NCBI GenBank assembly: GCA_036009625.1 | Contig: DASYLJ010000096.1 | Coordinates: 14,297-78,296 of the forward strand | Reading direction: 5' to 3' | DNA: 64,000 nucleotides | Origin: Candidatus Binatia bacterium | Lineage (GTDB): Bacteria; Desulfobacterota; Binatia; DP-6 | The notes under the pieces: model-generated | What the model saw: the letters and a program-made list of their open reading frames with translations, nothing else | The model's database searches: none | Told to the model about the DNA's origin: nothing | Shown here: positions 1 through 64,000 of the stretch, in pieces | Layout: each line of letters starts with the position of its first letter | Position numbering within the stretch: position 1 is the stretch's first letter | Made by a program: the position numbers and the translations under genes

Positions 1-258
1 GAGCGGATCATGCGCTCGGCACCCTGCCAGTCGCTCACGTCGTCGGCGTTGGCCACCGCCTCGCCACCGGCGGCCTTGATCTCGGCGACGACCTCTTCGG
101 CCGGCGAGCTCGACGCGCCGGTGCCGTCGCGCGATCCGCCCAGGTCGTTCACGACCACCTTCGCGCCGTGGGCTGCCAGCATCAGCGCATGCTCGCGGCC
201 GATGCCACGTCCCGCGCCCGTCACGATCGCCACTCGTCCTTCGCAGAGCTTCGCCATG
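1..258 (-). CDS. SDR family oxidoreductase, 5' portion only (start codon at 258, gene runs off window start)
   Basis: Reverse-strand translation from ATG at 258 gives MAKLCEGRVAIVTGAGRGIGREHALMLAAHGAKVVVNDLGG, a Rossmann TGxxxGxG motif. About 65 percent identical to the N-terminus of the SDR at 30637-31539. Confidence 0.75.
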
Positions 259-346
259 GGAAGTGGCTAGTCGAGGCCGCCGAACGGATCAACCCCGGTG
301 CGTTTTTTCCGCTGGGCCGGGGATTTCGTCGTGATATGCCGGGCGC

Positions 347-2347
347 ATGAGGACCTCCGCTGCCTGGCTCCTCGCCGCCGCCGTCGCGCTGCCGGCCGTC
401 GCCTCGGCCCAGTGCACGACGACCCGCGACGCCGACGACACGCGCAAGACCATCCGCAAGAACGCCGCCTGCAACGACAAGGTCTTGCAGGGCGGCACCT
501 GCGGGAAGCCGGTTCCGCCTGCCCCGGTTTGCGCGGGAACCCTCGCCGTCGACGCCCTGGCTCTCGGCTACGGGCCGAACGACCCTGCGACGGCCGCCGC
601 CGACGGCAGCGCGCTCGCCACGCAGCGCCGGTGCCAGAAGATGATCGGCAAGGGCATCGCCGACTACACGAAGAAGCTGCGCCTCCTCATCAAGGGCAAG
701 ACCGAAGCGCAGGCGGAGGCCGCGGCACGCCGCAGCCTCGACCGCATCCCGTCGCGATGCGACGTCACCGTCGCACAGCACGCGAGCGGCATCGTCCTGC
801 CGGCCGTTGGACCCCAGTGCGCCGCGGCCATCGGGGTACCGGGGCAACCCGTCGACGGGGTGGCGTTGCGCGACTGCCTGCTCGCACTGACGCGCACCTG
901 GGTCGGCCGCGTGGTGCCGAACCCGCAGCCGCTGCGGCCGAACGTGGTCTTCTTCCTCACCGACGATCAGCGCTGGGACACCACCGACGGCACGCACTCG
1001 CCCGACGGCGCGCCCATCATGCCCGGCGTGCGCCGCGAGCTGGCCGCCGCCGGCGTCGAGTTCGACAACGCCTTCATGACCACGCCGCTCTGCTGCCCGA
1101 GCCGCGCCAGCATCCTCACCGCCAGCTACGCGCATCGCACCGGCGTGTACTCCAACGGCGGCATGAACGGCGGCGCCGACGACTTCGTCGACGTCTCCAC
1201 CGTGGCGACGTGGCTCAGCGACGCCGGCTACCGCACCATCTTCCTCGGCAAGTACATGAACGGCTACCCGAATCTCTGGGATCCGCCGGCACCGTTCTAC
1301 GTACCGCCGGGCTGGAGCGAGTGGGCGGCGTTCAAGCAGCCGCACTACTTCGACTACGTCATCACCCGCAACGGCGTCGGCTTCGACCACGTCGAGGTGC
1401 CGTACGGCGCGACCGACGCCGAGTACTCCACCGACGTCCTGCGCGAGCTGGCGAAGGAATTCATCGCGAGCTCCACGGCACTCGGGCAGCCGTTCTACAT
1501 GCAGGTCAACTTCAAGGCGCCGCACGGCCCGTGGGAGCCGGCACCGCGTCACGTCGACAAGTTCGCCGGCATCCCGGCGTGGCGGCCGCCGAGCTACAAC
1601 GAGGTCGACGTCACCGACAAGCCCGCCTGGGTGCAGAACACGCCGCCGCTCGATCTGCAGGAGCAGGCCGACCTCGACCTGATCCGGCAGCGCCAGCTCG
1701 AGATGCTGCAGGGCGTGGACGAGGCCATCGGCGGCAGCACCACCTACGGCATCACCGGCATCATGCAGGCGCTGCGCGACGCCGGCATCGCCGAGAACAC
1801 GATCGTCGTCTACTTCGCCGACAACGGCTGGCAGTGGGGCGAGCACCGGCATCAGGCGAAGAACAAGCCGTACGAGGAATCGATCCGCGCGCCGATGTTC
1901 GTCTACTACCCGGCGCTGACGCCGCTCCCACGGATCGAGTCGCGCATGGCGCTCAACATCGACATCGCTGCGACCGTCGCCGAGCTCGCGGGTGTCGGCA
2001 TTCCGATCGCGCACGACGGCGAGAGCCTGGTGCGCGTCCTCGACGGCACGGCACCGACCTGGCGCACCGACTTCATGACCGAGGGCTGGCCGGGCAACCA
2101 CGTCTGGGCGACGGTGCGCGAAGGACAGTGGAAGTACACCGAGCTGCCGGTCATGCCGGGCGATCCGAACACCACCTTCGAGCTCGAGCTCTACGACGTG
2201 CTGAACGACCCCTACGAGCTGGCGAACCAGGCCAGCGATCCGGGCCAGGCCGTGCGCATCGCCACGATGGCCGGACGCCTCCGCCAGCTCCGACCGAACT
2301 GGCCGCTCGACTCCGACTCGACCGTGGAGCTGCCCGAAGACGACTGA
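347..2347 (+). CDS. Secreted sulfatase (formylglycine-dependent type) with a Cys-rich N-terminal extension of about 190 aa
   Basis: Signal peptide MRTSAAWLLAAAVALPAVASA. Sulfatase signature LCCPSRASILTASY (C-x-P-x-R). FFLTDDQRWD metal-binding start. 666 aa. Confidence 0.9.
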   Translation: MRTSAAWLLAAAVALPAVASAQCTTTRDADDTRKTIRKNAACNDKVLQGGTCGKPVPPAPVCAGTLAVDALALGYGPNDPATAAADGSALATQRRCQKMIGKGIADYTKKLRLLIKGKTEAQAEAAARRSLDRIPSRCDVTVAQHASGIVLPAVGPQCAAAIGVPGQPVDGVALRDCLLALTRTWVGRVVPNPQPLRPNVVFFLTDDQRWDTTDGTHSPDGAPIMPGVRRELAAAGVEFDNAFMTTPLCCPSRASILTASYAHRTGVYSNGGMNGGADDFVDVSTVATWLSDAGYRTIFLGKYMNGYPNLWDPPAPFYVPPGWSEWAAFKQPHYFDYVITRNGVGFDHVEVPYGATDAEYSTDVLRELAKEFIASSTALGQPFYMQVNFKAPHGPWEPAPRHVDKFAGIPAWRPPSYNEVDVTDKPAWVQNTPPLDLQEQADLDLIRQRQLEMLQGVDEAIGGSTTYGITGIMQALRDAGIAENTIVVYFADNGWQWGEHRHQAKNKPYEESIRAPMFVYYPALTPLPRIESRMALNIDIAATVAELAGVGIPIAHDGESLVRVLDGTAPTWRTDFMTEGWPGNHVWATVREGQWKYTELPVMPGDPNTTFELELYDVLNDPYELANQASDPGQAVRIATMAGRLRQLRPNWPLDSDSTVELPEDD

Positions 2348-2385
2348 CCTTGCATCCGGCCCGGCGGGTCGGGCGTAGGTGGCGC

Positions 2386-3459
2386 ATGGATGCCAACGCC
2401 ATCCCCGATCCCGCCCGCGCCGAGGCCTTCGCCGGCCGCCTGGCCGGCATGTTCAACGACGCCGCCGTCACGCTGATGGTCTCCATCGGCCACCGAACCG
2501 GCCTCTTCGACGCCATGGCCGGCGCCGGACCGATCACCAGCGGCCAGCTCGCCGAGGCTGCGGGCCTGCAGCAGCGCTACGTCCGCGAATGGCTCGGTGC
2601 CATGCTGACCGGGCGCATCGTCGAGCACGATCCGCAGCGCGGAACATACCGTCTGCCGCCCGAGCACGCCGCCTCGCTGACGCGCGCCGCATCGCCCGCG
2701 AACATGGCGGTCACGGCGCAGTTCATCCCGATGCTGGGCTCCGTCGAGGATCGGATCGTCGCCTGCTTCCGTCACGGCGGCGGCGTGCCCTACGCCGCCT
2801 ATCCCCGCTTCCACGAGGTCATGGCGGAGGAGAGCGCGCAGACAGTGCTGTCGGCATTGATCGACCACATGCTGCCGCTCGTCCCCGGCGTGATGGAGCG
2901 ACTGCGCGCCGGCAGCGACGTCATCGACGTCGGCTGCGGCAGCGGGCACGCGATCCTGCTCATGGCGCAGACATTCCCGCGCAGCCGCTTCGTCGGCGCC
3001 GACGTCTCGGCCGAGACCATCGCCCGTGCCAACGCCGACGCCGTCCGCCTCGGGCTCGGCAACGCGCGCTTCATCGCGGCCGACGCGGCCCGCCTGGACG
3101 TCGAGGGGACCTACGACCTGGTGACGACGTTCGACGCCATCCACGACCAGGCCGATCCGCAGACGGTGCTCGCCAACATCCGTCGCGCGCTGCGGCCGGA
3201 CGGCGCCTACCTCATGCAGGACATCGGCGCCTCGAGCCATCAGCATGAGAACCTCGACCATCCGATGGGACCGTTCCTCTGTACGATCTCGTGCCTGCAC
3301 TGCATGACGGTCTCGCTGTCGGCCGACGGCGCGGGCCTGGGTGCGATGTGGGGCGACCAGCTCGCACGCGCCATGCTCGCGGATGCCGGCTTCGGCGACG
3401 TCGTGATGCACCGCCTGCCGCACGACCCCATGAACTACTACTACGTCGCGCGCCCATGA
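2386..3459 (+). CDS. Class I SAM-dependent methyltransferase with N-terminal winged-helix-like region
   Basis: ATG at 2386 in frame with the long ORF. Motif VIDVGCGSGHAILLMA (SAM-binding motif I). 357 aa. Stop overlaps next start (ATGA). Confidence 0.85.
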   Translation: MDANAIPDPARAEAFAGRLAGMFNDAAVTLMVSIGHRTGLFDAMAGAGPITSGQLAEAAGLQQRYVREWLGAMLTGRIVEHDPQRGTYRLPPEHAASLTRAASPANMAVTAQFIPMLGSVEDRIVACFRHGGGVPYAAYPRFHEVMAEESAQTVLSALIDHMLPLVPGVMERLRAGSDVIDVGCGSGHAILLMAQTFPRSRFVGADVSAETIARANADAVRLGLGNARFIAADAARLDVEGTYDLVTTFDAIHDQADPQTVLANIRRALRPDGAYLMQDIGASSHQHENLDHPMGPFLCTISCLHCMTVSLSADGAGLGAMWGDQLARAMLADAGFGDVVMHRLPHDPMNYYYVARP

Positions 3460-4148
3460 CGGCCGCGCCGGCGTTGTCCGCGCCCGCTGGGTGTGGTTCA
3501 CCATCGCCGGTGCTCTCCGCGATCGGTGCCGTCCTGCTCCTGCTCGCCGCCACGCCGGTGGCGTGGGCGGGTGCGACCGTCGAGGGCACGGTCACGTTGC
3601 CGGCCGCACGAACGGGCACCGACGTGGCACCACGGTATGCGGGAGGCGCGGCATACTCGGCCGGCGCACCGGAGCCACCGGCCGCGGTCGTCTACCTCGA
3701 CGCGCCGATGCCCACGGCCACCCCGCCGCAGGCGACGCTGGCGCAGCACCACTACCAGTTCGCGCCGGGCCTGCTGGCGGTGGCGCGCGGCACGACCGTC
3801 GAGTTCCCGAACCTCGATGACGAGTACCACAGCGTCTTCTCGTACTCGAAGGCGAAACGCTTCGACCTCGGCCGCTATCAGCGTGACGAGAAGCCCGCCG
3901 CCCTCACCTTCGACGAGACCGGCGTGGTGAAGCTCTACTGCGAGATCCACGATCACATGCGCGGCACCATCCTCGTCCTCGACACGCCGCTGTTCGTGAA
4001 GACCGAGGCCGACGGGCGCTACCGTCTGACCAACCTGCCCGCCGGCCGTCACGTCCTGCACGCATGGATCGAGGACGGCGTCGTGCGCGAGCAATCCGTC
4101 GAGCTGCGCGACGGCGAAACCACACGGGTGGACTTCCCGGCACCGTGA
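3456..4148 (+). CDS. Cupredoxin-like domain protein (secreted)
   Basis: ATG at 3456 overlapping upstream stop. Signal-like N-terminus. C-terminal YCEIHDHMRG resembles a cupredoxin Cys-His-Met copper-ligand spacing. 230 aa. Confidence 0.6.
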   Translation: MTAAPALSAPAGCGSPSPVLSAIGAVLLLLAATPVAWAGATVEGTVTLPAARTGTDVAPRYAGGAAYSAGAPEPPAAVVYLDAPMPTATPPQATLAQHHYQFAPGLLAVARGTTVEFPNLDDEYHSVFSYSKAKRFDLGRYQRDEKPAALTFDETGVVKLYCEIHDHMRGTILVLDTPLFVKTEADGRYRLTNLPAGRHVLHAWIEDGVVREQSVELRDGETTRVDFPAP

Positions 4149-4152
4149 CCGC

Positions 4153-5865
4153 ATGACGCTCGGCTTCCGCCTGAAGATCCTGCTCGCCCTCATGCTGGTG
4201 GTGGCCGGGGTGACGGGCGGCGCGTTGCTGGTGACCCAGGCGAGCGTTGCCGCCACCTATCGCGCCCTCGTCGACGCGCGCCTCGACGGCGAAGCCGACG
4301 CCCTCGCCGCCCTGCAGGAGACGCGGCTCGCCGCCGTCAAGGCGAAGTGTCGCGATCTCGCCGGTTCGGTGCGCCTCGTCGCCGCCATGGAGGAGCACGA
4401 CGACGCCCTGCTCTACCGCATCGCGCTCGACGAGCTCCGCGACGTGCTCGGCCCCGAGGCCGCATCGGGGGGACGTCCGGCCGCCACGTTCTTCCGGCTG
4501 ATCGACGGCACCGGCCGCGTGCTGCCCACCACCGACGCGCGCGCCGGGCTCGTCGGCGGTGACGGCGGCGCCTGGGAGGAGCCGCTCGCCCGAGCGGCGC
4601 AGGGACTCGCGACGCAGGAGGTCGGCTACCTGGCGCCGCGGGTCGACGGCCGGGTCGCCTTCGTCGAGGTGATCCTGACGCCCATCCTCGATCGTGCCAC
4701 CGAGACCGTCGTCGGCGCCCTGGCGATCGGGTTCCCCGTCGGCGACGGCGGAGCACCACGCGCCGGCATCCGCGGCGGGCTCTGGGTGGACGGTCACCTG
4801 CAGATATCATCCATCCCGGCAGCGCTGGTCCCCGAGCTGTCGGCGATCGTCGTCCGCCAGGCCGATGGCGCGCCGGCGCTCGATCAGGTCGTCGACGTCG
4901 ATGGCGAGCCCTATCGCGTGCACGTGCGGCCCATGCGCACCGCGGCGCATCTGCCGCCGACCTTCCACGTCGGGCTGCATTCCGTCGCCGATGCCGTCGC
5001 CGCCGAGCACCGATTGCGGCTGCGTATTCTCGGCTTCGCCGCCCTGGCGCTCCTCGTCGCCTTCGGTCTCAGCGGACGCATCGCGCGCGGGCTCAGCGAA
5101 CCGGTGGAGGAGCTGGTCGCGGCGACGGCGCAGATCCAACGTGGCAACCTCGACGTGCGTGTTCCCACCCGTGGCCAGGACGAGCTCGGCCGGCTCGGCA
5201 CCGCGTTCAACGGCATGGCTGCCGACCTGGCACTGAAGGAACGCTACCGCAGCGTGCTCGATCTGGTCGCCGACCCGTCGGTGGCCGAGCAGCTGCTGCG
5301 CGGCGAGGTGACGCTCGGCGGCGAGCTGCGCGACGCCACCGTCCTCTTCGCCGACATCTGCGGCTTCACCGCGATGAGCGAGCACATGGCGCCGGCGGAG
5401 GTGATCGCGTTGCTGAACGAGCACATGACCGTGCTGACGCGGGTGGTGCACGACCACGGCGGCATCATCGACAAGTTCGTCGGCGACGCGATCATGGCCA
5501 TCTTCGGCGTCCCGCGCGGCGGCACCGACGATGCGTCACGCGCCGTCGCCGCCGCGCGCGCCATGCTGGCCGAGCGCGACGCGCTCAACGCACGCACACG
5601 GCGTCACATCACCATGAGCATCGGCATCGCCTCGGGCGCGATGGTGGCCGGCTGCATGGGATCGACGGACCGTCTCAACTACACGGTGCTGGGTGCGCGC
5701 GTGAACCTCGCCGCGCGGCTGTGCAGCGAGGCGTCGCCGATGACGATCCTGGTCGACGATGCCACCCGCCAGGCGCTGGGCGACACCGCGCGCGCGGAGC
5801 GTCTGCCCGCCCTGCAGCTCCGCGGCTTCAGCACGGCGGTGGACGCGTGGCACGTGGAGCGGTGA
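4153..5865 (+). CDS. Membrane-anchored adenylate/guanylate cyclase with HAMP domain
   Basis: N-terminal TM helix, second TM helix plus HAMP-like linker, then class III cyclase core FADICGFTAMSE...FVGDAIMAIFG...ARVNLAARL. 570 aa. Confidence 0.9.
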   Translation: MTLGFRLKILLALMLVVAGVTGGALLVTQASVAATYRALVDARLDGEADALAALQETRLAAVKAKCRDLAGSVRLVAAMEEHDDALLYRIALDELRDVLGPEAASGGRPAATFFRLIDGTGRVLPTTDARAGLVGGDGGAWEEPLARAAQGLATQEVGYLAPRVDGRVAFVEVILTPILDRATETVVGALAIGFPVGDGGAPRAGIRGGLWVDGHLQISSIPAALVPELSAIVVRQADGAPALDQVVDVDGEPYRVHVRPMRTAAHLPPTFHVGLHSVADAVAAEHRLRLRILGFAALALLVAFGLSGRIARGLSEPVEELVAATAQIQRGNLDVRVPTRGQDELGRLGTAFNGMAADLALKERYRSVLDLVADPSVAEQLLRGEVTLGGELRDATVLFADICGFTAMSEHMAPAEVIALLNEHMTVLTRVVHDHGGIIDKFVGDAIMAIFGVPRGGTDDASRAVAAARAMLAERDALNARTRRHITMSIGIASGAMVAGCMGSTDRLNYTVLGARVNLAARLCSEASPMTILVDDATRQALGDTARAERLPALQLRGFSTAVDAWHVER

Positions 5866-7049
5866 TGCGCGTCGCGATCCTGCTCCTGCTGGTGGTGGCG
5901 TCGACTGCCCCCGCACAGACGGCGTGGCTCGACCGCGTCGACGACGCCCTGTCGTGGCGATCGCCGGGCGGGCTCGTGCGGGCCCGGATGAGCGGTCTCG
6001 CCGACCTGGAGGGCTGGTACGTCGACCAGCGTCCGCCCGGCCTGGTGTTCGGCGACGACCAGTCGTTCGTGAACCCGCGTCTCACGGTGTTCCTCGACGC
6101 CTGGGTCGGGGACCAGCTCTACGCGTTCGTGCAGACCCGCGTCGACCGCGGCTTCGACCCACGCGAGGCCGCCGGCGCGGATGCGCGCGTCGACGAGTAT
6201 CTGCTGCGCTGGTCGCCGCTCGCCGATCCGCGCCTCAACGTGCAGGTCGGCAAGTTCGCCACCGTCGTCGGCAACTGGGTGCCGCGCCATCACTCGTGGG
6301 AGAACCCGTTCGTCACCGCCCCGCTGCCGTACGAGGATGTCACCACGATCACCGACGGGGCGGTGCCGGCGTCATCGAACGCCTTCCTCGCGCGTCGCAC
6401 GATCGCGGACAGGAAGCACGACTGGGTGCCGATCATCTGGGGTCCGAGCTATGCCAGCGGCGCCGCGGTGTTCGGCCGCCTCGGTCGCTTCGACTACGCC
6501 GCCGAGGTGAAGAACGCGGCGCCGTCGTCGCGCCCGCAGGAGTGGGACCTGTCGGAGCGCAGCCTCACCGAGCCGACCGCGAACGTTCGGCTCGGCGTCC
6601 GTCCGAGCACGCCGTGGGCGCTCGGCGCGTCGTTCAGCTCCGGACCGTACCTGCGCCACGGCGTCGGCCGCTCGTCACATCAGACGCTGGTGGGCACCGA
6701 CGCGAGCTTCTCGTGGCGGAAGCTCGAGGTCTGGGGCGAGCTGTTCGCGAACCGCTTCGAGGTTCCGCTCGGGACACGCACCAAGGATGCGGACACGCTC
6801 GCGTACTATCTGGAAGCACGCTATCGGCACGGGCCGAACCTCTTCACCGGCGTGCGGTGGAACCAGCAGCTCTACGGCGACGTCGACGACGTGACGTGGG
6901 ACCGCGATGCGTGGCGCGTCGATACCGTGGTCGGCTGGAGATTCGACCGACACTGGCAGGTGAAGCTGCAGTACGCGTTCACGAAGCAGGTCGGGCCGCT
7001 GCAGCAGGGGCAGCAGTTGGTCGTCGGTCAGGTCACCCTGCGTTTTTAG
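5865..7049 (+). CDS. Putative outer-membrane beta-barrel protein
   Basis: ATG overlaps previous stop (TGATG). Signal peptide MRVAILLLLVVASTAPAQT. Alternating hydrophobic pattern and C-terminal ...VTLRF ending in Phe, typical of outer-membrane beta-barrels. Confidence 0.6.
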   Translation: MRVAILLLLVVASTAPAQTAWLDRVDDALSWRSPGGLVRARMSGLADLEGWYVDQRPPGLVFGDDQSFVNPRLTVFLDAWVGDQLYAFVQTRVDRGFDPREAAGADARVDEYLLRWSPLADPRLNVQVGKFATVVGNWVPRHHSWENPFVTAPLPYEDVTTITDGAVPASSNAFLARRTIADRKHDWVPIIWGPSYASGAAVFGRLGRFDYAAEVKNAAPSSRPQEWDLSERSLTEPTANVRLGVRPSTPWALGASFSSGPYLRHGVGRSSHQTLVGTDASFSWRKLEVWGELFANRFEVPLGTRTKDADTLAYYLEARYRHGPNLFTGVRWNQQLYGDVDDVTWDRDAWRVDTVVGWRFDRHWQVKLQYAFTKQVGPLQQGQQLVVGQVTLRF

Positions 7050-7206
7050 GTGCTCGCGGGGCGCGGAGGGTGGGCGGCGCACGGGGGCCGTCGTCCGCGC
7101 GGCGTTCGCTCGACACCACGCCGCCCCTTTTCCCCACCCGCTCACTCTCGACGCGCTCCTTGACGGCCCCCCTGCGCGCTCTCCTCCCACCGCGCCCCGC
7201 TCGTTG

Positions 7207-8262
7207 CTAGTTTTTCTTCTCTGCGAACGGGGCTGCGTACTGGCCGTAGCCTTCGGCTTCCAGCTTTTCTTTGGGGATGAAGCGTAGGGAGGCGCTGTTG
7301 ATGCAGTAGCGTTGGTTGGTGGGGGCGGGGCCGTCGGGGAAGACGTGGCCGAGGTGGCTGTCGGCGGACGAGCTTCGTACCTCCGTGCGGACGCTGAAGA
7401 GGCTCACGTCCTGCTTCTCGACAACGCGCTTGGGGTCGATCGGGCGTGTGAAGCTGGGCCAGCCGGTGCCGCTGTCGAACTTGTCGCGGGAGCTGAAGAG
7501 GGGCTCGCCGCTGACCACGTCGACGTAGATGCCGTCGGCGTGGTTGTCCCAGAACTCGTTGTGGAATGGCGCCTCGGTGCTGGCGTGCTGCGTGACGTCG
7601 TACTGCAGGGGCGAGAGCGAGCTCTTGAGCTCCGCATCGGGTGGCTTCTTCCACGACGACGTCGGACCGGGCGTCGCCGGCTCCGCACCCCACGTACGAT
7701 TCAGCATCTGATCGCGGCCGGAGCCGCTCCGGTAGCCCTGGTACTGCGCCGGCTTCTTCTTGTGGAAGTCCTGGTGGTAGTCCTCGGCCGGCCAGAAGCG
7801 CTCGAAGGTCACGATCTCGGTGACGATCGGCTTCTGGTCGAAGCGACGGCTGGCGGCGAGCGCCGCCTTCGACGCCTCGGCGGCCTTCCGCTGCGCGTCG
7901 TCGTGCACGAAGATCGCCGCACGGTACTGCGTGCCGCGGTCGACGAACTGCCCGTCGGGGTCGGTGGGGTCGATCTGCCGCCAGAACACCTCGAGCAGCT
8001 TCTCGTAGCTGACCTTGGCGGGATCGTAGGTGACCTGCACCGCCTCGGCGTGGCCGGTAGTGCCCGTCGACACCTCCTCGTAGGTGGGGTTCTGGGTCTT
8101 GCCGCCGGTGTACCCGGCGACGACGTCGCTGACGCCGGCGACCTTCTCGAACGGCGCCTCCATGCACCAGAAACAGCCACCCGCGAAGGTGGCGAGCTCG
8201 GCGCGAGCGGTGCCGGCGACGGTGAGGATCAGGGCAAGGACGAGTGCGTACATCGTCGTCAT
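7207..8262 (-). CDS. msrAB: Bifunctional peptide methionine sulfoxide reductase MsrA-MsrB fusion, secreted
   Basis: Internal start [21 protein letters not shown] (signal). MsrA active site GCFWCME. MsrB region with CINSASLRF. 351 aa. Confidence 0.9.
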
Positions 8263-9614
8263 TCGATGCGCGCCGGGCCGATTCGATTCAACCGACCGGT
8301 GTACCGGCTCATGAGGGGGGTCACCGACACCCCATGCACCACGATCGACGTCGCCACGATCACGAGCGTGACGCCGGCGAGCCGCTCGGCCAGCGACGGG
8401 TCGATGCCCTGCTCGATGGCCCACGCCAGGTAGTAGATCGATCCGATGCCGCGAATGCCGAACCAGGCCATGTAGCCACCTTGATGGCGCGTCGCGATGC
8501 TGCCTGCGAGCCCGATCGCGACGGACACGGGTCGCACCACCAGCAGCAGCGCCGCCATGAGCGCGAGACCGCCCGGTGTGACCATCCACGCCGCCAGCAT
8601 GCCCCCGACCACGAGCACGATCGCCACCTCGCCGATGCGTTCGACGTGCTCGTTGAAGTCGAGGACGGCCCGCGCCATGTAGGCCGGCGCCTGCGTGGGA
8701 TCGACCGCCACCTCCTCGTCGGCCGCACCATCCGCGACCGCCTCCACCTCACGTGCCGGGCGTCCATCGCTGGCCTCGGCCTCGATCCCACGCAGGGCGA
8801 CGCCGGCGGCGAACACCGCCAGGAAGCCGTAGGTGTGGGCGAGCAGCGCCACGCCATACGACACCCCGATCAGTCCGAGGGCCACGAAGTCGTCGAACCC
8901 GAGCGCCTCTCGATGCTCGCGGCGGAGGAACAGGACGACGCGCGCGACGACGGTTCCGCAGGCGGTCCCGATGGCGAGCCCACCCACGACGGCCCACCCG
9001 ACGTCGACGACGAGCCACCGCCATCCGAAGGCGCCGAGGTCGTGCAGGCCGAGCAGCCCGAGGCCGAGCAGCGCGAACGGGAACGCCGCGCCGTCGTTCA
9101 GGCCCGCTTCACCCGTCAGCCCGAAGCGCAGCAGGTCGTGGTCGTCCGGATCCTCCACCTGGACGTCGCTCGCCAGCACCGGATCCGTCGGCGCGAGGAT
9201 CGCGCCCAGGAGCACCGCGGCGCCGAGCGGCAGCCCGAGCAGGATGACCCCCATGGCGGCCACCAGGACCACGGTGATCACCATCGAGATCGAGGCGAGC
9301 CGCATCGGCAACCACCAGCGCACGTCGCTCGGCGGGAGGCGCAGCTTGAGGCCCGCCGTGAACAGCGAGACGATCACCGCCGCCTCGGCCAGCCGATGGA
9401 CGACGGGCGCGCCCGCCACCGGGTCGAGCCGCACCAGGCCGAACCCCTCGGCCCCGATCACCACCCCGAGCGCCAGATAGATCAGCGACGTGCTCATCGG
9501 CAGCCGTCGGACCCGGGTCCCGGCCAGGGCGATCGCGATCAGGAGGCCGCCGACCGCGAGATACCAGAAGGCGAAATTCACCCAGCGGACGATAGCCGCT
9601 GGGCGGATTCGCAA
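8259..9614 (-). CDS. Na+/H+ (cation:proton) antiporter, CPA1/NhaP-like
   Basis: About 12 predicted TM helices. Conserved ILAPTDPV and GEAGLNDG motifs of Na_H_Exchanger family. TTG start in track; stop overlaps msrAB start (ATGA). Confidence 0.85.
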
Positions 9615-9617
9615 TAG

Positions 9618-9917
9618 TCAGACCGTGAAGTTCCAGGCCTTCTTGAACTCGACCCGCGGCGCCAGGAACGAGTCCACGAAGCGCCGGTGGTCGGGATCGG
9701 CCCGGTAGCGGGCGACGTCGGCCAGCACGGCGAAGCGCACCATGATGCTCAGGTCCCACCCCGCGGCGCTCTCGTCGTCGGCGGGGATTCCCACGACGAC
9801 GGCCTGCACCCCGGGGAGGCCCGGCAGCACGGCCCGGCAGCGTGCGGCCACCTCGGAGCGACCGTCGGGCGTGGCGAATTCTGGCTTCAGCTTCAGGAAG
9901 TGGTAGCGCTCGATCAT
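9618..9917 (-). CDS. Dabb (stress-responsive alpha/beta-barrel) family protein
   Basis: About 99 aa C-terminal part of the track ORF starting MIERYHFLKLKPE; size and pattern typical of Dabb domain. 3 nt upstream of antiporter start. Confidence 0.65.
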   Translation of the reverse strand: MIERYHFLKLKPEFATPDGRSEVAARCRAVLPGLPGVQAVVVGIPADDESAAGWDLSIMVRFAVLADVARYRADPDHRRFVDSFLAPRVEFKKAWNFTV

Positions 9918-10010
9918 GGTCGCTCCGGCCGGGGTGCTTAGCACCATGGCATTCGCCGTGGCAAAGGTGGTCGCTCGAAGACCCCCGGGCCTGCTAAAGT
10001 CGTCCACTTC

Positions 10011-10514
10011 GTGCCATCCGCCATGACTTCCCCCCGAGCCACCAAGCTGCTGCAACGTCGTGGCGTACAGCAGCTGATCAAGTTCTGCCTGGTCGGCGCC
10101 ACCAGCACGTTCATCGACAAGCGCACGCTGTGGTTCCTCCTGAACGACGGCCTGCCGCGTGCCCCATGGTGGGTGAGCGCCACGATCTCGTTCTGTCTCG
10201 CGGTCACCAACGGCTTCATCTGGAACAGCCGCTGGACCTTCCAGAGCCGCAACACGTCGCGCAGCACGCGCAAACAGTACGGCATGTTCTTCACCACGAA
10301 CGTCGTCGGCCTGCTGCTGAACCTCGGCCTGACCAACCTGATCCTCGTCATGTTCGCCGACCACCTGCCGTACATCGGCGGCAACCCGCATGCGAGTGAC
10401 GTGCTGGTCGCCTCGCTCAGCGCCGTTCCCATCGTCGTCCTGTGGAACTTCGCGGCCAGCAAGTACTGGACGTTCCGCATCCCGGCCGACGGCGGCGCCC
10501 CCGCGACGCAGTAG
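10011..10514 (+). CDS. GtrA family membrane protein (polysaccharide synthesis/translocation)
   Basis: KFCLVGATSTFID...WNFAASKYWTFR, the classic GtrA N- and C-terminal motifs. 4 TM. GTG at 10011 or ATG at 10023. Confidence 0.8.
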   Translation: MPSAMTSPRATKLLQRRGVQQLIKFCLVGATSTFIDKRTLWFLLNDGLPRAPWWVSATISFCLAVTNGFIWNSRWTFQSRNTSRSTRKQYGMFFTTNVVGLLLNLGLTNLILVMFADHLPYIGGNPHASDVLVASLSAVPIVVLWNFAASKYWTFRIPADGGAPATQ

Positions 10515-10556
10515 AGGGCTTCACGCCGTCGCCCGGTCGGCTAGGATCCACCCCAC

Positions 10557-10757
10557 ATGCCGAGCCCCGATCTCTGCACCTTCGCCGACGTCGAGGTGGT
10601 GAACGCCACCGGTACCGCGCTGATCGTGCGCGTGAAGCAACTCCGCGTCACCGTTCCACGTCATGACCTCCAGGACGGCACCACCATCCGCAACGACGGC
10701 GACCGCGGCGCGCTCGTCATCCCGCGTTGGTTGGCCGATACGCTCGGCCTCACTTGA
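10557..10757 (+). CDS. Small hypothetical protein (66 aa)
   Basis: Protein-like composition, not Arg-rich. C-terminal GALVIPRWLADTLGL is reminiscent of swapped-hairpin AbrB/MazE-like DNA binders. Weak. Confidence 0.3.
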   Translation: MPSPDLCTFADVEVVNATGTALIVRVKQLRVTVPRHDLQDGTTIRNDGDRGALVIPRWLADTLGLT

Positions 10758-10789
10758 ACCCCCGCAGGCCGTGGCATAGAGCGCGCAGC

Positions 10790-11512
10790 ATGCGTACGAC
10801 GTCGTTGCTGGTCCTGCTCCTCACCGCCCTGCCCGTCTGGGCCGGTGACCTCGCGATCAAGCAGCGCACCACGACGACGTCCGGCGACAAATCGGACGTG
10901 CGCGAGGAGACGCAGTACATCACCGCGACGAAGATGGTGGTGGACGGCTCGGACGCGCGCACCATCGTCGACGTCGACAAGCAGACGGTCACGGTCGCCG
11001 ACAAGGAAAAGAAGACCTGGTTCCAGATGACGTTCGCCGACATGCGCGAGCAGGCCGAGTCGGTGCAGAAGCAGATCGAGAAGATGCCGCCCGAGGCCCG
11101 CAAGCAGATGGAGGCGATGCTCGGCAAGGACACGCCGGTGACGATCACGCCTACCGGCAAGACCGAGACCATCGCAGGGTACCCCGCCGCCGAGCACACC
11201 GTCGCGGGCGGGCCGTTCAACGGCATCCTGTGGGCGACGACCGCGATCGCCATGCCCGAGGGCATCGTCAAATGGCGCGAGCTGTCGGCGACGACGATGG
11301 CGGCGGAGGGGCCGGGACGACGCCTGTCCGAAGCCCTCGCCAAGGTGAAGGGCGTGCCGTTGCGCACCACGATGACCGCCAAGATGGGACCCAACGAGTT
11401 CACGACGACGGCGGAAGCGGTCGAGGTGAAGGAGATGACCCCGCCGGCGGACCTGATGCGCGTACCCGACGGGTTCACGAAGGTCGAAACCCCGAAGCTG
11501 ACCGACGAGTGA
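10790..11512 (+). CDS. Secreted DUF4412-like hypothetical protein
   Basis: Signal peptide MRTTSLLVLLLTALPVWAG. Lys/Glu/Thr-rich mature region. 240 aa. Confidence 0.65.
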   Translation: MRTTSLLVLLLTALPVWAGDLAIKQRTTTTSGDKSDVREETQYITATKMVVDGSDARTIVDVDKQTVTVADKEKKTWFQMTFADMREQAESVQKQIEKMPPEARKQMEAMLGKDTPVTITPTGKTETIAGYPAAEHTVAGGPFNGILWATTAIAMPEGIVKWRELSATTMAAEGPGRRLSEALAKVKGVPLRTTMTAKMGPNEFTTTAEAVEVKEMTPPADLMRVPDGFTKVETPKLTDE

Positions 11513-11586
11513 TCCGCGTCGTCGGCAGCGACGACACAGCAGATGCGGTTCACCACGATGCGCCGGTGTGGTAACGAACTGCCCCC

Positions 11587-13521
11587 GTGTCGGTGACGAC
11601 GATTCGAATCGTTGCCCTGCTAGGTTTCGTCCTGCTGGCCTGCGGCGCTCACGCGGCGCACGGCCCGGATGCGACGAGCCTGAAGCTCGGCAGCGCCCTG
11701 CGCGAGGCGCCATTCGCCGCACGTTCGTCCGCGCCACGCGTGCAGGCGGCGGAGCCCTGGCGGCAGGGGTCGCGCGTCCACGTCTACGTCCGGGTGCGGT
11801 CGACCGACGCCGACGTCTTGAGCGCGCTGCGCGCGCGCGGGCTCGAGGTCGTCGTCGTGAGCGACGTCTTCGGCGGCCTCGTCGATGGATGGGCCGACGC
11901 GTCGACGCTCCCGGCGATCGCTGCGCTGCCGGCCGTGACGATGATCCGCCCGGTGGCACCGCCGGTGACGGATGCCGGTGCCGTCGTCACCGCGGGCGAC
12001 GCCGCGCTCCGTGCCGATGCGGTGCGCGCCGGCGGCTTCACCGGCGCCGGCGTTCCGTTGGGACTCATCTCCGACGGCATCTCGTCCGCGGCGATGTTCC
12101 AGAGCACCGGCGAGCTGCCCGCCATCACCGTGCCGCCGGATCCGCGCTGCAGCAGCTTCGACGGCGACGAAGGCACCGCCATGCTCGAGATCGTGCACGA
12201 CGTCGCCCCCGACGCCGGCCCGCTCTTCTTCGCGTCGTTCGGGCAGAGCGGTGCCTTCATGGCCGAGGCGGTGCGCTGTCTCGCCGACGCCGGCGCGCGC
12301 GTCATCGTCGACGACGTGACGTTCGGCGACGAGCCGTTCTTTCAGGACGGTCCGCTCGCCATCGCGGCGCGCGAGGTGGTGCAACGCGGCGTGACCTACC
12401 ACACCTCCGCCGGCAATCGCGGGCGCGAGTTCCTCGAGGAGCCCCTCGTGGCGACCGTCTTCGGGCCGCCCCTCGGCGTCATCCACGACTTCGATCCGGC
12501 GAACGGCGGTGATCCGGGCAACGAGGTCCTGATCGGTGCCGGTGGTGGCGCCAGCTGCGTGCTGCAGTGGAACGAGCCGTTCGGGGCGGCCGCCACCGAT
12601 CTCGACCTGTTGGTCGTCCAGAACGACCCGAACAACGTCATCGCCAAGAGCGACAACCCGCAGACCGGGATGCAGGACCCGGTCGAGATGGTGCAGATCA
12701 ACAACCCGACGGACACCGACAAGCGCGTCTCGCTCGTCGTGCAGTACTTCAGCGGCGATCCCAATCGGCGCTTCCGCCTGATGTGCTTCCGGTCGCGCGA
12801 GATGGAGCACGTCTCGGCCGAGGGGGCCATCTACGGCCAGCAGGCGGTCGCGGAGGTCATGGCCGTGGCCGCCATCAACATGGGCGACGAGGGACTCGAC
12901 ACGGTGAGCGCCGAGAGCTCGCCCGGTCCGGCGACGATTTTCTTCCCGGCCGCCGAGGTACGCGAGAAGCCCGACATCACCTCGTTCGACGGCGTCGAGA
13001 CCGCGGTCGGGCAGGCCGGGCTGTTTCCGAATCCGTTTTTCGGCACGTCCGCCGCGGCCCCGCACGCCGGGGCCGTCGCCGCGCTCATGCTGAGCAAGAA
13101 CCCGTCGCTCTCGCCGGCGCAGATCCAGCAGATCATGAAGGCGACGGCGGTCGACATCGGCGCGCCCGGCTTCGACCGACGGGCCGGCGCGGGCCGACTC
13201 GACGCGCTCGCCGCGGTCGCCGGCGTGCCCTGCCCCGACGTCGATGCGCTGCCCGCCCAGGCGTCCTGCGGCGGCGACAAGGCCCCGAAGCCCGCCCTCG
13301 CCGCGTATCGGTCGGCGCGGCGTCAGCTCGTCGCCGCCACGGGGACGACCGGGAAGAAGGCCTCCCGGAAGGCCGCCGCCGCGTTCAGGCTGGTCGCGAA
13401 GGGCCAGCGGATCGTCGACAAGCAGGCCGGCAAGGGCAAGGTCACGCCGTCGTGCGCGGCGAGCCTGCGCGGTGCCCTGTCGCTGGTCGGAACCGCGCTG
13501 ACCTGTCGATTCCCGGGCTGA
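11587..13521 (+). CDS. Secreted S8 (subtilisin-like) serine peptidase with C-terminal extension
   Basis: GTG start. Signal MSVTTIRIVALLGFVLLACGAHA. Catalytic Ser motif GTSAAAPHAGAVAALML. 644 aa. Confidence 0.8.
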   Translation: MSVTTIRIVALLGFVLLACGAHAAHGPDATSLKLGSALREAPFAARSSAPRVQAAEPWRQGSRVHVYVRVRSTDADVLSALRARGLEVVVVSDVFGGLVDGWADASTLPAIAALPAVTMIRPVAPPVTDAGAVVTAGDAALRADAVRAGGFTGAGVPLGLISDGISSAAMFQSTGELPAITVPPDPRCSSFDGDEGTAMLEIVHDVAPDAGPLFFASFGQSGAFMAEAVRCLADAGARVIVDDVTFGDEPFFQDGPLAIAAREVVQRGVTYHTSAGNRGREFLEEPLVATVFGPPLGVIHDFDPANGGDPGNEVLIGAGGGASCVLQWNEPFGAAATDLDLLVVQNDPNNVIAKSDNPQTGMQDPVEMVQINNPTDTDKRVSLVVQYFSGDPNRRFRLMCFRSREMEHVSAEGAIYGQQAVAEVMAVAAINMGDEGLDTVSAESSPGPATIFFPAAEVREKPDITSFDGVETAVGQAGLFPNPFFGTSAAAPHAGAVAALMLSKNPSLSPAQIQQIMKATAVDIGAPGFDRRAGAGRLDALAAVAGVPCPDVDALPAQASCGGDKAPKPALAAYRSARRQLVAATGTTGKKASRKAAAAFRLVAKGQRIVDKQAGKGKVTPSCAASLRGALSLVGTALTCRFPG

Positions 13522-13590
13522 GGAGTCCCCAAAGTGCCTTCCCTCGCCCGGGCATCCGGGTTAGCGTCCCCGGCCGTGGGTAATTCGACC

Positions 13591-15090
13591 ATGACGACGG
13601 AACACGTCGACGTGCTCATCGTCGGCGCCGGTATCTCCGGTGTGGGGGCCGCGGTCCACCTGCACACGAGGGTCCCCGGCTGCAGCTACGCCATCCTCGA
13701 AGGTCGCCCGTCGATGGGCGGAACGTGGGACCTCTTCCGCTACCCCGGCATCCGCTCCGACAGCGACATGCACACGCTGGGCTACTCCTTCAAACCGTGG
13801 CGCCATGCGAAGGCCATCGCCGACGGCCCCTCGATCCTCGACTACGTGAAGGAGACCGCGGCCGAGTACGGCGTGAACGACCACATCCGCTACGGGCACC
13901 GTGCCACGACCGCCGCCTGGTCGAGCGACGACGCCACCTGGACCGTCGAGGCGGTGCGCAGCGACAGCGGTGAGACCGCCCGCTTCACGTGCAACGTCCT
14001 GCTCATGTGCGCCGGCTACTACAGCTACAAGCAGGGCTTCACGCCGGAGTTCGAGGGTCGCGAACGGTTCACGGGTCGGGTCATCCATCCGCAGCAGTGG
14101 CCGGAGGACCTCGACTACCGCGGCAAGCGGGTGGTGGTGATCGGCTCCGGCGCGACGGCGATGACGCTCATCCCGGCGATGGCGAAGGATGCCGCGCACG
14201 TCGTCATGCTGCAGCGATCGCCCACCTACGTGCTCTCGCAGCCGGCGCGTGACGTGATCGCGAACGCGCTGCGTGCCGTGCTTCCCGCGCACCGCGCCTA
14301 CGCCATCACGCGGTGGAAGAACGTCGTGATGCAGCAGTTCTTCTACGGTCGCTCGCGCACGCACCCCGGTCAGGTGAAGAAGAAGCTCCTGCAGATGGTG
14401 CAGAAGGAGCTCGGTCCCGACTACGACGTCGCGACGCACTTCACGCCGCGCTACGACCCGTGGGACCAGCGCCTCTGCCTCGTCCCCGACAGCGACCTCT
14501 TCAAGGCCATCCGGTCGGGCAAGGCGTCCGTCGTCACCGACCAGATCGAGCGCTTCACCGAGACGGGCATCCGGCTCACGTCCGGCGCGACGCTCGACGC
14601 CGACATCATCGTCACGGCCACCGGCCTGAACCTCGTCGTGCTCGGCGAGATGCAGTTCACGGTCGACGGCGCGCCGGTCGATTTCTCGAAGACGTGGACC
14701 TACAAGGGCATGATGTACTCCGATGTGCCGAACCTGGTCTGCACGTTCGGCTACATCAACGCGTCGTGGACGCTGCGCGCGGACCTCACGTCGGAATGGG
14801 TGTGCCGCGTCCTCCAGCACATGGCGGCGACGGGCACGCGTCGCGTGACGCCGCGTCTGCGCGAGAGCGACGCCGACATGCCGGCCCGTCCCTGGATCGA
14901 TCAGTTCACGTCCGGCTACATGCAGCGCATGATGCATCGCTTCCCGAAGCAGGGTGACCGCGAGCCGTGGATCAACCCGCAGAGCTATCGGCGCGACAGG
15001 AAGATGATGCGCGAGAGCCCGATCGACGACGGCGTGCTGGTGTTCGACGACCCGTCGGCGAGCGCGCGCCGCGAACGCGCCGTCGGGTGA
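13591..15090 (+). CDS. ethA: FAD-containing Baeyer-Villiger monooxygenase, EthA-like
   Basis: MTTEHVDVLIVGAGISGVGAAVHL...SMGGTWDLFRYPGIRSDSDM... matches M. tuberculosis EthA nearly residue-for-residue across the N-terminal region as recalled, not verified by alignment. Second Rossmann VVVIGSGATA. 499 aa. Confidence 0.9.
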   Translation: MTTEHVDVLIVGAGISGVGAAVHLHTRVPGCSYAILEGRPSMGGTWDLFRYPGIRSDSDMHTLGYSFKPWRHAKAIADGPSILDYVKETAAEYGVNDHIRYGHRATTAAWSSDDATWTVEAVRSDSGETARFTCNVLLMCAGYYSYKQGFTPEFEGRERFTGRVIHPQQWPEDLDYRGKRVVVIGSGATAMTLIPAMAKDAAHVVMLQRSPTYVLSQPARDVIANALRAVLPAHRAYAITRWKNVVMQQFFYGRSRTHPGQVKKKLLQMVQKELGPDYDVATHFTPRYDPWDQRLCLVPDSDLFKAIRSGKASVVTDQIERFTETGIRLTSGATLDADIIVTATGLNLVVLGEMQFTVDGAPVDFSKTWTYKGMMYSDVPNLVCTFGYINASWTLRADLTSEWVCRVLQHMAATGTRRVTPRLRESDADMPARPWIDQFTSGYMQRMMHRFPKQGDREPWINPQSYRRDRKMMRESPIDDGVLVFDDPSASARRERAVG

Positions 15091-16368
15091 TCAGGCGCGC
15101 AGCGTTGCCAGGCAACGCTGCGCCCGCGCCACCAGCAGCGCCGTCAATCGATCGACGACGGCGTGGGACAGACCATCGACGCCGGCACGGCGTGCGACGT
15201 CCGTCGCCGCATCGGGAAGCGCCGTCGCCAGGCGCTGCGCCCGGGCGAGCGTCGCATCGGCGTCGAGGTGCAGCTCGGTCGCCAGCTTCACCCAGTGCCG
15301 GCGCGTGATGTTGCGCAGCCGGTACTCGCCGCCGAGCTTCATCGCCAGCTTCATCCGCTCGGGGTCGAGGCTCGGGTACGGCAGGGCGCTGGCGAGATCG
15401 TACAGGGGCGCCAGGCGCGCTCGCCCACCGTCGCCGATCAGGATGGAGTAGTTCTTGGCGTGCGCGTCCGTCCCCGCGACGAGCCAGTTGAAGGCCAGCG
15501 CGTCGACGAAGGTGTCGACGTCGGCGTCGCGCGCCCGCGAGTGCTCGCGCAGCAGATCCGTGATCGTCCGAGCGCCTGGACCGCCCTCGCTCTCGTACTT
15601 CGTGCCCGGCGTCAGCCCCAGCGCCTGGCAGACGTCCTCCTGGTGGACGCGCACGAGGGTCGCGCCGACGCGCACCCGATCGTAGCGCTCGACGACGATG
15701 GCCAGCTCGTCGCCGAAGTGCATGACCCGCGACGTGGCCGTCGGCAGACCGAGCCTGCGGGCGAGCTCGAGGCTGCAATGCTCGTTCTCGATGTGACCGT
15801 CGAGCTCTCCCGACGGTGGCTTCAGGATGTGCGTCGTCGGGCGTCGACCCGAGGGGATGCCCCAGCGTCCGCTCTCGAAGACGAGCGCCGTCTTCGGCTG
15901 CGCACCGGCCAGGCTGAACTGTCCGGCGTCGTCGACCCGGCGCCACGCGCTCTGATCGCCGCGGAGGTCGCGCAGCCGTTCGGCGACGGCAGCGTCGTCG
16001 AGCCAGGCCACCGTTCCCGGTCCGTCGCGCCGTACGACGTCCAGGCGATCGGGCCGGGTGAACTGGACGGCGCCGGCGCAGTCCTCGCCGACGTGCGCGA
16101 TGAGGCCGAAGACGTTGCGTGCCGAGACACGGAAGCGTCGCGCCCAGCGATCGAGGATGTTGGCGTTGTCGGGCAGCAGCCCCCACAGGTAGGCGTCGAC
16201 GACGGCGTGCCCGTGCTCGGCGGCGGCGAGCGGCATGGAGAGCGACAGCGGATAGGCGTCGGCCTGCGAGCGCCAGCCGTCCTCGTAGACGAAGGACAGG
16301 CGACCGCGGCGACGGTGGACCGTGCCGATGACGGCGCCGTCCAGCAGGGCGATCAGGTCGTCACTCAC
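15091..16368 (-). CDS. hipA: Type II toxin HipA-family serine/threonine kinase
   Basis: GTG start overlapping hipB stop (GTGA). N-terminal VSDDLIALLDGAVIGTV... HipA_N. Kinase core with DAHAKNYS catalytic motif. 425 aa. Confidence 0.85.
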   Translation of the reverse strand: MSDDLIALLDGAVIGTVHRRRGRLSFVYEDGWRSQADAYPLSLSMPLAAAEHGHAVVDAYLWGLLPDNANILDRWARRFRVSARNVFGLIAHVGEDCAGAVQFTRPDRLDVVRRDGPGTVAWLDDAAVAERLRDLRGDQSAWRRVDDAGQFSLAGAQPKTALVFESGRWGIPSGRRPTTHILKPPSGELDGHIENEHCSLELARRLGLPTATSRVMHFGDELAIVVERYDRVRVGATLVRVHQEDVCQALGLTPGTKYESEGGPGARTITDLLREHSRARDADVDTFVDALAFNWLVAGTDAHAKNYSILIGDGGRARLAPLYDLASALPYPSLDPERMKLAMKLGGEYRLRNITRRHWVKLATELHLDADATLARAQRLATALPDAATDVARRAGVDGLSHAVVDRLTALLVARAQRCLATLRA

Positions 16369-16655
16369 GATCGGGGTCTCCGGGCGGCGTCGACGATCGC
16401 ATCGAGATCGACCGCTGGCCGGCCGGGCGTGCGCGGGGTGGCGGTCTCGTCGGCGACGGTGAGCGTCACGCCGAGCGCCTGCAAGGTTCGAAGCACGAGG
16501 CCGATTCCTGCGCGCGGCTTGCCCTTCTCGATCTCGACGATCCACTGCCGGCTCACCCCGACGTTCCTGGCGAGCGTGACCTGATCCAGATTCTGACGTC
16601 GGCGGTGATCGCGGATGATGGCACCGAGGTCGGTGGGCGTGTTGATGGGCGGCAT
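16365..16655 (-). CDS. hipB: HipB-like XRE-family HTH antitoxin
   Basis: MPPINTPTDLGAIIRDHRRRQNLDQVTLARNVGVSRQWIVEIEKGK is a Cro/C1-type HTH. 96 aa. Directly upstream of and overlapping hipA. Confidence 0.8.
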   Translation of the reverse strand: MPPINTPTDLGAIIRDHRRRQNLDQVTLARNVGVSRQWIVEIEKGKPRAGIGLVLRTLQALGVTLTVADETATPRTPGRPAVDLDAIVDAARRPRS

Positions 16656-16768
16656 GGACCCTCCCGTGGATGTCGTCGATCGGCGACATATTAGCATGTC
16701 TCCGATCGATGACATAGAGTCGCCGATCGGGGACATTTCGACATGTCGCCGATCGGCGACACGGTGAT
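16656..16768. promoter_or_regulatory. Array of four tandem 20-bp palindromic boxes (consensus ATGTCnCCGATCGGnGACAT), putative HipB operators / hipBA promoter
   Basis: Seen directly: ATGTCGTCGATCGGCGACAT, ATGTCTCCGATCGATGACAT, GTCGCCGATCGGGGACAT, ATGTCGCCGATCGGCGACAC at about 24-26 bp spacing between hipB start and the upstream Hsp70-like gene stop. Confidence 0.55.
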
Positions 16769-18028
16769 TCAGCCCGCGGCGCGCAGCGCCAGACCCTTCG
16801 CCACCGTCGTCAGCTCGTCGCCACCACGCAGATTGGCGCGCGCGAAGCGCTCGGCGAAGAGCCTGCGGACGGCCGGGACGAAGGCGGTGCCGCCGGTCAG
16901 GAAGACCGTCGCGACCTCCGCCGGCGGGACATTCGCCGTCGCGAAGAGGCGATCGACGCAGCCGGCGATGGCGTCAACGACCGGGGCGATCCACGCCTCC
17001 ATCTCGATGCGCGTGACGTTGGAGCCGAGCGCGATCGGCGGGGCGTCGAAGCGGAACGCGGCGTGCGTCTCGGTCGACAGCGTGCGCTTGGTGCCTTCGA
17101 TGTCGCCGTGCAGCCGGAACCCGAGGTCGTCGTCGACCAGGTGCATCAGCGCGTCGATCTTCTCCGGTTCGAGCGACTCGTGACGCAGCGTGCGCAGCGT
17201 CTCGAGCGTGTCGCGGGACTTGAGGAACGAGAGCTGATCCCAGCGCTCGACGCGCTCGTAGATCCAGCCCGGCATCGCCAGCTCGTTACCGAACGGCGTG
17301 CGACGCAGGGAGCCTGCCCCGAGCCCGGGCGCGGCGAGGTGACGGATCAAACGGGCATCGAAGGCGTCACCGGCGAGCGCCACGCCGTCGACGCCGAGAA
17401 TCGTGCTGCCGTTCGGACCGAGGCGCACCAGCGAGAAGTCGCTGGTGCCACCACCGAAGTCGCCGATCAGGACCAGCTCCTCGTGATCGAGACGCTGCTG
17501 GTACTGCGTCGCCGCGGCAAGCGGCTCGAGCGCGAACACGACCTCCTCGAAGCCCGCCTGCTGGACGGCGGTGCGGAGCCGCTGCTCGGCGAAGGCGTCG
17601 TCCTCCGGCGTGCGCGCCCCCGAGAAGTGCACGGGCCGACCGACGACCACCGCATGGCCCGGATCGCCCAGCTGTTCGATGGCGGCGCGCCGCAGCGCGC
17701 GCAGGAAGAGCGCGATCAGGTCCTCGAGCCGATACTGCACGCCGAAGAGGTTCGTCGTCGTGAAGTTCCGGCTCGCGAGGTGCGCCTTGATCGACTGGAT
17801 CAGCCGCCCGCGCCCGCCCGTCTCCAGCCACTCCCGAATCGCCGCCGGCCCCGCCGACACCCGCGGCGGCAACCCACTCTCCCCCGGCGCCTCGGGATCG
17901 ATGTAGAGAATCGACCGAAACGTCGCCGTCTGCCCATCGCCCTCCGCGAACGTGGCGAGCCGCGCAGTACCGTTGGGAGCGACGGCAGCAATCGCGCTGT
18001 TGGTGGTACCGAAGTCGAGCCCAAGCAC
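16769..18028 (-). CDS. Hsp70-family (actin-like ATPase) protein, nucleotide-binding domain only
   Basis: GTG start. MLGLDFGTTNSAIA phosphate-1 motif, later IGDFGGGTSDFSLV phosphate-2. Only 419 aa, so no full substrate-binding domain. Confidence 0.8.
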   Translation of the reverse strand: MLGLDFGTTNSAIAAVAPNGTARLATFAEGDGQTATFRSILYIDPEAPGESGLPPRVSAGPAAIREWLETGGRGRLIQSIKAHLASRNFTTTNLFGVQYRLEDLIALFLRALRRAAIEQLGDPGHAVVVGRPVHFSGARTPEDDAFAEQRLRTAVQQAGFEEVVFALEPLAAATQYQQRLDHEELVLIGDFGGGTSDFSLVRLGPNGSTILGVDGVALAGDAFDARLIRHLAAPGLGAGSLRRTPFGNELAMPGWIYERVERWDQLSFLKSRDTLETLRTLRHESLEPEKIDALMHLVDDDLGFRLHGDIEGTKRTLSTETHAAFRFDAPPIALGSNVTRIEMEAWIAPVVDAIAGCVDRLFATANVPPAEVATVFLTGGTAFVPAVRRLFAERFARANLRGGDELTTVAKGLALRAAG

Positions 18029-18166
18029 AGTTCACCAACCCTAGCAGCGATCCACGTGCGTACCACGCATGCCGCGCCGGCTTCGCCGGCCCGCGGCACG
18101 CCGGTCGCGCGGATCACTACCGCGAAACTCTCGCGCCCGACCCGAGCGTCGCTCGGGTCGGCGTGA

Positions 18167-19303
18167 CTACTCCCGGACCAGGATGTGCGCCGCGCAGACG
18201 CTGCCGCCGCCCATCATGTGGCAGAGCCCGGCGCGCGCGTTCGGCACCTGACGCTTGCCGGCTTCGCCGCGGAGCTGGAGCGTCGTCTCCCAGATCTGCG
18301 CCAGACCCGTCGGACCTCCCGGGTGACCGCGCGCGATCAGGCCACCGTCGGTCGAGAACTGCGTCTTGCCGCCGGGGCCGAAGCGGCCTTCCTCGATGTA
18401 CTTCTCGGCCTCGCCCGGTCGGCAGAAGCCGAGCAGCTCGTAGTACTCGAGCTCCTCGATGGCGAAGGCGTCGTGCACCTGCACCAGCTGGATGTCCTCG
18501 GGGCCGATGCCCGCCGCCGGATAGATGGTGGCGGCACAATCACGGCTCATCTGCGCCGGACCGACCACGGGTCCCACGAAGAGATGACCGCGCTCGTACT
18601 TCTCGCTGCCGAGGTACGACGCCGCCACGCGCACGACGGGGCGATCGGGCTGGTGCTGCTTCACGAGATCGGCGCGCGACAGCACGACCGCGGCCGCGCC
18701 GTCGCCGATGGGGCACGACATCATGGCGGTCAGCGGCCACGCCACCATGCGCGAGCCGAGCACCTTCTCGACGGTGACCGTCTCCGACGCCTGGCGCTGG
18801 CTCATCGGGTTCAGCGCGCCGTAGTTCCAGTTCTTGGCGGCGATGGCGGCGAGGTGCTCCATCTTCGTGCCGCGCTCGTGCATGCGACGCGTGGCCCACA
18901 TGGCGAAGAACGCCGCCGGCAGGATGGCCTCGTCCATGTCCTGCGGGTTCGGCGCCGAGCCCATGACCGTGGTCATCTTGTCGAAGCCCAGCACCAGCAC
19001 GCGGTTGTAGTGGCCACCCGAGATGGCGAGATACGCCTCGCGCATGGCACAGGTGCCGGTGGCGGACGCGTTCTCCACGCGCTGCACCGGCACGCCGGTC
19101 ATGCCGATCTCTTTGAGGGCCCGCACGCCCGACATGACCGGCATGAAGAGCTGGCCGATGTAGACGGCGTCGATGTCGTTGAAGCTGATGCCGGCGTCGT
19201 CGAGCGCCGCCAGGCCGGCGTCGCGCGCCATGACGCTGTGGTGGGTGTCCGGGTACATCCCGAACCGGATCATCCCGACGCCGAGAACTGCGACCTTTTC
19301 CAT
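18167..19303 (-). CDS. Thiolase-like protein (SCP-x / lipid-transfer type)
   Basis: MEKVAVLGVGMIRFG N-terminus. Active-site region ASATGTCAMREA (Cys). C-terminal GHPGGPTGL. 378 aa. Confidence 0.85.
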   Translation of the reverse strand: MEKVAVLGVGMIRFGMYPDTHHSVMARDAGLAALDDAGISFNDIDAVYIGQLFMPVMSGVRALKEIGMTGVPVQRVENASATGTCAMREAYLAISGGHYNRVLVLGFDKMTTVMGSAPNPQDMDEAILPAAFFAMWATRRMHERGTKMEHLAAIAAKNWNYGALNPMSQRQASETVTVEKVLGSRMVAWPLTAMMSCPIGDGAAAVVLSRADLVKQHQPDRPVVRVAASYLGSEKYERGHLFVGPVVGPAQMSRDCAATIYPAAGIGPEDIQLVQVHDAFAIEELEYYELLGFCRPGEAEKYIEEGRFGPGGKTQFSTDGGLIARGHPGGPTGLAQIWETTLQLRGEAGKRQVPNARAGLCHMMGGGSVCAAHILVRE

Positions 19304-19308
19304 TGCGA

Positions 19309-19737
19309 TCAACCCTCTGCCGGCCGGAAGCGCAGGATGACGATGTCGCTGCCACCGTCCTCGCGCAGGGCCTCGAGCTCGCCCGTGAGTGCCATGCCGA
19401 CCTTGAACTCCGGCTGCTTGCCCGCGAGCGGCACCTGCAGCCGCGGTCCCTGGGGCAGGTCGACCTGGCCCACGCCGTAGCCCTCCATGTGCTCGATCCG
19501 CATCGAGCCGAAGAGCGGCATGTGCACGAAGGTGAAGCTGTACAGCGTGGCCTTCGCCTCCACCTGCACGTCCTCGGTGTTGCGCGACAGGCACTTCGCG
19601 CACACGAAACGTCGGGGGAAGAAGAACTCGCCGCAGTCCTTGCACCGGGTGCAGCACACCTCGGGGGGGACGCTCGGGTCGTCGGGAATGGTGAAGTAGC
19701 CGGCTTTGAGTGCCTTGCGGGGGCGTACGTCGGTCAT
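19309..19737 (-). CDS. DUF35 OB-fold/zinc-ribbon protein (thiolase partner)
   Basis: CTRCKDCGEFFFPRRFVCAKC zinc ribbon followed by OB-fold. 5 nt upstream of thiolase start, the typical DUF35-thiolase pairing. Confidence 0.75.
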   Translation of the reverse strand: MTDVRPRKALKAGYFTIPDDPSVPPEVCCTRCKDCGEFFFPRRFVCAKCLSRNTEDVQVEAKATLYSFTFVHMPLFGSMRIEHMEGYGVGQVDLPQGPRLQVPLAGKQPEFKVGMALTGELEALREDGGSDIVILRFRPAEG

Positions 19738-19816
19738 GGCGGGTCGGGAGAGTGACATGGCGGCCGCGGGCAAGTCCAGGGTTGCGGGATGCGCGGCCCC
19801 GGTGGCACACCGGAAC

Positions 19817-20587
19817 ATGGGCTACGCGAGCGAATACGATGCGGTGGCGGCCCGCTGGTACGACGGCAGCTACGATCACATCCGCAGCCGCGCCGACGCC
19901 GACTTCTACCGCGCCCTCGCCGGTGAGACCGGCGGCGGCCCCGTCCTCGAGCTCGGCTGCGGCACCGGACGCGTCCTGCTCCCCATCGTCGCCGACGGCC
20001 TGCCGTGCACCGGCCTCGACGCGTCACCGGCCATGCTCGACGTGCTGCGGACCAAGGCCCCGCCGGTGTCGCTGCAGCTGGTCTGCGCGCCGATGCAGGC
20101 GTTCGACCTCGGGGGGGCGCACTTCGCGCTGATCTTCTCGGCCTTTCGCGCCTTCCAGCATCTCCTCACCGTCGACGACCAGCTCGCCTGCCTCGCCGGC
20201 GTTCGCCGCCATCTCGCCCCGAACGGCCGGCTCGCCTTCGACGTCTTCGCACCGTTCCTCGACCGCACCGCCGTCATCGACGAGCCCGAGGCGGCCGACG
20301 CCTGCTTCCAGAAGGACGGCTGCGACGTGACGCGATACGTGCGCATCCACCGCGACCTGGCGACGCAGGTCGCCGAGATCCACATGCGCTACGAGCAGCG
20401 GCGCGACGGCGTGGTCGTCGCCGAGGACCACGAGTCGTTCCACATGCGTTGGACGCATCGCTACGAGCTCGAGCACCTGCTGGTGCGCGCCGGCTTCGCC
20501 GTCGACGCCGTCTACGGCGCCTTCGACCGGCGGCCGTACGACTACGTCTCGGGAGAGGTGGTCGTGGTGGCGCGCGCCGCGACGTAG
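19817..20587 (+). CDS. Class I SAM-dependent methyltransferase
   Basis: VLELGCGTGRVLLPIV motif I. 256 aa from ATG at 19817. 3' end overlaps the convergent transporter gene. Confidence 0.75.
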   Translation: MGYASEYDAVAARWYDGSYDHIRSRADADFYRALAGETGGGPVLELGCGTGRVLLPIVADGLPCTGLDASPAMLDVLRTKAPPVSLQLVCAPMQAFDLGGAHFALIFSAFRAFQHLLTVDDQLACLAGVRRHLAPNGRLAFDVFAPFLDRTAVIDEPEAADACFQKDGCDVTRYVRIHRDLATQVAEIHMRYEQRRDGVVVAEDHESFHMRWTHRYELEHLLVRAGFAVDAVYGAFDRRPYDYVSGEVVVVARAAT

Positions 20588-23340
20588 GCTGCGTTCATGC
20601 GCTCCAGGCGATCGCTCAGGATGCGCGTCAGGTTCAGGAAAACGCGCGACGCGATGCGCGGGTAGCGACGCTGGATGCGCTGCAGGAAGGTCTGGTCGAC
20701 GCGCAGCACCTCGACGTCGTCACCGGACGCGATGACGTCGGCGGTGCGCTCGTTGTGGCGTACCAGTGCCATCTCGCCGAAGACGTCGCCGCGCTTGAGA
20801 TGGGCCAGCTCGCGACGGTCGCCGTTCGAGTTGATGACCACCTTCGCCTCGCCGTTCAGCACGACGTACATGGCGTCGCCGGGATCACCCTGGTTGACGA
20901 TGGCCTCGCCGGGGCGGAAGCGCTTCATGTCGCCCATCAGCACGACGACGCGTGCCTGCGACGGCCGCAGGCCGGCGAAGAGCGGGATGGTACGCGCCGG
21001 ATCCTCGCCCAGCTTGACGCCAACCAGGTCCCAGAGGGTGATGATCTTCGCGGTCGCGAGCAGCGCCGGCAGCAGGATCAGGTTGGCGCCGAGCGCGGTC
21101 GCCATGGTGACGCTCGAAAGCACGCCGAAGTTCTGGATCGGCACGAAGCTCGAGAACGCGAACGTCAGGAAGCCCAGGAAGAGCGCCACCGTCGTGTAGA
21201 TGATGGGCGCGCCCACCGTGCGCAGCGTGCGCGCGATGGCCTCCTCCTGGTCGGTCTCGCCGCGCAGCTCGAGGTTGAGCCGCGCCATGTAGTGGATGGT
21301 CGAATCGACGGCGATGCCGAGCGCGATGGCGGCGATGAGGCTGGTGCCGAGGTTCAGGTAGATGCCGCTCCAACCCATCACGCCGAAGAAGATCAGGATC
21401 GGCAGCGCGTTCGGCAGGATGGCGAGGAAGCCGATCCGCACCGAGAGGAACATCAGCGACATCACGATGAAGATGACGCCGAGGGCCAGCGCCAGGCTCT
21501 TCACCTGCCCCGCCACGATCTCCGACGTCGTGCCGGTGAGCAGCACCAGGTTGCCGGTGAGGGTCACCGGTAGCTCGGCCGGAAAGTGGTTCGCGATGTA
21601 CGCCCGGATGCGGCCCAACGTCTGCTCGATGACGGCCGAGCCCGACAGGTTGGTGCGCACCAGGATGCTCGCGGTCGCGAAGTCCGGCGTGATCACGCTC
21701 GAGAACGTCTCCGGGCTCGTGCTCACCATCTTGAGCACGGGATCCAGCATGGCCGGGTCTTCCCAGAACGTCTTCGGCTTGTCCGCCGCCACCAGGTTGC
21801 CCTGCGCGTCGACCACCAGGTCGCCGCCCGTCCCTTTGTTGAGGCCGCTCTCCAGCAGCTCGAGGTAGTCGACGACGGAGATCGACGACGTGATGCCCGG
21901 CTGCTCCGCCAGGAACCGCTGCAGGTCCTTGATGAGCCACAGCGTGGTCCACTTGCGCAGCGCGCCGGCCTCGCGCCCGTCGACGATGATGTAGAACGGG
22001 TTCGAGCCGACGATCTCGCGGTTGATGATCTCGTTGTCGACCCGCACCTCCGAGCGCGGGCTGAAGTACGACAGGAAGTCGGAGTCGACCTGGATGCGCG
22101 TCATGCCGACGAGCGAGACCAGCGCGATGGCGAGGCTCACGGCCCATATCCACGGCCGCGACGACGCCGCCGATCGCGCCAGGCGCGACAGCAGCGGCAT
22201 CAATGCGGGCGAGCCATCCTTCGCCCGCACCGCGACCCGCTCGATCGGCAGCATGGCGAGGACAGCCGGCAGGAAGCACAGGCAGACGATGGTGAGGAAC
22301 ACGGTGCCGACGACGGCGAAGAAACCGAGCTCCCAGATGGCGGGGATGCGGTTCACCATCAACGAACCGAAGCCGATGACGGTGGTCACGGCAGAGATCG
22401 TCAGCGGCACCCACACGCGGTCGAAGGCGGCGCCCACGACCTCGGCCTCGTCGCCCCCGGTCTCCGCCTGCTCGTAGTAGCGGGCCATGACGTGGATCGC
22501 GTACGAGCTGCCGACGACGAGCATCAGCGGCGGCAGCACGAAGGTGCCGAGCGTGATGGCCTTCCCCATCGCCACCAACACGCCGAGCGTCCACACCAGG
22601 GCCATCAGCACGGTGAGCAGCGGCAGCAGCACGCCACGCTTGGTGCGAAACGATATCCAGAAGGTGAGGACGACGCCGATCAGCGCGATCGGCGTGAAGC
22701 GGAAGAGGTCGCGGCGCATGAGCCGCACCGCTGCCTCCTTCAGGTGCGCCGCGCCGGTGAAGTAGAACTTCTGCTGCGGTGCCTCCTCGGTCGCGAGGAT
22801 CTCCGCGATGCGGTCGTCGAGCCGGAGGTCGGCGTACTGCACGTCGCTCAGCGGCGCGAAGAAGACGTTGATGGCGGCGCCGCGCTCGTCGGGCGCCACC
22901 AGGTTCTCGCGATAGAGCGGCACGGCCGCGAGCTTGGCGCGCAGCGTCGCGATCTCCTCGGGCGACGGCGGCAGGCGCGGCAGCAGCGGCGGCGGCGTGA
23001 AGACGTCGGCGGCGACGTCCTTCGCATTGGTGATGCTGAGCACGCTCTCGACGCCCTCGAGCTTGCTCACCGCGGTCGTCACACGCGCGATCTTCTCGAG
23101 CGTCGCCGGCGAGAACAGGTCGTCGGCCCGCACGCCGATGACGCCGACGTCGTCGCTGCCGAAGCGCTTGCGGACCTGGTCGTAGTAGGTGACCTGCGGG
23201 TCGCCCGCGGGGAGCACGCTCTCGAGCGAGCTCTCGATGCGGATGCCGAGCGCGAACCACCCCAGCACGGCAGTGACCGCCAGCATCGTGACGAGCACGC
23301 TGGACGGGTGCCGGACGAGCCAGCGCGCCATGCGGTTCAT
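20542..23340 (-). CDS. MMPL/RND-superfamily membrane transporter fused to a C-terminal cyclic-nucleotide-binding (CAP_ED) domain
   Basis: Start MNRMARWLVRHPSSVLVTMLAV. Two 6-TM bundles each followed by periplasmic domains (MMPL/HpnN-like topology). C-terminal 130 aa RVVVLMGDMKRFRPGEAIVNQGDPGDAMYVVLNGEAKV...GDVFGEMAL... is a canonical cNMP-binding fold. 932 aa. Confidence 0.85.
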   Translation of the reverse strand: MNRMARWLVRHPSSVLVTMLAVTAVLGWFALGIRIESSLESVLPAGDPQVTYYDQVRKRFGSDDVGVIGVRADDLFSPATLEKIARVTTAVSKLEGVESVLSITNAKDVAADVFTPPPLLPRLPPSPEEIATLRAKLAAVPLYRENLVAPDERGAAINVFFAPLSDVQYADLRLDDRIAEILATEEAPQQKFYFTGAAHLKEAAVRLMRRDLFRFTPIALIGVVLTFWISFRTKRGVLLPLLTVLMALVWTLGVLVAMGKAITLGTFVLPPLMLVVGSSYAIHVMARYYEQAETGGDEAEVVGAAFDRVWVPLTISAVTTVIGFGSLMVNRIPAIWELGFFAVVGTVFLTIVCLCFLPAVLAMLPIERVAVRAKDGSPALMPLLSRLARSAASSRPWIWAVSLAIALVSLVGMTRIQVDSDFLSYFSPRSEVRVDNEIINREIVGSNPFYIIVDGREAGALRKWTTLWLIKDLQRFLAEQPGITSSISVVDYLELLESGLNKGTGGDLVVDAQGNLVAADKPKTFWEDPAMLDPVLKMVSTSPETFSSVITPDFATASILVRTNLSGSAVIEQTLGRIRAYIANHFPAELPVTLTGNLVLLTGTTSEIVAGQVKSLALALGVIFIVMSLMFLSVRIGFLAILPNALPILIFFGVMGWSGIYLNLGTSLIAAIALGIAVDSTIHYMARLNLELRGETDQEEAIARTLRTVGAPIIYTTVALFLGFLTFAFSSFVPIQNFGVLSSVTMATALGANLILLPALLATAKIITLWDLVGVKLGEDPARTIPLFAGLRPSQARVVVLMGDMKRFRPGEAIVNQGDPGDAMYVVLNGEAKVVINSNGDRRELAHLKRGDVFGEMALVRHNERTADVIASGDDVEVLRVDQTFLQRIQRRYPRIASRVFLNLTRILSDRLERMNAAYVAARATTTTSPET

Positions 23341-23430
23341 GAGCCGCGGCACTATACCGTCGCCCTCCTGCCGCCGCGAGGGCCGCGAAGGACCTTGCTT
23401 TCTGACCCGCCGCCCGGAAAGGCTGCCCCG

Positions 23431-24429
23431 ATGGACGTCCCGCGGGTCTCGGTCCTGCTCCCGGCCCGCGACGCCGCGGCGACGCTCGGCGCCTGCCTGC
23501 GGAGCCTCATCCGGCAGACGCTGCGCGACTGGGAATGCGTGGTCGTCGACGACGGCTCGCGCGACGAGACGGCCGCCATCGCCGCCGCGGCCGATCCCCG
23601 CATCCGGGTCATCCGGATTCCGCACGCGGGCGTCGTCGCCGCGGCCATGACCGGCCTGGGCGAGTGCCGCGCTCCGCTGGTGGCGCGCATGGACGCCGAC
23701 GACGTCATGCACCGCGGGCGTTTGGCCCTGCAGGTGACGGCGCTCGACGCCGATCCCGGGCTCGCCGCCGTCGGTGCGCACGTCCGTTTCTTTCCGCGCC
23801 GCGACATGACCGACGGCCTACGCGCGTACGAGCTGTGGCTGAACGGCATCGGGTCGGAGGCCGCGGTGCGGACGGAGGCGTTCGTCGAGCTCCCGGTGGC
23901 GAACCCGACGCTCTGTGGACGCCGATCGGTGCTGACGGCGCGCGGCTATCGGGATCACGGCTGGCCCGAGGACTACGACCTGCTGCTCCGCATGCTGGCG
24001 GCGGGCGATCGCATCGGCATCGTTCCGCGCCGCCTCCTCGGCTGGCGCGACCATCCACGACGCCTCACGCGCACGCACGCCTCCTACACCCAGGACCGCA
24101 TCGTCGCGTGCAAGGCACATTACCTGGCCAACGGGATCCTCGCCGGCGTCGACCGCTACGTGCTCTGGGGCTACGGCGGCACCGGTCGCGCGCTACGACG
24201 TGCCCTGGCGCTCCACGGCAAGCACCCGTCGCACATCGTCGAGCTGCACGCGGGGCGTCTCGGCAACCGCATCCATGGCGCGCCGGTGGTGCCGCCCGAG
24301 GCCCTGGACACGATGCCGCGCGCGCCCCTGGTCGCATCGGTGGCCGGGGACGTCGCGCGGCGCGACATCCGCGCCTTCCTCGGCGCCCGCGGCTGGGTCG
24401 AGACGCGCGACTACGTCTGCGCGGCGTGA
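23431..24429 (+). CDS. Glycosyltransferase family 2
   Basis: VSVLLPARDAAATLGACLRSLIRQTLRDWECVVVDDGSRDET... GT-A fold with DDG and DAD motifs. 332 aa. Divergent from the MMPL gene. Confidence 0.85.
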   Translation: MDVPRVSVLLPARDAAATLGACLRSLIRQTLRDWECVVVDDGSRDETAAIAAAADPRIRVIRIPHAGVVAAAMTGLGECRAPLVARMDADDVMHRGRLALQVTALDADPGLAAVGAHVRFFPRRDMTDGLRAYELWLNGIGSEAAVRTEAFVELPVANPTLCGRRSVLTARGYRDHGWPEDYDLLLRMLAAGDRIGIVPRRLLGWRDHPRRLTRTHASYTQDRIVACKAHYLANGILAGVDRYVLWGYGGTGRALRRALALHGKHPSHIVELHAGRLGNRIHGAPVVPPEALDTMPRAPLVASVAGDVARRDIRAFLGARGWVETRDYVCAA

Positions 24430-24439
24430 CCGCGCGTCC

Positions 24440-26284
24440 TCACTCGACGTAGCCCAGCGCACGCAGGCGTTCGCGCGCGGCGGGATCCATGGGCGGCGCG
24501 GCCGCCGTCACCGCCGCGTCGAGCGCCGGCAGGCCGAGTGCCTGCACCCACGCCTCCAGGTCGGAGCGCAGCCGCGTCACACGATCGGGACGCGCGGCCG
24601 CGACGTCGCGCGTCTCGCCGGGATCGACCTGCAGATCGAAGAGCCACTGGCCGCCGGCCGAGTCGACGACGAGCTTCTCCGTCCCGGACCGATAGGCGCG
24701 GAAGCGGCGATCGTGGCGCAGCAGCGGATCGCCGCTGGCGTCGGACGCACTGCCGAGCATGCTGGCGTACTGCTCCGCGAGCCCCGGGCCCGGCGCCGGG
24801 CGTCCCCGGTTCGACGGCAGCAGCGAGCCCGCCTGCACCGACGGCGGCACCGCGATGCCGAGCAGATCGCAGATGGTGGCGTAGACGCCGGCCGACGACA
24901 CCGGCTGCGACGCCCGTCCCGTGCGCACCACCGGCGGATACCGCACCAGCAACGGCACGTGCAGCACCGGCTCGTACACCGAGTGCCCGTGGCCGAACTC
25001 GCCGTGCTCGCCAAGCAGCTCGCCGTGATCGGCGAGCACGACGATGATCGTGCGGTCGAGCGTCCCACGACGGCGGATCGCCTCCACGACCTGGCCGAGC
25101 AACGCATCGGCGTAGAGGATCCCGGCGTCGTACATGGCGGTGGCGTCGACGCGCGCCGTCTCGACGTCGGGCGCCGGTCCACCGAACTCCGCGGCGACGA
25201 GCTGGAGGCTCAGGCGGCGCAACGTCGAGAGTGGCGTCGTCGTGAACCGACCCAGGTACGACGCCGGCAGCTGATGGTACGGGAAGTGCGCCTCGATGAA
25301 GTTGAGGAACACGAACGCCGGCGGCGCGTCGGCAGGACGCGCCATGAACCAGGCGTCGAAGGTCGCCGCCACGCCCGCGCCACCCTTGTCGAGCGGTCCG
25401 ATGCCGAACCGCTCGAGCACGCGGTGCATCGAGTGCATCGAGCGTGCGACGTCGCCGTTGCGCCACGCCTCGTCGGTCCAGGCGAAGCCCCGGATCATGC
25501 CGAGGCCGTCGCTGATCCAGGCATTGGCCGTGAACGAGCGCGTGTCCCAGCCGGCGGCGGCGAGCGTCTCGGCCAGCGTCGACGACCCCGGGTCCAGGTA
25601 GCGGTGCTCGTCGTGCGCCGCATGCGCCGACGCGAAGCGGCCGGTGAACAGCGAGGCGTGCGACGGCAACGACCAGGTGGCGGGCGAGATCGCCTCCAGG
25701 AAGAGCAGACCATCGGCGGCGAGCGCATCGAAGTTCGGCGTGGTCGGCCGCTCGTAGCCGTACGCCGAGACGTGATCGGCACGCACGGTGTCGAGCACCA
25801 CGACGACGACGTCCGGCGCGTTCGGCGGCGGCGTGCCGCGGGTGACCGCGGGCGCGGGATCCGCCCCCCGTCCAGCCCACACCTCGGGGAGCACCACGCC
25901 GGCGACGACGAGGAGCACGGCGGTCACCACCGCCGCGCGCGGGACGCGACGTCCGAGCAGCACGAGGCCGCACGCGACCGCGGGCGACCCCGCCCCGACG
26001 AGCTGGAACTGCACGCTCTGCGGCGCCACCGCCACCTCGATCGCCGCCCACGCCAGCGCCACCGCGAGCAGATGCGACGTCGACCCCTGGCGCAGCAGGA
26101 ACGCCACGAGCAGCCCGAGCAACGCGCCCAGCACGACGGCCATGCCCGCGCCCGTGACCAGCATCGTCACGGGCGGGCGCATGTTGAACGCCATCACCTG
26201 CGCCGCGCCGAGCCAGGTGAGGAGCACGGCCATGGCGAGGCCGAAGCCCGCGCCACGCCATGCACCGTCGAACGCGGTGCGCAC
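24440..26284 (-). CDS. Membrane-anchored sulfatase-like (alkaline phosphatase superfamily) hydrolase/transferase
   Basis: 4-5 N-terminal TM helices, then sulfatase domain VVVVLDTVRADH...SPATWSLPSHASLFTG (non-canonical, Thr/Ser in place of the Cys-x-Pro-x-Arg motif), ...VVLADHGE. 614 aa. Confidence 0.8.
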   Translation of the reverse strand: MRTAFDGAWRGAGFGLAMAVLLTWLGAAQVMAFNMRPPVTMLVTGAGMAVVLGALLGLLVAFLLRQGSTSHLLAVALAWAAIEVAVAPQSVQFQLVGAGSPAVACGLVLLGRRVPRAAVVTAVLLVVAGVVLPEVWAGRGADPAPAVTRGTPPPNAPDVVVVVLDTVRADHVSAYGYERPTTPNFDALAADGLLFLEAISPATWSLPSHASLFTGRFASAHAAHDEHRYLDPGSSTLAETLAAAGWDTRSFTANAWISDGLGMIRGFAWTDEAWRNGDVARSMHSMHRVLERFGIGPLDKGGAGVAATFDAWFMARPADAPPAFVFLNFIEAHFPYHQLPASYLGRFTTTPLSTLRRLSLQLVAAEFGGPAPDVETARVDATAMYDAGILYADALLGQVVEAIRRRGTLDRTIIVVLADHGELLGEHGEFGHGHSVYEPVLHVPLLVRYPPVVRTGRASQPVSSAGVYATICDLLGIAVPPSVQAGSLLPSNRGRPAPGPGLAEQYASMLGSASDASGDPLLRHDRRFRAYRSGTEKLVVDSAGGQWLFDLQVDPGETRDVAAARPDRVTRLRSDLEAWVQALGLPALDAAVTAAAPPMDPAARERLRALGYVE

Positions 26285-26302
26285 GTTACGCCGCGCGCAC
26301 CG

Positions 26303-26953
26303 TCACGGCAGCCATCCGAGCACGCTCAGCTGACCGGCGAGCCAGGCACCCATCGCCTGATGGCCGGCGTCGTTCGGGTGCACACCGTCGGGGAAGTAGG
26401 CCGTGCTGTTCGGGATGGCGTTCTTGCCCTCGATGTAGGGGAACCCGCGCGATGCGCAGGCGAGGTAGGTCGCGTAGCGGTAGTAGTCCTTCGTATAGCC
26501 GAGCGAATTCGTCACGCCCTCGCTCGTGCTCCACGTCGGGCCCATGCAGGCGACCGCGATGCCGCTCGGGATGCTGTCGAGCAGCGCCGTGTAGGCGTTG
26601 ATGAACGTCGTGAGGTCCGCGGCGCCGCCGTAGTCGTTGGTGCCGAGGTTGATCACCACGCCGTAGAGGTAGCCATACGGTCCGTGCAGCAGCGAGATCG
26701 ACTGCCCCGCATGCGTCATGCCGGGGAAGAAGCCGGCGTCGGTCATGCGCGCGCCCGGTCGCGAGAAGTTGTGCACGATGACGTTGCCGCTCGCCTGTAA
26801 CACCGCCGACGCCTGGTTCGTGGCGGTGACGAGATTGGTTCCCGCCTGGATGGAGTCACCGATCAGCACGATGCGCTTCAGCGCCAGCGCCGGGACGGGG
26901 ACGAGGACGAGGACGAGGGTCACGACGAGCACGAGACGATGCACGATCCGCAT
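26303..26953 (-). CDS. Secreted SGNH/GDSL-family hydrolase
   Basis: Signal MRIVHRLVLVVTLVLVLVPVPALA. IGDSIQAG catalytic Ser block and C-terminal DGVHPNDAGH block. 216 aa. Confidence 0.75.
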   Translation of the reverse strand: MRIVHRLVLVVTLVLVLVPVPALALKRIVLIGDSIQAGTNLVTATNQASAVLQASGNVIVHNFSRPGARMTDAGFFPGMTHAGQSISLLHGPYGYLYGVVINLGTNDYGGAADLTTFINAYTALLDSIPSGIAVACMGPTWSTSEGVTNSLGYTKDYYRYATYLACASRGFPYIEGKNAIPNSTAYFPDGVHPNDAGHQAMGAWLAGQLSVLGWLP

Positions 26954-27046
26954 GGAGCACCTCCGTCTGGGATGGCGCTCCTTACGACCGAACGTTGCGG
27001 AAGTCACCTCCGCTTGGCGGCGGCGGTCGCTATCGGCTACAGCCTG

Positions 27047-27466
27047 CGCATGACGACCCCGCTGTGGTGCCTGCTCGGCTTCGTCGCATGGACACTCGTG
27101 CTGCTGACGGCGCTCGCCGGCGTGCGCGTCGGCGCCGTGCTGGCCGGGCGTGCGGCCCCCACCGATTTTCCCGCCGGCGTGCCGCACGGCAGCGACGCCA
27201 ACTGGCGCCTCAACCGCGTGCATCTGAACTGCATCGAGAACCTGCCGCTGTTCGCGAGCGTCGTCGTCGTCGCCACCTTCGCCGGGCTCAAGCTGCCGAT
27301 CCTCGACACCCTGGCGCAGGTCTATCTCGGCGCACGCATCGGGCAGTCGGTGACCCACCTGATCTCGGCCAACCCCATCGCCATCAACGTCCGCTTCACC
27401 TTCTTCCTGATCCAGTTCGCCTGCCTGGTGGGCTTCATCGTCACCATCTGGCAGCACGCCGTCTGA
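27047..27466 (+). CDS. MAPEG family membrane protein
   Basis: 4 TM helices. RVHLNCIENLPLFASVV matches the MAPEG conserved region. Paralog of 54809-55213. 139 aa. Confidence 0.7.
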   Translation, partial: RMTTPLWCLLGFVAWTLVLLTALAGVRVGAVLAGRAAPTDFPAGVPHGSDANWRLNRVHLNCIENLPLFASVVVVATFAGLKLPILDTLAQVYLGARIGQSVTHLISANPIAINVRFTFFLIQFACLVGFIVTIWQHAV

Positions 27467-27476
27467 GGAGCCCCAC

Positions 27477-28451
27477 ATGCGCGCCGTCGTCGTCGACCGT
27501 TGGATGGACCCGAAGGACCTCGTCGTCAGCGAGGTGCCCGATCCGCCGCTGGGTCCGGGGGCGCTGCGCGTCGCGGTGAAGGCCGCGGGCTGCAACTTCT
27601 TCGACATCCTGATGGTGAAGGGCCAGTACCAGATGAAGCCGCCCTTCCCGTTCGTCCCCGGCGCCGAGCTGGCGGGCGTCGTGACCGAGGTGGGAGCCGG
27701 CGTCGACGGCTTCGCCAAGGGCGATCGCATCCTGGCGTCGGCGGGGCTCGGCGGGTTCGCCGATCAGGCCGTGGTGCCGGCGAAGGCGGCGTATCGCCTG
27801 CCCGACGGCATGTCGTTCGAGGCCGGTGCGTCGCTGCCCATCGTCTACCCCACGTCCTACGCGGCGCTGGCGTGGCGCGCGCCGCTGCACGCCGGCGAGA
27901 CGCTGCTGGTGCACGCCGCCGCGGGCGGCGTCGGCATCGCGGCGGTGCAGATCGGCAAGGCGATGGGCGCGCGCGTCATCGGCACCGCCGGCGGCGCCGA
28001 CAAGCTCGACGTCGTCCGTCGCGTCGGTGCCGACGTCGCCATCGACTACCGCGCCAGTGACTGGGTCGAGCAGGTGAAGCAGGCGACGGACGGTCGCGGC
28101 GCCGACGTGATCTACGACTCGGTCGGCGGCGACGTCACCGACGCATCGCTGAAATGCATCGCCTGGAACGGCCGTCTGCTCGTGATCGGCTTCGCCAGCG
28201 GCACCATCCCCGCGGTGAAGCTCAACCGCGTGCTGCTGAAGAACATCTCGCTCATCGGGCTGCACTGGGGCGCGCACGCCATCCACGAGCCGTCACGCAT
28301 CCCGCAGACGTTCGACGCGCTCTTCGATCTGCATCGCCAGGGGAAGATCGAGCCGGTGATCTGGCGGAAGTTCCCGCTCGACGAGCTACCGGCGGCGCTC
28401 GAGGCGCTCGGCTCGCGCCAGAGCTGGGGCAAGGTGATCGTCACGCCTTGA
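27477..28451 (+). CDS. NADPH:quinone oxidoreductase (zeta-crystallin-like MDR)
   Basis: MRAVVV...GAELAGVVTEVGAGV...LVHAAAGGVGIAAVQIGKAMGARVIGTAG is a medium-chain dehydrogenase without zinc ligands. 324 aa. Confidence 0.9.
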   Translation: MRAVVVDRWMDPKDLVVSEVPDPPLGPGALRVAVKAAGCNFFDILMVKGQYQMKPPFPFVPGAELAGVVTEVGAGVDGFAKGDRILASAGLGGFADQAVVPAKAAYRLPDGMSFEAGASLPIVYPTSYAALAWRAPLHAGETLLVHAAAGGVGIAAVQIGKAMGARVIGTAGGADKLDVVRRVGADVAIDYRASDWVEQVKQATDGRGADVIYDSVGGDVTDASLKCIAWNGRLLVIGFASGTIPAVKLNRVLLKNISLIGLHWGAHAIHEPSRIPQTFDALFDLHRQGKIEPVIWRKFPLDELPAALEALGSRQSWGKVIVTP

Positions 28452-29220
28452 CGCGGAGCTTGGCGAAGTCGGGCGGACGCTTCTCGAAGAACGCCATCAC
28501 GGCTTCGAGGTTCTCCGGCGTACCGACGCGCTCGACGAAGCCCTGATCCTCGCGCTTGCGCGCCGCCGCGATCAGGTCGCTGCGCGTCGCCAGCATGAGT
28601 CGCTTCGTGTGCCGCACCGATTCCGGCGGCTGCGCCGCGATGCGCGTTGCCAGCGTCTGCAACGCCGGCAACAGCTCGTCGACGGGCAGCCGTTTGCTGG
28701 CGAGCCCGAGCTCGACGGCGCGGGCGGCGTCGATCCAGTCGGCGGTGAAGAGCACCTCGGCGGCGCGCTGCCAGCCGAGCTGTACCGGCAGCAGGTAGCT
28801 GCTGGCCGCCTCGGGCACGACACCGAGCGTGACGAACGGCGGTCGCAGGCGGGCGCCGTCGGCGATGTAGACGATGTCGCAGTGGAGCAGGATGGTGAGG
28901 CCGATGCCGACGCCGACGCCGTTGACGGCGGCGAGCAGCGGCTTGTCGAAGACGCAGAGCCGGTCCATGAACACGCCGAAGCCGGGGTCTTCCCCGCCCG
29001 CACCGTTCGTCATCTCGCCGAGGTCCTGGCCGGCCGAGAACGCCCCGTCCCTACCCGTCAGCACGACGACCTGCACCTCGGGGTCGTCCTGCGCGTCGCG
29101 CAGCGCATCGCGCAGCTCGTGCCACATCTGCCGGTTGAAGGCGTTCTTCTGCCGGGGACGATTCATGGTGAGGGTGAGGACGCCGTCACGGCGCTCTTCG
29201 AGGACGGTTTCGCGCGACAT
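28441..29220 (-). CDS. Enoyl-CoA hydratase/isomerase family protein
   Basis: VLTLTMNRPRQKNAFN...GAFSAGQDLGEM...AAVNGVGVGIGLTILLHCD is a crotonase fold. 259 aa. Confidence 0.9.
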   Translation of the reverse strand: MSRETVLEERRDGVLTLTMNRPRQKNAFNRQMWHELRDALRDAQDDPEVQVVVLTGRDGAFSAGQDLGEMTNGAGGEDPGFGVFMDRLCVFDKPLLAAVNGVGVGIGLTILLHCDIVYIADGARLRPPFVTLGVVPEAASSYLLPVQLGWQRAAEVLFTADWIDAARAVELGLASKRLPVDELLPALQTLATRIAAQPPESVRHTKRLMLATRSDLIAAARKREDQGFVERVGTPENLEAVMAFFEKRPPDFAKLRVKA

Positions 29221-29305
29221 GGCCCGGCGGCATACCGTCTTTCCCCGCCCCCGCGCCAGCCTGCCCTTGACCCAACCGCGTCGCCCCCCCTACGTTCCGC
29301 AGGCG

Positions 29306-30487
29306 ATGACGATGCTGCGGTTTCCCGAAGGCTTCGTCTGGGGCACCGCCACCGCGGCGCACCAGGTGGAAGGCTCGAACTGGAACAACGACTGGTGGGA
29401 CTGGGAGCACACACCCGGGTCCCCCTGCCGCGAGCCCAGCGGCGACGCCTGCGACCACTATCATCGCTATCCCCAGGACATCCTGCTGCTCGCCGAGCTC
29501 GGCTTCAAAGCGTACCGCTTCTCGCTCGAGTGGAGCCGCATCGAGCCCGAGGAGGGCGAGTTCTCGGTGGCGCAGCTCGACCACTATCGCCGCATGTGCG
29601 CCGCCTGCCACGAGAACGGCCTCCTCCCCATCGTCACCTACCACCACTTCACTACGCCGCGCTGGGTGGCGGCCAAGGGCGGCTGGACCGATCCGGAGAC
29701 GGCCGAGCGCTTCGCCCGCTTCTGCGAGCGCACCGCGAAGCACATCGGCGACCTGACGTCGTTCGTGTGCACCCTGAACGAGCCCAACATCGTCGCCACG
29801 TTCGGGCATCGGTGGGGGCTGTTCCCGCCCGGGCTGCGCGACCACGCGATGCGCCTGCGCGCCAACGAGACGCTGATCGCCGCGCACCGGCTCGCGGTCG
29901 ACGTCATCAAGTCGGGCCCCGGCAACGCGCCCGTCGGCATGACGCTCGCGATGCAGGAGCACCAGGCCGTCGACGGCGGCGAGCAGCACGTCGCCGACGA
30001 GCTGGCGGTCATGGAAGACCCCTATCTCGAGGCGGCGCGTGGCGACGACTTCTTCGGCGTCCAGACCTACTCGCGGTTGCGCTTCGGCCCGAACGGCATG
30101 GTCGGCCCCGAGCCCGGCGTGCCGACGACGCAGATGGGCTACGAGTTCTGGCCGCAGGCGCTCGAGTTCACCATCCGTCGCGCCTGGGACAAGACGCACC
30201 ACGTGCCGATCCTGGTCACCGAGAACGGCATCGGCACCGACGACGACCTCGACCGCATCGAGTACGTGAAGCAGGCGCTCGCCGGCGTGCGCGCCTGTCT
30301 GGATCACGGCATCGACGTGCGCGGGTACGTCTACTGGAGCCTGCTCGACAACTTCGAGTGGGCGCTCGGCTACGGCCCGACGTTCGGGCTGGTGGCCGTC
30401 GACCGCACGACGCAGCACCGCCATCCGAAACCGAGCGCACGCTGGCTGGGCGAGATCGCCCGCGCGAACGCGCTCGCAGCGCATTAG
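29306..30487 (+). CDS. GH1 family beta-glucosidase
   Basis: MTMLRFPEGFVWGTATAAHQVEG..., catalytic TLNEPN (acid/base) and ITENG (nucleophile VTENGIG). 393 aa. Confidence 0.9.
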   Translation: MTMLRFPEGFVWGTATAAHQVEGSNWNNDWWDWEHTPGSPCREPSGDACDHYHRYPQDILLLAELGFKAYRFSLEWSRIEPEEGEFSVAQLDHYRRMCAACHENGLLPIVTYHHFTTPRWVAAKGGWTDPETAERFARFCERTAKHIGDLTSFVCTLNEPNIVATFGHRWGLFPPGLRDHAMRLRANETLIAAHRLAVDVIKSGPGNAPVGMTLAMQEHQAVDGGEQHVADELAVMEDPYLEAARGDDFFGVQTYSRLRFGPNGMVGPEPGVPTTQMGYEFWPQALEFTIRRAWDKTHHVPILVTENGIGTDDDLDRIEYVKQALAGVRACLDHGIDVRGYVYWSLLDNFEWALGYGPTFGLVAVDRTTQHRHPKPSARWLGEIARANALAAH

Positions 30488-30636
30488 AGAATCGACCCAA
30501 GACCATGTCTTGGGTCGGAAAGCACTGCGAGCGTGATGCTACACGACATGACCGCTCAGCATGCCGCGGCCGGCGAAGCCGGCGCGGCATACTGCTCCGA
30601 CCGCCGGACTGACAGCGAACACATAGAGGAGACGAC

Positions 30637-31539
30637 ATGGGATTGCTCGACGGGAAAGTAGCCATCGTGACTGGTGCAGGCCGTGGGCTGGGACGTGAAG
30701 AGGCGTTGGCGCTCGCGAAGAACGGGGCCAAGGTCATCATCAACGACATCGGCGCGTCGCTGTCGGGCGAGGGCACCGACCAGTCGCCCGCGCAGGAGGT
30801 GGTCGCCGAGATCAAGTCCGCCGGCGGCGAGGCCGCCACCAACGGCGAGGACGTCTCCGACTGGAAGGGCGCCGAGCGCACCATCGCCCAGGCGTACGAC
30901 ACCTGGGGCCGGCTCGACATCCTCGTCAACAACGCGGGCGTGCTGCGCGACCGGATGAGCTTCAACATGAGCGAGGACGAGTTCGACCTCGTCATGAAGG
31001 TCCACACCAAGGGCCACTTCGCGATGAGCCGTCACGCCTGCGAGCGCTGGCGCAACGCCGCCAAGACGACCGGCACGGTGTTCGGTCGCATCATCAACAC
31101 GTCGTCGGAGGCGGGGCTGCTGGGCTCGGCCGGCAACAGCAACTACGCCATGGCCAAGGCCGCCATCGCGGCGCTGACGATCAGCCTGGCGCGTGAGATG
31201 GGCAAGTACGGCGTCACCGCCAACTTCATCGCGCCGCGCGCGCGCACGCGCATGACGATGTCGATGCCGAACAGCTCGATGTTCGACAAGCCCGAGACGG
31301 GCTTCGACTCGACCCACCCGGCGTGGCCCGCCGAGCTGGTCGTGTTCCTCGCCAGCGACGCCGCCGCCGACCTGAACGGTCAGGGCTTCATCGTCTGGGG
31401 CGGGCAGGTGACGCTGGTGCATGGCTGGCACGTGACGGGCCAGCTCAGCACGCCGGGGGAGCCGATCCTCGTGAAAGATCTGATCGCCCGCAAAGACGAG
31501 CTGTACGGCGATCAGCCGAAGCAGCCCGTCTTCATGTGA
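30637..31539 (+). CDS. SDR family oxidoreductase
   Basis: MGLLDGKVAIVTGAGRGLGRE...NNAG...SSEAG...YAMAKAAI with catalytic Y-x3-K. Paralog of the truncated SDR at 1-258. 300 aa. Confidence 0.9.
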   Translation: MGLLDGKVAIVTGAGRGLGREEALALAKNGAKVIINDIGASLSGEGTDQSPAQEVVAEIKSAGGEAATNGEDVSDWKGAERTIAQAYDTWGRLDILVNNAGVLRDRMSFNMSEDEFDLVMKVHTKGHFAMSRHACERWRNAAKTTGTVFGRIINTSSEAGLLGSAGNSNYAMAKAAIAALTISLAREMGKYGVTANFIAPRARTRMTMSMPNSSMFDKPETGFDSTHPAWPAELVVFLASDAAADLNGQGFIVWGGQVTLVHGWHVTGQLSTPGEPILVKDLIARKDELYGDQPKQPVFM

Positions 31540-31543
31540 TCGG

Positions 31544-31741
31544 CTATTCGCTCTGCACGGGTGACGCGATCAGCGTGAGTGCGTTGAAGGCGAGCACCCA
31601 GTCTCCTGCCTGTACGTAGCTGCGGATTTCTTCCGGGGTGCAGCCGAGCTGCACCTCGGGGTCTTCCCAGAGCTCGATCGGCTCACCGTCGACGTAGAAA
31701 CGCTGGCGTGTAGCGATGGTGTTCACGGCGCCTCCCCACAT
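31544..31741 (-). CDS. Small hypothetical protein (65 aa), possibly the C-terminal half of a frameshifted gene
   Basis: Protein-like composition in a lower-GC islet. Overlaps the next small ORF by 19 nt in another frame. Confidence 0.3.
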   Translation of the reverse strand: MWGGAVNTIATRQRFYVDGEPIELWEDPEVQLGCTPEEIRSYVQAGDWVLAFNALTLIASPVQSE

Positions 31742-31908
31742 CGGTCATCGAGGATGCCGATGTCGAAGCGCGCGCCCCGGAAGTTTCCACAGAGCCGGAC
31801 CGCGCCGGAATTGACCAGGTGGACGACGGTGGCGACCAGCTCGGCCTCGGTAGCGACGTTGTCGCTGACGACGGTCACGAGCTCGAGCAGGGTGGTCTGG
31901 TATGCCAT
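31723..31908 (-). CDS. Small hypothetical protein (61 aa), possibly the N-terminal half of a frameshifted gene
   Basis: MAYQTTLLELVTVVSDNVATEAELVATVVHLVNSGAV has protein-like composition. Directly upstream of and overlapping 31544-31741. Confidence 0.3.
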   Translation of the reverse strand: MAYQTTLLELVTVVSDNVATEAELVATVVHLVNSGAVRLCGNFRGARFDIGILDDRCGEAP

Positions 31909-32164
31909 GTCTGTGTCCCTCCTGGGACTGCTACGCGGGAAGGAGCAAGCCGGATGCCAGCACCCCCCAGCGTCGGTGGATACGACGCTTTCGGGCTGCG
32001 GCGCGTGTCACGGTGCTGCATCATGGGTCACTCGGGCGCTCAGTGCCCAATTTCGTGGCGCACCCATGACTCCGCGGAGCAAGTCACCAGTTGGGGCGGC
32101 GCATATAGCCCAAATGAGTGAGGCGGCGATCGCGATCTGCTGGGTACAGTCGCGATCAACGATC

Positions 32165-32392
32165 ATGACACCGCCACATTCCAGTGACTTGCAGCCCGCC
32201 GGCGCGTGCACCCTGTGCCGCGTGGTGTTCTTCGCCCGCCCCGACCAGTTCAGCGGCACCCGCGAGGTGATCCGCCTCCACGAGAGCATCTGCCCTGGTG
32301 GTGAGCGGCTCGGCGAGGTCGCGGTACCCTACGAGACGGCGCCCATGCGCCTCTCGGACGCGGTGCCGACGATGCCGTTCGGGCGACGCTGA
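32165..32392 (+). CDS. Small Cys-containing hypothetical ORF (75 aa)
   Basis: MTPPHSSDLQPAGACTLCRVVFF... inside the lower-GC islet. Followed by a GC hairpin. Weak. Confidence 0.2.
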   Translation: MTPPHSSDLQPAGACTLCRVVFFARPDQFSGTREVIRLHESICPGGERLGEVAVPYETAPMRLSDAVPTMPFGRR

Positions 32393-32440
32393 CGATCTGA
32401 CATTGCCCCCCCGCCCGATGGCGGGCATTAGGGGGCGAGC

Positions 32441-33076
32441 ATGGCTGCCGTCCCACCTCCCGCGCCCCGGTCGAAGTCGCTCGTCCGCTCGCTCGTTCCC
32501 GCGGACTTCCTGACGCTCGGGAACGCCACCTGCGGCACGGTGGCCATCTTCCTTTGCCTCAACTACCTCGAGAGCGGCTACCACGCGCCGTTCCTCCTCG
32601 GCGCGTTCTGCCTCCTGCCGCTCGCGGTCGTGCTCGACGCCGCCGACGGCTACGTCGCGCGACGCCAGGACCGCTCGTCGGCCTACGGCGCCGATCTCGA
32701 TTCGCTCGCCGACGTGGTCTCGTTCGGCGTGGCACCCGCGGTCCTCGGGTTCACGCTCGGCATGCGTGGCGTGTGGGACTCCATGGTGCTCTGCATCTTC
32801 GTCTGTTGCGGTGTGGCGCGGCTGGCGCGCTACAACGTGACGGCGGCATCGCTGTCTGGCGGCACCGGCAAGGTGCGCTACTACGAGGGCACTCCGATTC
32901 CGACCAGCCTGATCCTCGTCGCCATGCTGGGGGTGGCGTGCTGGCAGGGTGCGATCGGCGAGGACCTGTGGTTCGGCCGCGTGCGGTTCGGGCCGGGATA
33001 CCTGCACCCGCTGGTGCTGGTGTACCTGGTGAGCGGCGTCCTGATGGTGAGTCGGGTCCGCATCCCCAAGCCTTGA
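32441..33076 (+). CDS. CDP-alcohol phosphatidyltransferase (PssA/PgsA class)
   Basis: DAADGYVARRQDRSSAYGADLDSLADVVSFGVAPA matches the D-G-x2-A-R...G-x3-D-x3-D signature. Multi-TM. 211 aa. Confidence 0.85.
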   Translation: MAAVPPPAPRSKSLVRSLVPADFLTLGNATCGTVAIFLCLNYLESGYHAPFLLGAFCLLPLAVVLDAADGYVARRQDRSSAYGADLDSLADVVSFGVAPAVLGFTLGMRGVWDSMVLCIFVCCGVARLARYNVTAASLSGGTGKVRYYEGTPIPTSLILVAMLGVACWQGAIGEDLWFGRVRFGPGYLHPLVLVYLVSGVLMVSRVRIPKP

Positions 33077-33111
33077 CGATCACTGTTCGCTCCGCGGGCG
33101 AGATGCGGTAG

Positions 33112-35331
33112 GTGTTGGCTTCCGTGCGCGCGACGTCCCGATCCACCGTTTCGCTCCCCACCGCCGGATTCGCCGCCGCCCTGCTGCTGGTCACCGGGCT
33201 CGGCGTCCTGTCGTACGCCCGTCTGCAATCGACGCTCGCCGCGGGTGACGCCGCCCGCCATACCCTGCAGGTGCTGCAGGTGATCGAGGTCGTCCTCGGA
33301 CGGCTTCGAGACGCCGAGACCGGCCAACGGGGTTTCGTGCTGACGGGCGAGGAGCCGTATCTCGAGCCCTATCGCACCAGTCGCCAGAAGCTGCCGCGCG
33401 ACCTGAACCGGCTGCGCCGGCTCGCGAGCGACAATCCGGCGCAGGCAGTCCGCATGCTCCAGCTCGAGCCGCTGGTGGCGCAGAAGATGGTCGAGCTCGA
33501 CCTGACGATCGCGCTCCGGCGCGAGCGCGGATTCGAGTCTGCGCTCGAGATCGTCACCAAGGACACGGGCCGCGAGGCGATGGACGCCGCACGAGGCATC
33601 CTCGCGGACATGGCCACCGAGGAGCGCACCCTGCTGCGCGAGCAGGCCGCCGACCGCGAGCACGACGCGCGTCAGGCCACCGCCGCCGGCGTCGGCGGGA
33701 GCCTCCTCACCATCCTCCTGCTCGTGGGCTCCGCCCTGGCATTGCGCCGCCAGATGGAGCGACGCGCCGTCGCCGAGCACACCACCCGCGAGAGCCAGGA
33801 GCGCCTCCTCGTCACGCTCTCGAGCATCGGCGATGCGGTCATCGCCACCGACACCAGCGGCATCATCACGTTCATGAACCTGGTCGCGCAGACGCTCACC
33901 GGCTGGGGCCAGCTCGAGGCCCGCGGACGACCGCTGCCCGAGGTCTTCCGCATCGTCAACGAGACGAGTCGCATGACCGTCGAGAATCCCGTCGACAAGG
34001 TGCTGCGGGAAGGCCGCATCGTCGGCCTCGCGAACCATACCGTGCTGATCGGCCGTGACGGCACGGAGCTGCCCATCGACGACAGCGCCGCACCTATCCG
34101 CGACGGGGACGGCGAGGTGATGGGCGTGGTCCTCGTGTTCCGTGACGTCAGCGAGCGCAAGGTGGCGGAAGAATCTCGCGAGCGCTACGTGCGCGCCGAG
34201 GCCGCGAACCAGGCCAAGGACGACTTCCTAGCCGTGCTGTCCCACGAGCTGCGCGCACCGCTCAACGCCATGCTCGGTTGGGTCCGTCTGCTGCAGCGGC
34301 CCGAGCGCACCGCGGCGACGATCGATCGCGCCATCGAGGTGCTGGAGCGCAACATCGGCACGCAGACGCGCGTCATCAACGAGCTGCTCGACGTGTCGCG
34401 CATCGTCTCGGGACGCCTGCAGCTCGAGCTCGAGCCGCTGAACCTGGTCGACATCGTGCGCGATGCCGTCGATTCGATCCGGGTCGCCGCCGAGGGCCGC
34501 GGGCTCGTGCTGATGCAGACGCTGCCCGAGCAGGCGGTGCTGCCGGTGCGGGGCGATCCCGCCCGCCTGCAGCAGGTCATGGGCAACCTGCTCACCAACG
34601 CCGTCAAGTTCACGCCGGCCGGCGGCCGCATCGACGTCATGCTGACGCGCGAGGTCGACGGCGCGCGCATCGTCGTGCGCGACACCGGTCAGGGCATCGC
34701 GCCCGAGTTCCTACCCTACGTCTTCGAGCGCTTCCGTCAGGCCGACAGCAGCACGAGTCGCGCTCATGGCGGTCTCGGCCTCGGTCTCGCCATCGCCCGC
34801 AGCCTGGTCGAGCGCCACGACGGTACGCTCACGGCGAGCAGCGAGGGAACGGGCCATGGCGCGACGTTCACGGTCGCGCTCCCGCTCGTGAGCGAGCTCC
34901 CGTCGCTCCCCATCGCGGCGCCCGCACGGGTCGATGGCGGCACGACCCTCGCCGACGTCAGCGTGCTCGTCGTCGAGGACGACGCCGACACGCTCGAAGC
35001 GTTGCGCCTGGCGCTCGAAGCGAGTGGTGCGCGCGTCCTCACGGCCACGAGCATGACGGCAGCGCTCGCCGCCTGGGAGGCAGCGAAGCCGCATGTCGTC
35101 GTCAGCGACATCAGCATGCCCGGCGGCGACGGATACGACCTGATCCGCGCCATCCGCGAGCGCGACGGCGGCCACACGCCCGCCGTCGCCATGACGGGCC
35201 TCGTCAGCAAGGAAGACCGCTCCGCCGCCCTCGCCGCCGGCTTCGACGCCCACCTCTCGAAGCCCATCGACCCCGACTACCTCGTCCGCTTCCTCACCAC
35301 CCTCGCCGCCCGCACGCCCCTTCTCCACTGA
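33112..35331 (+). CDS. Hybrid sensor histidine kinase with CHASE3, PAS, HisKA, HATPase_c and C-terminal receiver
   Basis: TM plus CHASE3-like periplasmic region. PAS (LVTLSSIGDAVIATD). H-box LAVLSHELRAPLN. G-boxes. REC domain VLVVEDDADTLE...SDISMPGGDG...LSKP. 739 aa. Confidence 0.9.
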   Translation: MLASVRATSRSTVSLPTAGFAAALLLVTGLGVLSYARLQSTLAAGDAARHTLQVLQVIEVVLGRLRDAETGQRGFVLTGEEPYLEPYRTSRQKLPRDLNRLRRLASDNPAQAVRMLQLEPLVAQKMVELDLTIALRRERGFESALEIVTKDTGREAMDAARGILADMATEERTLLREQAADREHDARQATAAGVGGSLLTILLLVGSALALRRQMERRAVAEHTTRESQERLLVTLSSIGDAVIATDTSGIITFMNLVAQTLTGWGQLEARGRPLPEVFRIVNETSRMTVENPVDKVLREGRIVGLANHTVLIGRDGTELPIDDSAAPIRDGDGEVMGVVLVFRDVSERKVAEESRERYVRAEAANQAKDDFLAVLSHELRAPLNAMLGWVRLLQRPERTAATIDRAIEVLERNIGTQTRVINELLDVSRIVSGRLQLELEPLNLVDIVRDAVDSIRVAAEGRGLVLMQTLPEQAVLPVRGDPARLQQVMGNLLTNAVKFTPAGGRIDVMLTREVDGARIVVRDTGQGIAPEFLPYVFERFRQADSSTSRAHGGLGLGLAIARSLVERHDGTLTASSEGTGHGATFTVALPLVSELPSLPIAAPARVDGGTTLADVSVLVVEDDADTLEALRLALEASGARVLTATSMTAALAAWEAAKPHVVVSDISMPGGDGYDLIRAIRERDGGHTPAVAMTGLVSKEDRSAALAAGFDAHLSKPIDPDYLVRFLTTLAARTPLLH

Positions 35332-35395
35332 GTCAGCGCGGCGCCGCCCAAAGCCCCAAGGTTCGAGGACGCGGCCGCAGCCGCTTCGGTGGAAG

Positions 35396-35526
35396 CGGCG
35401 AGGGGCGGTAGGGGCATAGCGCGCCCGCAGCTGCTAGCGCGCGCCCCGACTCTCGATGTGCTGCTGCGGTCCTTCGACGGCGCGCTTGCAGCGAGGACGG
35501 CGCGCGTAGCCCCTACCGTCCCTCGC
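35396..35526. repeat. Long imperfect inverted repeat in convergent intergenic region
   Basis: GCGAGGGGCGGTAGGGGC at 35396-35413 pairs with GCCCCTACCGTCCCTCGC at 35509-35526 (17/18). Internal sub-palindromes GCGCGCCCGCAGCTGC/GCGCGC. Lies between the histidine kinase stop and the hydrolase stop. Confidence 0.4.
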
Positions 35527-35559
35527 CGCGCCCCGCAGGCCGCTCCAGGCCCCCCGTCC

Positions 35560-37548
35560 TCAGAACTGCGGCCCCGTGCACGGCAGCCCAACGCAGACGT
35601 CCTCGATGAGGCCGTGCGGATGCCAGAAGTCGTCCTTCAGCGCCTGCACCGCCGGGATCTTCGGCGTGTCGTCGTGCGGATCATGCCCGACGCGCGGCGG
35701 CGTGTTCTCGAGCGGCGACAGCTCGGCGCCCGTGTCCCAGAGGAAGTAGGCCGACCGCGGCCAGGGGTAGTACGGGATCGCGCCGATGCCGAAGTCGTGC
35801 TCGCCCCCGAACTGACGCCCGGCGCCCACCAGCGGCTCGTGCCGCAGGATGCCCATGGTGCGCGCTTCGACCTGCAGCGAGAACTCGCTCACCTGATGAT
35901 CTCCGACGGCACCGAGCAGCAGGACCTCCTTGCGCGGCGTGCGCGGATACGGCTTCGCCGTCACGTGCTGCGCGTAGCCGTTGGTCTCGCCGCGATCCCA
36001 CAGCATCTGGATGATGTTGAGGGCCTGCAGCTGCACGACGGTGTCGGGGTACCCGATGTCGAGGAACACCTTGTAGAGGTCGAAGTCGACGCTCCGGGGC
36101 AGCAGCGTCGAGTAGTTCATGCCCGCCTCGCCCAGCACGCAGCGACGGAAGTCCTGCGCCACCGCGCACAGCGCGCCGCCCACGATCGCCCCTTGGCTGT
36201 TGCCGTCGAAGTAGAGCTGTTCGGTGTCGATCGCCGGCACGCCCCCGACCTGGAACGCCGCGTTGCTCGCGAAGCCGTCGGGATGCCGCATCAGGCGGCC
36301 GAGGACGAGGAAGTTCAGGAAGCCCTGCTGCAGACGATCGGCGAGCGACGCGAAGCGCGAGAGGTCCTGGAGGATGGTGATGGCATTGCCCACGTCCTCC
36401 TCGGCCATGCCGATCCAGTCGGTGGCGCAGTAAGCGACGTTGTAGGTGGCGCTCATGTTGCGGACGAGCGACCCGTTCACCTCGCCCTGATCGCCGAGCA
36501 GACCGTGACCGTAGAGCGACATCCGCGCCGGGCCCGTCAGCGCGCTGTTCGGCAGGTTGCAGGTGAACGTCGCCGTGAAGGGCAGCGTCTGGCGCTGCGG
36601 AACACCATTCGCATCGAGCGCGAAGCGATTGCCGGCGCTGCCGTTCCCCGTCAGGTAGAGCGGCACCTCGAACGTCCCCTGGATGCGGCGACGGAACTGC
36701 GGCGACGGGTTCTCGATCACCGACGTCACGGTGAACGCCGGCGCGCGACCACCGAGCGTGCGGAAGGCGTCGTCGCGGATGCGCAGCATGCGGTCGGCGA
36801 TGTTGCGGCCGCTGGCGACGGTGAACTCGAAGGCGATCTGCAGGTCGTCGCGTGCGATGCCGGCGCTCTTGAGGCTGCGGAACACCTTCTCCATCTGCGG
36901 GCGGCGCGACTCGAACGTGGCGTCGGTGGTGCAGGAGCCGTCACGGTAGGACGCGAACGCCGGCGACGCCGGCAGCACGGCGCCACCGCCGTCGACGAGG
37001 CCACGGACGGCGACGATGTAGCGGCGCCCCTCGAGGAAGTTCGTCACCGGCCGCACGACCACGGCGCGGTTGCCCGCCGCCGAGTTCATGTCGGTCTCGG
37101 CCCACACCGGCCAGCGCCTGCCGGTGCGCGCGTCGATGACGACGACGGGCGAGTCGGCGTCGAGCGAGCTGCTGGTGGTGGTGATCGACGGCGCGCCCGA
37201 CTGGGCGAGGTCGACCGTCGGCCACCACATGAGGATGGCCGCACCGGGACTGAACCCGTCGCTGCGATTCAGCTCGGCGACCTCGAGTGGCGTTCCACCG
37301 ACGTTCTTCGGGACGCCGTTCGCCGTGAAGTTGATGCGACGACCCGTGCGGCTGCCGCCGTCGGCACGGGTGAAGTAGTCGTTCGGGAAGGGGAACATGC
37401 AGTGCTCGGGTGCGATCGGATCGCAGTCGGCCTGCTGCGACAGGTCGATGCCGAGATCGGCGGGGTTCTGCGGATTGGCGCAGGTGGCGGCCAACCCCCG
37501 ACCGGCACACAGCAGCAGCAGCGACGCAGCGACGAAGCGGGACGTCAT
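35560..37548 (-). CDS. Secreted alpha/beta-hydrolase-like protein (lipase/esterase-like, GNSQG nucleophile motif)
   Basis: Signal MTSRFVAASLLLLCAGRGLAA. LYGHGLLG (oxyanion HG), YFDGNSQGA (G-x-S-x-G), GDHQVS. 662 aa. Paralog of 37635-40289. Confidence 0.75.
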   Translation of the reverse strand: MTSRFVAASLLLLCAGRGLAATCANPQNPADLGIDLSQQADCDPIAPEHCMFPFPNDYFTRADGGSRTGRRINFTANGVPKNVGGTPLEVAELNRSDGFSPGAAILMWWPTVDLAQSGAPSITTTSSSLDADSPVVVIDARTGRRWPVWAETDMNSAAGNRAVVVRPVTNFLEGRRYIVAVRGLVDGGGAVLPASPAFASYRDGSCTTDATFESRRPQMEKVFRSLKSAGIARDDLQIAFEFTVASGRNIADRMLRIRDDAFRTLGGRAPAFTVTSVIENPSPQFRRRIQGTFEVPLYLTGNGSAGNRFALDANGVPQRQTLPFTATFTCNLPNSALTGPARMSLYGHGLLGDQGEVNGSLVRNMSATYNVAYCATDWIGMAEEDVGNAITILQDLSRFASLADRLQQGFLNFLVLGRLMRHPDGFASNAAFQVGGVPAIDTEQLYFDGNSQGAIVGGALCAVAQDFRRCVLGEAGMNYSTLLPRSVDFDLYKVFLDIGYPDTVVQLQALNIIQMLWDRGETNGYAQHVTAKPYPRTPRKEVLLLGAVGDHQVSEFSLQVEARTMGILRHEPLVGAGRQFGGEHDFGIGAIPYYPWPRSAYFLWDTGAELSPLENTPPRVGHDPHDDTPKIPAVQALKDDFWHPHGLIEDVCVGLPCTGPQF

Positions 37549-37634
37549 GGACGGGCTCCCTTCCGGAACGTGAAGCGTGGCGGCCGCGCGTGGAATCCAC
37601 GCGCGGCCGCCGTCGTGATCAGAACGTCAGTGCC

Positions 37635-40289
37635 TCAGGGGACGATGACGCAGGCGGCACCGCCGCAGACGTCGATGACGGCACCGTTGGTCTTCAGGAA
37701 CTCCGACTTCTGGTTCCGCGCGATGGACGAGCTGCGCGGATGGGAGTGCGGATCGGCGCCCAGGGTGGGGGCCGTGTTGGTGATCGGCGGCGCCGGCGAT
37801 CCGCTGTCGTAGATGACGAGCGCCGAGCCATCGAAGGGGTAGGTGACGATCGGCGGGATGCCGAAGTACGGATCGACGTCGGTGTGACGTCCCGGCACGG
37901 TGGCCGGCGAATGGATCGAGGCGCCGATGGTGCGCGTCTCGACCTCGGTGGCGACGTTGGAGACCTGGTGGTCACCGAACGCCACCTGCAGCAGCACCTT
38001 GTGCTGCGGCGTGTTGGGCAGCGGATCCGTCGTCATGTGGTGCGCGTAGCCGTTCGGCTCCGAGCGGTCCCACAGCATCTGGATCAGCGCCAGCACCAGC
38101 GGGCGCTGCAGCTGGTTCGTGTACGCCGGGTAGAGGAACGCCGAGTACGTCGTGAAGTCGGTGCTGCGGGTGAGCAGCAGCGAGTAGTTCATGCCCGGCA
38201 CGCCGAGGACGCCGCGCGTGATGTCCTGCGCGATCGCCATGACGGTGCCGCCGAAGATGCCACCCTGGCTGTTGCCGTCGTAGAACACGTCGCTCGTGTC
38301 GATGACGGGATTGCCCGAGGCGTCCTGGAAGGCCGCGTTGCCGACGAATCCATTGGCGTGGATCATCAGGCGGGCCAGGAAGAGCTGGTTGATCATCGCC
38401 TGCTGCTGGCGATCGGGGAAGGACGGGAACTTCCCGACCTCCTGGAGAATGCCGATGGCATTGCTCACGTCCTCGTCCGCCATGCCGATCCACTTCGTGG
38501 CGCAGAAGACGAAGTTGTGCTCGTTCGCCATGTCACGGACGTTGCCGCCCGAGACCTCGGTGTTCGAGCCGAGGAGGCCGTGACCGTAGATGGACGCACG
38601 CCCCGGCACCGCGGTGGCGGCGGCATTTGCCAGCGCCGCACGCGGAATGTTGCAGATGAACGACGCCGGCTGCGTCGTGGCCTGATGGATGGGCAGGCCG
38701 TTGCCGTCGAGCTGCATCCGCGCCGGTGCCGTGACGCTGTCGACGTAGCGCTCGACCTGGAACGTGCCGGTGACGCGGCGGTAGATCCGGCTGTCGACCT
38801 CGTTCTCGATGCTCGTCACGCTGAACCCCGGGGCATTGGCGCCAAGGCGGCTGAAGGCGTCGTCACGCATGAACAGGAGGCGCTCGGTGAGGCTGCGCTG
38901 GCTCGCCACCGTGAAGTCCCACGCCAGGTAGAGGTCGTTGCGCGCGATGCCGGCGTTGCCGAGCGTGGTGAAGAGATCTTCCATGTGCGGGCGACGCGCC
39001 TCGAGCGCGTCGATCCCCGTGGGCGTGTTGTCGCGGTACGCCGCGAACACGGACGCCGGCGGGATGATGGTGCCCGACGCGTCCTTCATGTTGCGCAGCG
39101 CCACGATGTAGCGCGTGCCCTCGTCGAAGTTCACCCCGGGGTGGATGATCATCGCCTGCTGTGCCGGGTTGGTGGCGTTCGAATCGAGCTCGACCCACAC
39201 GAGGTGCTGCTGCAGCGTGGTCGCGTTGATGACGACGACCGGCGTTCCGACGAGGAGCGACTGCTCGATGTCGGTGATGGGCGCGGCGCCGGTCTGGGCG
39301 AGATCGACGCCCGGCACGCGGGTGAGGATGGTGCTGCCCGGGCTAAAGCCGTCATTCAGATTGTAGTCGGCGATCGCGACCGGGACGTTCATGTTGTTGC
39401 GCGGCATGCCGGCGATGGCGAAGTGCACGCGACGGCCGGTGTCGGTCGTGCCGTCTTCCTTCGTCAGGTAATCGCTCGGGAACGGGTACAGGCAGTCGGC
39501 CTGGTCGAGCGCATCGCAGGGGCACGTGCAGTCGAAGCTGCAGGTGGCGCCGCCGCCGCACGAGGTGCCGGGCGTGTCGCACTGCTCGCCCGGGTCGATG
39601 GTGCCGTTGATGCACGTCGGGTTGATCGTCGTGCTCGTCGTGCTGCTGGTGCTGGTCGAGGTCGAGGTGCTCGTCGACGTCGTGGTGGTGGTGACGCAGG
39701 TGGCCTCGGCCGTCGGCTTCGACACCTTGAAGAGCTTGTCGGCCTTGTTGGTGATCGTGCCGGTCGCGTAGCTCATGCTGTACGAGTCACCACCGACGAT
39801 GGTGAGCAGCACGCAGCCGCCCGAGCCCGGGTTCGGCGGAACGACGACCACGGGGCCGGCCTTGCCGGAGATGACGGCCTTCACCTGGAAGGTACCGTTG
39901 CCCGACTTCTTCACCTGGGCGCTCTTCACCGGTCCGGCGTCGCCCTTCGAGTCGTTGTACTTGTAGCCCTTCGTCGCATCTCCGCTCCAGTACGGCTTGC
40001 CCGTTGTCGGGCTGTTGCCGCTGGGCAGGATGAACGTCTGCACCGAAGGCGTTCCACCGCTCGCGGTGACGGTGAGGGTCGCGCCCCCAACCGTGGGATT
40101 GCCGACGATGGTGTCGGGGCTCCCGGACTCCTTGGCCTTGGTGACGATCGCACGCTTCTCGGGCGTGCTCGGATTCTTCACGAGCAACTGATTCCCGAGA
40201 ATCGTCTGGTCGACGGCCCCGGCGGGTATCGCCGCGGTCATGACCAGCAGGGCGGCAAGCAACGGGTGACGCATCATGTATGGCTCCAT
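37635..40289 (-). CDS. Secreted alpha/beta-hydrolase-like protein with extra N-terminal module, Thr/Ser linker and Cys-rich segment (paralog of 35560-37548)
   Basis: Signal. N-terminal about 200 aa beta-rich module. TTTTTSTSTSTSTSTSSTTSTT linker. CINGTIDPGEQCDTPGTSCGGGATCSFDCTCPCD. Then the same hydrolase core (IYGHGLLG, FYDGNSQGG, GDHQVSN). 884 aa. Confidence 0.75.
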   Translation of the reverse strand: MEPYMMRHPLLAALLVMTAAIPAGAVDQTILGNQLLVKNPSTPEKRAIVTKAKESGSPDTIVGNPTVGGATLTVTASGGTPSVQTFILPSGNSPTTGKPYWSGDATKGYKYNDSKGDAGPVKSAQVKKSGNGTFQVKAVISGKAGPVVVVPPNPGSGGCVLLTIVGGDSYSMSYATGTITNKADKLFKVSKPTAEATCVTTTTTSTSTSTSTSTSSTTSTTINPTCINGTIDPGEQCDTPGTSCGGGATCSFDCTCPCDALDQADCLYPFPSDYLTKEDGTTDTGRRVHFAIAGMPRNNMNVPVAIADYNLNDGFSPGSTILTRVPGVDLAQTGAAPITDIEQSLLVGTPVVVINATTLQQHLVWVELDSNATNPAQQAMIIHPGVNFDEGTRYIVALRNMKDASGTIIPPASVFAAYRDNTPTGIDALEARRPHMEDLFTTLGNAGIARNDLYLAWDFTVASQRSLTERLLFMRDDAFSRLGANAPGFSVTSIENEVDSRIYRRVTGTFQVERYVDSVTAPARMQLDGNGLPIHQATTQPASFICNIPRAALANAAATAVPGRASIYGHGLLGSNTEVSGGNVRDMANEHNFVFCATKWIGMADEDVSNAIGILQEVGKFPSFPDRQQQAMINQLFLARLMIHANGFVGNAAFQDASGNPVIDTSDVFYDGNSQGGIFGGTVMAIAQDITRGVLGVPGMNYSLLLTRSTDFTTYSAFLYPAYTNQLQRPLVLALIQMLWDRSEPNGYAHHMTTDPLPNTPQHKVLLQVAFGDHQVSNVATEVETRTIGASIHSPATVPGRHTDVDPYFGIPPIVTYPFDGSALVIYDSGSPAPPITNTAPTLGADPHSHPRSSSIARNQKSEFLKTNGAVIDVCGGAACVIVP

Positions 40290-40329
40290 CGGCAGCTCGG
40301 CGAGCGAGCGGGCTTGGGTGTGGTGGCGT

Positions 40330-40349
40330 CGCGGAGGCCCCCCTCCGCG
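40330..40349 (-). terminator. GC-rich hairpin downstream of mgtE
   Basis: CGCGGAGG-cccc-CCTCCGCG perfect 8-bp stem just 3' of the mgtE stop. No U-tract, so intrinsic termination is uncertain. Confidence 0.3.
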
Positions 40350-40541
40350 TGACGCGTGGACATTGCGTCGGGACCGTACCGACCCGCGAGTCTTCGCGTC
40401 AATGAGAAAAGCGCGCTGGCGCCCGCGGCGGTGACCCGGCTGCCGATGTCCGCCGCACTGCGTCGCGCGCCGATTTCCACCACTTTGCGATCGCTCCGGG
40501 CCGCCTGCAGCCCTCGCGCTCTCGACAATACGCGTTGCCCC

Positions 40542-41876
40542 CTACAGCAGGGTCCCCCGGAACAGCACGCTCGCGACGGTGAAGTAGATGATCAGCCCCG
40601 TGACGTCGACGAGTGTCGCGACGAACGGTGCGCACGCGCTGGCGGGGTCGAACCCAAGGCGGCGGAGAATGAACGGCAGCAGGGAACCTGCCAACGTCCC
40701 GAAGGTCACGACACCTATCAAGCTCAGCGCAACGGTCAGCCCGACCAGGAGATAGTGCTCGCCGTACGAGCCGAAGAGCCCTACCCACGCCAGGATGCGA
40801 GCGAAGCCGATCGAGCCCAGGATCGTTCCGAGCACCATCCCCGCCCCCAGCTCACGCCGCACCACCCGCCACCAGTCCCCGAGCCGCACCTCACCGAGGG
40901 CCATCGCGCGTATGACGAGCGTGGACGCCTGCGACCCCGAATTGCCCCCGCTGCTGATGATGAGCGGCACGAAGAGCGCGAGAACGACCGCGCGCTCGAT
41001 CTCCTTCTCGAAGTACCCCATGGCGGTAGCCGTGAGCATCTCCCCCAGGAAAAGTGCCGAGAGCCATCCCGCACGCTTCTGCACCATGCTGCCAAACCCG
41101 ACGTCCAGGTACGGCGACCCGAGCGCCTCCGACCCACCGATCCGTTGGATCTCGTCGGTCGCCTGCTCCGTCACGACGTGGACGATGTCGTCCATCGTCA
41201 CGATGCCCTGCATACGCCCCTCGCGATCCACCACCGGGAGCGCGATCAGGCGGGAACGTTGGAAGAGGCGGCTCACATCAGCCTGCGCCGTGTCCGAGGT
41301 GATCGTGACGACGTTGGTGCGCATGATGTCACGGACGTGGTGCTCGGTGTTGGCGTCGAATAGTTCGCGGAACGAAACCACCCCAAGGAGCCGCTGATCG
41401 GGCGCAAGGACGTAGGTGTAATAGATCGTCTCCACCTGCTTGCGTCCCTGGCGGCGCAGATAGGCCATTGCTTCGTCGACCGACATGTCTGGCCGCAAGC
41501 GTGCGAATCTCGTGTTCATGAGCCCGCCGGCCTGATCCTCGGCGTACGCCAATAGGCCGAGCACTTCCTTGCGCGTTGGCTCGTCGAGCAACGAGAGGAA
41601 GGCTTGATGGGCCATGCCCGGCGCCGCCTGAATGAGGTCTGCTGCGTCATCCGGAGCAAGCAGCCGGATCCACGATCGCCGCTCCCCCTCGGGCAGACCG
41701 AGAACGATGGCGGCTTGGTCCGCCGAGCTGAGAGCGAAGAAGAGCTCCTCGGCTTCGGCCCGGGGAAGTAGAAGGAAACCCTCTACGCGCTCTTGCGGTG
41801 CCAGAAGACGCCAGACATGGGCCAGATCGGTTCCCGACAGTGGCGTATCGGATACGACTGGTTGCAGGACGGGCAT
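40542..41876 (-). CDS. mgtE: Magnesium transporter MgtE
   Basis: N-terminal MgtE_N, tandem CBS domains, C-terminal 5-TM MgtE domain with GGNSGSQAST. 444 aa. Confidence 0.9.
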   Translation of the reverse strand: MPVLQPVVSDTPLSGTDLAHVWRLLAPQERVEGFLLLPRAEAEELFFALSSADQAAIVLGLPEGERRSWIRLLAPDDAADLIQAAPGMAHQAFLSLLDEPTRKEVLGLLAYAEDQAGGLMNTRFARLRPDMSVDEAMAYLRRQGRKQVETIYYTYVLAPDQRLLGVVSFRELFDANTEHHVRDIMRTNVVTITSDTAQADVSRLFQRSRLIALPVVDREGRMQGIVTMDDIVHVVTEQATDEIQRIGGSEALGSPYLDVGFGSMVQKRAGWLSALFLGEMLTATAMGYFEKEIERAVVLALFVPLIISSGGNSGSQASTLVIRAMALGEVRLGDWWRVVRRELGAGMVLGTILGSIGFARILAWVGLFGSYGEHYLLVGLTVALSLIGVVTFGTLAGSLLPFILRRLGFDPASACAPFVATLVDVTGLIIYFTVASVLFRGTLL

Positions 41877-42078
41877 GGCAGTCCTTTCGTCGCAGAGACG
41901 TTGCTGACCAATTCTCGCGCGCCCGGCGCCCTACATCACGAGCACGACCACCGCCCCGCCCCACATCTGCGTGTCTGCGCGCAAGTTGGACCGCTATGCG
42001 GCCCGACACCGATTCGTCAATGGGGACCGCGTCCGGGGCCAGGTTGCAGTCCCTCCGCCCATCGGAGAAGAAGACGGG

Positions 42079-43686
42079 ATGCCCACCCCCACCGGACCGG
42101 CGCTGATGGAGCGTCTGGTCTCGCTCTGCAAGCGCCGCGGCTTCATCTTCCAGTCCTCCGAGATCTACGGCGGCATCAACGGGTTCTGGGACTACGGGCC
42201 CCTCGGCGTCGAGCTGAAGAACAACCTGCGCGACGCCTGGTGGGACGTCATGGTGCGCAATCCGCCGCTCGGTCCCGACGGCAGGGAGATCGACATCGTC
42301 GGGCTCGACTGCTCGATCATCAGCCACCCCAAGGTCTGGGAGGCCAGCGGCCACGTCGGCGGCTTCGCCGACCCCATGCAGACCTGCCGGCAGTGCAAGC
42401 GGCTCTTCCGGGCCGACCACGTCGAAGACCTGCTGGCCGAGAGTGAGTGGGTGGCCGCCCTCCTCGCGGTCTGCGAAGCAGGCACCAATCCGGGCACCTA
42501 CACGGCCCCGCACGCCGAGCTGAAGCGGTGGGCCGAGACCAAGGGCCGCAAGGTCGCCCCCGGCCTCCTGCTGGTACGGAAGCCGGCCGACGTCCTCGGC
42601 AGCCTCACCGGCGACGCCTTCGACGTCCCCACCCTGCTTCGTCTGCTCTCGAGCGACGCCGCCAGCGCCGAGGGCATCCTGCCCCCCTGCCCTCACTGTG
42701 GCGGCGACCTCACCGAGCCCCGGCAGTTCAACCTGATGTTCGAGACCTACACCGGCGCGGTGCGCGACGAGGACGCCAAGGCGTACCTCCGCCCCGAGAC
42801 CGCGCAGGGCATGTTCTACAACTTCAAGAACGTGATCGACTCGACGCGGGTGAAGATCCCGTTCGGCATCTGCCAGGTGGGGCGCAGCTTCCGGAACGAG
42901 GTCACGCCGCGCAACTTCATCTTCCGCTCGCGCGAGTTCGAGCAGATGGAGCTCGAGTTCTTCGTCCACCCGAGCGAGGCCGACAAGTGGTACCAGTATT
43001 GGCGCCAGCAGCGCTTCGACTGGTGGTGCTCGCTGGGCCTCGCCGGCAAGAACCTGCGACTGCGCGACCACGAGCAGGACGAGCTGGCGCACTACGCCAA
43101 GGAGTCGGGCGGCTGCTGCGACGTCGAGTACGCCTTCCCGTTCTCTGGCGAGAAGGGCTTCACCGAGCTCGAAGGCATCGCCTACCGCAGCAACTACGAT
43201 CTCACGCAGCACCAGAAGTTCAGCGGCGTGAAGCTCGACTACTTCGACCAGGAGCGCAACGAGCGCTACCTGCCGCACGTCATCGAGCCAGCCGCGGGAC
43301 TGACGCGCGGGCTCCTCGCCGTGCTGTGCGAGTCGTACACGGTGGACGAGAGCCGTCCGTCGCCCGAGCTCATGCGCTTCCACCCGCGCCTCGCCCCGAT
43401 CAAGGCAGGTGTGTTCCCGCTGGTGAACAAGGAAGGCATGCCCGAGATCGCGGAGAAGATCTTCCGCGATCTGCGCAAGAACGTCGGCCCCTGCCAGTTC
43501 GACGCCAAGCAGAGCATCGGCAAGCGCTACGCTCGCATGGACGAAGCCGGCACGCCGTTCTGCATCACCGTCGACGGGCAGTCCGTCACCGATCAGACGG
43601 TGACGGTGCGCGATCGCGACACGGGCGCGCAGATCCGCGTCGCGGCGGATCAGATCGTGCAGTACGTCGGCGAGCGCGTGCGCTAG
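42079..43686 (+). CDS. glyQS: Glycine--tRNA ligase (dimeric alpha2 type)
   Basis: MPTPTGPALMERLVSLCKRRGFIFQSSEIYGG...FRNEVTPRNFIFRSREFEQMELEFFV is class II aaRS motif 2. Anticodon-binding C-terminus. GGAG upstream of ATG. 535 aa. Confidence 0.9.
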   Translation: MPTPTGPALMERLVSLCKRRGFIFQSSEIYGGINGFWDYGPLGVELKNNLRDAWWDVMVRNPPLGPDGREIDIVGLDCSIISHPKVWEASGHVGGFADPMQTCRQCKRLFRADHVEDLLAESEWVAALLAVCEAGTNPGTYTAPHAELKRWAETKGRKVAPGLLLVRKPADVLGSLTGDAFDVPTLLRLLSSDAASAEGILPPCPHCGGDLTEPRQFNLMFETYTGAVRDEDAKAYLRPETAQGMFYNFKNVIDSTRVKIPFGICQVGRSFRNEVTPRNFIFRSREFEQMELEFFVHPSEADKWYQYWRQQRFDWWCSLGLAGKNLRLRDHEQDELAHYAKESGGCCDVEYAFPFSGEKGFTELEGIAYRSNYDLTQHQKFSGVKLDYFDQERNERYLPHVIEPAAGLTRGLLAVLCESYTVDESRPSPELMRFHPRLAPIKAGVFPLVNKEGMPEIAEKIFRDLRKNVGPCQFDAKQSIGKRYARMDEAGTPFCITVDGQSVTDQTVTVRDRDTGAQIRVAADQIVQYVGERVR

Positions 43687-45191
43687 GACGACCGGCCGAG
43701 CGTCTTCGCGTCGCGCTTGAGCGCCACGAGGTGATCGGCGAGCGCGCTGCGCAGTGAGGCGTCGAGCGCCTTCGCGGCCTTGGTGTTGAGCCGCACGCGC
43801 GCGACGGTCAGCGTCTTCACGACGCGACGGAGCACGCGCTTCCGCGCCTTGCCCGTGGCGGCATCGGCCTCCTGCAGCGCGCCGGTCGCCGTCGCGAGCT
43901 GTGCGAGCAGCTTGTCGCGCAGCTTCCCTGCCGGCACCTGCCCGGTGACGTCGGCGGTGAGCACGGCGAGCCGGCAGCCGATGGACACCACGGTGGCCTC
44001 GGCGGTGCACGCGAGGGTCGTCGTCGTCGTGCTCGACGTCACCACCGTGGTGGTCGTGGTCGTCGGCGGCACGGAGCCGAACTCGTACGCACCGACATCG
44101 ACGACGCTGTCCGCGATGCGGAGGTTGCCCTCGTAGTCGAGCTCGGGCAACCCGTTGGGTGGGGCGTTGGTCCCGGCGTTGATGAGCGTCGACGTTCCCT
44201 TCAGGTGATAGTCGGCACCGTCGCCGTCGACGTAGAGCGGATCGACGCCGTAGAGCGGCATGCCGAGACTGAAGCCGTTCAGCACGTTCGCCGCGCCGAT
44301 GCCGAAGAAGGCGTTGAACCCGCCGGTGACGCTCAGCTGCGCCGACGCCGGGAAGCTCGCGCCCGGTCCGGTGGTGCGCGACACGATGTTGTTGAAGAGG
44401 TTGAGCGAGATCGTGCTGGTCGAGCCGACGCTGCTCACGTACACACCCTTCGCCGTCTGATCGAGCGTGTTGTTGACCACGTTCACCGTCGCCGCGACGC
44501 TGTCGAGCGAGTACATGACGATCGCGCTCGACGCGACGTCGTGGATGACGTTGTTCTCGACGTCGACGGTGATCTGTCCGCCGCCGCGCATGTCGAGCTG
44601 CAGGCCATCGTAGCCCGGCGTCGACGCGCTCAGGCGGTTGCGCGCGATCGTGAGGTGCGTCGTGCCCGTCGGCGGGGCCATGAGCGTGTCGACGACGTAG
44701 CCGCCGGAGGCGAGGAAATTGTCGAGGAGACGGACGTCCGCGGGGACGTCGGGATCGACCAGGATCGCCGAGCCGGTGAACGTGTTGCTGATCGAGCACC
44801 GCTGGATGGTGACCTCGTCACCCCCGGGCGACGTCGAAAGCACCACCCGGACCGAGCCATTGCTGATGGTCAGCCCCTCGAGCCGGATGACGCTCGGCCC
44901 GCCGGCCTTCCCGCCGATCAGGATGCCGAACGGCGTCGCACTGCCGCCCAGCAGCGGCGTGACACCGGGCGCGCCGGTGAGCGTGATGCCCTTCCTGATC
45001 TGCAGGGGACCGCCACCGATCGGCGCCGTCGTCACGATCTCGATACGGTCGCCGTCGTCGGCTCCATCGATGCACTCCTGCAGCGTCGTGCTGCACGGTG
45101 GCGTGCTCGGAAAACTTCGCGTGACGGCGCGGGCGGGAACGGCAGCGAGCAGCAGGCCGAGGAGCGACCACCATCGGAGGCGGCGAGTCAT
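43683..45191 (-). CDS. Secreted right-handed parallel beta-helix repeat protein with Thr-rich linker and C-terminal helical domain
   Basis: Signal MTRRLRWWSLLGLLLAAVPARA. Repeated NN(V/I)xxxxGxG beta-helix rungs (VENNVIHDV, VVNNTLDQT, LFNNIVSRT). PPTTTTTTVVTSSTTTTT linker. Only the C-terminal 502 aa of the long track ORF looks real. Confidence 0.7.
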   Translation of the reverse strand: MTRRLRWWSLLGLLLAAVPARAVTRSFPSTPPCSTTLQECIDGADDGDRIEIVTTAPIGGGPLQIRKGITLTGAPGVTPLLGGSATPFGILIGGKAGGPSVIRLEGLTISNGSVRVVLSTSPGGDEVTIQRCSISNTFTGSAILVDPDVPADVRLLDNFLASGGYVVDTLMAPPTGTTHLTIARNRLSASTPGYDGLQLDMRGGGQITVDVENNVIHDVASSAIVMYSLDSVAATVNVVNNTLDQTAKGVYVSSVGSTSTISLNLFNNIVSRTTGPGASFPASAQLSVTGGFNAFFGIGAANVLNGFSLGMPLYGVDPLYVDGDGADYHLKGTSTLINAGTNAPPNGLPELDYEGNLRIADSVVDVGAYEFGSVPPTTTTTTVVTSSTTTTTLACTAEATVVSIGCRLAVLTADVTGQVPAGKLRDKLLAQLATATGALQEADAATGKARKRVLRRVVKTLTVARVRLNTKAAKALDASLRSALADHLVALKRDAKTLGRSS

Positions 45192-45214
45192 GCGCCGCTG
45201 ATAGGCGCTCGACG

Positions 45215-47704
45215 CTATGGCCGCAACTCGATGCGCGCCCCGGTGGCCAGAACCGTGGCTCCGATCGTGTGCTCGCGCACGCCGCCCTCGACGACGCGCT
45301 CGATCGTGACCGGATCCCCGAACGTGCGCACCACCTCGAGCGTCGTGTGCTCCGTCGCCGGAGCGTGGTCGCATATGGCCCAGAACGACGGGAAGAACAC
45401 CGGGCAGCGGAGCCGTCCCTGCGGCGCCAGGTGCAGCGTGCGCCCCGGCACGTCGAGCGCGGCGCCCGTCAGCGCGGCGAGAACGGCCCACGCCACCGGG
45501 TGCGTCATGTAGACCGACTCGGCGTTGCCGCGCAGGCCACCGCTCCAGGCGAAGCCGTCGCCCCACAGTCGGTCGTAGAAGCGGCGCAGGGTCTCGAGCC
45601 CGGCCTCCACCTCGCCGAGATAGAGCTGCAGGCAAGCCTGATACGACACCACCTGCCAGACGTACGTGAACTCCTCGCCGCGTGGCAGGCCGGCACGGAA
45701 CGGATGGTCGACCGCGATGCCCTCGAACGTCGCCTCCGAGCGCGGCAGTCCGCCCTCGGCGTGCGTCACCAGCACGCGATACTGATGGACGAGATGGCTG
45801 CGGGCGCGGTCGAGATCGAGGATCGGGTCGAAGCCGGCCCAGCGCACCGCCCACTCGCCGGCGAGCGCCGCCGTGAAGACGGTGTCCTTGTGCTCCGAGC
45901 TGCGAAAGAAGCCGCGCGGGTCCCAGAGGTCGCGATCGAGACGCTGCGCGCAGCGATCGAAGCGTGCCTGCCACACGTCGCACCGTTCCGGCGCGCGCGT
46001 CGCGCCGAGCGTCAGCATCACCCGCAGCGTCGCCAGGTAGAGCGTCGCCGAGTAGACGAACGCGCCCGGGAAATCCCACACGTCGTAGGTCGTGCCGCCC
46101 TCCGGCACACCGTCGGGGGCGATCGAATCGAGGTAGTCGAGGCCGCGCACCATCGCCGGCCAGAACCGGTCGAGCACGTCGTCGCGGCCGGTCGTCCGCC
46201 ACGCCCGTCCCACCTGCAGGATCAGCGACATGGTGAGGTCGGTCCATTCCTTGGCCGGCAGGAAGTCCTTGATGAACATGGGCCAGCCGTAGGGAATCTC
46301 GGTGGTGCCGAGCCCGAGGTCGCAGTTGCCGTTGCCGTGCGGGATGGCGCCACGCGCGTCGGCCAGACGACGGAACTCGTCGAGCTCGGAAAGATCCAGC
46401 TCCGGGAAGAACGTCGCCGTGTAGGGATGCGACGACAGGCGCTGATCGTTGGTGCCGGTGAGACCGCCCATCGGCCAGTGCCAGTCGAGGCCCTCGAGCG
46501 TGTACATGCGACCGTTCGCTGGCACGACGGTGTTGCAGAGCGTCGAGTCGATCGAGTTGCGTATCGCGCGCACCAGCCATGGCGGCAGCGACGACGCCTC
46601 GAGCAGCGCGCCGAGCTCGCTCGACGCCGCCTCGAGCCGACGCCGATCGTCGAGCACGTGCGTCGCCACCGCGTCCACGCCGTCGAAGTGCGTCTCGTAG
46701 ACGTGCCCGACGCGGGTACCATCGTGCGGTCCCTCGCCGCGATGCCGCGCCAGGCTCGGCTCGGTGACGTGGTCCGGCGTCCACCAGGCGAGCACGAACG
46801 TCACCTCGCGCGTCGCGTGCGCGGGTACGGTCGTGGCTGCGGCCACCGCCGCCGCCGGACGCCAGCCACCGTCCTCGCCGCGACGACCCGGGGCCGTCGA
46901 GCGCACGTGCCCCTCGCGCGCGAAGTCGTCGAGCACCGACGCGGACGGCGCGCCGGCGTCCCAGCCATCGCACGCGGTGACGGCGACGTCGGGCGTGGCG
47001 TCGGCCAGCAGGAGGTATTGGCCGGTGACGCCGCGCCGATGCGAGCGCGCGTCCCACACCTGGTCGGTACGGAAGCGCACCCCACGACGGTCACCGACGG
47101 CGGCCTCCTCCTGCCAGGCGCCGGCGATGCTGTCGTACTCGACGCGACGGTGCACACCCTTCATCTCGTGCTCGGGGCCGAGCTCGACCCCGAGGTGCCC
47201 GGTACCGCCACGACCGAGGACGTTCTCGAACGAGAACAGCACCGACGCCTCCACCGGCTCGTCGCCGGGGTTCTGCAGCACGAAGCGGAAGAGCGCCGCC
47301 GGCAGCGTCGATTCGCGGACGTCGTGCGGCACGTGTGGCGTCAGGCCGTGCAGGGTCACCGACAGCGGCAGGTCGTCATCGAAGGCGAGCGCGAACGACG
47401 GCAGCGTCCCGGTGAAGGTGGTGCCGCGCACGGGGCTGGCATTCGCGTACTCGTCGCCGTCGAGGCTGCGACGCAGCATCACGCATCGAGTCGCTCCGCT
47501 GCGTCGCGTCCAGAGGGCGTGGAACGCGCCGCGCACGCCATGGATGGGCGACATCCAGTTGTTGTTGAGGCGCAGCTCACCGAAGCCGCCGTCCGACGCC
47601 ACGCTGAAGCCGCCCGCGCCGATGCCGCCCATCGGGAAGCCACGCGCGACGCGCGTGTCGACATAGGCACCGGTGACGGGATCGAAGCCGGCGCGTCGCT
47701 GCAT
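45215..47704 (-). CDS. GH116-family beta-glucosidase (glucosylceramidase / GBA2-like)
   Basis: N-terminal FPMGGIGAGGF...GELRLNNNW block and C-terminal (alpha/alpha)6 catalytic region typical of GH116. About 829 aa from the internal start MQRRAGFDP. Confidence 0.8.
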   Translation of the reverse strand: MQRRAGFDPVTGAYVDTRVARGFPMGGIGAGGFSVASDGGFGELRLNNNWMSPIHGVRGAFHALWTRRSGATRCVMLRRSLDGDEYANASPVRGTTFTGTLPSFALAFDDDLPLSVTLHGLTPHVPHDVRESTLPAALFRFVLQNPGDEPVEASVLFSFENVLGRGGTGHLGVELGPEHEMKGVHRRVEYDSIAGAWQEEAAVGDRRGVRFRTDQVWDARSHRRGVTGQYLLLADATPDVAVTACDGWDAGAPSASVLDDFAREGHVRSTAPGRRGEDGGWRPAAAVAAATTVPAHATREVTFVLAWWTPDHVTEPSLARHRGEGPHDGTRVGHVYETHFDGVDAVATHVLDDRRRLEAASSELGALLEASSLPPWLVRAIRNSIDSTLCNTVVPANGRMYTLEGLDWHWPMGGLTGTNDQRLSSHPYTATFFPELDLSELDEFRRLADARGAIPHGNGNCDLGLGTTEIPYGWPMFIKDFLPAKEWTDLTMSLILQVGRAWRTTGRDDVLDRFWPAMVRGLDYLDSIAPDGVPEGGTTYDVWDFPGAFVYSATLYLATLRVMLTLGATRAPERCDVWQARFDRCAQRLDRDLWDPRGFFRSSEHKDTVFTAALAGEWAVRWAGFDPILDLDRARSHLVHQYRVLVTHAEGGLPRSEATFEGIAVDHPFRAGLPRGEEFTYVWQVVSYQACLQLYLGEVEAGLETLRRFYDRLWGDGFAWSGGLRGNAESVYMTHPVAWAVLAALTGAALDVPGRTLHLAPQGRLRCPVFFPSFWAICDHAPATEHTTLEVVRTFGDPVTIERVVEGGVREHTIGATVLATGARIELRP

Positions 47705-47849
47705 CGTCACGGCGTAGCGTCGCACACATCGTACGGTCAAGCGGCGCGGTACGGCGGTTGCTAAGCATGATGCAGCGGTGTGGGTGGGTGGCCTGGATCG
47801 GGGTGTACGCACGACCGGCGAGTCAGGGTGCTGACACGAGGACGAGTCG

Positions 47850-49730
47850 GTGACGCGCGCGCCGGCGCGTCGGGTCTCCGTCATCATCGTCGCACGCGAG
47901 GCCACGCCGGCGTTGCTGGCATGCATCGAGCGCGTCCGGCGTCACACGCCGTCGCCCGCCGAGGTGCTCGTCGTCGACCACGGTCCGGCCCACGGCTTCG
48001 CCCACCGCCTCGCGACGCTGGCGGACGGCGACGGTCGCATCCCCGTCCGCGTCCTGCGCGCTGCCGAGAACGTGGGCTACGCGGCTGCCGTGAATCAGGG
48101 CATCCGCACCGCGCGGGGGCGATGGCTGGTGCTGCTGGGTGCAGACACCCTGGTGACACCGGGATGGAGCGCGGCACTCCTGGCTCGCGCCCGCGACACG
48201 CGCGTCGGTCTGGTGGGCCCCGTGATGAACGGCGCTGCCGGCGGCCCTCAGGCCATCGGAGCTACTCCCGCCTACGACGGACCAGCCGCGCTCGATGCCT
48301 TCGCAGCGCGATGGGCCAGCGCGCATCGCGGCGAGCACCGTCGCGTCGCCTGGCTCGACGGCGCCTGCCTGCTCGTCCGTCGCGCGGTGATCGAGCGACT
48401 CGGACCGCTCGACGAGACGACACGCGATCCCGTCGGCGAACTGTGTGCGCGTGCCACCGCTGGGGGCTGCACGGCGGTGCTGTCACGCGAGGTGTTCGTG
48501 CATCGCGATCGCGCCCGCGGCCCGCGGCCGGCACCCGAGCGCGCCCGGCCGCGCGACGCGCTCCGCTTCGTGCCGCGCGTCGTGGTCGCACCGCGCGGTG
48601 CGCCCCGGATCACGCTCTGCCTCATCGCACGCGACGAGGCCGCCGTCCTCGAGCGCTGCCTCGCCAGCGCGGCACCGGCCGTCGACGAGATCGTCGTCGT
48701 CGACACCGGCTCCACCGACGCCACGCGCGAGATCGCGCGCGCGCACGGCGCCGTCGTCGTCGAGCGGCCCTGGGATGACGACTTCGCCGCCGCACGCAAT
48801 GCTGCCCTCGACGAGGCGCACGGCGACTGGATCCTGAGCCTCGACGCCGACGAGGAGCTACCGGCGCGGACCGCCGCGCAGCTGCGCATGACCTGCACCG
48901 AGACCTCGGCGCCGGCACTGCGCATGCCGATCGAGAACCTCGGTGCGAGCGGCGACGTCGACAGCGTGCACCTCGCGGTGCGGCTGTTCACGCGGACCCC
49001 GGGTCATCGCTGGGAGGGCGTCGTCCACGAGCAGATCGGCGTCACGACGCGCGTCCTCGATGCGCCCTTGCCGATCCGGCACTACGGCTACGCCGAACCG
49101 GTGGCGCTGCACGCGAAGCTGGTTCGCAACCGCGCGCTGCTCGAGCGCCGGGCGGCCGTGAGTCCCGACGATCCAGCCATCGGCTTCTACCTTGCCCAGA
49201 CACGACTGGCGCTCGGCGACGCCGCCGGCGCCGTGCACGCGGCCGAGGACGGCCTGCGACGGGTGGACGCACAGGACCGCTCCCTCGGTCTCCTGCTGCT
49301 CGATACGCTGGCGGCCGCGCGCTTCGCCGCGGGCGAGCAGGTGGGCGCGGAAGAAGCGTGTCGCACGGCGCTGGCGCTCCGACCCGACTGGATCGATCCG
49401 CGACTCTTGCTCGGCCGGCTCTGCCGACGAACCGGACAGCTGCGCGAAGCGCTCGTACATCTCGGCCGCTACCTGTCCGATCGCGAGCGGTTGCTGGCCG
49501 ATCCGACCTGGCCGGTGCGCCTGCCGCGCCTGCGCGCGCTGGGCGCCGAAGCGGAAGCCCGCACCGAGCTGGCGCACGTCCACGCCATGCTGGGCGCGCT
49601 CGGTCGCGCGCGGCGCGAAGCCGAGCGAGCGGCGGCGCTGTCGCCGTCGAGCGCCGAGCCGATCCGCCTGCTCGCACACATCGCCGACGCCACCCGCGCC
49701 GCCGAGGCGCAATGGGGAGTGATGCCATGA
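47850..49730 (+). CDS. Tandem GT2 glycosyltransferase domains fused to C-terminal TPR repeats
   Basis: Domain 1 VSVIIVAREATPALLACIERV...VVDHG...GADTLVTPGW. Domain 2 ITLCLIARDEAAVLERCL...VVVDTGSTDAT...SLDADEEL. TPR-like C-terminus. 626 aa. Confidence 0.8.
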   Translation: MTRAPARRVSVIIVAREATPALLACIERVRRHTPSPAEVLVVDHGPAHGFAHRLATLADGDGRIPVRVLRAAENVGYAAAVNQGIRTARGRWLVLLGADTLVTPGWSAALLARARDTRVGLVGPVMNGAAGGPQAIGATPAYDGPAALDAFAARWASAHRGEHRRVAWLDGACLLVRRAVIERLGPLDETTRDPVGELCARATAGGCTAVLSREVFVHRDRARGPRPAPERARPRDALRFVPRVVVAPRGAPRITLCLIARDEAAVLERCLASAAPAVDEIVVVDTGSTDATREIARAHGAVVVERPWDDDFAAARNAALDEAHGDWILSLDADEELPARTAAQLRMTCTETSAPALRMPIENLGASGDVDSVHLAVRLFTRTPGHRWEGVVHEQIGVTTRVLDAPLPIRHYGYAEPVALHAKLVRNRALLERRAAVSPDDPAIGFYLAQTRLALGDAAGAVHAAEDGLRRVDAQDRSLGLLLLDTLAAARFAAGEQVGAEEACRTALALRPDWIDPRLLLGRLCRRTGQLREALVHLGRYLSDRERLLADPTWPVRLPRLRALGAEAEARTELAHVHAMLGALGRARREAERAAALSPSSAEPIRLLAHIADATRAAEAQWGVMP

Positions 49731-50614
49731 CCGAGACTGCCGCCACTCTTCTCGCCCGCGGCGAGGAGCTGCTCGAGCTCGGTGACGTCGAGGGCGCACG
49801 CGAACGCTTCGCCCGCATCGTCGCCCGGGAGCCGTCGCACGTGCGTGCACACCATGGCCTCGGGCTCTGCCTCGAAGCCGAGCATCGCGACGAGGAGGCG
49901 CTCGCCGTCTACGAGGAGACGCTCGCCACGGCACCCGACGATCCGGGACTCGCCTTCTCCACCGGCTCGCTCTGCCATCGCCTCGGTCTGATCGTGGACG
50001 CCGAGGTCCGCTACCAGCAGGTGCTCGCGATGGTGCCGGACCACGTGATGGCACTCGCCAACCTCGGTGCGCTGCATCTCGGTCGCGGCGACCTCGTCGA
50101 CGCGCGCCTCGCGCTCGAGCGCTCGCTGCGGGTGGTGCCCGACAACGTCGTCCTGCGCCAGAACCTCGCCACCGTGCTGGATCGCATGGGCGACGATCTC
50201 GCACTGCAGCACTGCCTCGAGGCCGGCGTCGTGCTGGCCCCCGACAGCGTGCCGCTGCACTACCGACTGGCGCTGTTCCTCCTGGTGCGCGGCCACGTCG
50301 AACGCGCGCGCACGATCTTCCTCCGCGTCACGGCGCTCGACCCGAGCTGCTTCGAAGCGCACTACCGCGTCGGGCAGATCCACCTCGCGAGCGGCGATCC
50401 CGCCGGCGCGACGCTGCACCTCGAACGCGCCTGCGCGCTCCGCCCCGAGAGCCCGGCGGCCGAGAACGATCTGGGCGTCGCCCTGCTCGGTCTCGGCGAC
50501 GTCGGAACCGCGCGACGGTGCTTCGAGACCGCGCTGGTGGCGCGGCCGAGCTACGCGCCCGCGCGCGAGAACCTGGCGGCGCTGCAGATCGGCGGCGAGC
50601 CACCGATCCGGTAG
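49727..50614 (+). CDS. TPR repeat protein
   Basis: ATG overlaps previous stop (ATGA). Repeated 34-aa helical TPR units (AHHGLGLCLEAEHRDEEALAVYEETL... etc). 295 aa. Confidence 0.75.
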   Translation: MTETAATLLARGEELLELGDVEGARERFARIVAREPSHVRAHHGLGLCLEAEHRDEEALAVYEETLATAPDDPGLAFSTGSLCHRLGLIVDAEVRYQQVLAMVPDHVMALANLGALHLGRGDLVDARLALERSLRVVPDNVVLRQNLATVLDRMGDDLALQHCLEAGVVLAPDSVPLHYRLALFLLVRGHVERARTIFLRVTALDPSCFEAHYRVGQIHLASGDPAGATLHLERACALRPESPAAENDLGVALLGLGDVGTARRCFETALVARPSYAPARENLAALQIGGEPPIR

Positions 50615-50665
50615 CGGCGGCGGGCACGGGATCGTCTCCCGTGCCCGCGGCACCGCTCGGTCAGA

Positions 50666-51541
50666 TCACTTCGACGAGGCGAGCTCGTCGTCGATGACGG
50701 CCTTGAACTGCTCGAACGGCTGCGCGCCGACGAGCAGACGGCCATTGATGACGAAGGAGGGCGTGCCGGTGACGCCCAGCGACTGCCCTTCGGCAATCTG
50801 GGCCTTCACGAGGGCCTGCGTCTCCTTGTTGTCGTAGCACTTGTCGAACTTCGCCTTGTCGATGCCCTGGTCGGCGAGGAACTCCCAGGACTTCTCCTTG
50901 ACGTTCTGCGGGTTCACGTCCTTCTGCTTCTCGAAGTACGTGTGGTAGATCTTCCAGTACGCGTCGGGCTTCTGCTGCAGCGCGCACTCGGCCGCGATCG
51001 CCGCCGGCTCGGCCCACGGATGGAACGGCAACGGGTAGTTCTTGAAGTAGAACTTCACCTTGTCACCGTACTCCTTCAGCACCTGCGTCTCGAGCGTGGT
51101 GTAGCCCTTGGTGCAGAAGGGGCACTGGAAGTCGGAGTACTCGACGATGACGACCTTGGCGTCCTTCGGACCGCGGAAGGGACGATCCTTCACGTCGATC
51201 TTCGCCATCACGGCCTTCGAGGGATCGACGCTGACGTCCTCGGTGGCGGCGAAGACGACGAACTTGCCGTCGGCGGACATCAGGAACGGTACGTTCTTCA
51301 CCTGCGGCGGCGTCCCGATCTGGAGGACGCCTTCCTTCGCGCCTTTGAGCGCGGTGGAGTCCTTCAGACCCGTCACCGTCACGCCCTGCGCCGGCGGCAC
51401 GTTGGACTTCTTGCGATAGTACTTGATCAGCTGCTCGGTCCCCGCCGGCGCCGTGGCCGCGGTCGGCTGTGCGAGGAGCGGCTGGACCGCCATCATCAGG
51501 CCCAACGCGACGACCGGAACGATCAGACGTTGCACACGCAT
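50666..51541 (-). CDS. Secreted DsbA-family thiol:disulfide oxidoreductase with N-terminal extension
   Basis: Signal MRVQRLIVPVVALGLMMAVQPLLAQ. Thioredoxin CPFC active site (EYSDFQCPFCTKG). 291 aa. Confidence 0.85.
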   Translation of the reverse strand: MRVQRLIVPVVALGLMMAVQPLLAQPTAATAPAGTEQLIKYYRKKSNVPPAQGVTVTGLKDSTALKGAKEGVLQIGTPPQVKNVPFLMSADGKFVVFAATEDVSVDPSKAVMAKIDVKDRPFRGPKDAKVVIVEYSDFQCPFCTKGYTTLETQVLKEYGDKVKFYFKNYPLPFHPWAEPAAIAAECALQQKPDAYWKIYHTYFEKQKDVNPQNVKEKSWEFLADQGIDKAKFDKCYDNKETQALVKAQIAEGQSLGVTGTPSFVINGRLLVGAQPFEQFKAVIDDELASSK

Positions 51542-51644
51542 CGAGACACCCCCATTAGGTTTGGCGTTTCACGCTGCCCGCGTTTCCCCACGGGGTCAAG
51601 CCGAACCCTTGAACACCCGAGAGTCCGCGGCTAGCTTCCGGCCC

Positions 51645-52091
51645 GTGTCACGCCACGCCCTGGCCCCCTGGGTCCTGACTCTCGCCCTGGCCGCCGTCGC
51701 CTGGGGCGCGCTCGGCCCCGAGCTGCAGAAGGCCCTCACCGACGCCAAGTACGTCTACATCCAATCCGAGCGTCGCTCGGGTGAGCTCAGCAAGCCGGCG
51801 GAGATCTGGTTCTTCGACGAGGGCGGCGTGGTCTACGTCGGCACCCGGCCGACGTCCTTTCGTGTGCAACGCATCAAGGCGGGGCACGCGAAGGCCCGCA
51901 TCGCGGTGGGCACGCCGGGTGGGCCGTCGTTCGAGGCCACCGGCAAGCTGGTGAAGGACACCGCGCTCGAGGGGCGACTGATGGCGGCCTTCGCAAAGAA
52001 GTACCCCGACGGCTGGGCCCGCTACGCGGACGGCTTCCGCGACGGCTTCAAGAGCGGCGACCGGGTGGTCGTCGCCTACACGCCGCGCTGA
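51645..52091 (+). CDS. Secreted hypothetical protein (possible split-barrel/PNPOx-like fold)
   Basis: GTG start. Signal-like VSRHALAPWVLTLALAAVAWGA. 148 aa. Product uncertain. Confidence 0.5.
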   Translation: MSRHALAPWVLTLALAAVAWGALGPELQKALTDAKYVYIQSERRSGELSKPAEIWFFDEGGVVYVGTRPTSFRVQRIKAGHAKARIAVGTPGGPSFEATGKLVKDTALEGRLMAAFAKKYPDGWARYADGFRDGFKSGDRVVVAYTPR

Positions 52092-52095
52092 CTAC

Positions 52096-52920
52096 ATGGA
52101 TCCGTCAGCCGCATCGCTCGCCGGTCGCATCGCCGCCGTCACCGGCGCCGGGTCGGGCATCGGCAAGGGCATCGCGCGCGGCATGGCTGCGTTCGGAGCC
52201 CGGGTCGCCGTCCTGGAACGCACCGCCGACACCGCGGCGCGCACCGTCGACGAGATCACCGCGGCCGGCGGCGAGGCCATGGCGATCACCGTCGACGTCC
52301 GCGACGGCGATGTGCTGGCCGAGGCGCTCGCGACCGTCACGGCCCGCTTCGGCGACGTCGACGTGCTGGTCAACAACGTCGGCGGCACGTTCATCGCGCC
52401 GTTCATCGACACCAATGCCAAGGGCTGGGACGCCCTGCTGCGGGTCAACCTCGGCACCGTCCTGCACGGCACGCGGCTGGTGGCCCGTCGCCTCGTCGAC
52501 GGAGGACGCGGCGGCAGCATCATCAACGTGGTGTCGATCGAAGGCGTGCGCGCGGCGCCGGGCTACGCCGTCTACGCGGCGGCGAAGGCGGCCGTCATCA
52601 ACTTCACGCGCACGGCGGCCGTCGAGCTGGCGCCGCACGGCATCCGGGTGAACGCGCTCGCGCCGGACATCTGTCTCACCGAGGGACTGGCGGCGATGGT
52701 CGACGCGCCCGAGCGCGAGCGCTGGCAGCACATCGTGCCGCTCGGTCGTGCCGGTGCGCCGGAGGATATGGCGGGGGCGGCGGTGTTCCTGGCGTCGGAC
52801 ATGGCGCGCTACGTCACCGGCATCACGCTGCACGTCGACGGCGGCACCCACGCCGCCGGCGGCTGGTATCGCGACCCCGACGACGCGAGCTGGGTCCTCG
52901 GACCACCGCGCCGACGTTGA
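52096..52920 (+). CDS. SDR family oxidoreductase
   Basis: IAAVTGAGSGIGKGIA...NNVG...SIEG...YAAAKAAV. 274 aa. Confidence 0.9.
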   Translation: MDPSAASLAGRIAAVTGAGSGIGKGIARGMAAFGARVAVLERTADTAARTVDEITAAGGEAMAITVDVRDGDVLAEALATVTARFGDVDVLVNNVGGTFIAPFIDTNAKGWDALLRVNLGTVLHGTRLVARRLVDGGRGGSIINVVSIEGVRAAPGYAVYAAAKAAVINFTRTAAVELAPHGIRVNALAPDICLTEGLAAMVDAPERERWQHIVPLGRAGAPEDMAGAAVFLASDMARYVTGITLHVDGGTHAAGGWYRDPDDASWVLGPPRRR

Positions 52921-52954
52921 CAGGCACCCCGGGCGGGCACTAGTCCCGACGACC

Positions 52955-53425
52955 ATGTTCGATTCGAAGGAGCTCCGCCGCGTCATGGGCCTGTTCGCGA
53001 CCGGCGTCACCATCCTGACGACGCGCGACACCAACCATCGGCCCTTCGGCCTCACGGCGAATGCGGTGTCGTCGCTCTCGCTCGACCCGCCGCTGCTGCT
53101 CATCTGCATCGACAAGAAGGCCGAGACCCACCCGCACTTCCTCGACTCGAAGTGCTTCGTGGTGAACATCCTGGCCGACGGGCAGGAGGAGCTGTCGAAC
53201 CGCTTCGCCAAGTCGGGTGGCGACAAGTTCGCCGACCTGGCCCACAGCGTGAACCAGAACGGGGTGCCGATCCTCGAGGGCACGCTCGGCCACATCGAGT
53301 GCTCGATCATCGAGACGCACGAGGGTGGCGACCACGTCATCCACATCGGCGAGGTGCATCACGCCGAGGTCCGCGGCGGCGACCCGCTCCTGTTCTTCCA
53401 GGGCAAGTACCGCCGGATGGGGTGA
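52955..53425 (+). CDS. Flavin reductase (NAD(P)H-dependent, HpaC-like) family protein
   Basis: MFDSKELRRVMGLFATGVTILTTRD...FGLTANAVSSLSLDPPLLLIC is a Flavin_Reduct domain. 156 aa. Confidence 0.85.
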   Translation: MFDSKELRRVMGLFATGVTILTTRDTNHRPFGLTANAVSSLSLDPPLLLICIDKKAETHPHFLDSKCFVVNILADGQEELSNRFAKSGGDKFADLAHSVNQNGVPILEGTLGHIECSIIETHEGGDHVIHIGEVHHAEVRGGDPLLFFQGKYRRMG

Positions 53426-53434
53426 GGAGGCCGG

Positions 53435-54730
53435 CTACTTGCCGGCGGCGCCGAGGCGATCGAGCGAGAAGACCCCGGCGTCGATCGGCACGCGACGCTC
53501 GTGGACGGAGTCTCCCGGCGGCGCGGTGCCCGCCACGGTGGCGCGCCCCGCCTTCTGGTTCTCCGCCAGGATGAACCCCATCGACGACGCCGGCAGGAGC
53601 AGCTTCTCGCCACCGGTCTCGATCGGCTGGCTGGCGTAGGCGATGAACTGCAGCGTGCGCAGCAGCGCCCCCTGGGCGTCGAACTTGCGGGTGATGGCCC
53701 CCTGGAACGTCTCCTGGTCGATGCCGATCTCCACCTTGGCGAAGAGGTAGTACGGATCTTTCGGCGTCCCCTCGACGACCCAGAGCTTGCGACGCACCAG
53801 CACCGGCGCCACCGGCGCCCAGGCCACGCCCTTCCACTCGGGGTCCTGGTAGCCGACGACCTTCTGGTCGGGCGGCCACTCCTCGTGGATGCCACCGTTC
53901 GGCAGCGCGGTGCGCTTCGCCGTCCCAGCGAGGCTCGCCGGATCGGCCAACACCAGTGCCTCGCGCTCGCCGACGAGCTTCCAGGTGAAGTCCTCCGGCT
54001 TGCCGTCGAAGAACGAGCCGTCGTCCTGGCTCAGGTCCGAGCCCAGAAACCCGTCGGAGCGATTCGCCGGCGACACCTGCCGCACGCGACGGAGCGCCGG
54101 CACGTACGTCCAGGCCTGGTCCTGCTTCTGGCCATCGCGGAAGCGCCACGCCAGCGACGCCGTGCCGTTCAGATCCGCCGGCGAGCCGACGACGGCCAAT
54201 GCCTGCGATGCGACGTCGAGCGGGTTCTCCTTCGGAGCGAGCGACGGCGGCACGCCCTCGGAGAAGAGTATCTGGCTCTCGAGCCTGGCCTGGCGCTCGA
54301 GGCCGCCCTTGCCGACCCAGTCGAGGGCGAGCAGATCGTGGCTGCTGCCGATGCGCCAGAACGCGTAGTACGCGTTCCAGATCACCTTCACGCCCGCATT
54401 CGGGTCGGATGCGCTGATCGCGAACGGCAGGCCGTAGAGCCCGCGCGCCGGCGCACCGCCGTCCTTCACGATGATGGAGCCCTTCGCATCGACATCGAGC
54501 TTGGCGGCGTTGGCTGCCGAGGCGGCGGCGAAGGCCGGCTCCCAGGGCGGCGTCGACGGCCAGGCGGCGATGCGGTTGCGGTAGGTGCCGTCCTTGTAGT
54601 GCGCGAGCAGCTCGGGCGGGAGCAGCGCCGCCGCGTCGTCGGCATTGGACGCTTCGAGCATCTGGCCCGGCTCGAGGGCCGCGAGGGCAGGAGTGACCAG
54701 GACGACCAGCAGGAGGAGGAGCGCAGGCAT
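53435..54730 (-). CDS. DUF1329 family (LolA-like) secreted protein
   Basis: Signal MPALLLLLVVLVTPALAA. Size 431 aa and conserved W/Y-rich pattern match DUF1329 lipoprotein-sorting-like proteins. Confidence 0.7.
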   Translation of the reverse strand: MPALLLLLVVLVTPALAALEPGQMLEASNADDAAALLPPELLAHYKDGTYRNRIAAWPSTPPWEPAFAAASAANAAKLDVDAKGSIIVKDGGAPARGLYGLPFAISASDPNAGVKVIWNAYYAFWRIGSSHDLLALDWVGKGGLERQARLESQILFSEGVPPSLAPKENPLDVASQALAVVGSPADLNGTASLAWRFRDGQKQDQAWTYVPALRRVRQVSPANRSDGFLGSDLSQDDGSFFDGKPEDFTWKLVGEREALVLADPASLAGTAKRTALPNGGIHEEWPPDQKVVGYQDPEWKGVAWAPVAPVLVRRKLWVVEGTPKDPYYLFAKVEIGIDQETFQGAITRKFDAQGALLRTLQFIAYASQPIETGGEKLLLPASSMGFILAENQKAGRATVAGTAPPGDSVHERRVPIDAGVFSLDRLGAAGK

Positions 54731-54808
54731 GCAACCCCTTAACCGACCGGCACCGCCACCGCGAGCACGCTTTGACTTTTCGACCCGGCAGCCGGTAACT
54801 CCCCCCGC

Positions 54809-55213
54809 ATGGCGCCCATGGACATCGGGATATGGCTGATTCTCGCGCTCGCCTGCGTCGAGCTGATCGTGTTCAGCGCCCTGGTCGGACGCGCACGCGA
54901 GAAGTACGGCGTGCCGGCGCCCGCCACGTCGGGCAACCCCGACTGGGAGCGGCTCAACCGCGTGCATCAGAACAGCCTCGAGCAGATGGTCGTCTTCACC
55001 CCGCTCTTCTTCCTGTACGCCACCTTCGTCGGGAAGTTCACGGCGTTGATCCTCGGGGTGGTCTTCCTCCTGGCACGGATCGCCTACGCCGTCGGCTACG
55101 CGAAGGCGCCGGAGAAACGCGCCGCCGGGTCCGCCGCCACGTTCCTCGTGCAGATATGGATGGCGATCGGCGTGATCGGCTCGCTGCTGTGGCGCTTCTC
55201 GGTGAACCCGTAG
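54809..55213 (+). CDS. MAPEG family membrane protein
   Basis: RVHQNSLEQMVVFTPLFFL conserved region. 4 TM. 134 aa. Paralog of 27047-27466. Confidence 0.75.
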   Translation: MAPMDIGIWLILALACVELIVFSALVGRAREKYGVPAPATSGNPDWERLNRVHQNSLEQMVVFTPLFFLYATFVGKFTALILGVVFLLARIAYAVGYAKAPEKRAAGSAATFLVQIWMAIGVIGSLLWRFSVNP

Positions 55214-55265
55214 GTTCTTGCCGGCTTCGCAGCCTCCGGCTAAAGCGACGGCATAAGGGGGTTCC

Positions 55266-55508
55266 ATGCGTCTCCTGCCCATCGCACTCACGTTGATCCT
55301 CGCACTCACCACTGCGTCGCACGCGCAGACCGCCATCGAGCTCAAGAAGGAGCTCCTCCCGAAGATCAAGAAGGCGCAGGCCGAGGGCAAGAGCCTCGGC
55401 GAGGCCGAAACGCTCTACAAGCAGGGCGACGAGGATCTGCGGAACGGGCTGCAGGACGAAGCCCTCGAGAACTTCAAGAAGGCGAAGGAGGCGATGCCCG
55501 CCGACTGA
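55266..55508 (+). CDS. Small secreted Lys/Glu-rich hypothetical protein (80 aa)
   Basis: Signal MRLLPIALTLILALTTASHA. Helical KKELLPKIKKAQAEGK repeats. Lower GC than surroundings. Confidence 0.45.
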   Translation: MRLLPIALTLILALTTASHAQTAIELKKELLPKIKKAQAEGKSLGEAETLYKQGDEDLRNGLQDEALENFKKAKEAMPAD

Positions 55509-55570
55509 CACGCGCGCCGTCGCGTCGCCGAGTGGATTGTTGACGCGCGCGCCGGTAAGGAGATGCGGTC

Positions 55571-56143
55571 GTGCGTCGCGCGCCGGGTTTCTGTCTTCTC
55601 CTCACGCTCGCGCTCGCCGGGTGCATGGCCCCGCAGCGCCGCGCGGGAACGGGTGCCACCTCATCCGACGGTCGCGGCCGATCGAACGCATCCGCCGACG
55701 TCCCGAGCGTGGCAGATCGTCTCGTGCAGTCCATGGTGCGTCATCCCGCCATAGCGGGCGGCACGCGGCCCGTCGTCGAGGTGAACGGCGTCGAGGATCG
55801 CACCGGTGCGTCGGTCCGCACCAAGGCGATGGCCGATCGCATCCGCACCGCGCTGGTGAAGACGCGCATGGTGCGGTTCACGCCGGTCTCGCCCACCTCA
55901 CGCGACGCACTCGATCGCGCGCGACGTGAGGTGCCGGGGCAGGTGGTCGCACCGACCGATGCGCGGAAGGCCACCGCCAAGCGGACCGCCGGCGGCTACC
56001 TCCTGTACGGCGTGCTCGACGCCACCGCCGACGCGCACGCCACCGGGCGCTACCGTCTGACTCTGGCGCTGATCAATCTCGACACCGGCGGGATCGAATG
56101 GCAGGACACGCAAGAGGTCCTGCCAGCCGTCGCCGGGTCCTGA
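55571..56143 (+). CDS. LpoB-like lipoprotein (COG3417, PBP-activator / DUF799-like family)
   Basis: GTG start. Lipobox LTLALAGC. C-terminal GGYLLYGVL...ALINLDTGGIEWQD pattern typical of LpoB-like lipoproteins. 190 aa. Confidence 0.6.
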   Translation: MRRAPGFCLLLTLALAGCMAPQRRAGTGATSSDGRGRSNASADVPSVADRLVQSMVRHPAIAGGTRPVVEVNGVEDRTGASVRTKAMADRIRTALVKTRMVRFTPVSPTSRDALDRARREVPGQVVAPTDARKATAKRTAGGYLLYGVLDATADAHATGRYRLTLALINLDTGGIEWQDTQEVLPAVAGS

Positions 56144-56153
56144 GCCGCGCGCC

Positions 56154-57050
56154 TCAGCGCACGCGGTGCAGCTGCTCGACGATCTGCGTGGTCGCCGAGT
56201 TCATCGCCGCACGGTTGGCCTGGCCGAGGGCGCTGGCGGCGAATGCGTTGCTCGCCTTGCCGAAGCCGAACAACGAGAAGCCGTTGGCGGACGACTCGCT
56301 GCTGAAGCTGCCGTTCGCCATCACGCTGCCGACGAGACGTCCGTCGCTCGGGTTCACGATCTTCAAGTCCATCGCCACCGAGCCCGTGCGACGCGCGACG
56401 GTCTTCTCGTAGCTGGGATTGGCGAGCCCGACCGCCGCACCCGTGACCGCCGCCGGCGTGTTGCCCGCGATGGCGCCGGCGACACCGAGCGCCGCACCGA
56501 GCGCGCCGAGCGAGCCACCCGTCGTGCTGCCGGTCGCCTCGGCGATCTCGTTGAACTCGGTGACGGCGCCGCGGATCACGAACGGTCCGACCTCACCCTG
56601 GTTGCGCTTCACCATCGTCGACGGCTTGGCGCGGTTGGCGACGTAGTAGTCCCAGTCGATGAGGCGGACGTTGCCCGCGTTGCTGAGCGCGGTGACGAGC
56701 TGGTTGCCGATCGCCGAGCCGACGTTGCCGTAGGCGCCCTGCGGCGGCGGGTTGTACGCCTCCGCCTTCGGTCCCTCCGGCAGGAGTCCCCACCCGAACG
56801 GCCCCCATCCATAGCGCTGTCCCGGCACCGGCGGCGCCGAGCCGTCGCCGCCGCGATCGGCATCGAACGTCAGCGGCTCGACGGTGACGACATAGTACGG
56901 GAACGCGGGATCGTACGGGATGCGTACGACGTCCACCTGGGTGGACTCGGGCGCGGTCTGCGTCGCTCGCACCGACTGCTTGTCGACCGTCGCATTCGCG
57001 CAGGCTCCGAGGACGATCGCCATCGACAGAAGGGTGAGCGTTTTGATCAT
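56154..57050 (-). CDS. CsgG-family lipoprotein (curli-type secretion channel-like)
   Basis: Lipobox AIVLGAC. VIRGAVTEFNE and Gly/Ala-rich C-terminal half typical of the CsgG family. 298 aa. Convergent with the LpoB-like gene. Confidence 0.65.
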   Translation of the reverse strand: MIKTLTLLSMAIVLGACANATVDKQSVRATQTAPESTQVDVVRIPYDPAFPYYVVTVEPLTFDADRGGDGSAPPVPGQRYGWGPFGWGLLPEGPKAEAYNPPPQGAYGNVGSAIGNQLVTALSNAGNVRLIDWDYYVANRAKPSTMVKRNQGEVGPFVIRGAVTEFNEIAEATGSTTGGSLGALGAALGVAGAIAGNTPAAVTGAAVGLANPSYEKTVARRTGSVAMDLKIVNPSDGRLVGSVMANGSFSSESSANGFSLFGFGKASNAFAASALGQANRAAMNSATTQIVEQLHRVR

Positions 57051-57291
57051 CGGCCACAGGTAACATCGGGCCGCCGGAGTTCCAAACTGGCCTCACGGCG
57101 CTACTTAGATCGCCTGTGACCGCGTCGACCTTGGCTCCTAGCTGCCCGGCTTACCGGAACGACAAGTCATTGGAATCACACAGGAAAAAGTCACGTTGAC
57201 ACCCCTCTGCAGGCACCGGTATGGTCGCGGCCCCTGGACCCGAACGGCCTTTCACCAGACCAGCAGCAACGGAGACCCCCGAGCACCTGCC

Positions 57292-57747
57292 ATGCGGATG
57301 ATCATCCCCGGAGTGAGAGACCGTCGCGTCATCGACCGACAGCTCACGGGTTTCTTCCGCGAGTATCGGGAGACGGAGTTTCGGCGCGCCATCGCCGCCC
57401 TCAGCCGCTTCTACCACCTGCGCTCGCCGCGGGTTGAGTGGTTCGAGTACCTCGACTGGGGGAAGAGCGCGGGCCGCTGCTACGAGGACGGCAAGATCCA
57501 CCTCGTCCACCCCGAGAACTGGAAGCGCGGGCGGAAGTACAAGTCGGAGCGGCAGTGGATCACGGCCGTCTACCACGAGATGGGTCACTACATGCTCTGG
57601 ACCGACGCCGAACGGAAGGCCGACGCGTTCGCCTATCGCTTCGTGCGTGGCGTCCCCGTGTCGGGCCGCAAGAGCGTCGCGCGATCCGCGAGCGCCGCTA
57701 GCCAGTCACGTCTTCACCGCCGTCGACCCCGATCACGTTCCCGCTGA
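57292..57747 (+). CDS. Small putative zinc metallohydrolase (HExxH motif)
   Basis: VYHEMGHYMLW is an HExxH zincin motif. Basic C-terminal tail. AT-richer promoter-like region upstream. 3' end overlaps the convergent SDR gene. Confidence 0.45.
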   Translation: MRMIIPGVRDRRVIDRQLTGFFREYRETEFRRAIAALSRFYHLRSPRVEWFEYLDWGKSAGRCYEDGKIHLVHPENWKRGRKYKSERQWITAVYHEMGHYMLWTDAERKADAFAYRFVRGVPVSGRKSVARSASAASQSRLHRRRPRSRSR

Positions 57748-58498
57748 TCCAGCGCGAGCCGGGCAGCGAGAGCGCAACGAGCGCGCCGGCGACGTCCTCG
57801 GGCGTGGTGAGACGGTTCGCCGGATTGCGCCGTCGCGCCTCTTGGAACATCAGCTCGGCCACCGGGATCTTACGCGACGCCGGCGTGTCGGTGACACCCG
57901 CGCGAATCGCATTGACGGCCACGCCTGCACCACCGAGCTCGAGCGCGAGCTGACGCACGTGCGATTCGAGCGCCGCCTTCGCCGCCGACACCGCGCCATA
58001 GAAGGGCATGGCGCGCGTCCCACCCGAGCTCGTCATCGCGAAGACGCGGCTGCCCTCGCCGATCAGGCCCGCGGCCGACAGGTCCTGCACCCAGTAGACG
58101 AGACTGTGTGCCATCACGTCGAGCGTCATCTCGAGCTGCGCCTTCGTCGTCCGCTGCACCGCCTGATCGCTGACGAACGCCTTCAACGTGCCGAAGGCCA
58201 GCGAGTGCATCAGCAGACGCAGCGGGCGTCCCTCGAGCAACTCGCTCGCGCGCGCGCACACCTGGGCGCGTTTCTCGTCGTCGGCGGCGTTGACGTTGAA
58301 GAACTCCGCCTGCGCACCGGCGGCGCGCACGTCGCCGGCGACGGCGTGCGCCAGCGGCAACGTCGCCTTCCGGTCGAGGTGGACGCCGAGGATGCTCATG
58401 CCGTGGCGCGCCAGCTCGCGCGCCGCCGCGGCTCCGAACCCGCTCGACGCGCCCAGGATGAGACCCCACTCGCCCTCGAACGGCCGCCAGCTCGACAT
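57698..58498 (-). CDS. SDR-like oxidoreductase
   Basis: GLILGASSGFGAAAARELARHG Rossmann motif. YGAVSAAKAAL catalytic Y-x3-K. 266 aa. Confidence 0.8.
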   Translation of the reverse strand: MSSWRPFEGEWGLILGASSGFGAAAARELARHGMSILGVHLDRKATLPLAHAVAGDVRAAGAQAEFFNVNAADDEKRAQVCARASELLEGRPLRLLMHSLAFGTLKAFVSDQAVQRTTKAQLEMTLDVMAHSLVYWVQDLSAAGLIGEGSRVFAMTSSGGTRAMPFYGAVSAAKAALESHVRQLALELGGAGVAVNAIRAGVTDTPASRKIPVAELMFQEARRRNPANRLTTPEDVAGALVALSLPGSRWISGNVIGVDGGEDVTG

Positions 58499-58518
58499 GC
58501 GGGCGACATAGCCGACGC

Positions 58519-59082
58519 TTGTCGGCCCGGCAACGCTCGGCTAGCTTCCCGGGCGTGGGCGGCAAGGGCGATCGACCGAGCCTCGAGAACCGCTGGTGGG
58601 TCGACCAGCAGAAGGACTCGAAGGGCTACGTCATCGAGCAGCCCAAGATCCCGCTGCGCTTCTTCCGCTCCGGCCTCGGCTTCGATCAGGACCGCGCGCA
58701 ACGACGGCTCACCGACCTGAACCTCAAGTGGTTCAACGAAGCCGACCCGGAGCCCGGCGGCTGGGCCATGCTGCGCATGCTCGAAAAGGAGCGCGTTCCC
58801 GAGCCCCGCGTCGAGAAAGTGAAGAACGGCCTGCCCCTGCCGCCGAACTGCCGGGGCATCCTGGTCGACTCCGGCGACGCGCTGCGCGCCATCATCACGG
58901 GGCAGCCCACCGGTGAGCGCCTGATCGAGGTCCGGCTCGGGCAGCACTGCTCGTTCGACGCCTGGGTGCTGGGCGAGTGGGTGCGCGAAGAGGGCTACCG
59001 CAATTTCGACGAAGCCATGCGCAAGGTGCCACGGTTGATCCGCGAATACCTGACCACCGATCGCGGCGCGCCCATCGGCTGA
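58519..59082 (+). CDS. Hypothetical protein (187 aa)
   Basis: Protein-like composition (W, K, E rich). Start uncertain: TTG at 58519 or GTG at 58555. Followed by a GC hairpin. Confidence 0.4.
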   Translation: MSARQRSASFPGVGGKGDRPSLENRWWVDQQKDSKGYVIEQPKIPLRFFRSGLGFDQDRAQRRLTDLNLKWFNEADPEPGGWAMLRMLEKERVPEPRVEKVKNGLPLPPNCRGILVDSGDALRAIITGQPTGERLIEVRLGQHCSFDAWVLGEWVREEGYRNFDEAMRKVPRLIREYLTTDRGAPIG

Positions 59083-59150
59083 CGGCGCCCTACCCTTTAC
59101 CGGCGGATGGCGGGTTGCTATGCACGCCCCTTAACCGAGGGGGGCGCTCC

Positions 59151-59477
59151 ATGAGCAGCATCGAGGACGAGGAATCCAAAAAGCGCATTCAGGAAGCGGT
59201 CTGGGATGGGACCCAGAAGCTCATCGTCCTGTTGGTCGTCTTCGGTGGCGGGTTCTTCGCCGCATGGTTGGCATACGGCTACGGCCCGAACGGGGCACCG
59301 GCGCTGCGGGACAAGGTCACCGCGCAGGAGTCCTCGTACGTCGACGTGAACAAGAAGCGCGTCGATGCCGAGGGCAAGGCCACCGTCGTCGAGGGGCAGC
59401 TCCAGCGGTGCCAGGCCGACCTCCAGAAGCTCCGCAACGCCGCCGCCGCCGCCCCCGCACCGCCCCCGGCTCCCTGA
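59151..59477 (+). CDS. Small single-TM membrane protein with coiled-coil and Ala/Pro-rich tail (108 aa)
   Basis: MSSIEDEESKKRIQEAVWDGTQKLIVLLVVFGGGFFAAWLAYGY (TM), then coiled-coil-like region. Confidence 0.4.
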   Translation: MSSIEDEESKKRIQEAVWDGTQKLIVLLVVFGGGFFAAWLAYGYGPNGAPALRDKVTAQESSYVDVNKKRVDAEGKATVVEGQLQRCQADLQKLRNAAAAAPAPPPAP

Positions 59478-59539
59478 CGTCGACCACCCGAAAGTCTCAT
59501 TGACGGGCCGCCGACGCCCCGTCGTATGCCACGCAGCCG

Positions 59540-60418
59540 ATGGTTTCTACATGGTTGCGGCCCCGTATTGGATTGCTGTCCGCGATGTTGCTCGTCGCGG
59601 CCACGGCGCGTGACGTCCGCGCCGACCTCCCGATCTACTACCAGACCGACTTCCAGTCGGGGGTCGGGCCCGAGTGGTCGTCGAAGACGACACAGACCGC
59701 CGGCAACGTGGGTACCGTCCTCGGTGCGTTCGGACGCCAGGCCGTGACGCTGTCGCTGCACGACCTGCCGCAGCACGATCGCCTGCTGGTGACGTTCGAC
59801 CTCCTCATCGCCTCCACCTGGGACGGCAACGACGTCGACGCCGGACCCGACGTCTTCCGCGTGACGCTGGACGGCGTGACCGCCCTGCAGACCACCTTCT
59901 CCGAGGCGCCCGAGAAGCCGCAGTCGTACCCGGATGCCTATCCGGGCGGCGGCTCGCATCCGGGGGGAACCGGCGCCCTCGAGCAAGTCATCTTCTGGAC
60001 CAACGAGGACGATCGCTACCGCATCACGCTGGCGCTCGATCACGTCGCCACCGGCGCCGACCTGGTGTGGGAAGGCGTCAGCCTGCAGGAGCTGCCCGAC
60101 GAGGCGTGGGCCCTCGACAACGTCCGCGTCACGCTCGCCAGCGATACCGACGGCGACGGCGTCGACGACAGCCAGGAATCCCCGGTGTGCTTGGGCTCCG
60201 AGGCCGGCCAGCCGACGACGACGGTCGGCTGCACGGCGACGCAGGTGTGTCCCTGCGCGGCACCGCTCGGTCGTCACGCGTGGACGTCCCGCGGCGAGTA
60301 CCGGCGCTGCATCGATCGTGCGCTCGACGAGATGGTGCGTGACGCGCGCGCCTCCCTTGCCCAACGCACGCTGCTGCGTCGTGCCGCCCAGGCGACGACC
60401 TGCGGTCGCGACGACTGA
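59540..60418 (+). CDS. Secreted hypothetical protein with Asp-rich calcium-binding-like motif and Cys-rich C-terminus
   Basis: Signal-like MVSTWLRPRIGLLSAMLLVAATARDVRA. DTDGDGVDDSQ resembles thrombospondin type-3-like Ca-binding. 6 Cys in the C-terminal 70 aa. 292 aa. Confidence 0.6.
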   Translation: MVSTWLRPRIGLLSAMLLVAATARDVRADLPIYYQTDFQSGVGPEWSSKTTQTAGNVGTVLGAFGRQAVTLSLHDLPQHDRLLVTFDLLIASTWDGNDVDAGPDVFRVTLDGVTALQTTFSEAPEKPQSYPDAYPGGGSHPGGTGALEQVIFWTNEDDRYRITLALDHVATGADLVWEGVSLQELPDEAWALDNVRVTLASDTDGDGVDDSQESPVCLGSEAGQPTTTVGCTATQVCPCAAPLGRHAWTSRGEYRRCIDRALDEMVRDARASLAQRTLLRRAAQATTCGRDD

Positions 60419-60422
60419 CGCC

Positions 60423-61613
60423 TCAGATGACCTGCGCCTGACGAAGGCGCGCGATCTCGTCGTCGCTCATCCCGAGGAGCTCGCGCAGCACCTGATCGGT
60501 GTGCTGCCCGAGCTCGGGACCGAGCTTGCGCACGCTGCCCGGCGTGTCCGAGAGCTTCGGCACCACGCCTGCCGCGATCACCTCACCCAACGTGGGGTGG
60601 GGGAGTCGCTGGATCATCTCGCGCGCCAGCAGCTGCGGATGCCCGAGCAGCTGGTCGACGGTGTAGATCGGCGAGCACGGCACGCCGGCGCCGTCAGGCC
60701 CGAGCGCCTCCATCACCTGCTCCACCGTCCGCTCGCCGACCCACGCCCCGATGATGCCGTTGATCTCGTCGGTGCGTTCGAGCCGTCCGCTGACGCCACG
60801 AAAGCGCGGATCGTCGCCCAGCTCCGGCCGACCGATGGCTCCAGCCAGGGCGCGGAACAGCTTGTTGCTGGCGACGGCGATGACGATCCAGCCGTCCTGC
60901 GCGCGATAGCTGTCGTACGGCGCCGTCCCGAGGTGGCGATTGCCCACCTGTGACGGCATGCGCCCGGAGGCGGCGAAGATGGCCGGCCAGCTGTCGAGCA
61001 GCGAGAACATGGCGTCCTGGCTCGAGACGTCCACCGCCTGGCCGCGCCCGGTGCGATGACGCGCGTTGATCGCGCCCAGCACGCCGATGGCACCGAAGAG
61101 GCCCTGCACGTAGTCGCCGAGCGAGCCGCCGCCGCGCGTCGGCGGGTTGCCGGGAAACCCCGTCAGCGACATGAAGCCGCTCGAGGCCTGCGTGATGATG
61201 TCGTAGGACGGCCGCGCGCTCCACGGCCCCGTCTGCCCGAAGCCCGACAGGCTGGCGACGATGAGCCGCGGGTGCTCGCGACAGAGGTCCTCCGGCGCCA
61301 GGCCCCACTTCGCCAGCGTGCCGCCGGCGAAGTTCTCGACCAGCACGTCGAAGTGCGGCAGCAGGCGCCGCAGCAACGCGCGCCCCTCGTCCTTGCGGAG
61401 ATCGAGCGTGATGCCCTGCTTGTTGCGATTGAGCGCCAGGAAGAACACCGGCACGCCGTCGACGGGCGGATAGCCGTAGCGACCCTCGTCACCGCCCTTG
61501 GGCGCCTCGATCTTGACGACCGTCGCGCCCAGATCGGCGAGCAGCGAGGTGCAGAACGGACCTGCCAGGAACCGCGTCAGGTCGAGGATACGGACGTCGG
61601 CGAGCGCGCTCAT
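60423..61613 (-). CDS. CoA-transferase family III (CaiB/BaiF) protein
   Basis: MSALADVRILDLTRFLAGPFCTSLLADLGATVVKIE...LVENF is a CaiB/BaiF fold. 396 aa. Confidence 0.9.
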   Translation of the reverse strand: MSALADVRILDLTRFLAGPFCTSLLADLGATVVKIEAPKGGDEGRYGYPPVDGVPVFFLALNRNKQGITLDLRKDEGRALLRRLLPHFDVLVENFAGGTLAKWGLAPEDLCREHPRLIVASLSGFGQTGPWSARPSYDIITQASSGFMSLTGFPGNPPTRGGGSLGDYVQGLFGAIGVLGAINARHRTGRGQAVDVSSQDAMFSLLDSWPAIFAASGRMPSQVGNRHLGTAPYDSYRAQDGWIVIAVASNKLFRALAGAIGRPELGDDPRFRGVSGRLERTDEINGIIGAWVGERTVEQVMEALGPDGAGVPCSPIYTVDQLLGHPQLLAREMIQRLPHPTLGEVIAAGVVPKLSDTPGSVRKLGPELGQHTDQVLRELLGMSDDEIARLRQAQVI

Positions 61614-61876
61614 GACGGCAGGAAGTGCACCATGGCGCCGAGCAGCGACGAGAGATCGGCGTCGTCGGCGAGCTCGGACTGCAGGAGCGCGTGCGTCGCC
61701 AGGATGCGATCGACGTCGAGCGCGTCGTCGGGGACGTCGAGGAGCTGCTCGAGCTGCTTCAGGAGCGGCTGCGTCTGCAGCTTGGTATCGACGGGGATGT
61801 CGTCCGAGAGCGCGATCAGGAGACGACTGCGCTCGATCAGGCCGGCGAGGATCTCACCGTCGGTGCGCTCCTTCAC
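61610..61876 (-). CDS. Small acidic hypothetical protein (88 aa)
   Basis: Asp/Leu-rich. Start overlaps the TPR gene stop and its stop overlaps the CaiB start (4-nt overlaps), suggesting translational coupling. Confidence 0.5.
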   Translation of the reverse strand: MKERTDGEILAGLIERSRLLIALSDDIPVDTKLQTQPLLKQLEQLLDVPDDALDVDRILATHALLQSELADDADLSSLLGAMVHFLPS

Positions 61877-62208
61877 TGGCCTTCCTTCAGCTGGCGCTTC
61901 CAGTCGAGCAGCCGCGCCTTGCCGCCCTCGGCCTCGGCCTCGGGCACCATGTCGGCCGCCTGATAGATGCGCGACAGCGTGGTGTGGGCGAGCACGTCGT
62001 CCGGTGTGAGCTCGCAGAGCTTCTTCCCCGCCTCGATCGCTTCGGCGTGGCGCCTCTCGTCGTTCAGCGCCAGCGCCAGCCCCTGCCAGGCATCGGCGAA
62101 GTCGGGGTCGACGGCGATGGCCTCGTGGTAGCGCGCGATGGCGTCGTCGACCTTGCCGTCGGCGATCAGGTCGACCGCCTGGTCGAAGAGGTCGTACTTG
62201 TCGGCCAT
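61873..62208 (-). CDS. TPR repeat protein (111 aa)
   Basis: Three TPR-like units (AIARYHEAIAVDPDFADAWQGLALAL...). Leads the three-gene minus-strand operon. Confidence 0.65.
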   Translation of the reverse strand: MADKYDLFDQAVDLIADGKVDDAIARYHEAIAVDPDFADAWQGLALALNDERRHAEAIEAGKKLCELTPDDVLAHTTLSRIYQAADMVPEAEAEGGKARLLDWKRQLKEGQ

Positions 62209-62251
62209 GGCCCTGCGTAGCCGATTGGGTACGGCGCGGGCAAGGACGCTT

Positions 62252-63658
62252 TCAGAGCTCGTACTCGAAGACCCGCGCCATGCCGGCCTCCAGGTGGTAG
62301 AGGTTGTGGCAGTGGAAGAACCACCGCCCCGGGTTGTCGGCGGTGAACTCGATGCGCACCGTCTCGCCGGGGGCGACGTTGACGGTGTGCTTCAGCGGCG
62401 CGTTCTCCCCCGCCCCCTGCAGCAGGCGGAAGAAGTGTCCGTGCAGGTGCATCGGATGCCACATCATCGTCCGGTTGGTCAGCGCCACCTGGACCCGCTC
62501 GCCCTGGCGGATCAGCAGCGGGTCGGCCTTCGGATAGGCCTGGCCGTCGATGGTCCAGACGTAGCGCGCCATGTCGCCCTGGAGGTTCAGGGCGAACGCG
62601 CGGACCGGGCCGTCGGGCAGGGTCGTCGGCGCGACCGCGCGCAGGTCGGTGTAGGCGAGCGTGCGGCCGATCGTCGGGGGCACGATCAGGCTCGGCGCCG
62701 GCGCGACGTCGGGCGTGTGCAGGACGCCGATCGCCTGCCCCGACCCGTCCTGCGCCACCGCGTGCAGCGTGTAGCTGCCGGAGCCAGACAGCGTGACGAC
62801 GGCGTCGTAGCTCTCCGCCATGCCCATCAGGATTTGGTCGACGGTCACCGGCGTGATCGCGAGGCCGTCGGCGTGCGTGATCTGGAGCGGATGGCCGTCG
62901 AGCGCCACGCGGAAGTAGGTCGAAGATCCGCCGTTGACGATGCGCAGGCGGATGCGCTCGCCGGGCTTGGCGACGAGCGTCCACGGCGCCTGCGTGCCGC
63001 GGCCGTTCAGCAGGAACGCATCGTACTTCAGGTCCGACAGGTCGGCCTTCATCGGCATGCCGGGCATCATCGCCATCGGCTTCGCCGGCCCCTTCCGCAG
63101 CGCGTCCAGCGCGTCGTACGGCGAGCGGTGCAGCCAGTCGCCCAGCAGGACGACGACGTCCTGATCGACACGCAACGGCTCGTCGGCGGCTTCGATGACG
63201 AGCGGCCCGGCGAAGCCGATCTGCTCCTGGAGCGCCCAGTGCGAGTGGTACCAGTACGTCCCGCTCTGCCGCAGCGGGTACTCGTAGACGAACGTCTGTT
63301 GCGGCGCGATGGGGTCGCTCGACACCCCGGGCACGCCGTCCATGCCGGCCGGGACCAGGATTCCGTGCCAGTGGATCGCCGTCGGCTGATCGGCGAGCGC
63401 GTTCTGCGCCTCGACACGCAGCACGCCGCCCTCGCGGACACGGATCTCCGGTCCGGGATACTGGCCATTGACGGTGACGCCGGCGACCGGCTGGCGCCCG
63501 TCGGGATCGAGCGTCGTCGCGCCGACGCGGAAGGTGTACTGCGCCGGGGTCGGGCGCGGCACGTAGGGCGCCGGGGCGGCCGACGTCCCACGCGGCAGCA
63601 CGAGCGCGCCACCGGCCGCAGCCCCTGCCTGGAGGAGCCGGCGACGGGATATCCTCAT
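62252..63658 (-). CDS. Multicopper oxidase (CueO/CopA-like) with Tat signal
   Basis: Tat motif MRISRRRLLQAGAAAGGALVL. Copper sites HWHG, HSHW, WHPMHLHGH, HCHNLYHLEAGM. 468 aa. Confidence 0.85.
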   Translation of the reverse strand: MRISRRRLLQAGAAAGGALVLPRGTSAAPAPYVPRPTPAQYTFRVGATTLDPDGRQPVAGVTVNGQYPGPEIRVREGGVLRVEAQNALADQPTAIHWHGILVPAGMDGVPGVSSDPIAPQQTFVYEYPLRQSGTYWYHSHWALQEQIGFAGPLVIEAADEPLRVDQDVVVLLGDWLHRSPYDALDALRKGPAKPMAMMPGMPMKADLSDLKYDAFLLNGRGTQAPWTLVAKPGERIRLRIVNGGSSTYFRVALDGHPLQITHADGLAITPVTVDQILMGMAESYDAVVTLSGSGSYTLHAVAQDGSGQAIGVLHTPDVAPAPSLIVPPTIGRTLAYTDLRAVAPTTLPDGPVRAFALNLQGDMARYVWTIDGQAYPKADPLLIRQGERVQVALTNRTMMWHPMHLHGHFFRLLQGAGENAPLKHTVNVAPGETVRIEFTADNPGRWFFHCHNLYHLEAGMARVFEYEL

Positions 63659-63760
63659 CGTACCCCTGCCACGACGCGCCGGTCTTAGCCGCGGCCACGT
63701 CGCACGGTCAACGTTGACACCACCCACCCGCCTCCCTATCCCTCGCGGGTGTCCCTGGAG

Positions 63761-64000
63761 ATGGAGCTGGCGGCCGCCATCCGGGCCGAGGCCGACGGCG
63801 GCCCCCGGATCGACTTCGCACCCTGGGCGCTGCGCGTGTTCCGTCACCAGTACGAGCGCAACCCGGCGTACCGCGCCTTCTGCGATCGCCGTGGCGTGAC
63901 GCCGGACGGCGTCGCGGGCTGGGAGGACGTGCCCGCGGTGCCCACGGCCGCGTTCCGTCACGTCGACCTGACGTGTGGTCCGGCGCAGGCGGTATTCGTC
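63761..64000 (+). CDS. Partial CDS (N-terminus only), LuxE-like acyl-protein synthetase / acyl-CoA ligase family candidate
   Basis: ATG at 63761 then MELAAAIRAEADGGPRIDFAPWALRVFRHQYERNPAYRAFCDRRGV... runs to window end without stop. Resembles LuxE-family N-termini. Not in the ORF track because it is truncated. Confidence 0.35.
   Translation, partial: MELAAAIRAEADGGPRIDFAPWALRVFRHQYERNPAYRAFCDRRGVTPDGVAGWEDVPAVPTAAFRHVDLTCGPAQAVFV

Follow-up and report, generated by a model that had tools for sequence, protein, structure and literature searches.

The 113-bp intergenic gap upstream of hipB in this window (the whole stretch of DNA that was analysed, 64 kb in length) is almost wholly occupied by four 20-bp palindromic boxes, which match ATGTCnCCGATCGGnGACAT and lie upstream of a minus-strand hipB-hipA gene pair. 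The sequence comparisons presented here make it likely, with a probability of roughly 0.85, that these palindromes are operators of the HipB protein encoded immediately downstream, which would use them to autorepress hipBA. An operator-like role had been proposed in a preliminary description of this DNA; in its favour are the conservation of the boxes at hipB homologues (down to 30–40% identity, and across phyla), their overlap with a predicted promoter, the co-variation of the HipB recognition helix with the half-sites, and the absence of any sign of a dispersed repeat in the 64 kb or among the genome matches listed. The boxes, with mismatches counted against the consensus of the preliminary description, are as follows.

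16670–16689, minus strand: box 1 (B1), promoter-proximal, ATGTCGTCGATCGGCGACAT, one mismatch; on the hipB strand ATGTCGCCGATCGACGACAT, which shares its first two bases with the end of the −10 element and spans the predicted transcription start.
16696–16715, minus strand: box 2 (B2), ATGTCTCCGATCGATGACAT, one mismatch; on the hipB strand ATGTCATCGATCGGAGACAT, which starts with the six bases of the −35 candidate ATGTCA and whose final T opens the TGn extension of the −10.
16717–16736, minus strand: box 3 (B3), GAGTCGCCGATCGGGGACAT, two mismatches; on the hipB strand ATGTCCCCGATCGGCGACTC, with a degenerate GACTC end (compare GACTT, usual in the upstream boxes of the family).
16743–16762, minus strand: box 4 (B4), distal, ATGTCGCCGATCGGCGACAC, one mismatch; on the hipB strand GTGTCGCCGATCGGCGACAT, 6 nt beyond the stop codon of the upstream gene (16769–16771).

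The four boxes exist as originally quoted, and when ATGTCNCCGATCGGNGACAT is searched on both strands with up to three mismatches they are the sole matches in the 64 kb. One hundred dinucleotide-preserving shuffles gave a mean of 0.06 matches with a maximum of 1, and none of the 100 reached four; the G+C content of the window is about 70% throughout. A looser, family-level box criterion finds just scattered, threshold-level single sites elsewhere in the window. The start-to-start spacing (which equals the centre-to-centre spacing) is 26/21/26 bp, with edge gaps of 6/1/6 bp, and the uniform spacing of about 25 bp given earlier is therefore incorrect. The array consists of a 47-bp two-box unit present twice, with 79% identity between the copies, and the whole array also forms a large inverted repeat. 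It adjoins hipB, as had been stated, but does not end at the hipB start: the ATG is at 16655 rather than 16656, and box 1 ends 14 nt upstream of it, with the sequence GGGAGG in between. The short open reading frames beginning MSPIGD or MSSIGD, which had been put down to the repetition, are by-products of the palindromes, because ATGTCGCCGATCGGCGAC reads M-S-P-I-G-D on either strand. The start of HipB according to the gene callers and to all homologues is MPPINTP or MxIRTP, and not MSPIGD or MSSIGD.

The genes surrounding the array are:

16365–16655, minus strand: hipB, a 96-residue Y4mF-type HTH-XRE antitoxin (MPPINTPTDLG...).
15091–16368, minus strand: hipA, a full-length Ser/Thr kinase toxin of 425 residues, with a GTG start.
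16769–18028, minus strand: an Hsp70/YegD-like gene, co-directional and upstream of the boxes, given as context.

The preliminary description named the downstream genes as hipBA, and the domain, structural and active-site evidence agrees: an HTH-XRE antitoxin and a full-length hipA kinase lie together in one operon, as a genuine hipBA pair. HipB matches the HTH_31 and HTH_3 domains. It passes the NCBIfam model TIGR03070 (Y4mF/couple_hipB, type II toxin-antitoxin Y4mF family antitoxin) at the borderline, with 71.7 bits against a cut-off of 71.65, and fails the E. coli HipB equivalog NF007271, with 25.5 bits against a cut-off of 79; its plasmid homologues carry the RefSeq annotation Y4mF family antitoxin. 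An AlphaFold2 model of HipB, built with 40 homologues, has a mean pLDDT of 85.9 and consists of helices at residues 7–20, 25–32, 36–43 and 51–60, followed by a separate C-terminal helix at 84–91. The recognition helix is formed by residues 36–43 (RQWIVEIE). In a Foldseek search of the PDB every one of the best 18 matches of the model is a HipB chain (from E. coli, S. oneidensis, L. pneumophila and the HipBST systems), with an rmsd of 1.0–3.9 Å, mostly 1.0–1.5 Å, over approximately 66–73 aligned columns. The predicted fold is thus a four-helix XRE domain that superposes on the solved HipB structures.

Both Couple_hipA and HipA_C are found as domains in HipA, whose alignment with the E. coli protein has E = 9e-52. 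The equivalents of S150, D309 and D332 are conserved, as Ser150 in the P-loop SLAGAQPKTAL, the catalytic D309 in TDAHAKNYS, and D332 in PLYDLAS. The TGA stop of hipB and the GTG start of hipA overlap as GTGA (16365–16368), which suggests translational coupling. NCBI lists the identical HipB protein under a 'Candidatus Binatia bacterium' MAG, and the same locus, with an identical promoter, is present in three other assemblies.

The C-terminus of HipB shows a further conserved element. The homologue alignment and the AlphaFold2 model together define a conserved C-terminal helix, VDLDAIVDAARRPR. All 40 aligned homologues end in the motif VD[IL]DxI[IV]xAARRP[RK] (window positions 16368–16415, minus strand), which coincides with the predicted separate helix 84–91, beyond a low-confidence linker. 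By analogy with S. oneidensis HipB, the C-terminus of which is sequestered by HipA (PMC4150777), this motif is probably a HipA-binding tail.

The gene context has features of its own. A terminator scan of the region found no terminator-like site between the Hsp70/YegD-like gene and the boxes, and any read-through from this gene into hipBA would have to cross the array. L200, the locus of the relative with 88% identity in HipB, has the same Hsp70/YegD-like neighbour; more distant loci do not. At the other end of the operon, the hipA stop abuts the stop of a convergent flavin-monooxygenase-like gene (13534–15090, plus strand) at 15090–15091, leaving no intergenic room for a terminator on either strand.

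A candidate promoter is embedded in the two boxes nearest to hipB, and comprises the following elements.

16688–16696, minus strand: extended −10 TGcTAATAT (hexamer 16693–16688), read from the sequence, in the register of the family consensus TGnTAcaaT.
16710–16715, minus strand: −35 candidate ATGTCA, matching TTGACA at 4 of 6 positions, with a 16-nt spacer (the family equivalent would be TTGTCg, with a 17-nt spacer).
16660–16665, minus strand: Shine-Dalgarno sequence GGGAGG, preceding the start codon of hipB.

On the hipB strand the order of these elements is ...ATGTCATCGATCGGAGACAT GC TAAT ATGTCGCCGATCGACGACAT CCAC GGGAGG GTCC ATG. The putative −35 would lie inside box 2 and the putative −10 would overlap box 1. 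A transcription start placed approximately 7 nt past the −10 would fall within box 1, giving a leader of about 25 nt that includes GGGAGG. Promoter prediction across the array, which had been suggested as a check, gives a divided result: a scan of the region for the strict sigma-70 consensus returned no promoter, as the −35 did not satisfy it, while the ATGTCA–16 nt–TGcTAATAT candidate is in the register of the family. Since the generic scan gave none, the assignment rests on the extended −10 and on conservation in the family. Sixty homologous promoters aligned on boxes 2 and 1 give the consensus ...TTGTCgcCGaTCGCtGACTTTG.TAcaaTGTCgtCGtaCGCTgACAT..., in which a TTGTCg −35 forms the start of box 2 and is followed, after a 17-nt spacer, by an extended −10, TGnTAcaaT, which continues into box 1. 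The promoter of the window has the same register, with a spacer shorter by 1 nt. Several palindromes thus overlap the core promoter elements, with four boxes in the array here and the same arrangement in the 60 aligned promoters. At two loci with HipB of 65–67% identity (L209, approximately 1060–1086; L211, approximately 1177–1203) the annotated hipB ATG overlaps the end of box 1 (GACATG), so that the leader would be very short or lacking and would have no Shine-Dalgarno sequence.

The boxes are conserved well beyond the closest relatives of this locus. HipB has 108 detectable homologues, of 43–88% identity, mostly from soil and peat metagenomes; the loci compared were 80 metagenome loci found by HipB alignment, together with the loci of the closest relatives and plasmid copies. 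A family box was defined by TGT, CG, CG and ACA at fixed positions, with partial symmetry. By this definition 71 of 79 non-identical upstream regions of HipB homologues (30–100% identity) contain three or four boxes, and control windows of equal length from the same loci (n = 1144) contain a mean of 0.03 and never more than one. Consecutive boxes in the 79 regions are spaced by 26 bp (92 cases) or 27 bp (68 cases), and a spacing of 52 bp corresponds to a degenerate middle box. Of the 72 loci whose sequence extends far enough downstream, 71 have hipA after hipB. In the box matrix T2, G3, T4, C8, G9, C12, G13, A17 and C18 are invariant and C5/G16 is mostly conserved; positions 6, 7, 10, 11, 14 and 15 vary freely. 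A role for GATC/Dam methylation at the CGATCG core was considered and rejected: GATC is not conserved, because the family consensus at the core is CGnnCG, with CGTTCG, CGAACG and CGTACG all common.

The relative with the 88% identical HipB (L200) has all four boxes and keeps the 26/21/26 layout, with five within-box substitutions relative to the window, solely at positions 6, 7 and 15. A further locus, with a HipB of 67% identity (L208), also has four boxes at 26/21/26. As both relatives keep the same layout, the short central spacing is a conserved trait of the sub-clade formed by the window, L200 and L208, and not an accident. Other relatives of 63–67% identity have three boxes at spacings of 26–27 bp, actinobacterial relatives have a spacing of 29/29, and one distant locus has 39/39. 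In all, the boxes accompany hipB in Binatia, soil-metagenome lineages, Alphaproteobacteria and Actinomycetota, including one plasmid-borne copy from Bradyrhizobium, in which the ATGTC...GACAT boxes are the same as those of the window. On Bradyrhizobium guangxiense plasmid p53363 (L205, 1880–2276) four ATGTC...GACAT boxes lie upstream of a Y4mF-family antitoxin gene that is not followed by hipA; in its place the opposite strand has genes annotated as hypothetical, and the antitoxin gene looks like an orphan antitoxin or repressor.

The half-sites of the boxes vary together with the recognition helix of HipB. Where HipB has the sequence SRQW, about 98% of the half-sites carry C at position 5 (TGTC). 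In the SRLWL clade (8 loci) the half-site is TGTAAG, with A5 in 42 of 48 half-sites, A6 in 47 of 48 and G7 in 44 of 48. At the two SREW loci roughly half of the half-sites carry G5 (TGTG beside TGTC) and all 16 carry G6; the single SRKWL locus has TGTAAC. The pair 5/16 changes jointly in both half-sites (z = 6), as expected for a symmetric dimer. The varying residue, Q37, is the second residue of predicted helix 3, at its N-terminal end, and in an ungapped profile match (offset 8) it aligns with Gln29 in the recognition helix of the phage 434 repressor. In the structures of the 434 repressor Gln29 is a base-contacting residue. The co-variation of helix and half-site, seen at the level of sequence, is supportive of the operator reading and not conclusive; it represents approximately three independent lineage events, and phylogenetic inertia may for that reason contribute to the pattern.

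The metagenome loci with SRLWL in place of SRQWI in helix 3 (L020–L024, L028, L035, L038 and L042) carry three TGTAAGCGnTCGCTTACA boxes at 27/27 bp, instead of TGTCgcCG... boxes. To judge by these sequences, the sub-clade appears to be a clean case of repressor-operator co-evolution.

The arrangement suggests a mechanism of control. HipB dimers, probably as HipA2HipB2 complexes, would bind each 20-bp box through the helix-turn-helix, with helix 3 (R36-Q37-W38...) reading the outer TGTC/GACA half-sites. Since the putative −35 is part of box 2, and the predicted −10 and transcription start are overlapped by box 1, occupied boxes would exclude RNA polymerase, and so autorepress hipBA. The further contribution of boxes 3 and 4 would be cooperativity and a greater repressor load; they may, in addition, stop read-through coming from the upstream gene. 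We infer HipB binding, the position of the transcription start, cooperativity between boxes and co-repression by HipA from the sequence and its parallels. The gap of 1 bp between boxes 2 and 3 (21-bp spacing) may leave little room if two HipA molecules are attached to every HipB dimer; consequently, the four boxes may not be occupied alike. A phasing of 26–27 bp corresponds to approximately 2.5 helical turns, and neighbouring dimers would sit on opposite faces of the DNA. A more speculative proposal, which we think rather unlikely, is that the near-constant 26–27-bp phasing of three to four operators imposes a HipA-HipB-DNA assembly unlike that on E. coli O1–O4, that the 5-bp contraction to 26/21/26 re-phased the array into two back-to-back pairs and altered cooperativity or the threshold of toxin release, and that the change of Q37 to L, E or K tracking that of C to A or G is a simple, transferable recognition code.

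The boxes could instead be bound by some other regulator encoded elsewhere, the adjacency to hipBA being incidental or reflecting control of hipBA by a host factor. The CGnnCG core, which also occurs in different palindromes upstream of more distant Y4mF genes, could be taken to point this way. However, the boxes travel with hipB across phyla and onto a plasmid, the half-site co-varies with the HipB recognition helix, and no other HTH gene is consistently adjacent at the compared loci, so that such a regulator seems improbable. A role of the palindromes as nucleic-acid hairpins, either as a terminator or attenuator of the Hsp70-like gene or as an element of mRNA stability or processing, is in our view highly improbable. 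Each box could fold into a GC-rich stem of 8–9 bp, and the array directly follows the stop of the upstream gene, where no other terminator was found; yet there is no T-tract and no terminator-like site in the region, and Rfam at a permissive E-value returned sub-threshold matches only (miRNA and Streptomyces sRNA models, 20–23 bits against cut-offs of 50–100). Complementarity at the variable mirror positions (6/15, 7/14 and 10/11) is seen in 32–46% of boxes, close to the shuffled expectation, which indicates that pairing is not selected. The promoter is moreover predicted within the array, so that boxes 2–4 would lie outside the hipBA transcript and box 1 would be partly transcribed, and the boxes persist at homologous loci where the upstream neighbour differs.

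The least probable of the explanations is that the boxes are a dispersed palindromic repeat of the REP or MITE type, or a functionless local tandem duplication. The array is indeed a 47-bp unit duplicated once, and isolated exact boxes occur in many unrelated genomes. A scan for ATGTCNNCGATCGNNGACAT in one genome per species (185,579 species, 596 Gb) found at least 119 loci bearing an exact single box, where chance alone would give about 140 (16 specified bases in 596 Gb), i.e. single boxes occur at around chance level. Among the matches listed, 113 loci lack any HipB-like ORF within 400 nt (according to tblastn and a HipB profile), and the loci away from hipB are mostly unclustered single boxes, seven of them with a weak second match close by. 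Clusters of three or more boxes occur at five loci among the matches listed, each of them next to hipB and hipA; Promicromonospora soli and Bradyrhizobium sp. 190 are among the hosts, and the HipB proteins at the five loci are 30–63% identical to that of the window. One two-box locus among the matches listed, cut off by the end of its contig, also adjoins hipB and hipA. The preliminary description held that frequent occurrence of the motif as a generic repeat unrelated to hipB would speak against an operator role; in the window, which holds no further copy, and among the matches listed from the 185,579 genomes, clusters are found only at hipBA. Nor does such a repeat agree with the position-specific conservation of the boxes (TGT, CG, CG and ACA fixed; positions 6, 7, 10, 11, 14 and 15 free), which is seen where HipB is merely 30–60% identical. 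The reading of the palindromes as HipB operators is preferred on these grounds.

One locus of the genome scan carries boxes in a different setting. At L195 (approximately 2750–2800) two good boxes, 29 bp apart, lie directly 3′ of a LuxR-type gene, the same neighbour as at the actinobacterial hipBA loci L102 and L172, and no hipB or hipA is detectable beside them. They may be orphan operators left by the loss of hipBA.

Operators of this general design are known from other hipBA systems. In E. coli, dimers of HipB, an HTH-XRE protein, bind four TATCCN8GGATA operators cooperatively, bending the DNA by about 70°, and HipA serves as co-repressor (PMC3920265); the gaps between the E. coli operators are 10/21/10 bp (PMC4150777). 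The array described here resembles O1–O4 of E. coli K-12 in having four palindromes in the hipBA promoter region, in a symmetric pair-gap-pair layout, and the HipB model has the same fold as E. coli HipB (TM 0.85–0.87, normalised to the target). The preliminary description equated both count and layout with those of E. coli: the count of four holds, while the layout agrees only loosely, as the boxes here are longer and packed with gaps of 6/1/6 bp instead of 10/21/10 bp (PMC4150777). It was right that the consensus differs, the boxes being ATGTCnCCGATCGGnGACAT, with TGTCnnCGnnCGnnGACA within each 20-bp box, as opposed to TATCCN8GGATA, which they do not fit. The C-terminal helix motif conserved in the HipB of the window is lacking in the E. 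coli HipB model.

In S. oneidensis MR-1 the hipBA operators are four GTGTAN6TACAC sites, with even gaps of 34 bp, the fourth of which lies inside the hipB open reading frame (PMC4150777). The number of palindromic sites is the same as here, and Shewanella HipB is a close structural match to the HipB model (4pu7, rmsd 1.0 Å). In contrast, all four boxes of the window are upstream of the gene and nearly abut one another, the half-site differs, and the inner spacer is N10 compared with N6 in Shewanella. The hipBA1 and hipBA2 promoters of C. crescentus each have three conserved palindromic sites, predicted as operators by sequence inspection (PMC8545095; PMC7029023, Fig. S8); this is the same level of evidence as that for the boxes described here, and likewise concerns hipBA promoters of a non-enteric host.

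A parallel within the subfamily is Y4mF/Y4mE of Sinorhizobium fredii pNGR234a, the founder of TIGR03070, which shares with the window the type of antitoxin, the hipB-hipA overlap and the CGnnCG core. Upstream of y4mF on pNGR234a (L204, 1860–1985) are three palindromes of the TTTCCCGAGCGGGAAA type, and the copy on the M. extorquens AM1 megaplasmid (L206, 1875–1975) has TACCGnnCGGTA-type sites with a CGnnCG centre. These more distant Y4mF-type hipB genes thus have three or four palindromes with divergent arms around the same CGnnCG centre. As the arms differ (TTTCCCGAGCGGGAAA in pNGR234a y4mF compared with ATGTCgCCGATCGGcGACAT here), specificity has diverged within the Y4mF subfamily. A literature search found no paper giving the box consensus of the window, the box text matching just unrelated primer strings; nor did a search combining y4mF with HipB and operator bring up any paper using that term.

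The comparison extends the multi-operator design of HipB to the Y4mF-type subfamily, found widely among soil bacteria (Binatia, unassigned soil and peat metagenome lineages, Bradyrhizobium and actinomycetes). The subfamily gains a consensus, (a/t)TGTCnnCGnnCGnnGACA(t), a conserved layout embedded in the promoter, and a candidate amino-acid-to-base rule. The most useful products are the family consensus, the 26–27-bp phasing (26/21/26 in the sub-clade) and the candidate recognition rule; these would aid the annotation of hipBA promoters in metagenomes, and leave the understanding of toxin-antitoxin autoregulation unchanged. The design is the known one of HipB autoregulation, as in E. coli and Shewanella, here with an undescribed consensus and a tighter spacing.

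Follow-up and report, generated by a model that had tools for sequence, protein, structure and literature searches.

The question raised by this locus is whether an RND-type exporter can be controlled directly by a cyclic nucleotide, through a receptor domain built into the pump itself. Bacteria use RND and MMPL pumps to build and protect their envelope, with mycolates, hopanoids, siderophores and drugs as cargo; to our knowledge, the control of such pumps is either transcriptional or exerted via small accessory proteins. In a 64,000-nt stretch of DNA from a Candidatus Binatia bacterium (GCA_036009625.1, DASYLJ010000096.1:14297-78296; "the window" here means this whole stretch), a complete minus-strand gene (20542..23340) encodes a 932-aa protein in which an MMPL/RND transporter body is followed by a cyclic-nucleotide-binding (CNB) domain. 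A sequence-only reading had proposed this fusion, and Pfam places both domains (PF03176 and PF00027) above their cut-offs in the one polypeptide.

The gene lies in a single minus-strand ORF, which spans 20542..23781 when counted from its first GTG, with the stop codon at 20542-20544. The ATG at 23340 was taken as the start because M1 is nearly invariant in an N-terminal alignment with 39 homologues, because a database protein of 100% identity (P0001) also has 932 aa, and because the ATG is kept in five orthologous loci with a conserved TATAGT element ahead of it. This -10-like hexamer (23351-23356, minus strand, 10 nt before the ATG) lies in the 90-nt intergenic region (23341..23430, from the alignment of the five loci) that separates the transporter gene from a divergent glycosyltransferase gene. 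It could be read in the sequence but emerged only from aligning the five loci; a strict sigma-70 promoter scan of 20300-23700 found no full promoter.

The transporter body (aa 1-761; 21058..23340, minus strand), as delimited by AF2 secondary structure and Foldseek, consists of TM1, a first periplasmic domain (~aa 31-196), TM2-6, a cytoplasmic loop (364-393), TM7, a second periplasmic domain (~aa 414-596), and TM8-12. Pfam MMPL (PF03176) matches it in two stretches, one for each repeat (E=2.8e-37, 128.9 bits vs a cut-off of 20.5), alongside weak Sterol-sensing and Patched matches. The AF2 model of the whole protein (pLDDT 80.2, pTM 0.69) has 12 TM helices and two periplasmic domains, and its best Foldseek matches are MmpL5/4/3, HpnN, NPC1, and Patched, with a probability of 1.0 (TM-scores, normalised to the target, of 0.72-0.77 for the MmpL matches and ~0.64 for HpnN). 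The protein is thus predicted to be a member of the RND superfamily, with a pseudo-symmetric 12-TM fold and periplasmic domains between TM1-2 and TM7-8; the twin 6-TM plus periplasmic-loop architecture first read from the sequence agrees with all three approaches.

The HpnN-type identity suggested at the same time does not hold. Scores fall below the NCBIfam equivalog thresholds for HpnN (TIGR03480 / NF052374; 122.7 vs 751.85 and 68.1 vs 1100) and below that for mycobacterial-type MmpL (TIGR00833 actII, HAE2; 163.2 vs 874.7), and membership of either group was rejected. Pfam scans of the window ORFs gave no hopanoid-biosynthesis (hpn/shc) families, and no mycolate genes were found among the window ORFs scanned. 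The best NCBIfam subfamily match is HAE3 (TIGR00921), at 235.7 bits, yet below its cut-off of 351.9; HAE3 appears to be the nearest subfamily on this sub-threshold score.

Within the body, the TM10 motif GIAVDSTIH contains a candidate proton-relay aspartate, D679 (codon 21304..21306, minus strand). D679 and H683 are each kept in 124 of 129 representatives, and H283 in 115; D679 is nearly invariant in two homologue alignments as well. The TM4 position has Y280 (not Asp), with E there in 48 of the 129 relatives, and in TM10 the window clade has D-S where the wider family has D-D. By analogy with RND pumps, the candidate partners of D679 are Y280/H283 in TM4 and H683, and the conserved TM10 Asp and TM4/TM10 His seem to be as expected for an active pump.

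The CNB domain (aa 793-932; 20545..20964, minus strand) was assigned by PF00027, PDB sequence matches, and AF2, the last giving a beta-barrel (804-882), a B helix (883-892), and a long C helix (894-927). The cNMP_binding match (PF00027; E=5.6e-22, 78 bits vs a cut-off of 27.5) runs over aa 806-892 and is near full length, covering profile positions 2-88 of 89. The top PDB sequence matches of the tail are the CNB domains of PKG and PKA-R (E=3.5e-26), and the CNBDs of SthK and CNG channels match at E about 1e-9 to 1e-11. TIGR03896 ("cyc_nuc_ocin") matches the region in part. CRP-family NCBIfam matches are confined to the CNB part; no helix-turn-helix domain follows it, the protein ending ~5 aa past the C helix, which rules out a CRP/FNR transcription factor. 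Basic residues at the N-terminus, in the TM6-7 loop, and in the post-TM12 segment (read from the sequence) place the domain in the cytoplasm.

The phosphate-binding cassette (aa 851-868, GDVFGEMALVRHNERTAD; 20737..20790, minus strand; close-clade alignment) comprises GDVFGEMAL (aa 851-859) followed by R865-T866-A867, and fits the pattern G-E-x(8)-R-[ST/A]-A (G855-E856...R865-T866-A867) with PKA-like spacing. In the close clade G855, E856, and R865 are invariant and A867 is at least 90% conserved; among ~119 fused representatives, 118 retain G855, 104 retain E856, and 110 retain R865. The strict G-E..R-[ST]-A motif is present in 81 of these and missing in 40 of ~121 aligned representatives, so that about a third of the fused proteins deviate from it, and a few have a clearly degenerate cassette. 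AF2 confidence is low in part of the cassette (aa 858-862). R-T-A is found in cGMP-selective and cAMP-selective CNB domains alike. By fold and cassette, the tail would be a genuine cyclic-nucleotide-binding domain with cAMP or cGMP as its predicted ligand; the complete CAP-type fold around GDVFGEMAL that had been proposed is there, with its cassette intact.

Between TM12 and this domain lies a linker (aa 762-792, AKIITLWDLVGVKLGEDPARTIPLFAGLRPSQ; 20965..21057, minus strand; delimited by conservation and AF2), which in the close clade is the best conserved segment of the protein (86.5% identity vs 68% for the body), TM8-12 ranking second at 81.5%. Of 121 representatives aligned here, 110 keep W770 and 109 keep D771; AF2 pLDDT is below 50 at aa 769-784.

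The fusion is also found far outside the window. More than 120 independent protein clusters of 64-100% identity, drawn from JGI, ENA, NCBI, and Logan assemblies, have equal length and equal architecture, and ~119 of the best 150 representatives of 50%-identity clusters are fused, down to 28% identity. Carriers occur in Binatia, Desulfobacterota, Myxococcota, Methylomirabilota, Acidobacteriota, and cultured Alpha- and Gammaproteobacteria; cultured carriers with isolate genomes include Solimonas, Thalassospira, and Pacificispira, while no cultured Binatia representative is named among the records retrieved. Judged by these sequences, RND/MMPL plus CNB is an old and large family of at least eight phylum-level groups, and not rare. 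The genome-collection scan used a TM10 pattern (...VD[DA]T.H) that leaves out the window's own D-S clade, so that the closest genome-level relatives are under-represented in that scan; the protein-cluster and orthologous-locus comparisons offset this. Databases label family members just "MMPL family transporter," and no description of an RND/MMPL/HAE3 plus CNB fusion was found in the searchable literature (an Acidithiobacillus second-messenger census mentions an RND pump only as a separate protein encoded beside a CYTH cyclase). The earlier suggestion of an undescribed architecture fits the searchable literature but not the sequences: with a large family in so many groups, it is unstudied rather than unseen.

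Some relatives carry other tails: two CNB domains, two CNB domains plus PilZ, or CNB plus GGDEF (P0191, P0243), which make the C-terminus a second-messenger hub. In one (P0165) the RND body is joined to a histidine kinase (HisKA/HATPase), which shows that the body can serve as a signalling input and not just as a regulated output; another is a covalent RND-LolA fusion.

The divergent gene next to the transporter (23431..24429, plus strand) encodes a 332-aa GT2 glycosyltransferase (Pfam Glycos_transf_2, E=8.2e-27), soluble, with a DADD motif and ~110 aa more at the C-terminus that make up an additional domain. It reached no NCBIfam equivalog, HpnB giving only a weak, partial 36-bit match (cut-off 379). 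A divergent GT2 also lies ~70-90 nt from the transporter start in four orthologous loci (L001, L002, L005, L086) and is a conserved partner in the window's orthologue group; this conserved divergent gene order is the sole basis on which it is plausibly tied to the transporter's substrate. On the other side, a block of three minus-strand genes (16769..19818; Pfam) is syntenic with the transporter, lying downstream in the same four loci as well: a ChsH2-like OB/Zn-ribbon protein (19309-19818), an SCP-x-type thiolase (18167-19300), and an Hsp70-like ATPase (16769-18031).

A LolA-like gene immediately precedes the transporter gene, in the same orientation, in 19 of 57 fused loci. No LolA-like or TP_0789-like gene stands beside the window transporter, and the nearest DUF1329/LolA-like ORF in the window (53438-55414) is 30 kb away. 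In Solimonas, genes for a class III cyclase (cyclase-AAA16), a LolA-like carrier, and the fused transporter (MMPL-CNB) follow one another in one direction, 127 and 27 nt apart, and apparently form an operon.

As to the source of the signal, the sequence-only reading had pointed to a HAMP adenylate cyclase upstream of the transporter. The gene is real (4153..5865, plus strand; Pfam HAMP and Guanylate_cyc), but it lies downstream relative to the minus-strand transporter gene, ~15 kb off. Its product is predicted to be a class IIIb adenylate cyclase with a Lys/Thr specificity pair: its IDKF Lys and "nyTvlG" Thr are matched in an alignment with CyaC (1WC1), while at the Lys position the guanylyl cyclase Cya2 (2W01) has Glu instead. 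As a membrane HAMP class III enzyme and predicted cAMP maker in the same window, it might be taken for a dedicated source; this seems to us quite improbable, given that the two genes share no operon, no cyclase being adjacent to the window transporter, and that elsewhere in the family the linked cyclases belong to a different, Zn-ribbon-cyclase-AAA16/STAND type. The flanks of four orthologous loci also contain no cyclase (10 kb in L001, L002, and L005, 6 kb in L086; the 15 kb between the two genes in the window lies beyond their reach), which leaves the role proposed for the window cyclase unsupported; it is a possible, unlinked source of cAMP. In the wider family, 7 of 57 fused loci have a class III cyclase gene no more than 5 kb away vs 0 of 25 unfused ones, a small enrichment that is partly phylogenetically redundant.

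Direct control of the exporter by cAMP or cGMP is what we infer from these sequences, on what seem good grounds. The reading that we favor, and hold to be on the whole probable, is that of a proton-driven RND exporter of hydrophobes or (glyco)lipids under allosteric control by cAMP or cGMP through the fused CNB domain. It would be an inner-membrane transporter of the MMPL/HAE3-like lipid-handling branch, powered by the proton motive force; its cargo would be a hydrophobic envelope component leaving the inner membrane, plausibly a glycolipid made with the divergent GT2, and in most relatives probably handed to a LolA-like periplasmic carrier. With cAMP (or cGMP) in the cassette (E856, R865, T866), the B and C helices and the N-terminal helical part of the domain would shift, and the linker would relay this shift to the TM8-12 bundle holding D679, switching the transport cycle. 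If PKA-R, PKG, Epac, and HCN are a guide, the ligand would most likely relieve autoinhibition, and export would track the cellular cNMP level post-translationally. That the clade as a whole consists of widespread, unrecognised pumps gated by second messengers (cAMP/cGMP via CNB, c-di-GMP via the PilZ variants), which set the rate of cargo hand-off to LolA-like carriers for outer-membrane delivery, seems to us about evenly balanced.

Other explanations can be offered. The RND body might act mainly as a membrane-lipid sensor or anchor, a scaffold or transceptor in which the CNB domain steers oligomerisation, localisation, or partner recruitment and not gating. Fusions of the body to HisKA/HATPase or to CNB plus GGDEF, in which the signalling output is cytoplasmic, would fit this, as would the Sterol-sensing-domain and Patched similarity, and the long C helix might dimerise as in CRP. 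We nevertheless think it unlikely: the CNB-only form has no output domain, the PilZ variant adds a pure receptor domain, the TM10 Asp and the His residues that mark active pumps are retained, and a LolA-like carrier, in the operon or fused, argues for real cargo transfer. It is less probable still that the CNB-fold tail binds some other ligand, as do CooA, NtcA, CprK, and Clp, or serves as a structural or autoinhibitory module that needs no ligand. Recruitment of CNB folds to other ligands is known from elsewhere (Kannan, 2007; PMC2246266), and the 40 representatives without the strict motif could be so explained, but the window clade keeps every canonical cNMP contact (G-E, R-T-A), the best-matching PDB proteins do bind cNMPs, and several lineages have an adjacent class III cyclase. 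An artefact, by which a frameshift, mis-assembly, or chimeric contig joined two genes, was rejected as having practically no chance of being correct: besides the identical P0001, the >120 independent clusters, and the isolate genomes with fused homologues, the junction is the best conserved segment and GC3 is high in both parts of the gene (0.97 and 0.91).

If the favored reading of a nucleotide-controlled exporter is right, a conserved, fused cNMP receptor would add direct second-messenger gating to the RND superfamily, and these would be its first nucleotide-gated transporters. The fusion suggests second-messenger control of envelope lipid export: a post-translational link from cNMP signalling to envelope lipid composition in at least eight phylum-level groups, and a concrete non-transcriptional target for cAMP/cGMP signalling in environmental bacteria. 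In Binatia, the conserved GT2 partner would point to a regulated glycolipid export step, and the PilZ, GGDEF, histidine-kinase, and LolA variants suggest that the hub at the pump C-terminus is modular. With cultured Solimonas, Thalassospira, and Pacificispira, and the Solimonas cyclase/LolA-like/pump operon, the idea is directly testable.

Among known systems, MmpL3 also has a C-terminal extension in the cytoplasm, and it has Asp-Tyr pairs where TM4 of the fusion protein has Y280/H283. The mycobacterial HAE2 exporters of lipids and siderophores (MmpL3, MmpL4, MmpL5) and the Burkholderia hopanoid exporter HpnN (PDB 5KHN) resemble the fusion protein in their 12-TM RND fold, two periplasmic domains, and lipid-like cargo, but share only 14-17% identity with it, and in PDB sequence and Foldseek comparisons no solved RND relative bears a CNB domain. 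With HAE3 (TIGR00921) and its TP_0789-type LolA-like partners (PF17131), the wider fused family shares the LolA-like linkage; the window gene differs in having no adjacent LolA-like gene, and classical HAE3 members have no CNB tail. MFS-CNBD and ABC-CNBD fusions (for example, the CNB-containing transporters of M. tuberculosis, and the TIGR03896 bacteriocin-transport proteins) likewise put a CNB domain on a transporter, but of another superfamily, and none is known to have been mechanistically characterised. A review (PMC10710835) treats CNB domains on transporters as a "plug-and-play" regulatory module, giving CNBD fusions for MFS only and, as RND modulators, only the small proteins AcrZ and WatS1. 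A further parallel, in arrangement, is with the HCN/CNG, SthK, MloK1, and bacterial MscS-CNB channels. A CNG/HCN/SthK-type channel identity was ruled out, the membrane part having the RND fold and the CNBD alone matching; those channels are passive pores, tetrameric or heptameric, whereas this would be a secondary-active pump, and its linker of ~30 aa has no recognisable C-linker fold. In both, however, a conserved linker connects the last TM helix to a CNB domain, and the logic would be the same, with a cytoplasmic cNMP controlling a membrane transport protein.

Both halves of the proposed protein are encoded by a single ORF. A Pfam search of the 932-aa translation finds MMPL in two stretches (E=2.8e-37) and cNMP_binding at aa 806-892 (E=5.6e-22, profile positions 2-88 of 89), with weak matches to sterol-sensing and Patched, and this HMM search bears out the sequence-only reading, which had proposed an MMPL exporter fused to a cyclic nucleotide-binding (CNB) domain. 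The gene lies on the minus strand, a point absent from that reading. Counted from its first GTG, the ORF spans 20542..23781, in a window with a G+C content of about 70% throughout; translation of the 932-aa version begins at the ATG at 23340. Three lines of evidence favor this start: 39 homologues can be aligned with the protein from residue 1 onward, M1 being nearly invariant; an identical (100%) 932-aa protein, P0001, is present in a public collection; and the same ATG occurs in five orthologous loci with a conserved TATAGT-like hexamer 10 nt 5′ of it. The gene is real and intact.

This -10-like hexamer (23351-23356, minus strand, within the intergenic region 23341-23430) is conserved in the window and in the orthologous loci L001, L002, L005, and L086. 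The transporter ATG has no evident Shine-Dalgarno sequence, and this, together with the hexamer 10 nt away, suggests a leaderless or near-leaderless mRNA. The gene is monocistronic. It converges with a SAM-methyltransferase gene (19706-20587, plus strand), the 3′ ends overlapping by 46 nt (20542-20587); this overlap recurs in L001 (12763-12808).

The fusion is, to a virtual certainty, real. Among 517 homologues, each of the top 120 (64-100% identity, 916-966 aa) has both PF03176 and PF00027; these 120 come from JGI, ENA, NCBI, and Logan assemblies and are mostly labeled Candidatus Binatia. This recurrence in several assembly sources, and in isolates, disposes of the earlier worry about an assembly error or frameshift. 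No part of the protein is better conserved than the junction, and both halves have a high GC3. When 1.84 billion cluster representatives were searched exhaustively with phmmer, 6891 matched at E<1e-30. Of the 150 top-ranked matches, most have a length of ~900-930 aa and cover query residues ~1-915 at 28-45% identity; realignment shows the CNB domain in about 119 of 132 long representatives.

Among GTDB species genomes, the fused form is found in Binatia, Syntrophobacteria, Desulfobacterales, Myxococcota, Rokubacteria/Methylomirabilota, Acidobacteriota, Muiribacteriota, Gammaproteobacteria, and Alphaproteobacteria; isolates with it include Solimonas sp. SE-A11, Thalassospira profundimaris, and Pacificispira spongiicola. 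In a neighbor-joining tree of the transporter body (without support values, and with sampling weighted to fused sequences), relatives lacking the CNB domain form at least seven small clades scattered among the fused ones, a pattern that fits a single ancient fusion followed by losses or replacements. The transporter is one member of a large, old, widely distributed, and unstudied family.

An AlphaFold2 model of the protein (mean pLDDT 80.2, pTM 0.69) has TM1 (aa 12-30), a first periplasmic domain (~31-196), TM2-6 (197-363), a basic cytoplasmic loop (364-393), TM7 (395-413), a second periplasmic domain (~414-596), TM8-12 (597-761), a linker (762-792, of which 769-784 is low confidence), and the CNB domain (793-927), made up of a beta-barrel (804-882), then a B helix and a 34-residue C helix (894-927). 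The tail is placed in the cytoplasm because basic residues are carried by the N-terminus, the TM6-7 loop, and the segment after TM12, a topology that is predicted. In Foldseek searches of the PDB, the body matches MmpL5, MmpL4, and MmpL3 (TM-score 0.72-0.77, normalized to the target), and also HpnN, NPC1/NCR1, and Patched, all at 14-17% identity; none of these matched structures includes a CNB domain. The tail sequence matches Plasmodium PKG (E=3.5e-26), PKA regulatory subunits, Epac, SthK, and CRP.

The phosphate-binding cassette of the tail reads G851-D-V-F-G855-E856-M-A-L-V-R-H-N-E-R865-T866-A867-D, with a spacing from Gly-Glu to Arg that is that of PKA (RI-alpha). The close clade shows no variation at G855, E856, or R865, and conservation of at least 90% at A867. 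Of the ~119 realigned fused representatives, 118 retain G855, 104 retain E856, and 110 retain R865; a strict G-E...R-[ST]-A motif is found in 81, the others having PKA-like R-A-A cassettes, other variants, or, in a few cases, clearly degenerate ones. Binding of a cyclic nucleotide by the tail is quite probable, and a ligand of some other kind remains the alternative to it. In the body, the TM10 motif GIAVD(D/S)TIH is conserved (D679 and H683 each in 124 of 129 representatives) and TM4 retains G277, Y/E280, and H283, residues that would be expected of an active proton-coupled pump. Serine follows D679 in the Binatia clade of the window (D-S at aa 679-680, window 21301-21306), while most of the family has D-D (D680 in 107/129); this is a clade-specific change in the putative proton relay.

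Identity within the close clade is 68% for the body, 81.5% for TM8-12, 86.5% for the linker, 62% for the CNB domain, and 70% for the C helix; in a more diverse set, the last four are all above the body average. Residues that are invariant or nearly so family-wide are W770 and D771 in the linker and P894 and N903 where the B and C helices meet. The connector between TM12 and the CNB domain is thus strongly constrained, and looks as an allosteric coupling element should look.

The best-supported reading is that the transporter is an RND exporter, driven by protons, for a hydrophobic component of the envelope, and that it is under allosteric control by cAMP or cGMP. Binding of the nucleotide to the fused CNB domain would set exporter activity, the signal running via the conserved linker to the TM8-12 bundle that bears the putative proton-relay Asp. 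Ligand-relieved autoinhibition is known from PKA-R, PKG, Epac, and HCN, and by analogy the ligand would most likely act in this way here. That transport is the quantity regulated is somewhat favored; a role as a scaffold or transceptor remains as a rival. If transport is regulated, the chances that the nucleotide activates rather than inhibits are about even.

As to the source of the nucleotide, the ORF at 4153-5865 (plus strand) has HAMP and Guanylate_cyc domains. In an alignment to solved cyclases, its 'IDKF' holds Lys, as does the engineered adenylyl cyclase 6FHT, where the guanylyl cyclase Cya2 (2W01) has Glu; its 'nyTvlG' holds Thr, as in CyaC (1WC1). We take these positions to be the specificity pair, and because of the Lys/Thr combination the enzyme is predicted to be a class IIIb adenylate cyclase. 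It had been put forward as a candidate signal source about 15 kb upstream. The cyclase is real, and a predicted cAMP-maker, but it lies 15 kb away on the downstream side of the transporter gene, and nothing ties the two specifically. No cyclase is found in the flanks shown for L001, L002, and L005 (10 kb) or L086 (6 kb), which are shorter than 15 kb. There are probably many sources of cAMP, of which this enzyme is one plausible candidate; a specific pairing with the transporter remains as an unlikely rival account.

The wider family has closer links. Flanking ORFs were clustered for 82 loci, of which 57 are fused and 25 unfused; a class III cyclase ORF lay within 5 kb in 7 of the 57 fused loci vs. 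0 of the 25 unfused. In Solimonas sp. SE-A11 (L047), a 1080-aa Zn-ribbon/class III cyclase/AAA_16 STAND protein (1806-5048), a 265-aa LolA-like protein (5176-5973), and a 904-aa MMPL-CNB transporter (6001-8715) are encoded in this order, co-directionally, with gaps of 127 and 27 nt, in an apparent operon; the arrangement is common to two related genomes (L033 and L036). In a gammaproteobacterial MAG (L065), a divergent cyclase-AAA16-TPR gene adjoins. Some representatives have other tails: RND+2xCNB (P0223), RND+2xCNB+PilZ (P0267), RND+CNB+GGDEF (P0191, P0243), and RND+HisKA/HATPase, an RND-histidine kinase (P0165). From this variety, the C-terminus of this RND clade would be a modular signaling hub, mostly for nucleotide second messengers.

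The most frequent neighbor is a LolA-like protein (PF17131, TP_0789-like, ~265-285 aa), which in 19 of the 57 fused loci is encoded immediately upstream of the transporter in the same orientation, and in unfused relatives mostly downstream; one representative (P0180) is a covalent RND-LolA-like fusion. These neighbors and the fusion argue for hydrophobic cargo handed to a periplasmic carrier. In L088, a Binatia-type paralogue (64% identity), a gene for a TolC-like outer-membrane efflux protein (OEP, PF02321; 4643-5977) lies on the same strand 24 nt 5′ of the MMPL-CNB gene, a hint that some family members work with an outer-membrane channel.

In the window, the transporter 5′ end faces a divergent gene for a soluble GT2 glycosyltransferase (23431-24429, plus strand), with 90 nt between them. 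This divergent gene is present again in L001 (87% identity), L002 (69%), L005 (67%), and L086 (69%), and these loci also share the ChsH2-OB, thiolase, and Hsp70-like genes downstream of the transporter. The GT2 protein scores above no NCBIfam equivalog threshold; among solved structures, polysaccharide GT2 domains are the closest to it. That the substrate is a glycolipid, or some other hydrophobe bearing a sugar, is a guess, and a glycolipid derived from this GT2 in particular is rather doubtful. Many genes in the wider window relate to the envelope or to glycoconjugates: those for two membrane proteins of the sulfatase family with weak EptA-like matches (335-2347, plus strand; 24440-26284, minus strand, adjoining GT2), GDSL lipase, GtrA, GH1, GH116, GT2-TPR, CDP-alcohol phosphatidyltransferase, LpoB, and DUF1329/LolA-like. 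The 24440-26284 protein, with weak partial NCBIfam matches to phosphoethanolamine-lipid A transferases (EptA/MCR) and arylsulfatases, may modify envelope lipids.

Members at 64-66% identity with different contexts are probably paralogues. In L003 and around P0070, an unannotated protein of ~824-837 aa, without a Pfam match (7319-9793 and 3212-5725, respectively), is encoded divergently from the paralogous MMPL-CNB gene, with DUF1329/TP_0789-like (LolA-like) genes nearby; it may be a partner specific to this paralogue. L087 has yet another gene context. Toxin-antitoxin genes interrupt the otherwise syntenic block: a HipA-like kinase (15091-16809, minus strand) in the window, not in L001, and a VapBC (PIN) pair directly after the transporter gene in L002 (12808-13478). 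The GH116/GT2-TPR/DsbA block (45218-51568) lies ~22 kb from the GT2-transporter pair in the window vs. ~5-9 kb upstream of it in L005 (702-5594), which implies an insertion or rearrangement between them. Two large minus-strand ORFs next to each other (35563-37626, 688 aa; 37638-40541, 968 aa) show a strong coding signal (GC3 ~0.9) and no Pfam match at E<=1e-4.

The architecture had been called possibly undescribed. A full-text literature search found no description of an RND/MMPL/HAE3 protein with a CNB domain. Such proteins are not rare, though, and can be found by routine domain scanning. Many are in the databases, where they carry generic names ("MMPL family transporter," "predicted RND superfamily exporter protein"). 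In a 2023 review on how transporters are controlled after translation, the CNBD fusions listed are of MFS only, and the only controllers given for RND pumps are small proteins (AcrZ, WatS1) (PMC10710835); a 2007 census of CNB families is without an RND class (PMC2246266). The interest lies in a testable hypothesis, that RND pumps are gated by second messengers. The analysis provides cultured hosts for it, along with a link to a cyclase at the level of an operon; Solimonas sp. SE-A11 is a cultured system where it could be tested.

Among known systems, the MmpL and HpnN lipid exporters are alike in structural working, but the transporter scores below their equivalog thresholds, which rules out membership of either; HAE3 is the nearest subfamily, its score also being below the cut-off. 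In regulatory logic, it resembles the CNBD-gated channels (SthK, MloK1, HCN/CNG, MscS-CNB) and the uncharacterized MFS-CNBD fusions. The transporter joins features of two known kinds of protein, RND lipid exporters and membrane transporters regulated by a CNB domain.

What the first reader, a model, noticed from the sequence alone, without database searches (positions are those of the whole stretch)
35560..40289. Tandem paralogous secreted alpha/beta-hydrolase-like proteins, one with an added N-terminal module
Two adjacent minus-strand genes share a conserved core over the C-terminal about 600 aa: CDxxxxxCxxPFPxDYxT, (L/I)YGHGLLG, F(C/Y)AT(D/K)WIGMA(E/D)EDV, (Y/F)(F/Y)DGNSQG(A/G), FGDHQVS. GNSQG fits a G-x-S-x-G nucleophile elbow and resembles the GYSQGG of the secretory-lipase (LIP) family. 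The upstream copy carries an extra N-terminal beta-rich module, a 22-residue Thr/Ser linker (likely O-glycosylated) and a Cys-rich knot. Neither matches a well-known family by eye. Possibly an undescribed secreted lipase/esterase family that was duplicated and then gained a domain.
Basis: partly seen in the sequence, partly recalled or inferred. Interest (0 to 1): 0.6.

Follow-up and report, generated by a model that had tools for sequence, protein, structure and literature searches.

The report
Uncharacterised secreted serine hydrolase pair
Two neighbouring genes of an uncultured Binatia bacterium encode secreted enzymes of a very large, never-described branch of the alpha/beta-hydrolase superfamily, probably lipid-ester-cleaving enzymes; one of them also carries an extra, lineage-specific beta-sandwich module at its front end.

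Summary
Two minus-strand genes, A (35560-37548, 662 aa) and B (37635-40289, 884 aa), share 47% identity over 627 aa, and the listed motifs are present with small corrections. Neither matches any Pfam or NCBIfam model, and no PDB sequence matches. The family is nevertheless very large: 6159 clusters at 50% identity and at least 593 species, including cultured Actinomadura, Streptomyces and Thermomonospora. Every NCBI and JGI name listed is 'hypothetical protein'. An AlphaFold model of A (pLDDT 85) shows an N-terminal beta-rich domain followed by a canonical alpha/beta-hydrolase domain. Ser451 (GNSQG) sits on the nucleophile elbow, Asp550 follows beta7, His625 follows beta8, and an HG oxyanion loop follows beta3. 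These residues are near-invariant across diverse members. Foldseek's best solved matches are distant: CE7 and CE15 esterases and S9 peptidases. The only recurrent sequence link is weak, colinear similarity to VolA/Pla-1 phospholipases (13 of 49 members). Together with fusions to ceramidase-like domains, this favours a lipid-ester substrate, but the substrate is inferred, not shown. A and B are ancient paralogs, not a recent tandem duplication. B's extra module is a mobile, Binatia-type beta-sandwich with no solved relative. The suggested link to the LIP lipase family is not supported.

The parts
35560..37548 (-). Gene A: 662-aa secreted two-domain serine hydrolase (A-type orthologous group)
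   Evidence: ORF. GC3 0.92. Exact match to a Candidatus Binatia MAG hypothetical protein.
37489..37548 (-). A signal peptide (residues 1-20, predicted cleavage GLA|AT)
   Evidence: Read from the sequence. AF2 pLDDT is below 50 for residues 1-21. It does not fit a canonical lipobox. This is inference.
36604..37425 (-). A N-terminal beta-rich domain (residues 42-315), opening with the CD-x6-C-x2-PFP-x-DY motif
   Evidence: AF2 secondary structure. Cys42 is invariant and Cys50 nearly so, and DGFSPG is nearly invariant. There is a weak colinear hit to the N-terminal part of TIGR03502.
35569..36591 (-). A alpha/beta-hydrolase domain (residues 320-660) with a helical cap at 480-530
   Evidence: AF2 topology beta3 to beta8. 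Foldseek PDB hits to CE7, CE15, S-formylglutathione hydrolase and S9 enzymes, best E 3e-8, probability 1.0.
36493..36513 (-). A oxyanion-loop motif YGHGLLG (His348-Gly349 directly after beta3)
   Evidence: His348 is kept in 47 of 49 diverse members.
36196..36198 (-). A Ser451 codon (AGC): predicted nucleophile in GNSQG, between strand 440-450 and helix 452-463
   Evidence: Ser in 44 of 49 members.
35899..35901 (-). A Asp550 codon: predicted triad acid, directly after beta7 (541-548)
   Evidence: Invariant in 49 of 49 members.
35674..35676 (-). A His625 codon: predicted triad base (DPH), after beta8 (600-605)
   Evidence: Kept in 48 of 49 members.
37579..37611 (-). Intergenic hairpin between B and A: perfect 15-bp G+C stem with a 3-nt loop. 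A GGAAGGGAG ribosome-binding site for A follows.
   Evidence: Sequence. RNA fold z = -4.06. Unique in the window. Conserved in the orthologous spacer of L002. Its role as a terminator or mRNA-stability element is inferred.
37635..40289 (-). Gene B: 884-aa paralog (B-type orthologous group) made of signal peptide, N-module, linker, Cys-rich stretch and the same two-domain core
40215..40289 (-). B signal peptide (residues 1-25, cleavage AGA|VDQ). The true start is probably Met5 or Met6.
   Evidence: Homologs of the module align from ADQ onward.
39696..40211 (-). B N-terminal all-beta module (residues 27-198, 12 strands, conserved Cys159 and Cys198)
   Evidence: AF2 pLDDT about 97. No significant PDB fold match, best E 0.05. 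263 homologs, mostly stand-alone proteins of about 235 aa or fusions to other domains.
39627..39692 (-). B Thr/Ser linker (residues 200-221, 22 residues)
   Evidence: pLDDT is 57 or lower in the blocks that cover it, so it is probably disordered. A T/S linker follows the module in nearly all homologs.
39522..39614 (-). B Cys-rich stretch (residues 226-256, 6 Cys; pattern C-x-N-G-x-I-D-x-G-E-x-C-D)
   Evidence: It is positionally equivalent to a TIGR02232 'cysteine-rich acidic repeat' in homolog P0324 (E 7e-12), but B's own copy does not score.
38697..39518 (-). B core N-terminal beta-rich domain (about residues 258-531)
   Evidence: Aligned to A 42-315.
37644..38684 (-). B alpha/beta-hydrolase domain (about residues 536-882). 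Ser674 is at 38268-38270, Asp773 at 37971-37973, His848 at 37746-37748, and the oxyanion-loop His570 at 38580-38582.
   Evidence: Alignment to A. Motif coordinates.

Best explanation
A and B are Sec-exported serine hydrolases of a large two-domain family that no curated database describes. Each core has an N-terminal beta-rich domain, which opens with a Cys-bracketed CD-x6-C-x2-PFP-x-DY motif. This is followed by a canonical alpha/beta-hydrolase domain. In A, Ser451 (GNSQG, on the elbow after beta5) is the predicted nucleophile. His625 (DPH, after beta8) would activate it, and Asp550 (GDHQV, after beta7) would orient the histidine. The oxyanion would be stabilised by the HG loop after beta3 (His348-Gly349) and by the backbone of Gln452. 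A four-helix cap between beta6 and beta7 carries invariant or nearly invariant polar residues (Arg485, Ser486, Trp517-Asp518-Arg519) that probably shape the substrate pocket. The most likely activity is hydrolysis of acyl esters of lipids (phospholipase, lysophospholipase, lipase or esterase) outside the cytoplasm. That would release fatty acids for an organism rich in beta-oxidation genes. The family is a remote relative of the VolA/Pla-1 phospholipases. B is an old paralog that additionally carries a ~170-aa beta-sandwich module, a Thr/Ser linker and a degenerate Cys-rich repeat. The module is a mobile N-terminal unit of many Binatia-type secreted proteins and probably serves surface attachment or substrate targeting rather than catalysis. 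Shown here: the fold, the conservation and topological placement of the triad residues, the size of the family and its lack of annotation, the age of the paralogs, and the mobility of the module. Inferred: export, triad geometry, the lipid substrate, and the role of the module.
For: Fold. The AF2 model of A has pLDDT 84.9 and pTM 0.86, with the order beta3-HG, beta5-Ser-helix, beta7-Asp, beta8-His. Foldseek against PDB gives 369 hits at E<=1e-3; the 50 best listed are all alpha/beta hydrolases and all have probability 1.0.

Conservation in 49 members that are 35-51% identical to A. Asp550 is kept in 49/49, His625 in 48/49, Ser451 in 44/49 and His348 in 47/49. Three of the five members that lack the Ser also change GHG to GHD, so the two sites appear to co-vary as one active site would.

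No curated family. Pfam, NCBIfam and PDB sequence searches are empty.

Family size. 6159 representative clusters, at least 593 species, and only 'hypothetical protein' among the NCBI and JGI names listed.

Lipid link. TIGR03502 (VolA/Pla-1 phospholipase) is hit weakly by 13 of 49 members, best E 8.5e-6. The next most frequent model is hit by 6 members and is a lipoprotein family, matched at the signal-peptide end of the protein where the matched stretch was shown. The TIGR03502 hits fall in two colinear regions. The N-domain matches profile positions 160-259, and the segment expected to contain the nucleophile matches 509-572. VolA is an experimentally shown lysophospholipase (PMC3656444).

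Fusions. Giant gammaproteobacterial proteins join complete units of this family to ceramidase-like, PI-PLC-like and S15-like hydrolase domains.

Gene neighbourhood. In an Acidimicrobiia subgroup of up to 9 loci the gene lies among lipid-catabolism genes. In the locus scanned (L038) these are a GDSL lipase and an enoyl-CoA hydratase upstream and an acyl-CoA dehydrogenase downstream.

Extracytoplasmic location. Signal peptides are present, and Cys42, Cys50, Cys374, Cys652 and Cys657 are invariant or nearly so.
Against: No member has been characterised, and no substrate evidence is direct. Each TIGR03502 hit is far below that model's cut-off (at most about 19 bits in the hits shown individually, against 383.9), and a majority-rule consensus of the family did not hit it at all. 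The best structural neighbours are carbohydrate esterases and peptidases, not lipases, with TM-scores of only 0.2-0.56. Most ceramidase-like Pfam hits in the fusion proteins are below Pfam's gathering score. The genes around the pair in this window are unrelated housekeeping or regulatory genes: MgtE, GlyRS and a CHASE3 histidine kinase. No context is conserved among Binatia.
Confidence: 0.5

Rival explanations
1. They are carbohydrate esterases, similar to CE7 acetyl-xylan esterases/cephalosporin-C deacetylases or CE15 glucuronoyl esterases. They would remove acetyl or uronoyl esters from polysaccharides or lignin-carbohydrate complexes, with the N-terminal beta domain acting as a carbohydrate-binding or gating domain.
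For: The top Foldseek PDB hits are CE7 enzymes (3fcy, E 2.9e-8; 6fkx; TM0077; 1ods) and CE15 enzymes (6hsw, OtCE15A). From my own knowledge, GxSQG is the CE7 signature around the nucleophile. Two of 49 members hit Pfam AXE1 weakly. Conserved Arg residues in the cap could bind a carboxylate, as in CE15 (inference). GH1 and GH116 genes lie within 10 kb.
Against: TM-scores are low (0.2-0.56) and identity is 10-15%, which is what any alpha/beta hydrolase would give. No CE7 or CE15 Pfam model is met. No CAZyme cluster or sugar transporter lies next to the genes. Fusion partners are lipid-type hydrolase domains, not glycoside hydrolases.
Confidence: 0.15
2. They are secreted serine peptidases of the S9/S15/S33 type, such as prolyl oligopeptidase-like or X-Pro dipeptidyl peptidase-like enzymes. 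The N-terminal domain would restrict access to the active site.
For: S9 enzymes are among the Foldseek hits (PREP, oligopeptidase B, macrocyclases OphP and PCY1, and an S9 carboxypeptidase). The layout of an N-terminal beta domain followed by a C-terminal catalytic domain resembles S9 enzymes.
Against: RMSDs for the S9 hits are 14-17 Angstrom and TM-scores 0.20-0.26. The model's N-domain shows no repeated blade pattern of the propeller type. No peptidase Pfam or NCBIfam model is hit by any of the 49 members. In the giant proteins the family sits beside a separate S15-like domain rather than replacing it.
Confidence: 0.1
3. They are extracellular polyester depolymerases acting on polyhydroxyalkanoate, cutin or suberin. 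The B N-module would act as a polymer-binding domain joined by a Thr-rich linker, as in PHB depolymerases.
For: One member (P0223) weakly hits the NCBIfam model for the extracellular type-1 short-chain PHA depolymerase catalytic domain (E 0.001). From my own knowledge, the combination of catalytic domain, Thr-rich linker and accessory domain recalls PHB depolymerases.
Against: Only 1 of 49 members gives that hit, and it covers 46 residues. The accessory module is N-terminal, is absent from A and from most of the family, and occurs on many unrelated proteins.
Confidence: 0.1
4. The proteins are non-catalytic binding or structural proteins that merely keep a hydrolase fold.
For: Five of 49 diverse family members have lost the nucleophile Ser, so inactive members do exist.
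Against: Both window proteins keep the Ser, Asp, His and HG residues intact. These positions are the most conserved in the family.
Confidence: 0.03

Closest known systems
VolA/Pla-1 family phospholipases (NCBIfam TIGR03502; Pfam PF12262 Lipase_bact_N), e.g. Vibrio cholerae VolA lysophospholipase
   Same: Both are exported proteins of about 650-800 aa with an N-terminal beta-type domain followed by a GxSxG serine-hydrolase domain. Weak but recurrent and colinear HMM similarity appears in both regions, in 13 of 49 members. Many family members, though not A or B, have lipoprotein-type signal peptides like VolA, as seen in the consensus 'LLAAACSSGG'.
   Different: Scores are far below the family cut-off. 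The segment between the two matching regions is about 90 residues shorter. A and B have signal-peptidase-I type leaders, not lipoboxes. There is no adjacent FadL gene. The phyla also differ: Binatia and Actinomycetota rather than Vibrio and Aeromonas.
CE7 acetyl-xylan esterases / cephalosporin-C deacetylases (Pfam AXE1, e.g. PDB 3fcy, 1ods, 1vlq)
   Same: They are the best structural matches to the catalytic domain. They share a GxSQG nucleophile motif with Gln after the Ser (my own knowledge of CE7).
   Different: Identity is 11-15% and TM-score at most 0.56. CE7 enzymes are intracellular hexamers of about 320 aa with no N-terminal beta domain, no signal peptide and no disulfides. The AXE1 model is not met.
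Secretory lipase (LIP) family, Pfam PF03583
   Same: Both are secreted alpha/beta hydrolases with a G-x-S-Q/G-G-type elbow.
   Different: No PF03583 hit in any of 49 members at E<=1. No LIP or CalA-type structure appears among the top 50 Foldseek matches.
Cysteine-rich acidic repeat of Myxococcales-type secreted proteins (NCBIfam TIGR02232), compared with B residues 226-256
   Same: B shares the pattern C-x-[ND]-G-x-[IL]-[DE]-x-G-E-x-C-D. It occupies the same position after the T/S linker as a bona fide TIGR02232 repeat in homolog P0324.
   Different: B's own sequence gives no hit, even at E<=10.

Membership tests
alpha/beta-hydrolase fold superfamily | Central beta-sheet with the order beta3 - beta4 - beta5 - nucleophile elbow - helix C - beta6 - beta7 - beta8 | tested here: met
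   AF2 secondary-structure order for A residues 324-641. Foldseek PDB gives 369 hits at E<=1e-3; the 50 listed are all alpha/beta hydrolases with probability 1.0.
alpha/beta-hydrolase fold superfamily | Nucleophile (Ser) in a G-x-S-x-G sharp turn between beta5 and helix C | tested here: met
   GNSQG lies between strand 440-450 and helix 452-463. Ser is kept in 44 of 49 diverse members.
alpha/beta-hydrolase fold superfamily | Acid after beta7 and His after beta8, both conserved | tested here: met
   Asp550 is kept in 49/49 members and lies after strand 541-548. His625 is kept in 48/49 and lies after strand 600-605.
alpha/beta-hydrolase fold superfamily | Triad residues within hydrogen-bonding distance in three dimensions | not testable with these tools
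   The model's coordinates are not exposed. Only secondary structure and pLDDT were returned.
VolA/Pla-1 phospholipase family (TIGR03502) | Whole-protein HMM score above the curated cut-off of 383.9 bits | tested here: not met
   A scores 11.2 bits and B gives no hit. Of the hits shown individually, the highest is 18.5 bits; the best E-value among the 49 members is 8.5e-6.
VolA/Pla-1 phospholipase family (TIGR03502) | Remote homology across both the N-terminal domain and the catalytic domain | tested here: inconclusive
   13 of 49 members hit the model weakly, in two colinear regions (profile 160-259 and 509-572). The family consensus gave no hit. A profile-profile search against this family could not be run.
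VolA/Pla-1 phospholipase family (TIGR03502) | Lipoprotein signal peptide and an operon with a FadL fatty-acid transporter (as for VolA, PMC3656444) | tested here: not met
   A and B have SPase-I-type leaders by inspection. Their neighbours are MgtE, GlyRS and a CHASE3 kinase.
Secretory lipase LIP (Pfam PF03583) | Match to the PF03583 model | tested here: not met
   No hit for A or B, nor for any of 49 members at E<=1.
CE7 acetyl-xylan esterase (Pfam PF05448 AXE1) | Match to the AXE1 model above the gathering score | tested here: not met
   No hit for A or B. Two of 49 members hit weakly, best E 0.066. Structural similarity has a TM-score of at most 0.56.
Cysteine-rich acidic repeat (TIGR02232), for B residues 226-256 | Match to the repeat HMM (cut-off 20.8 bits) | tested here: not met
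   The B peptide and B residues 1-257 give no hit at E<=10. The aligned repeat of homolog P0324 scores 44.9 bits.

The most novel reading that the evidence does not exclude
The family could be a new class of secreted hydrolases for complex lipids. It might, for example, work together with ceramidase-like and PI-PLC-like domains on sphingolipid-type or other unusual membrane lipids, using a substrate-recognition domain and a charged cap unlike known lipases. Separately, the B-type N-module with its Thr/Ser linker, and the conserved 'LYGSPSRAFVDRVxGLLD' tail of its stand-alone relatives, could mark a Binatia-specific system for surface display or sorting.
Probability: 0.12. Interest if true: 0.65.

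Novelty: new variant of a known kind. Interest (0 to 1): 0.4.

Why it matters
This is a very large protein family: more than 6000 clusters at 50% identity and at least 593 species, including culturable Streptomyces, Actinomadura and Thermomonospora. It has no Pfam or NCBIfam model, no solved relative by sequence, and only 'hypothetical protein' or erroneous 'RecG helicase' labels. Defining it as a secreted Ser-Asp-His hydrolase with a characteristic N-terminal domain would give thousands of proteins a first functional annotation. It would also offer a new enzyme scaffold for lipid or ester biocatalysis. Because cultured organisms carry orthologs, the hypothesis can be tested directly. It is still another branch of the well-known alpha/beta-hydrolase superfamily, so a specialist would find it useful rather than astonishing.

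Tried and rejected
- Pfam and NCBIfam scans of A and B found nothing above noise.
- PDB sequence searches with A alone and with a 26-sequence profile found nothing meaningful.
- hhalign of the catalytic-domain alignment against the S15-like hydrolase domains of the giant fusion proteins gave probability 0.67%. It did align the beta3-HG and beta4 region, but the result is not significant.
- A majority consensus of the family scanned against NCBIfam lost the TIGR03502 hit and gave only signal-peptide noise.
- tblastn of A against 72,556 plasmids gave no match.
- Literature searches for the motif 'GNSQG' or 'G-N-S-Q-G', and for Binatia plus lipase, returned nothing relevant.
- The Cys-rich stretch scanned against Pfam and NCBIfam gave no hit.
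- A search for further copies of either the core or the N-module in the window found none.
- A search for a conserved gene neighbourhood across 82 loci found none in Binatia. Only an Acidimicrobiia subgroup shows a lipid-catabolism context.
- The idea of a recent tandem duplication was rejected on the identity pattern.
Full report
**1. Observation**

Both have the third-position G+C expected of real genes in this genome, 0.92 and 0.93.

BLASTP of A against B gives 47% identity over 627 residues with E = 0, aligning A 42-657 with B 258-880. The quoted motifs are present in both proteins, with minor corrections. The first motif is CD-x6-C, not x5. The fourth-strand motif is (Y/F)CAT. A has VGDHQVS.

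B's extra N-terminal 257 residues contain three parts:
- a beta-rich module, residues 27-198;
- a Thr/Ser run of exactly 22 residues, 200-221;
- a stretch with six Cys, residues 226-256.

No further copy of either the core or the module exists in the window. B probably starts at Met5 or Met6, because a GGAG lies 6 nt upstream and the ortholog begins MTRHPLL.

**2. Source organism and neighbours**

A is identical to a hypothetical protein of a Candidatus Binatia MAG.

The flanking genes are MgtE (40542-41876, minus strand), glycyl-tRNA synthetase (41971-43686, plus), a CHASE3/PAS hybrid histidine kinase (33112-35331, plus) and a CDP-alcohol phosphatidyltransferase (32441-33076, plus). None suggests a function for the pair.

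Farther out lie a GH116, a GH1, a GDSL lipase, an MMPL/sterol-sensing transporter, a sulfatase and an enoyl-CoA hydratase.

The 86-nt B-A spacer holds a perfect 15-bp G+C hairpin at 37579-37611. Its RNA fold has z = -4.06. It is unique in the window and conserved in the orthologous spacer of another Binatia genome. A good ribosome-binding site for A follows it. A therefore probably has its own translation start, and the hairpin may terminate or stabilise the B transcript; that role is inferred.

**3. The family**

Neither protein matches any Pfam-A or NCBIfam model. Neither A alone nor a 26-sequence profile matches any PDB sequence.

The family is nevertheless very large:
- more than 5800 hits in the 90%-clustered database;
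- 6159 representative clusters at E<=1e-3, and 2088 at E<=1e-30, in the 50%-clustered library;

It occurs in Binatia, Acidimicrobiia, Thermoleophilia and many cultured actinomycetes, including Actinomadura, Thermomonospora, Streptomyces, Spirillospora, Nonomuraea, Micromonospora and Planobispora. Wherever NCBI or JGI gives a name, it is 'hypothetical protein'. UniRef labels several members, evidently wrongly, 'ATP-dependent DNA helicase RecG'. No paper was found through the motif.

**4. Structure and active site**

AlphaFold2 with a 26-sequence alignment gives a confident model of A, with pLDDT 84.9 and pTM 0.86. Residues 42-315 form a beta-rich domain.

Residues 320-660 have the canonical alpha/beta-hydrolase order:
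- strand 341-347, then YGHGLLG;
- strand 371-376;
- a long helical segment, 383-421;
- strand 440-450, then Ser451, then helix 452-463, which is the nucleophile elbow;
- strand 469-473;
- a four-helix cap, 480-530;
- strand 541-548, then Asp550-His551;
- helix 552-565;
- strand 600-605, followed by a loop leading to Asp623-Pro624-His625 and helix 624-630.

Foldseek against PDB returns 369 hits at E<=1e-3; the 50 listed are all alpha/beta hydrolases. The best are CE7 acetyl-xylan esterases (3fcy, E 2.9e-8), CE15 glucuronoyl esterases, S-formylglutathione hydrolases and S9 peptidases. Identity is only 9-16% and the TM-score is at most 0.56. The fold is certain, but no solved family is close.

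In an alignment of 49 representatives that are 35-51% identical to A, conservation is as follows:

| Residue | Kept in |
|---|---|
| Asp550 | 49/49 |
| His625 | 48/49 |
| His348 | 47/49 |
| Ser451 | 44/49 |
| Arg485 | 49/49 |
| Ser486 | 48/49 |
| Trp517 | 47/49 |
| Asp518 | 48/49 |
| Arg519 | 47/49 |
| Cys42 | 49/49 |
| Cys50 | 48/49 |
| Cys374 | 47/49 |
| Cys652 | 46/49 |
| Cys657 | 45/49 |

Five members lack the Ser. Three of them also change GHG to GHD. That is the pattern expected if the two sites form one catalytic centre, and it suggests these members are inactive or diverged. A and B keep every catalytic residue.

Triad geometry could not be measured because coordinates are not returned. 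The triad is therefore supported by topology and conservation, not by distances.

**5. Substrate**

Several lines of indirect evidence bear on the substrate.

(a) Remote similarity to VolA/Pla-1. When all 49 members are scanned against NCBIfam, one model recurs. TIGR03502, 'VolA/Pla-1 family phospholipase', is hit by 13 members with best E 8.5e-6. The next most frequent model is hit by 6 members and is a lipoprotein family, matched at the signal-peptide end where the stretch was shown. The TIGR03502 hits fall in two colinear places:
- the N-terminal domain (A 156-247 and P0215 176-266, against profile 160-259);
- the segment expected to contain the nucleophile (P0175, P0217 and P0239, against profile 509-572).

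VolA is an experimentally shown surface lysophospholipase with a GxSxG motif and a PF12262 domain (PMC3656444). Each hit is far below the model's cut-off, and a family consensus did not reproduce it. This is a lead to remote homology, not membership.

(b) Fusions. Giant gammaproteobacterial proteins of about 1400 to 6200 aa contain complete two-domain units of this family. They are strung together with ceramidase-like, S15-like alpha/beta-hydrolase, PI-PLC-like, PKD, Calx-beta and TSP3 modules. NCBI names one of them as containing a neutral/alkaline ceramidase N-terminal domain.

(c) Neighbourhood. In an Acidimicrobiia subgroup of up to 9 loci the gene sits among lipid-catabolism genes. In the locus scanned (L038) a GDSL lipase and an enoyl-CoA hydratase lie upstream and an acyl-CoA dehydrogenase downstream.

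(d) Lifestyle. Binatota genomes are described as having alkane-degradation capacities (PMC8262859, title and abstract only).

Against the lipid reading, the nearest structures are carbohydrate esterases and peptidases, the GxSQG motif is also the CE7 signature (my own knowledge), and no context is conserved in Binatia. I put a lipid-ester substrate at roughly one in two. Carbohydrate esterase, peptidase and polyester depolymerase are the main rivals.

**6. The two paralogs**

A and B are not a recent tandem duplicate. A-type proteins are 70-94% identical within Binatia and 52-58% identical in Acidimicrobiia and other actinobacterial members, yet only 43-47% identical to B. B-type proteins are 67-93% identical within Binatia.

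The tandem B-A arrangement, with GlyRS on one side and the CHASE3 kinase and CDP-alcohol phosphatidyltransferase on the other, is kept in L002, a second Binatia genome. L003 keeps the B-A tandem. Elsewhere the two types occur apart.

**7. B's N-terminal additions**

The module (B 27-198) has 263 detectable homologs. Most are stand-alone proteins of about 235 aa made of signal peptide, module, Thr/Ser linker and a conserved C-terminal tail 'LYGSPSRAFVDRVxGLLD'. Others are fused to TSP3 plus lamin-tail domains, to PF07603, or to this hydrolase. It is therefore a mobile N-terminal module.

AlphaFold predicts it very confidently, with pLDDT about 97, as a 12-strand all-beta domain. It has no significant PDB match; the best E is 0.05, to Ig-like or archaellin-like sandwiches.

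All nine Binatia B-type orthologs in the genome set carry the module. The long Thr/Ser run of 18-22 residues is found only in the window, L003 and L002.

The Cys stretch has the pattern C-x-N-G-x-I-D-x-G-E-x-C-D. It aligns with a true TIGR02232 'cysteine-rich acidic repeat' in homolog P0324 (E 7e-12), but does not itself score. The module's role in surface attachment or substrate targeting is inference. O-glycosylation of the linker cannot be tested.

**8. Comparison with known families, and verdict**

The proteins are members of the alpha/beta-hydrolase superfamily, since the fold, elbow and triad order are all met. They fail the membership tests for VolA/Pla-1 (score), LIP PF03583 (no hit in any of 49 members) and CE7 AXE1. 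The closest functional analogy is VolA/Pla-1: an exported serine hydrolase with an N-terminal beta domain ahead of the catalytic domain.

The finding is real. The LIP resemblance and the implied recent duplication are not.

Novelty: an undescribed family, that is, a new variant of a well-known kind. Interest is moderate (0.4). The family is large and wholly unannotated, and it can be tested in cultured actinomycetes, but it remains one more alpha/beta-hydrolase clade whose substrate is still unknown.

Noticed in passing
window 37579-37611 (minus-strand transcript, between B stop and A start): A perfect 15-bp G+C hairpin with a 3-nt loop lies in the 86-nt spacer. It is unique in the window and conserved in the orthologous spacer of L002 (7923-7955). 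It may be a terminator or an mRNA-stabilising element, and it has no T-tract.
   Followed up: partly
proteins P0274, P0276, P0279, P0281 and others: Stand-alone proteins of about 235 aa consist of B's N-module, a Thr/Ser linker and a conserved C-terminal tail 'LYGSPSRAFVDRVxGLLD'. The tail looks like a possible sorting or anchoring tag and belongs to no family I could name.
   Followed up: no
family members P0207, P0254, P0269, P0265, P0243: Five of 49 diverse members lack the nucleophile Ser (GxGxG or similar), and three of them also change the oxyanion-loop GHG to GHD. They may be pseudo-enzymes or may use an altered mechanism.
   Followed up: partly
proteins P0121 (6206 aa), P0123, P0188, P0238, P0258, P0248: Giant gammaproteobacterial (e.g. 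Spongiibacteraceae) proteins, at least some with lipoprotein-type signal peptides, string together ceramidase-like, S15-like hydrolase and PI-PLC-like domains with one or two full units of this family, plus PKD, Calx-beta and TSP3 repeats.
   Followed up: partly
actinomycete homologs P0399, P0400, P0405, P0406 and others: UniRef names many members of this family 'ATP-dependent DNA helicase RecG'. This is an evident propagated misannotation.
   Followed up: no
window about 43683-45200 (minus strand; the C-terminal part of ORF 43683..47057): Another secreted protein is encoded here. By eye it has a signal peptide, sequence that looks like right-handed beta-helix repeats, a poly-Thr linker and a C-terminal helical tail. 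At this position L002 instead carries a Tle1-like (PF09994) protein.
   Followed up: no
window 45215-47926 (minus strand) and L002 1-1612: A GH116 gene (glucosylceramidase/beta-glucosidase family) lies a few kb from the pair in both Binatia genomes, beyond the glycyl-tRNA synthetase gene. Together with the ceramidase-like fusions this hints at glycosphingolipid-type substrates, but it may be coincidental synteny.
   Followed up: no
window 20542-23781 (minus strand): A 1079-aa MMPL/sterol-sensing-domain transporter is fused to a C-terminal cyclic-nucleotide-binding domain. It lies next to a sulfatase (24440-26284) and a 475-aa GDSL lipase (26303-27730).
   Followed up: no
loci L031, L034, L037, L038, L047, L048, L053, L054, L060 (Acidimicrobiia): A recurring gene order surrounds the family gene in these loci. 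In the locus scanned (L038) it is: DUF7065/DUF7064 protein, GDSL lipase, enoyl-CoA hydratase, the family gene, nitrilase-like, luciferase-like monooxygenase, ABC-F ATPase, acyl-CoA dehydrogenase.
   Followed up: partly
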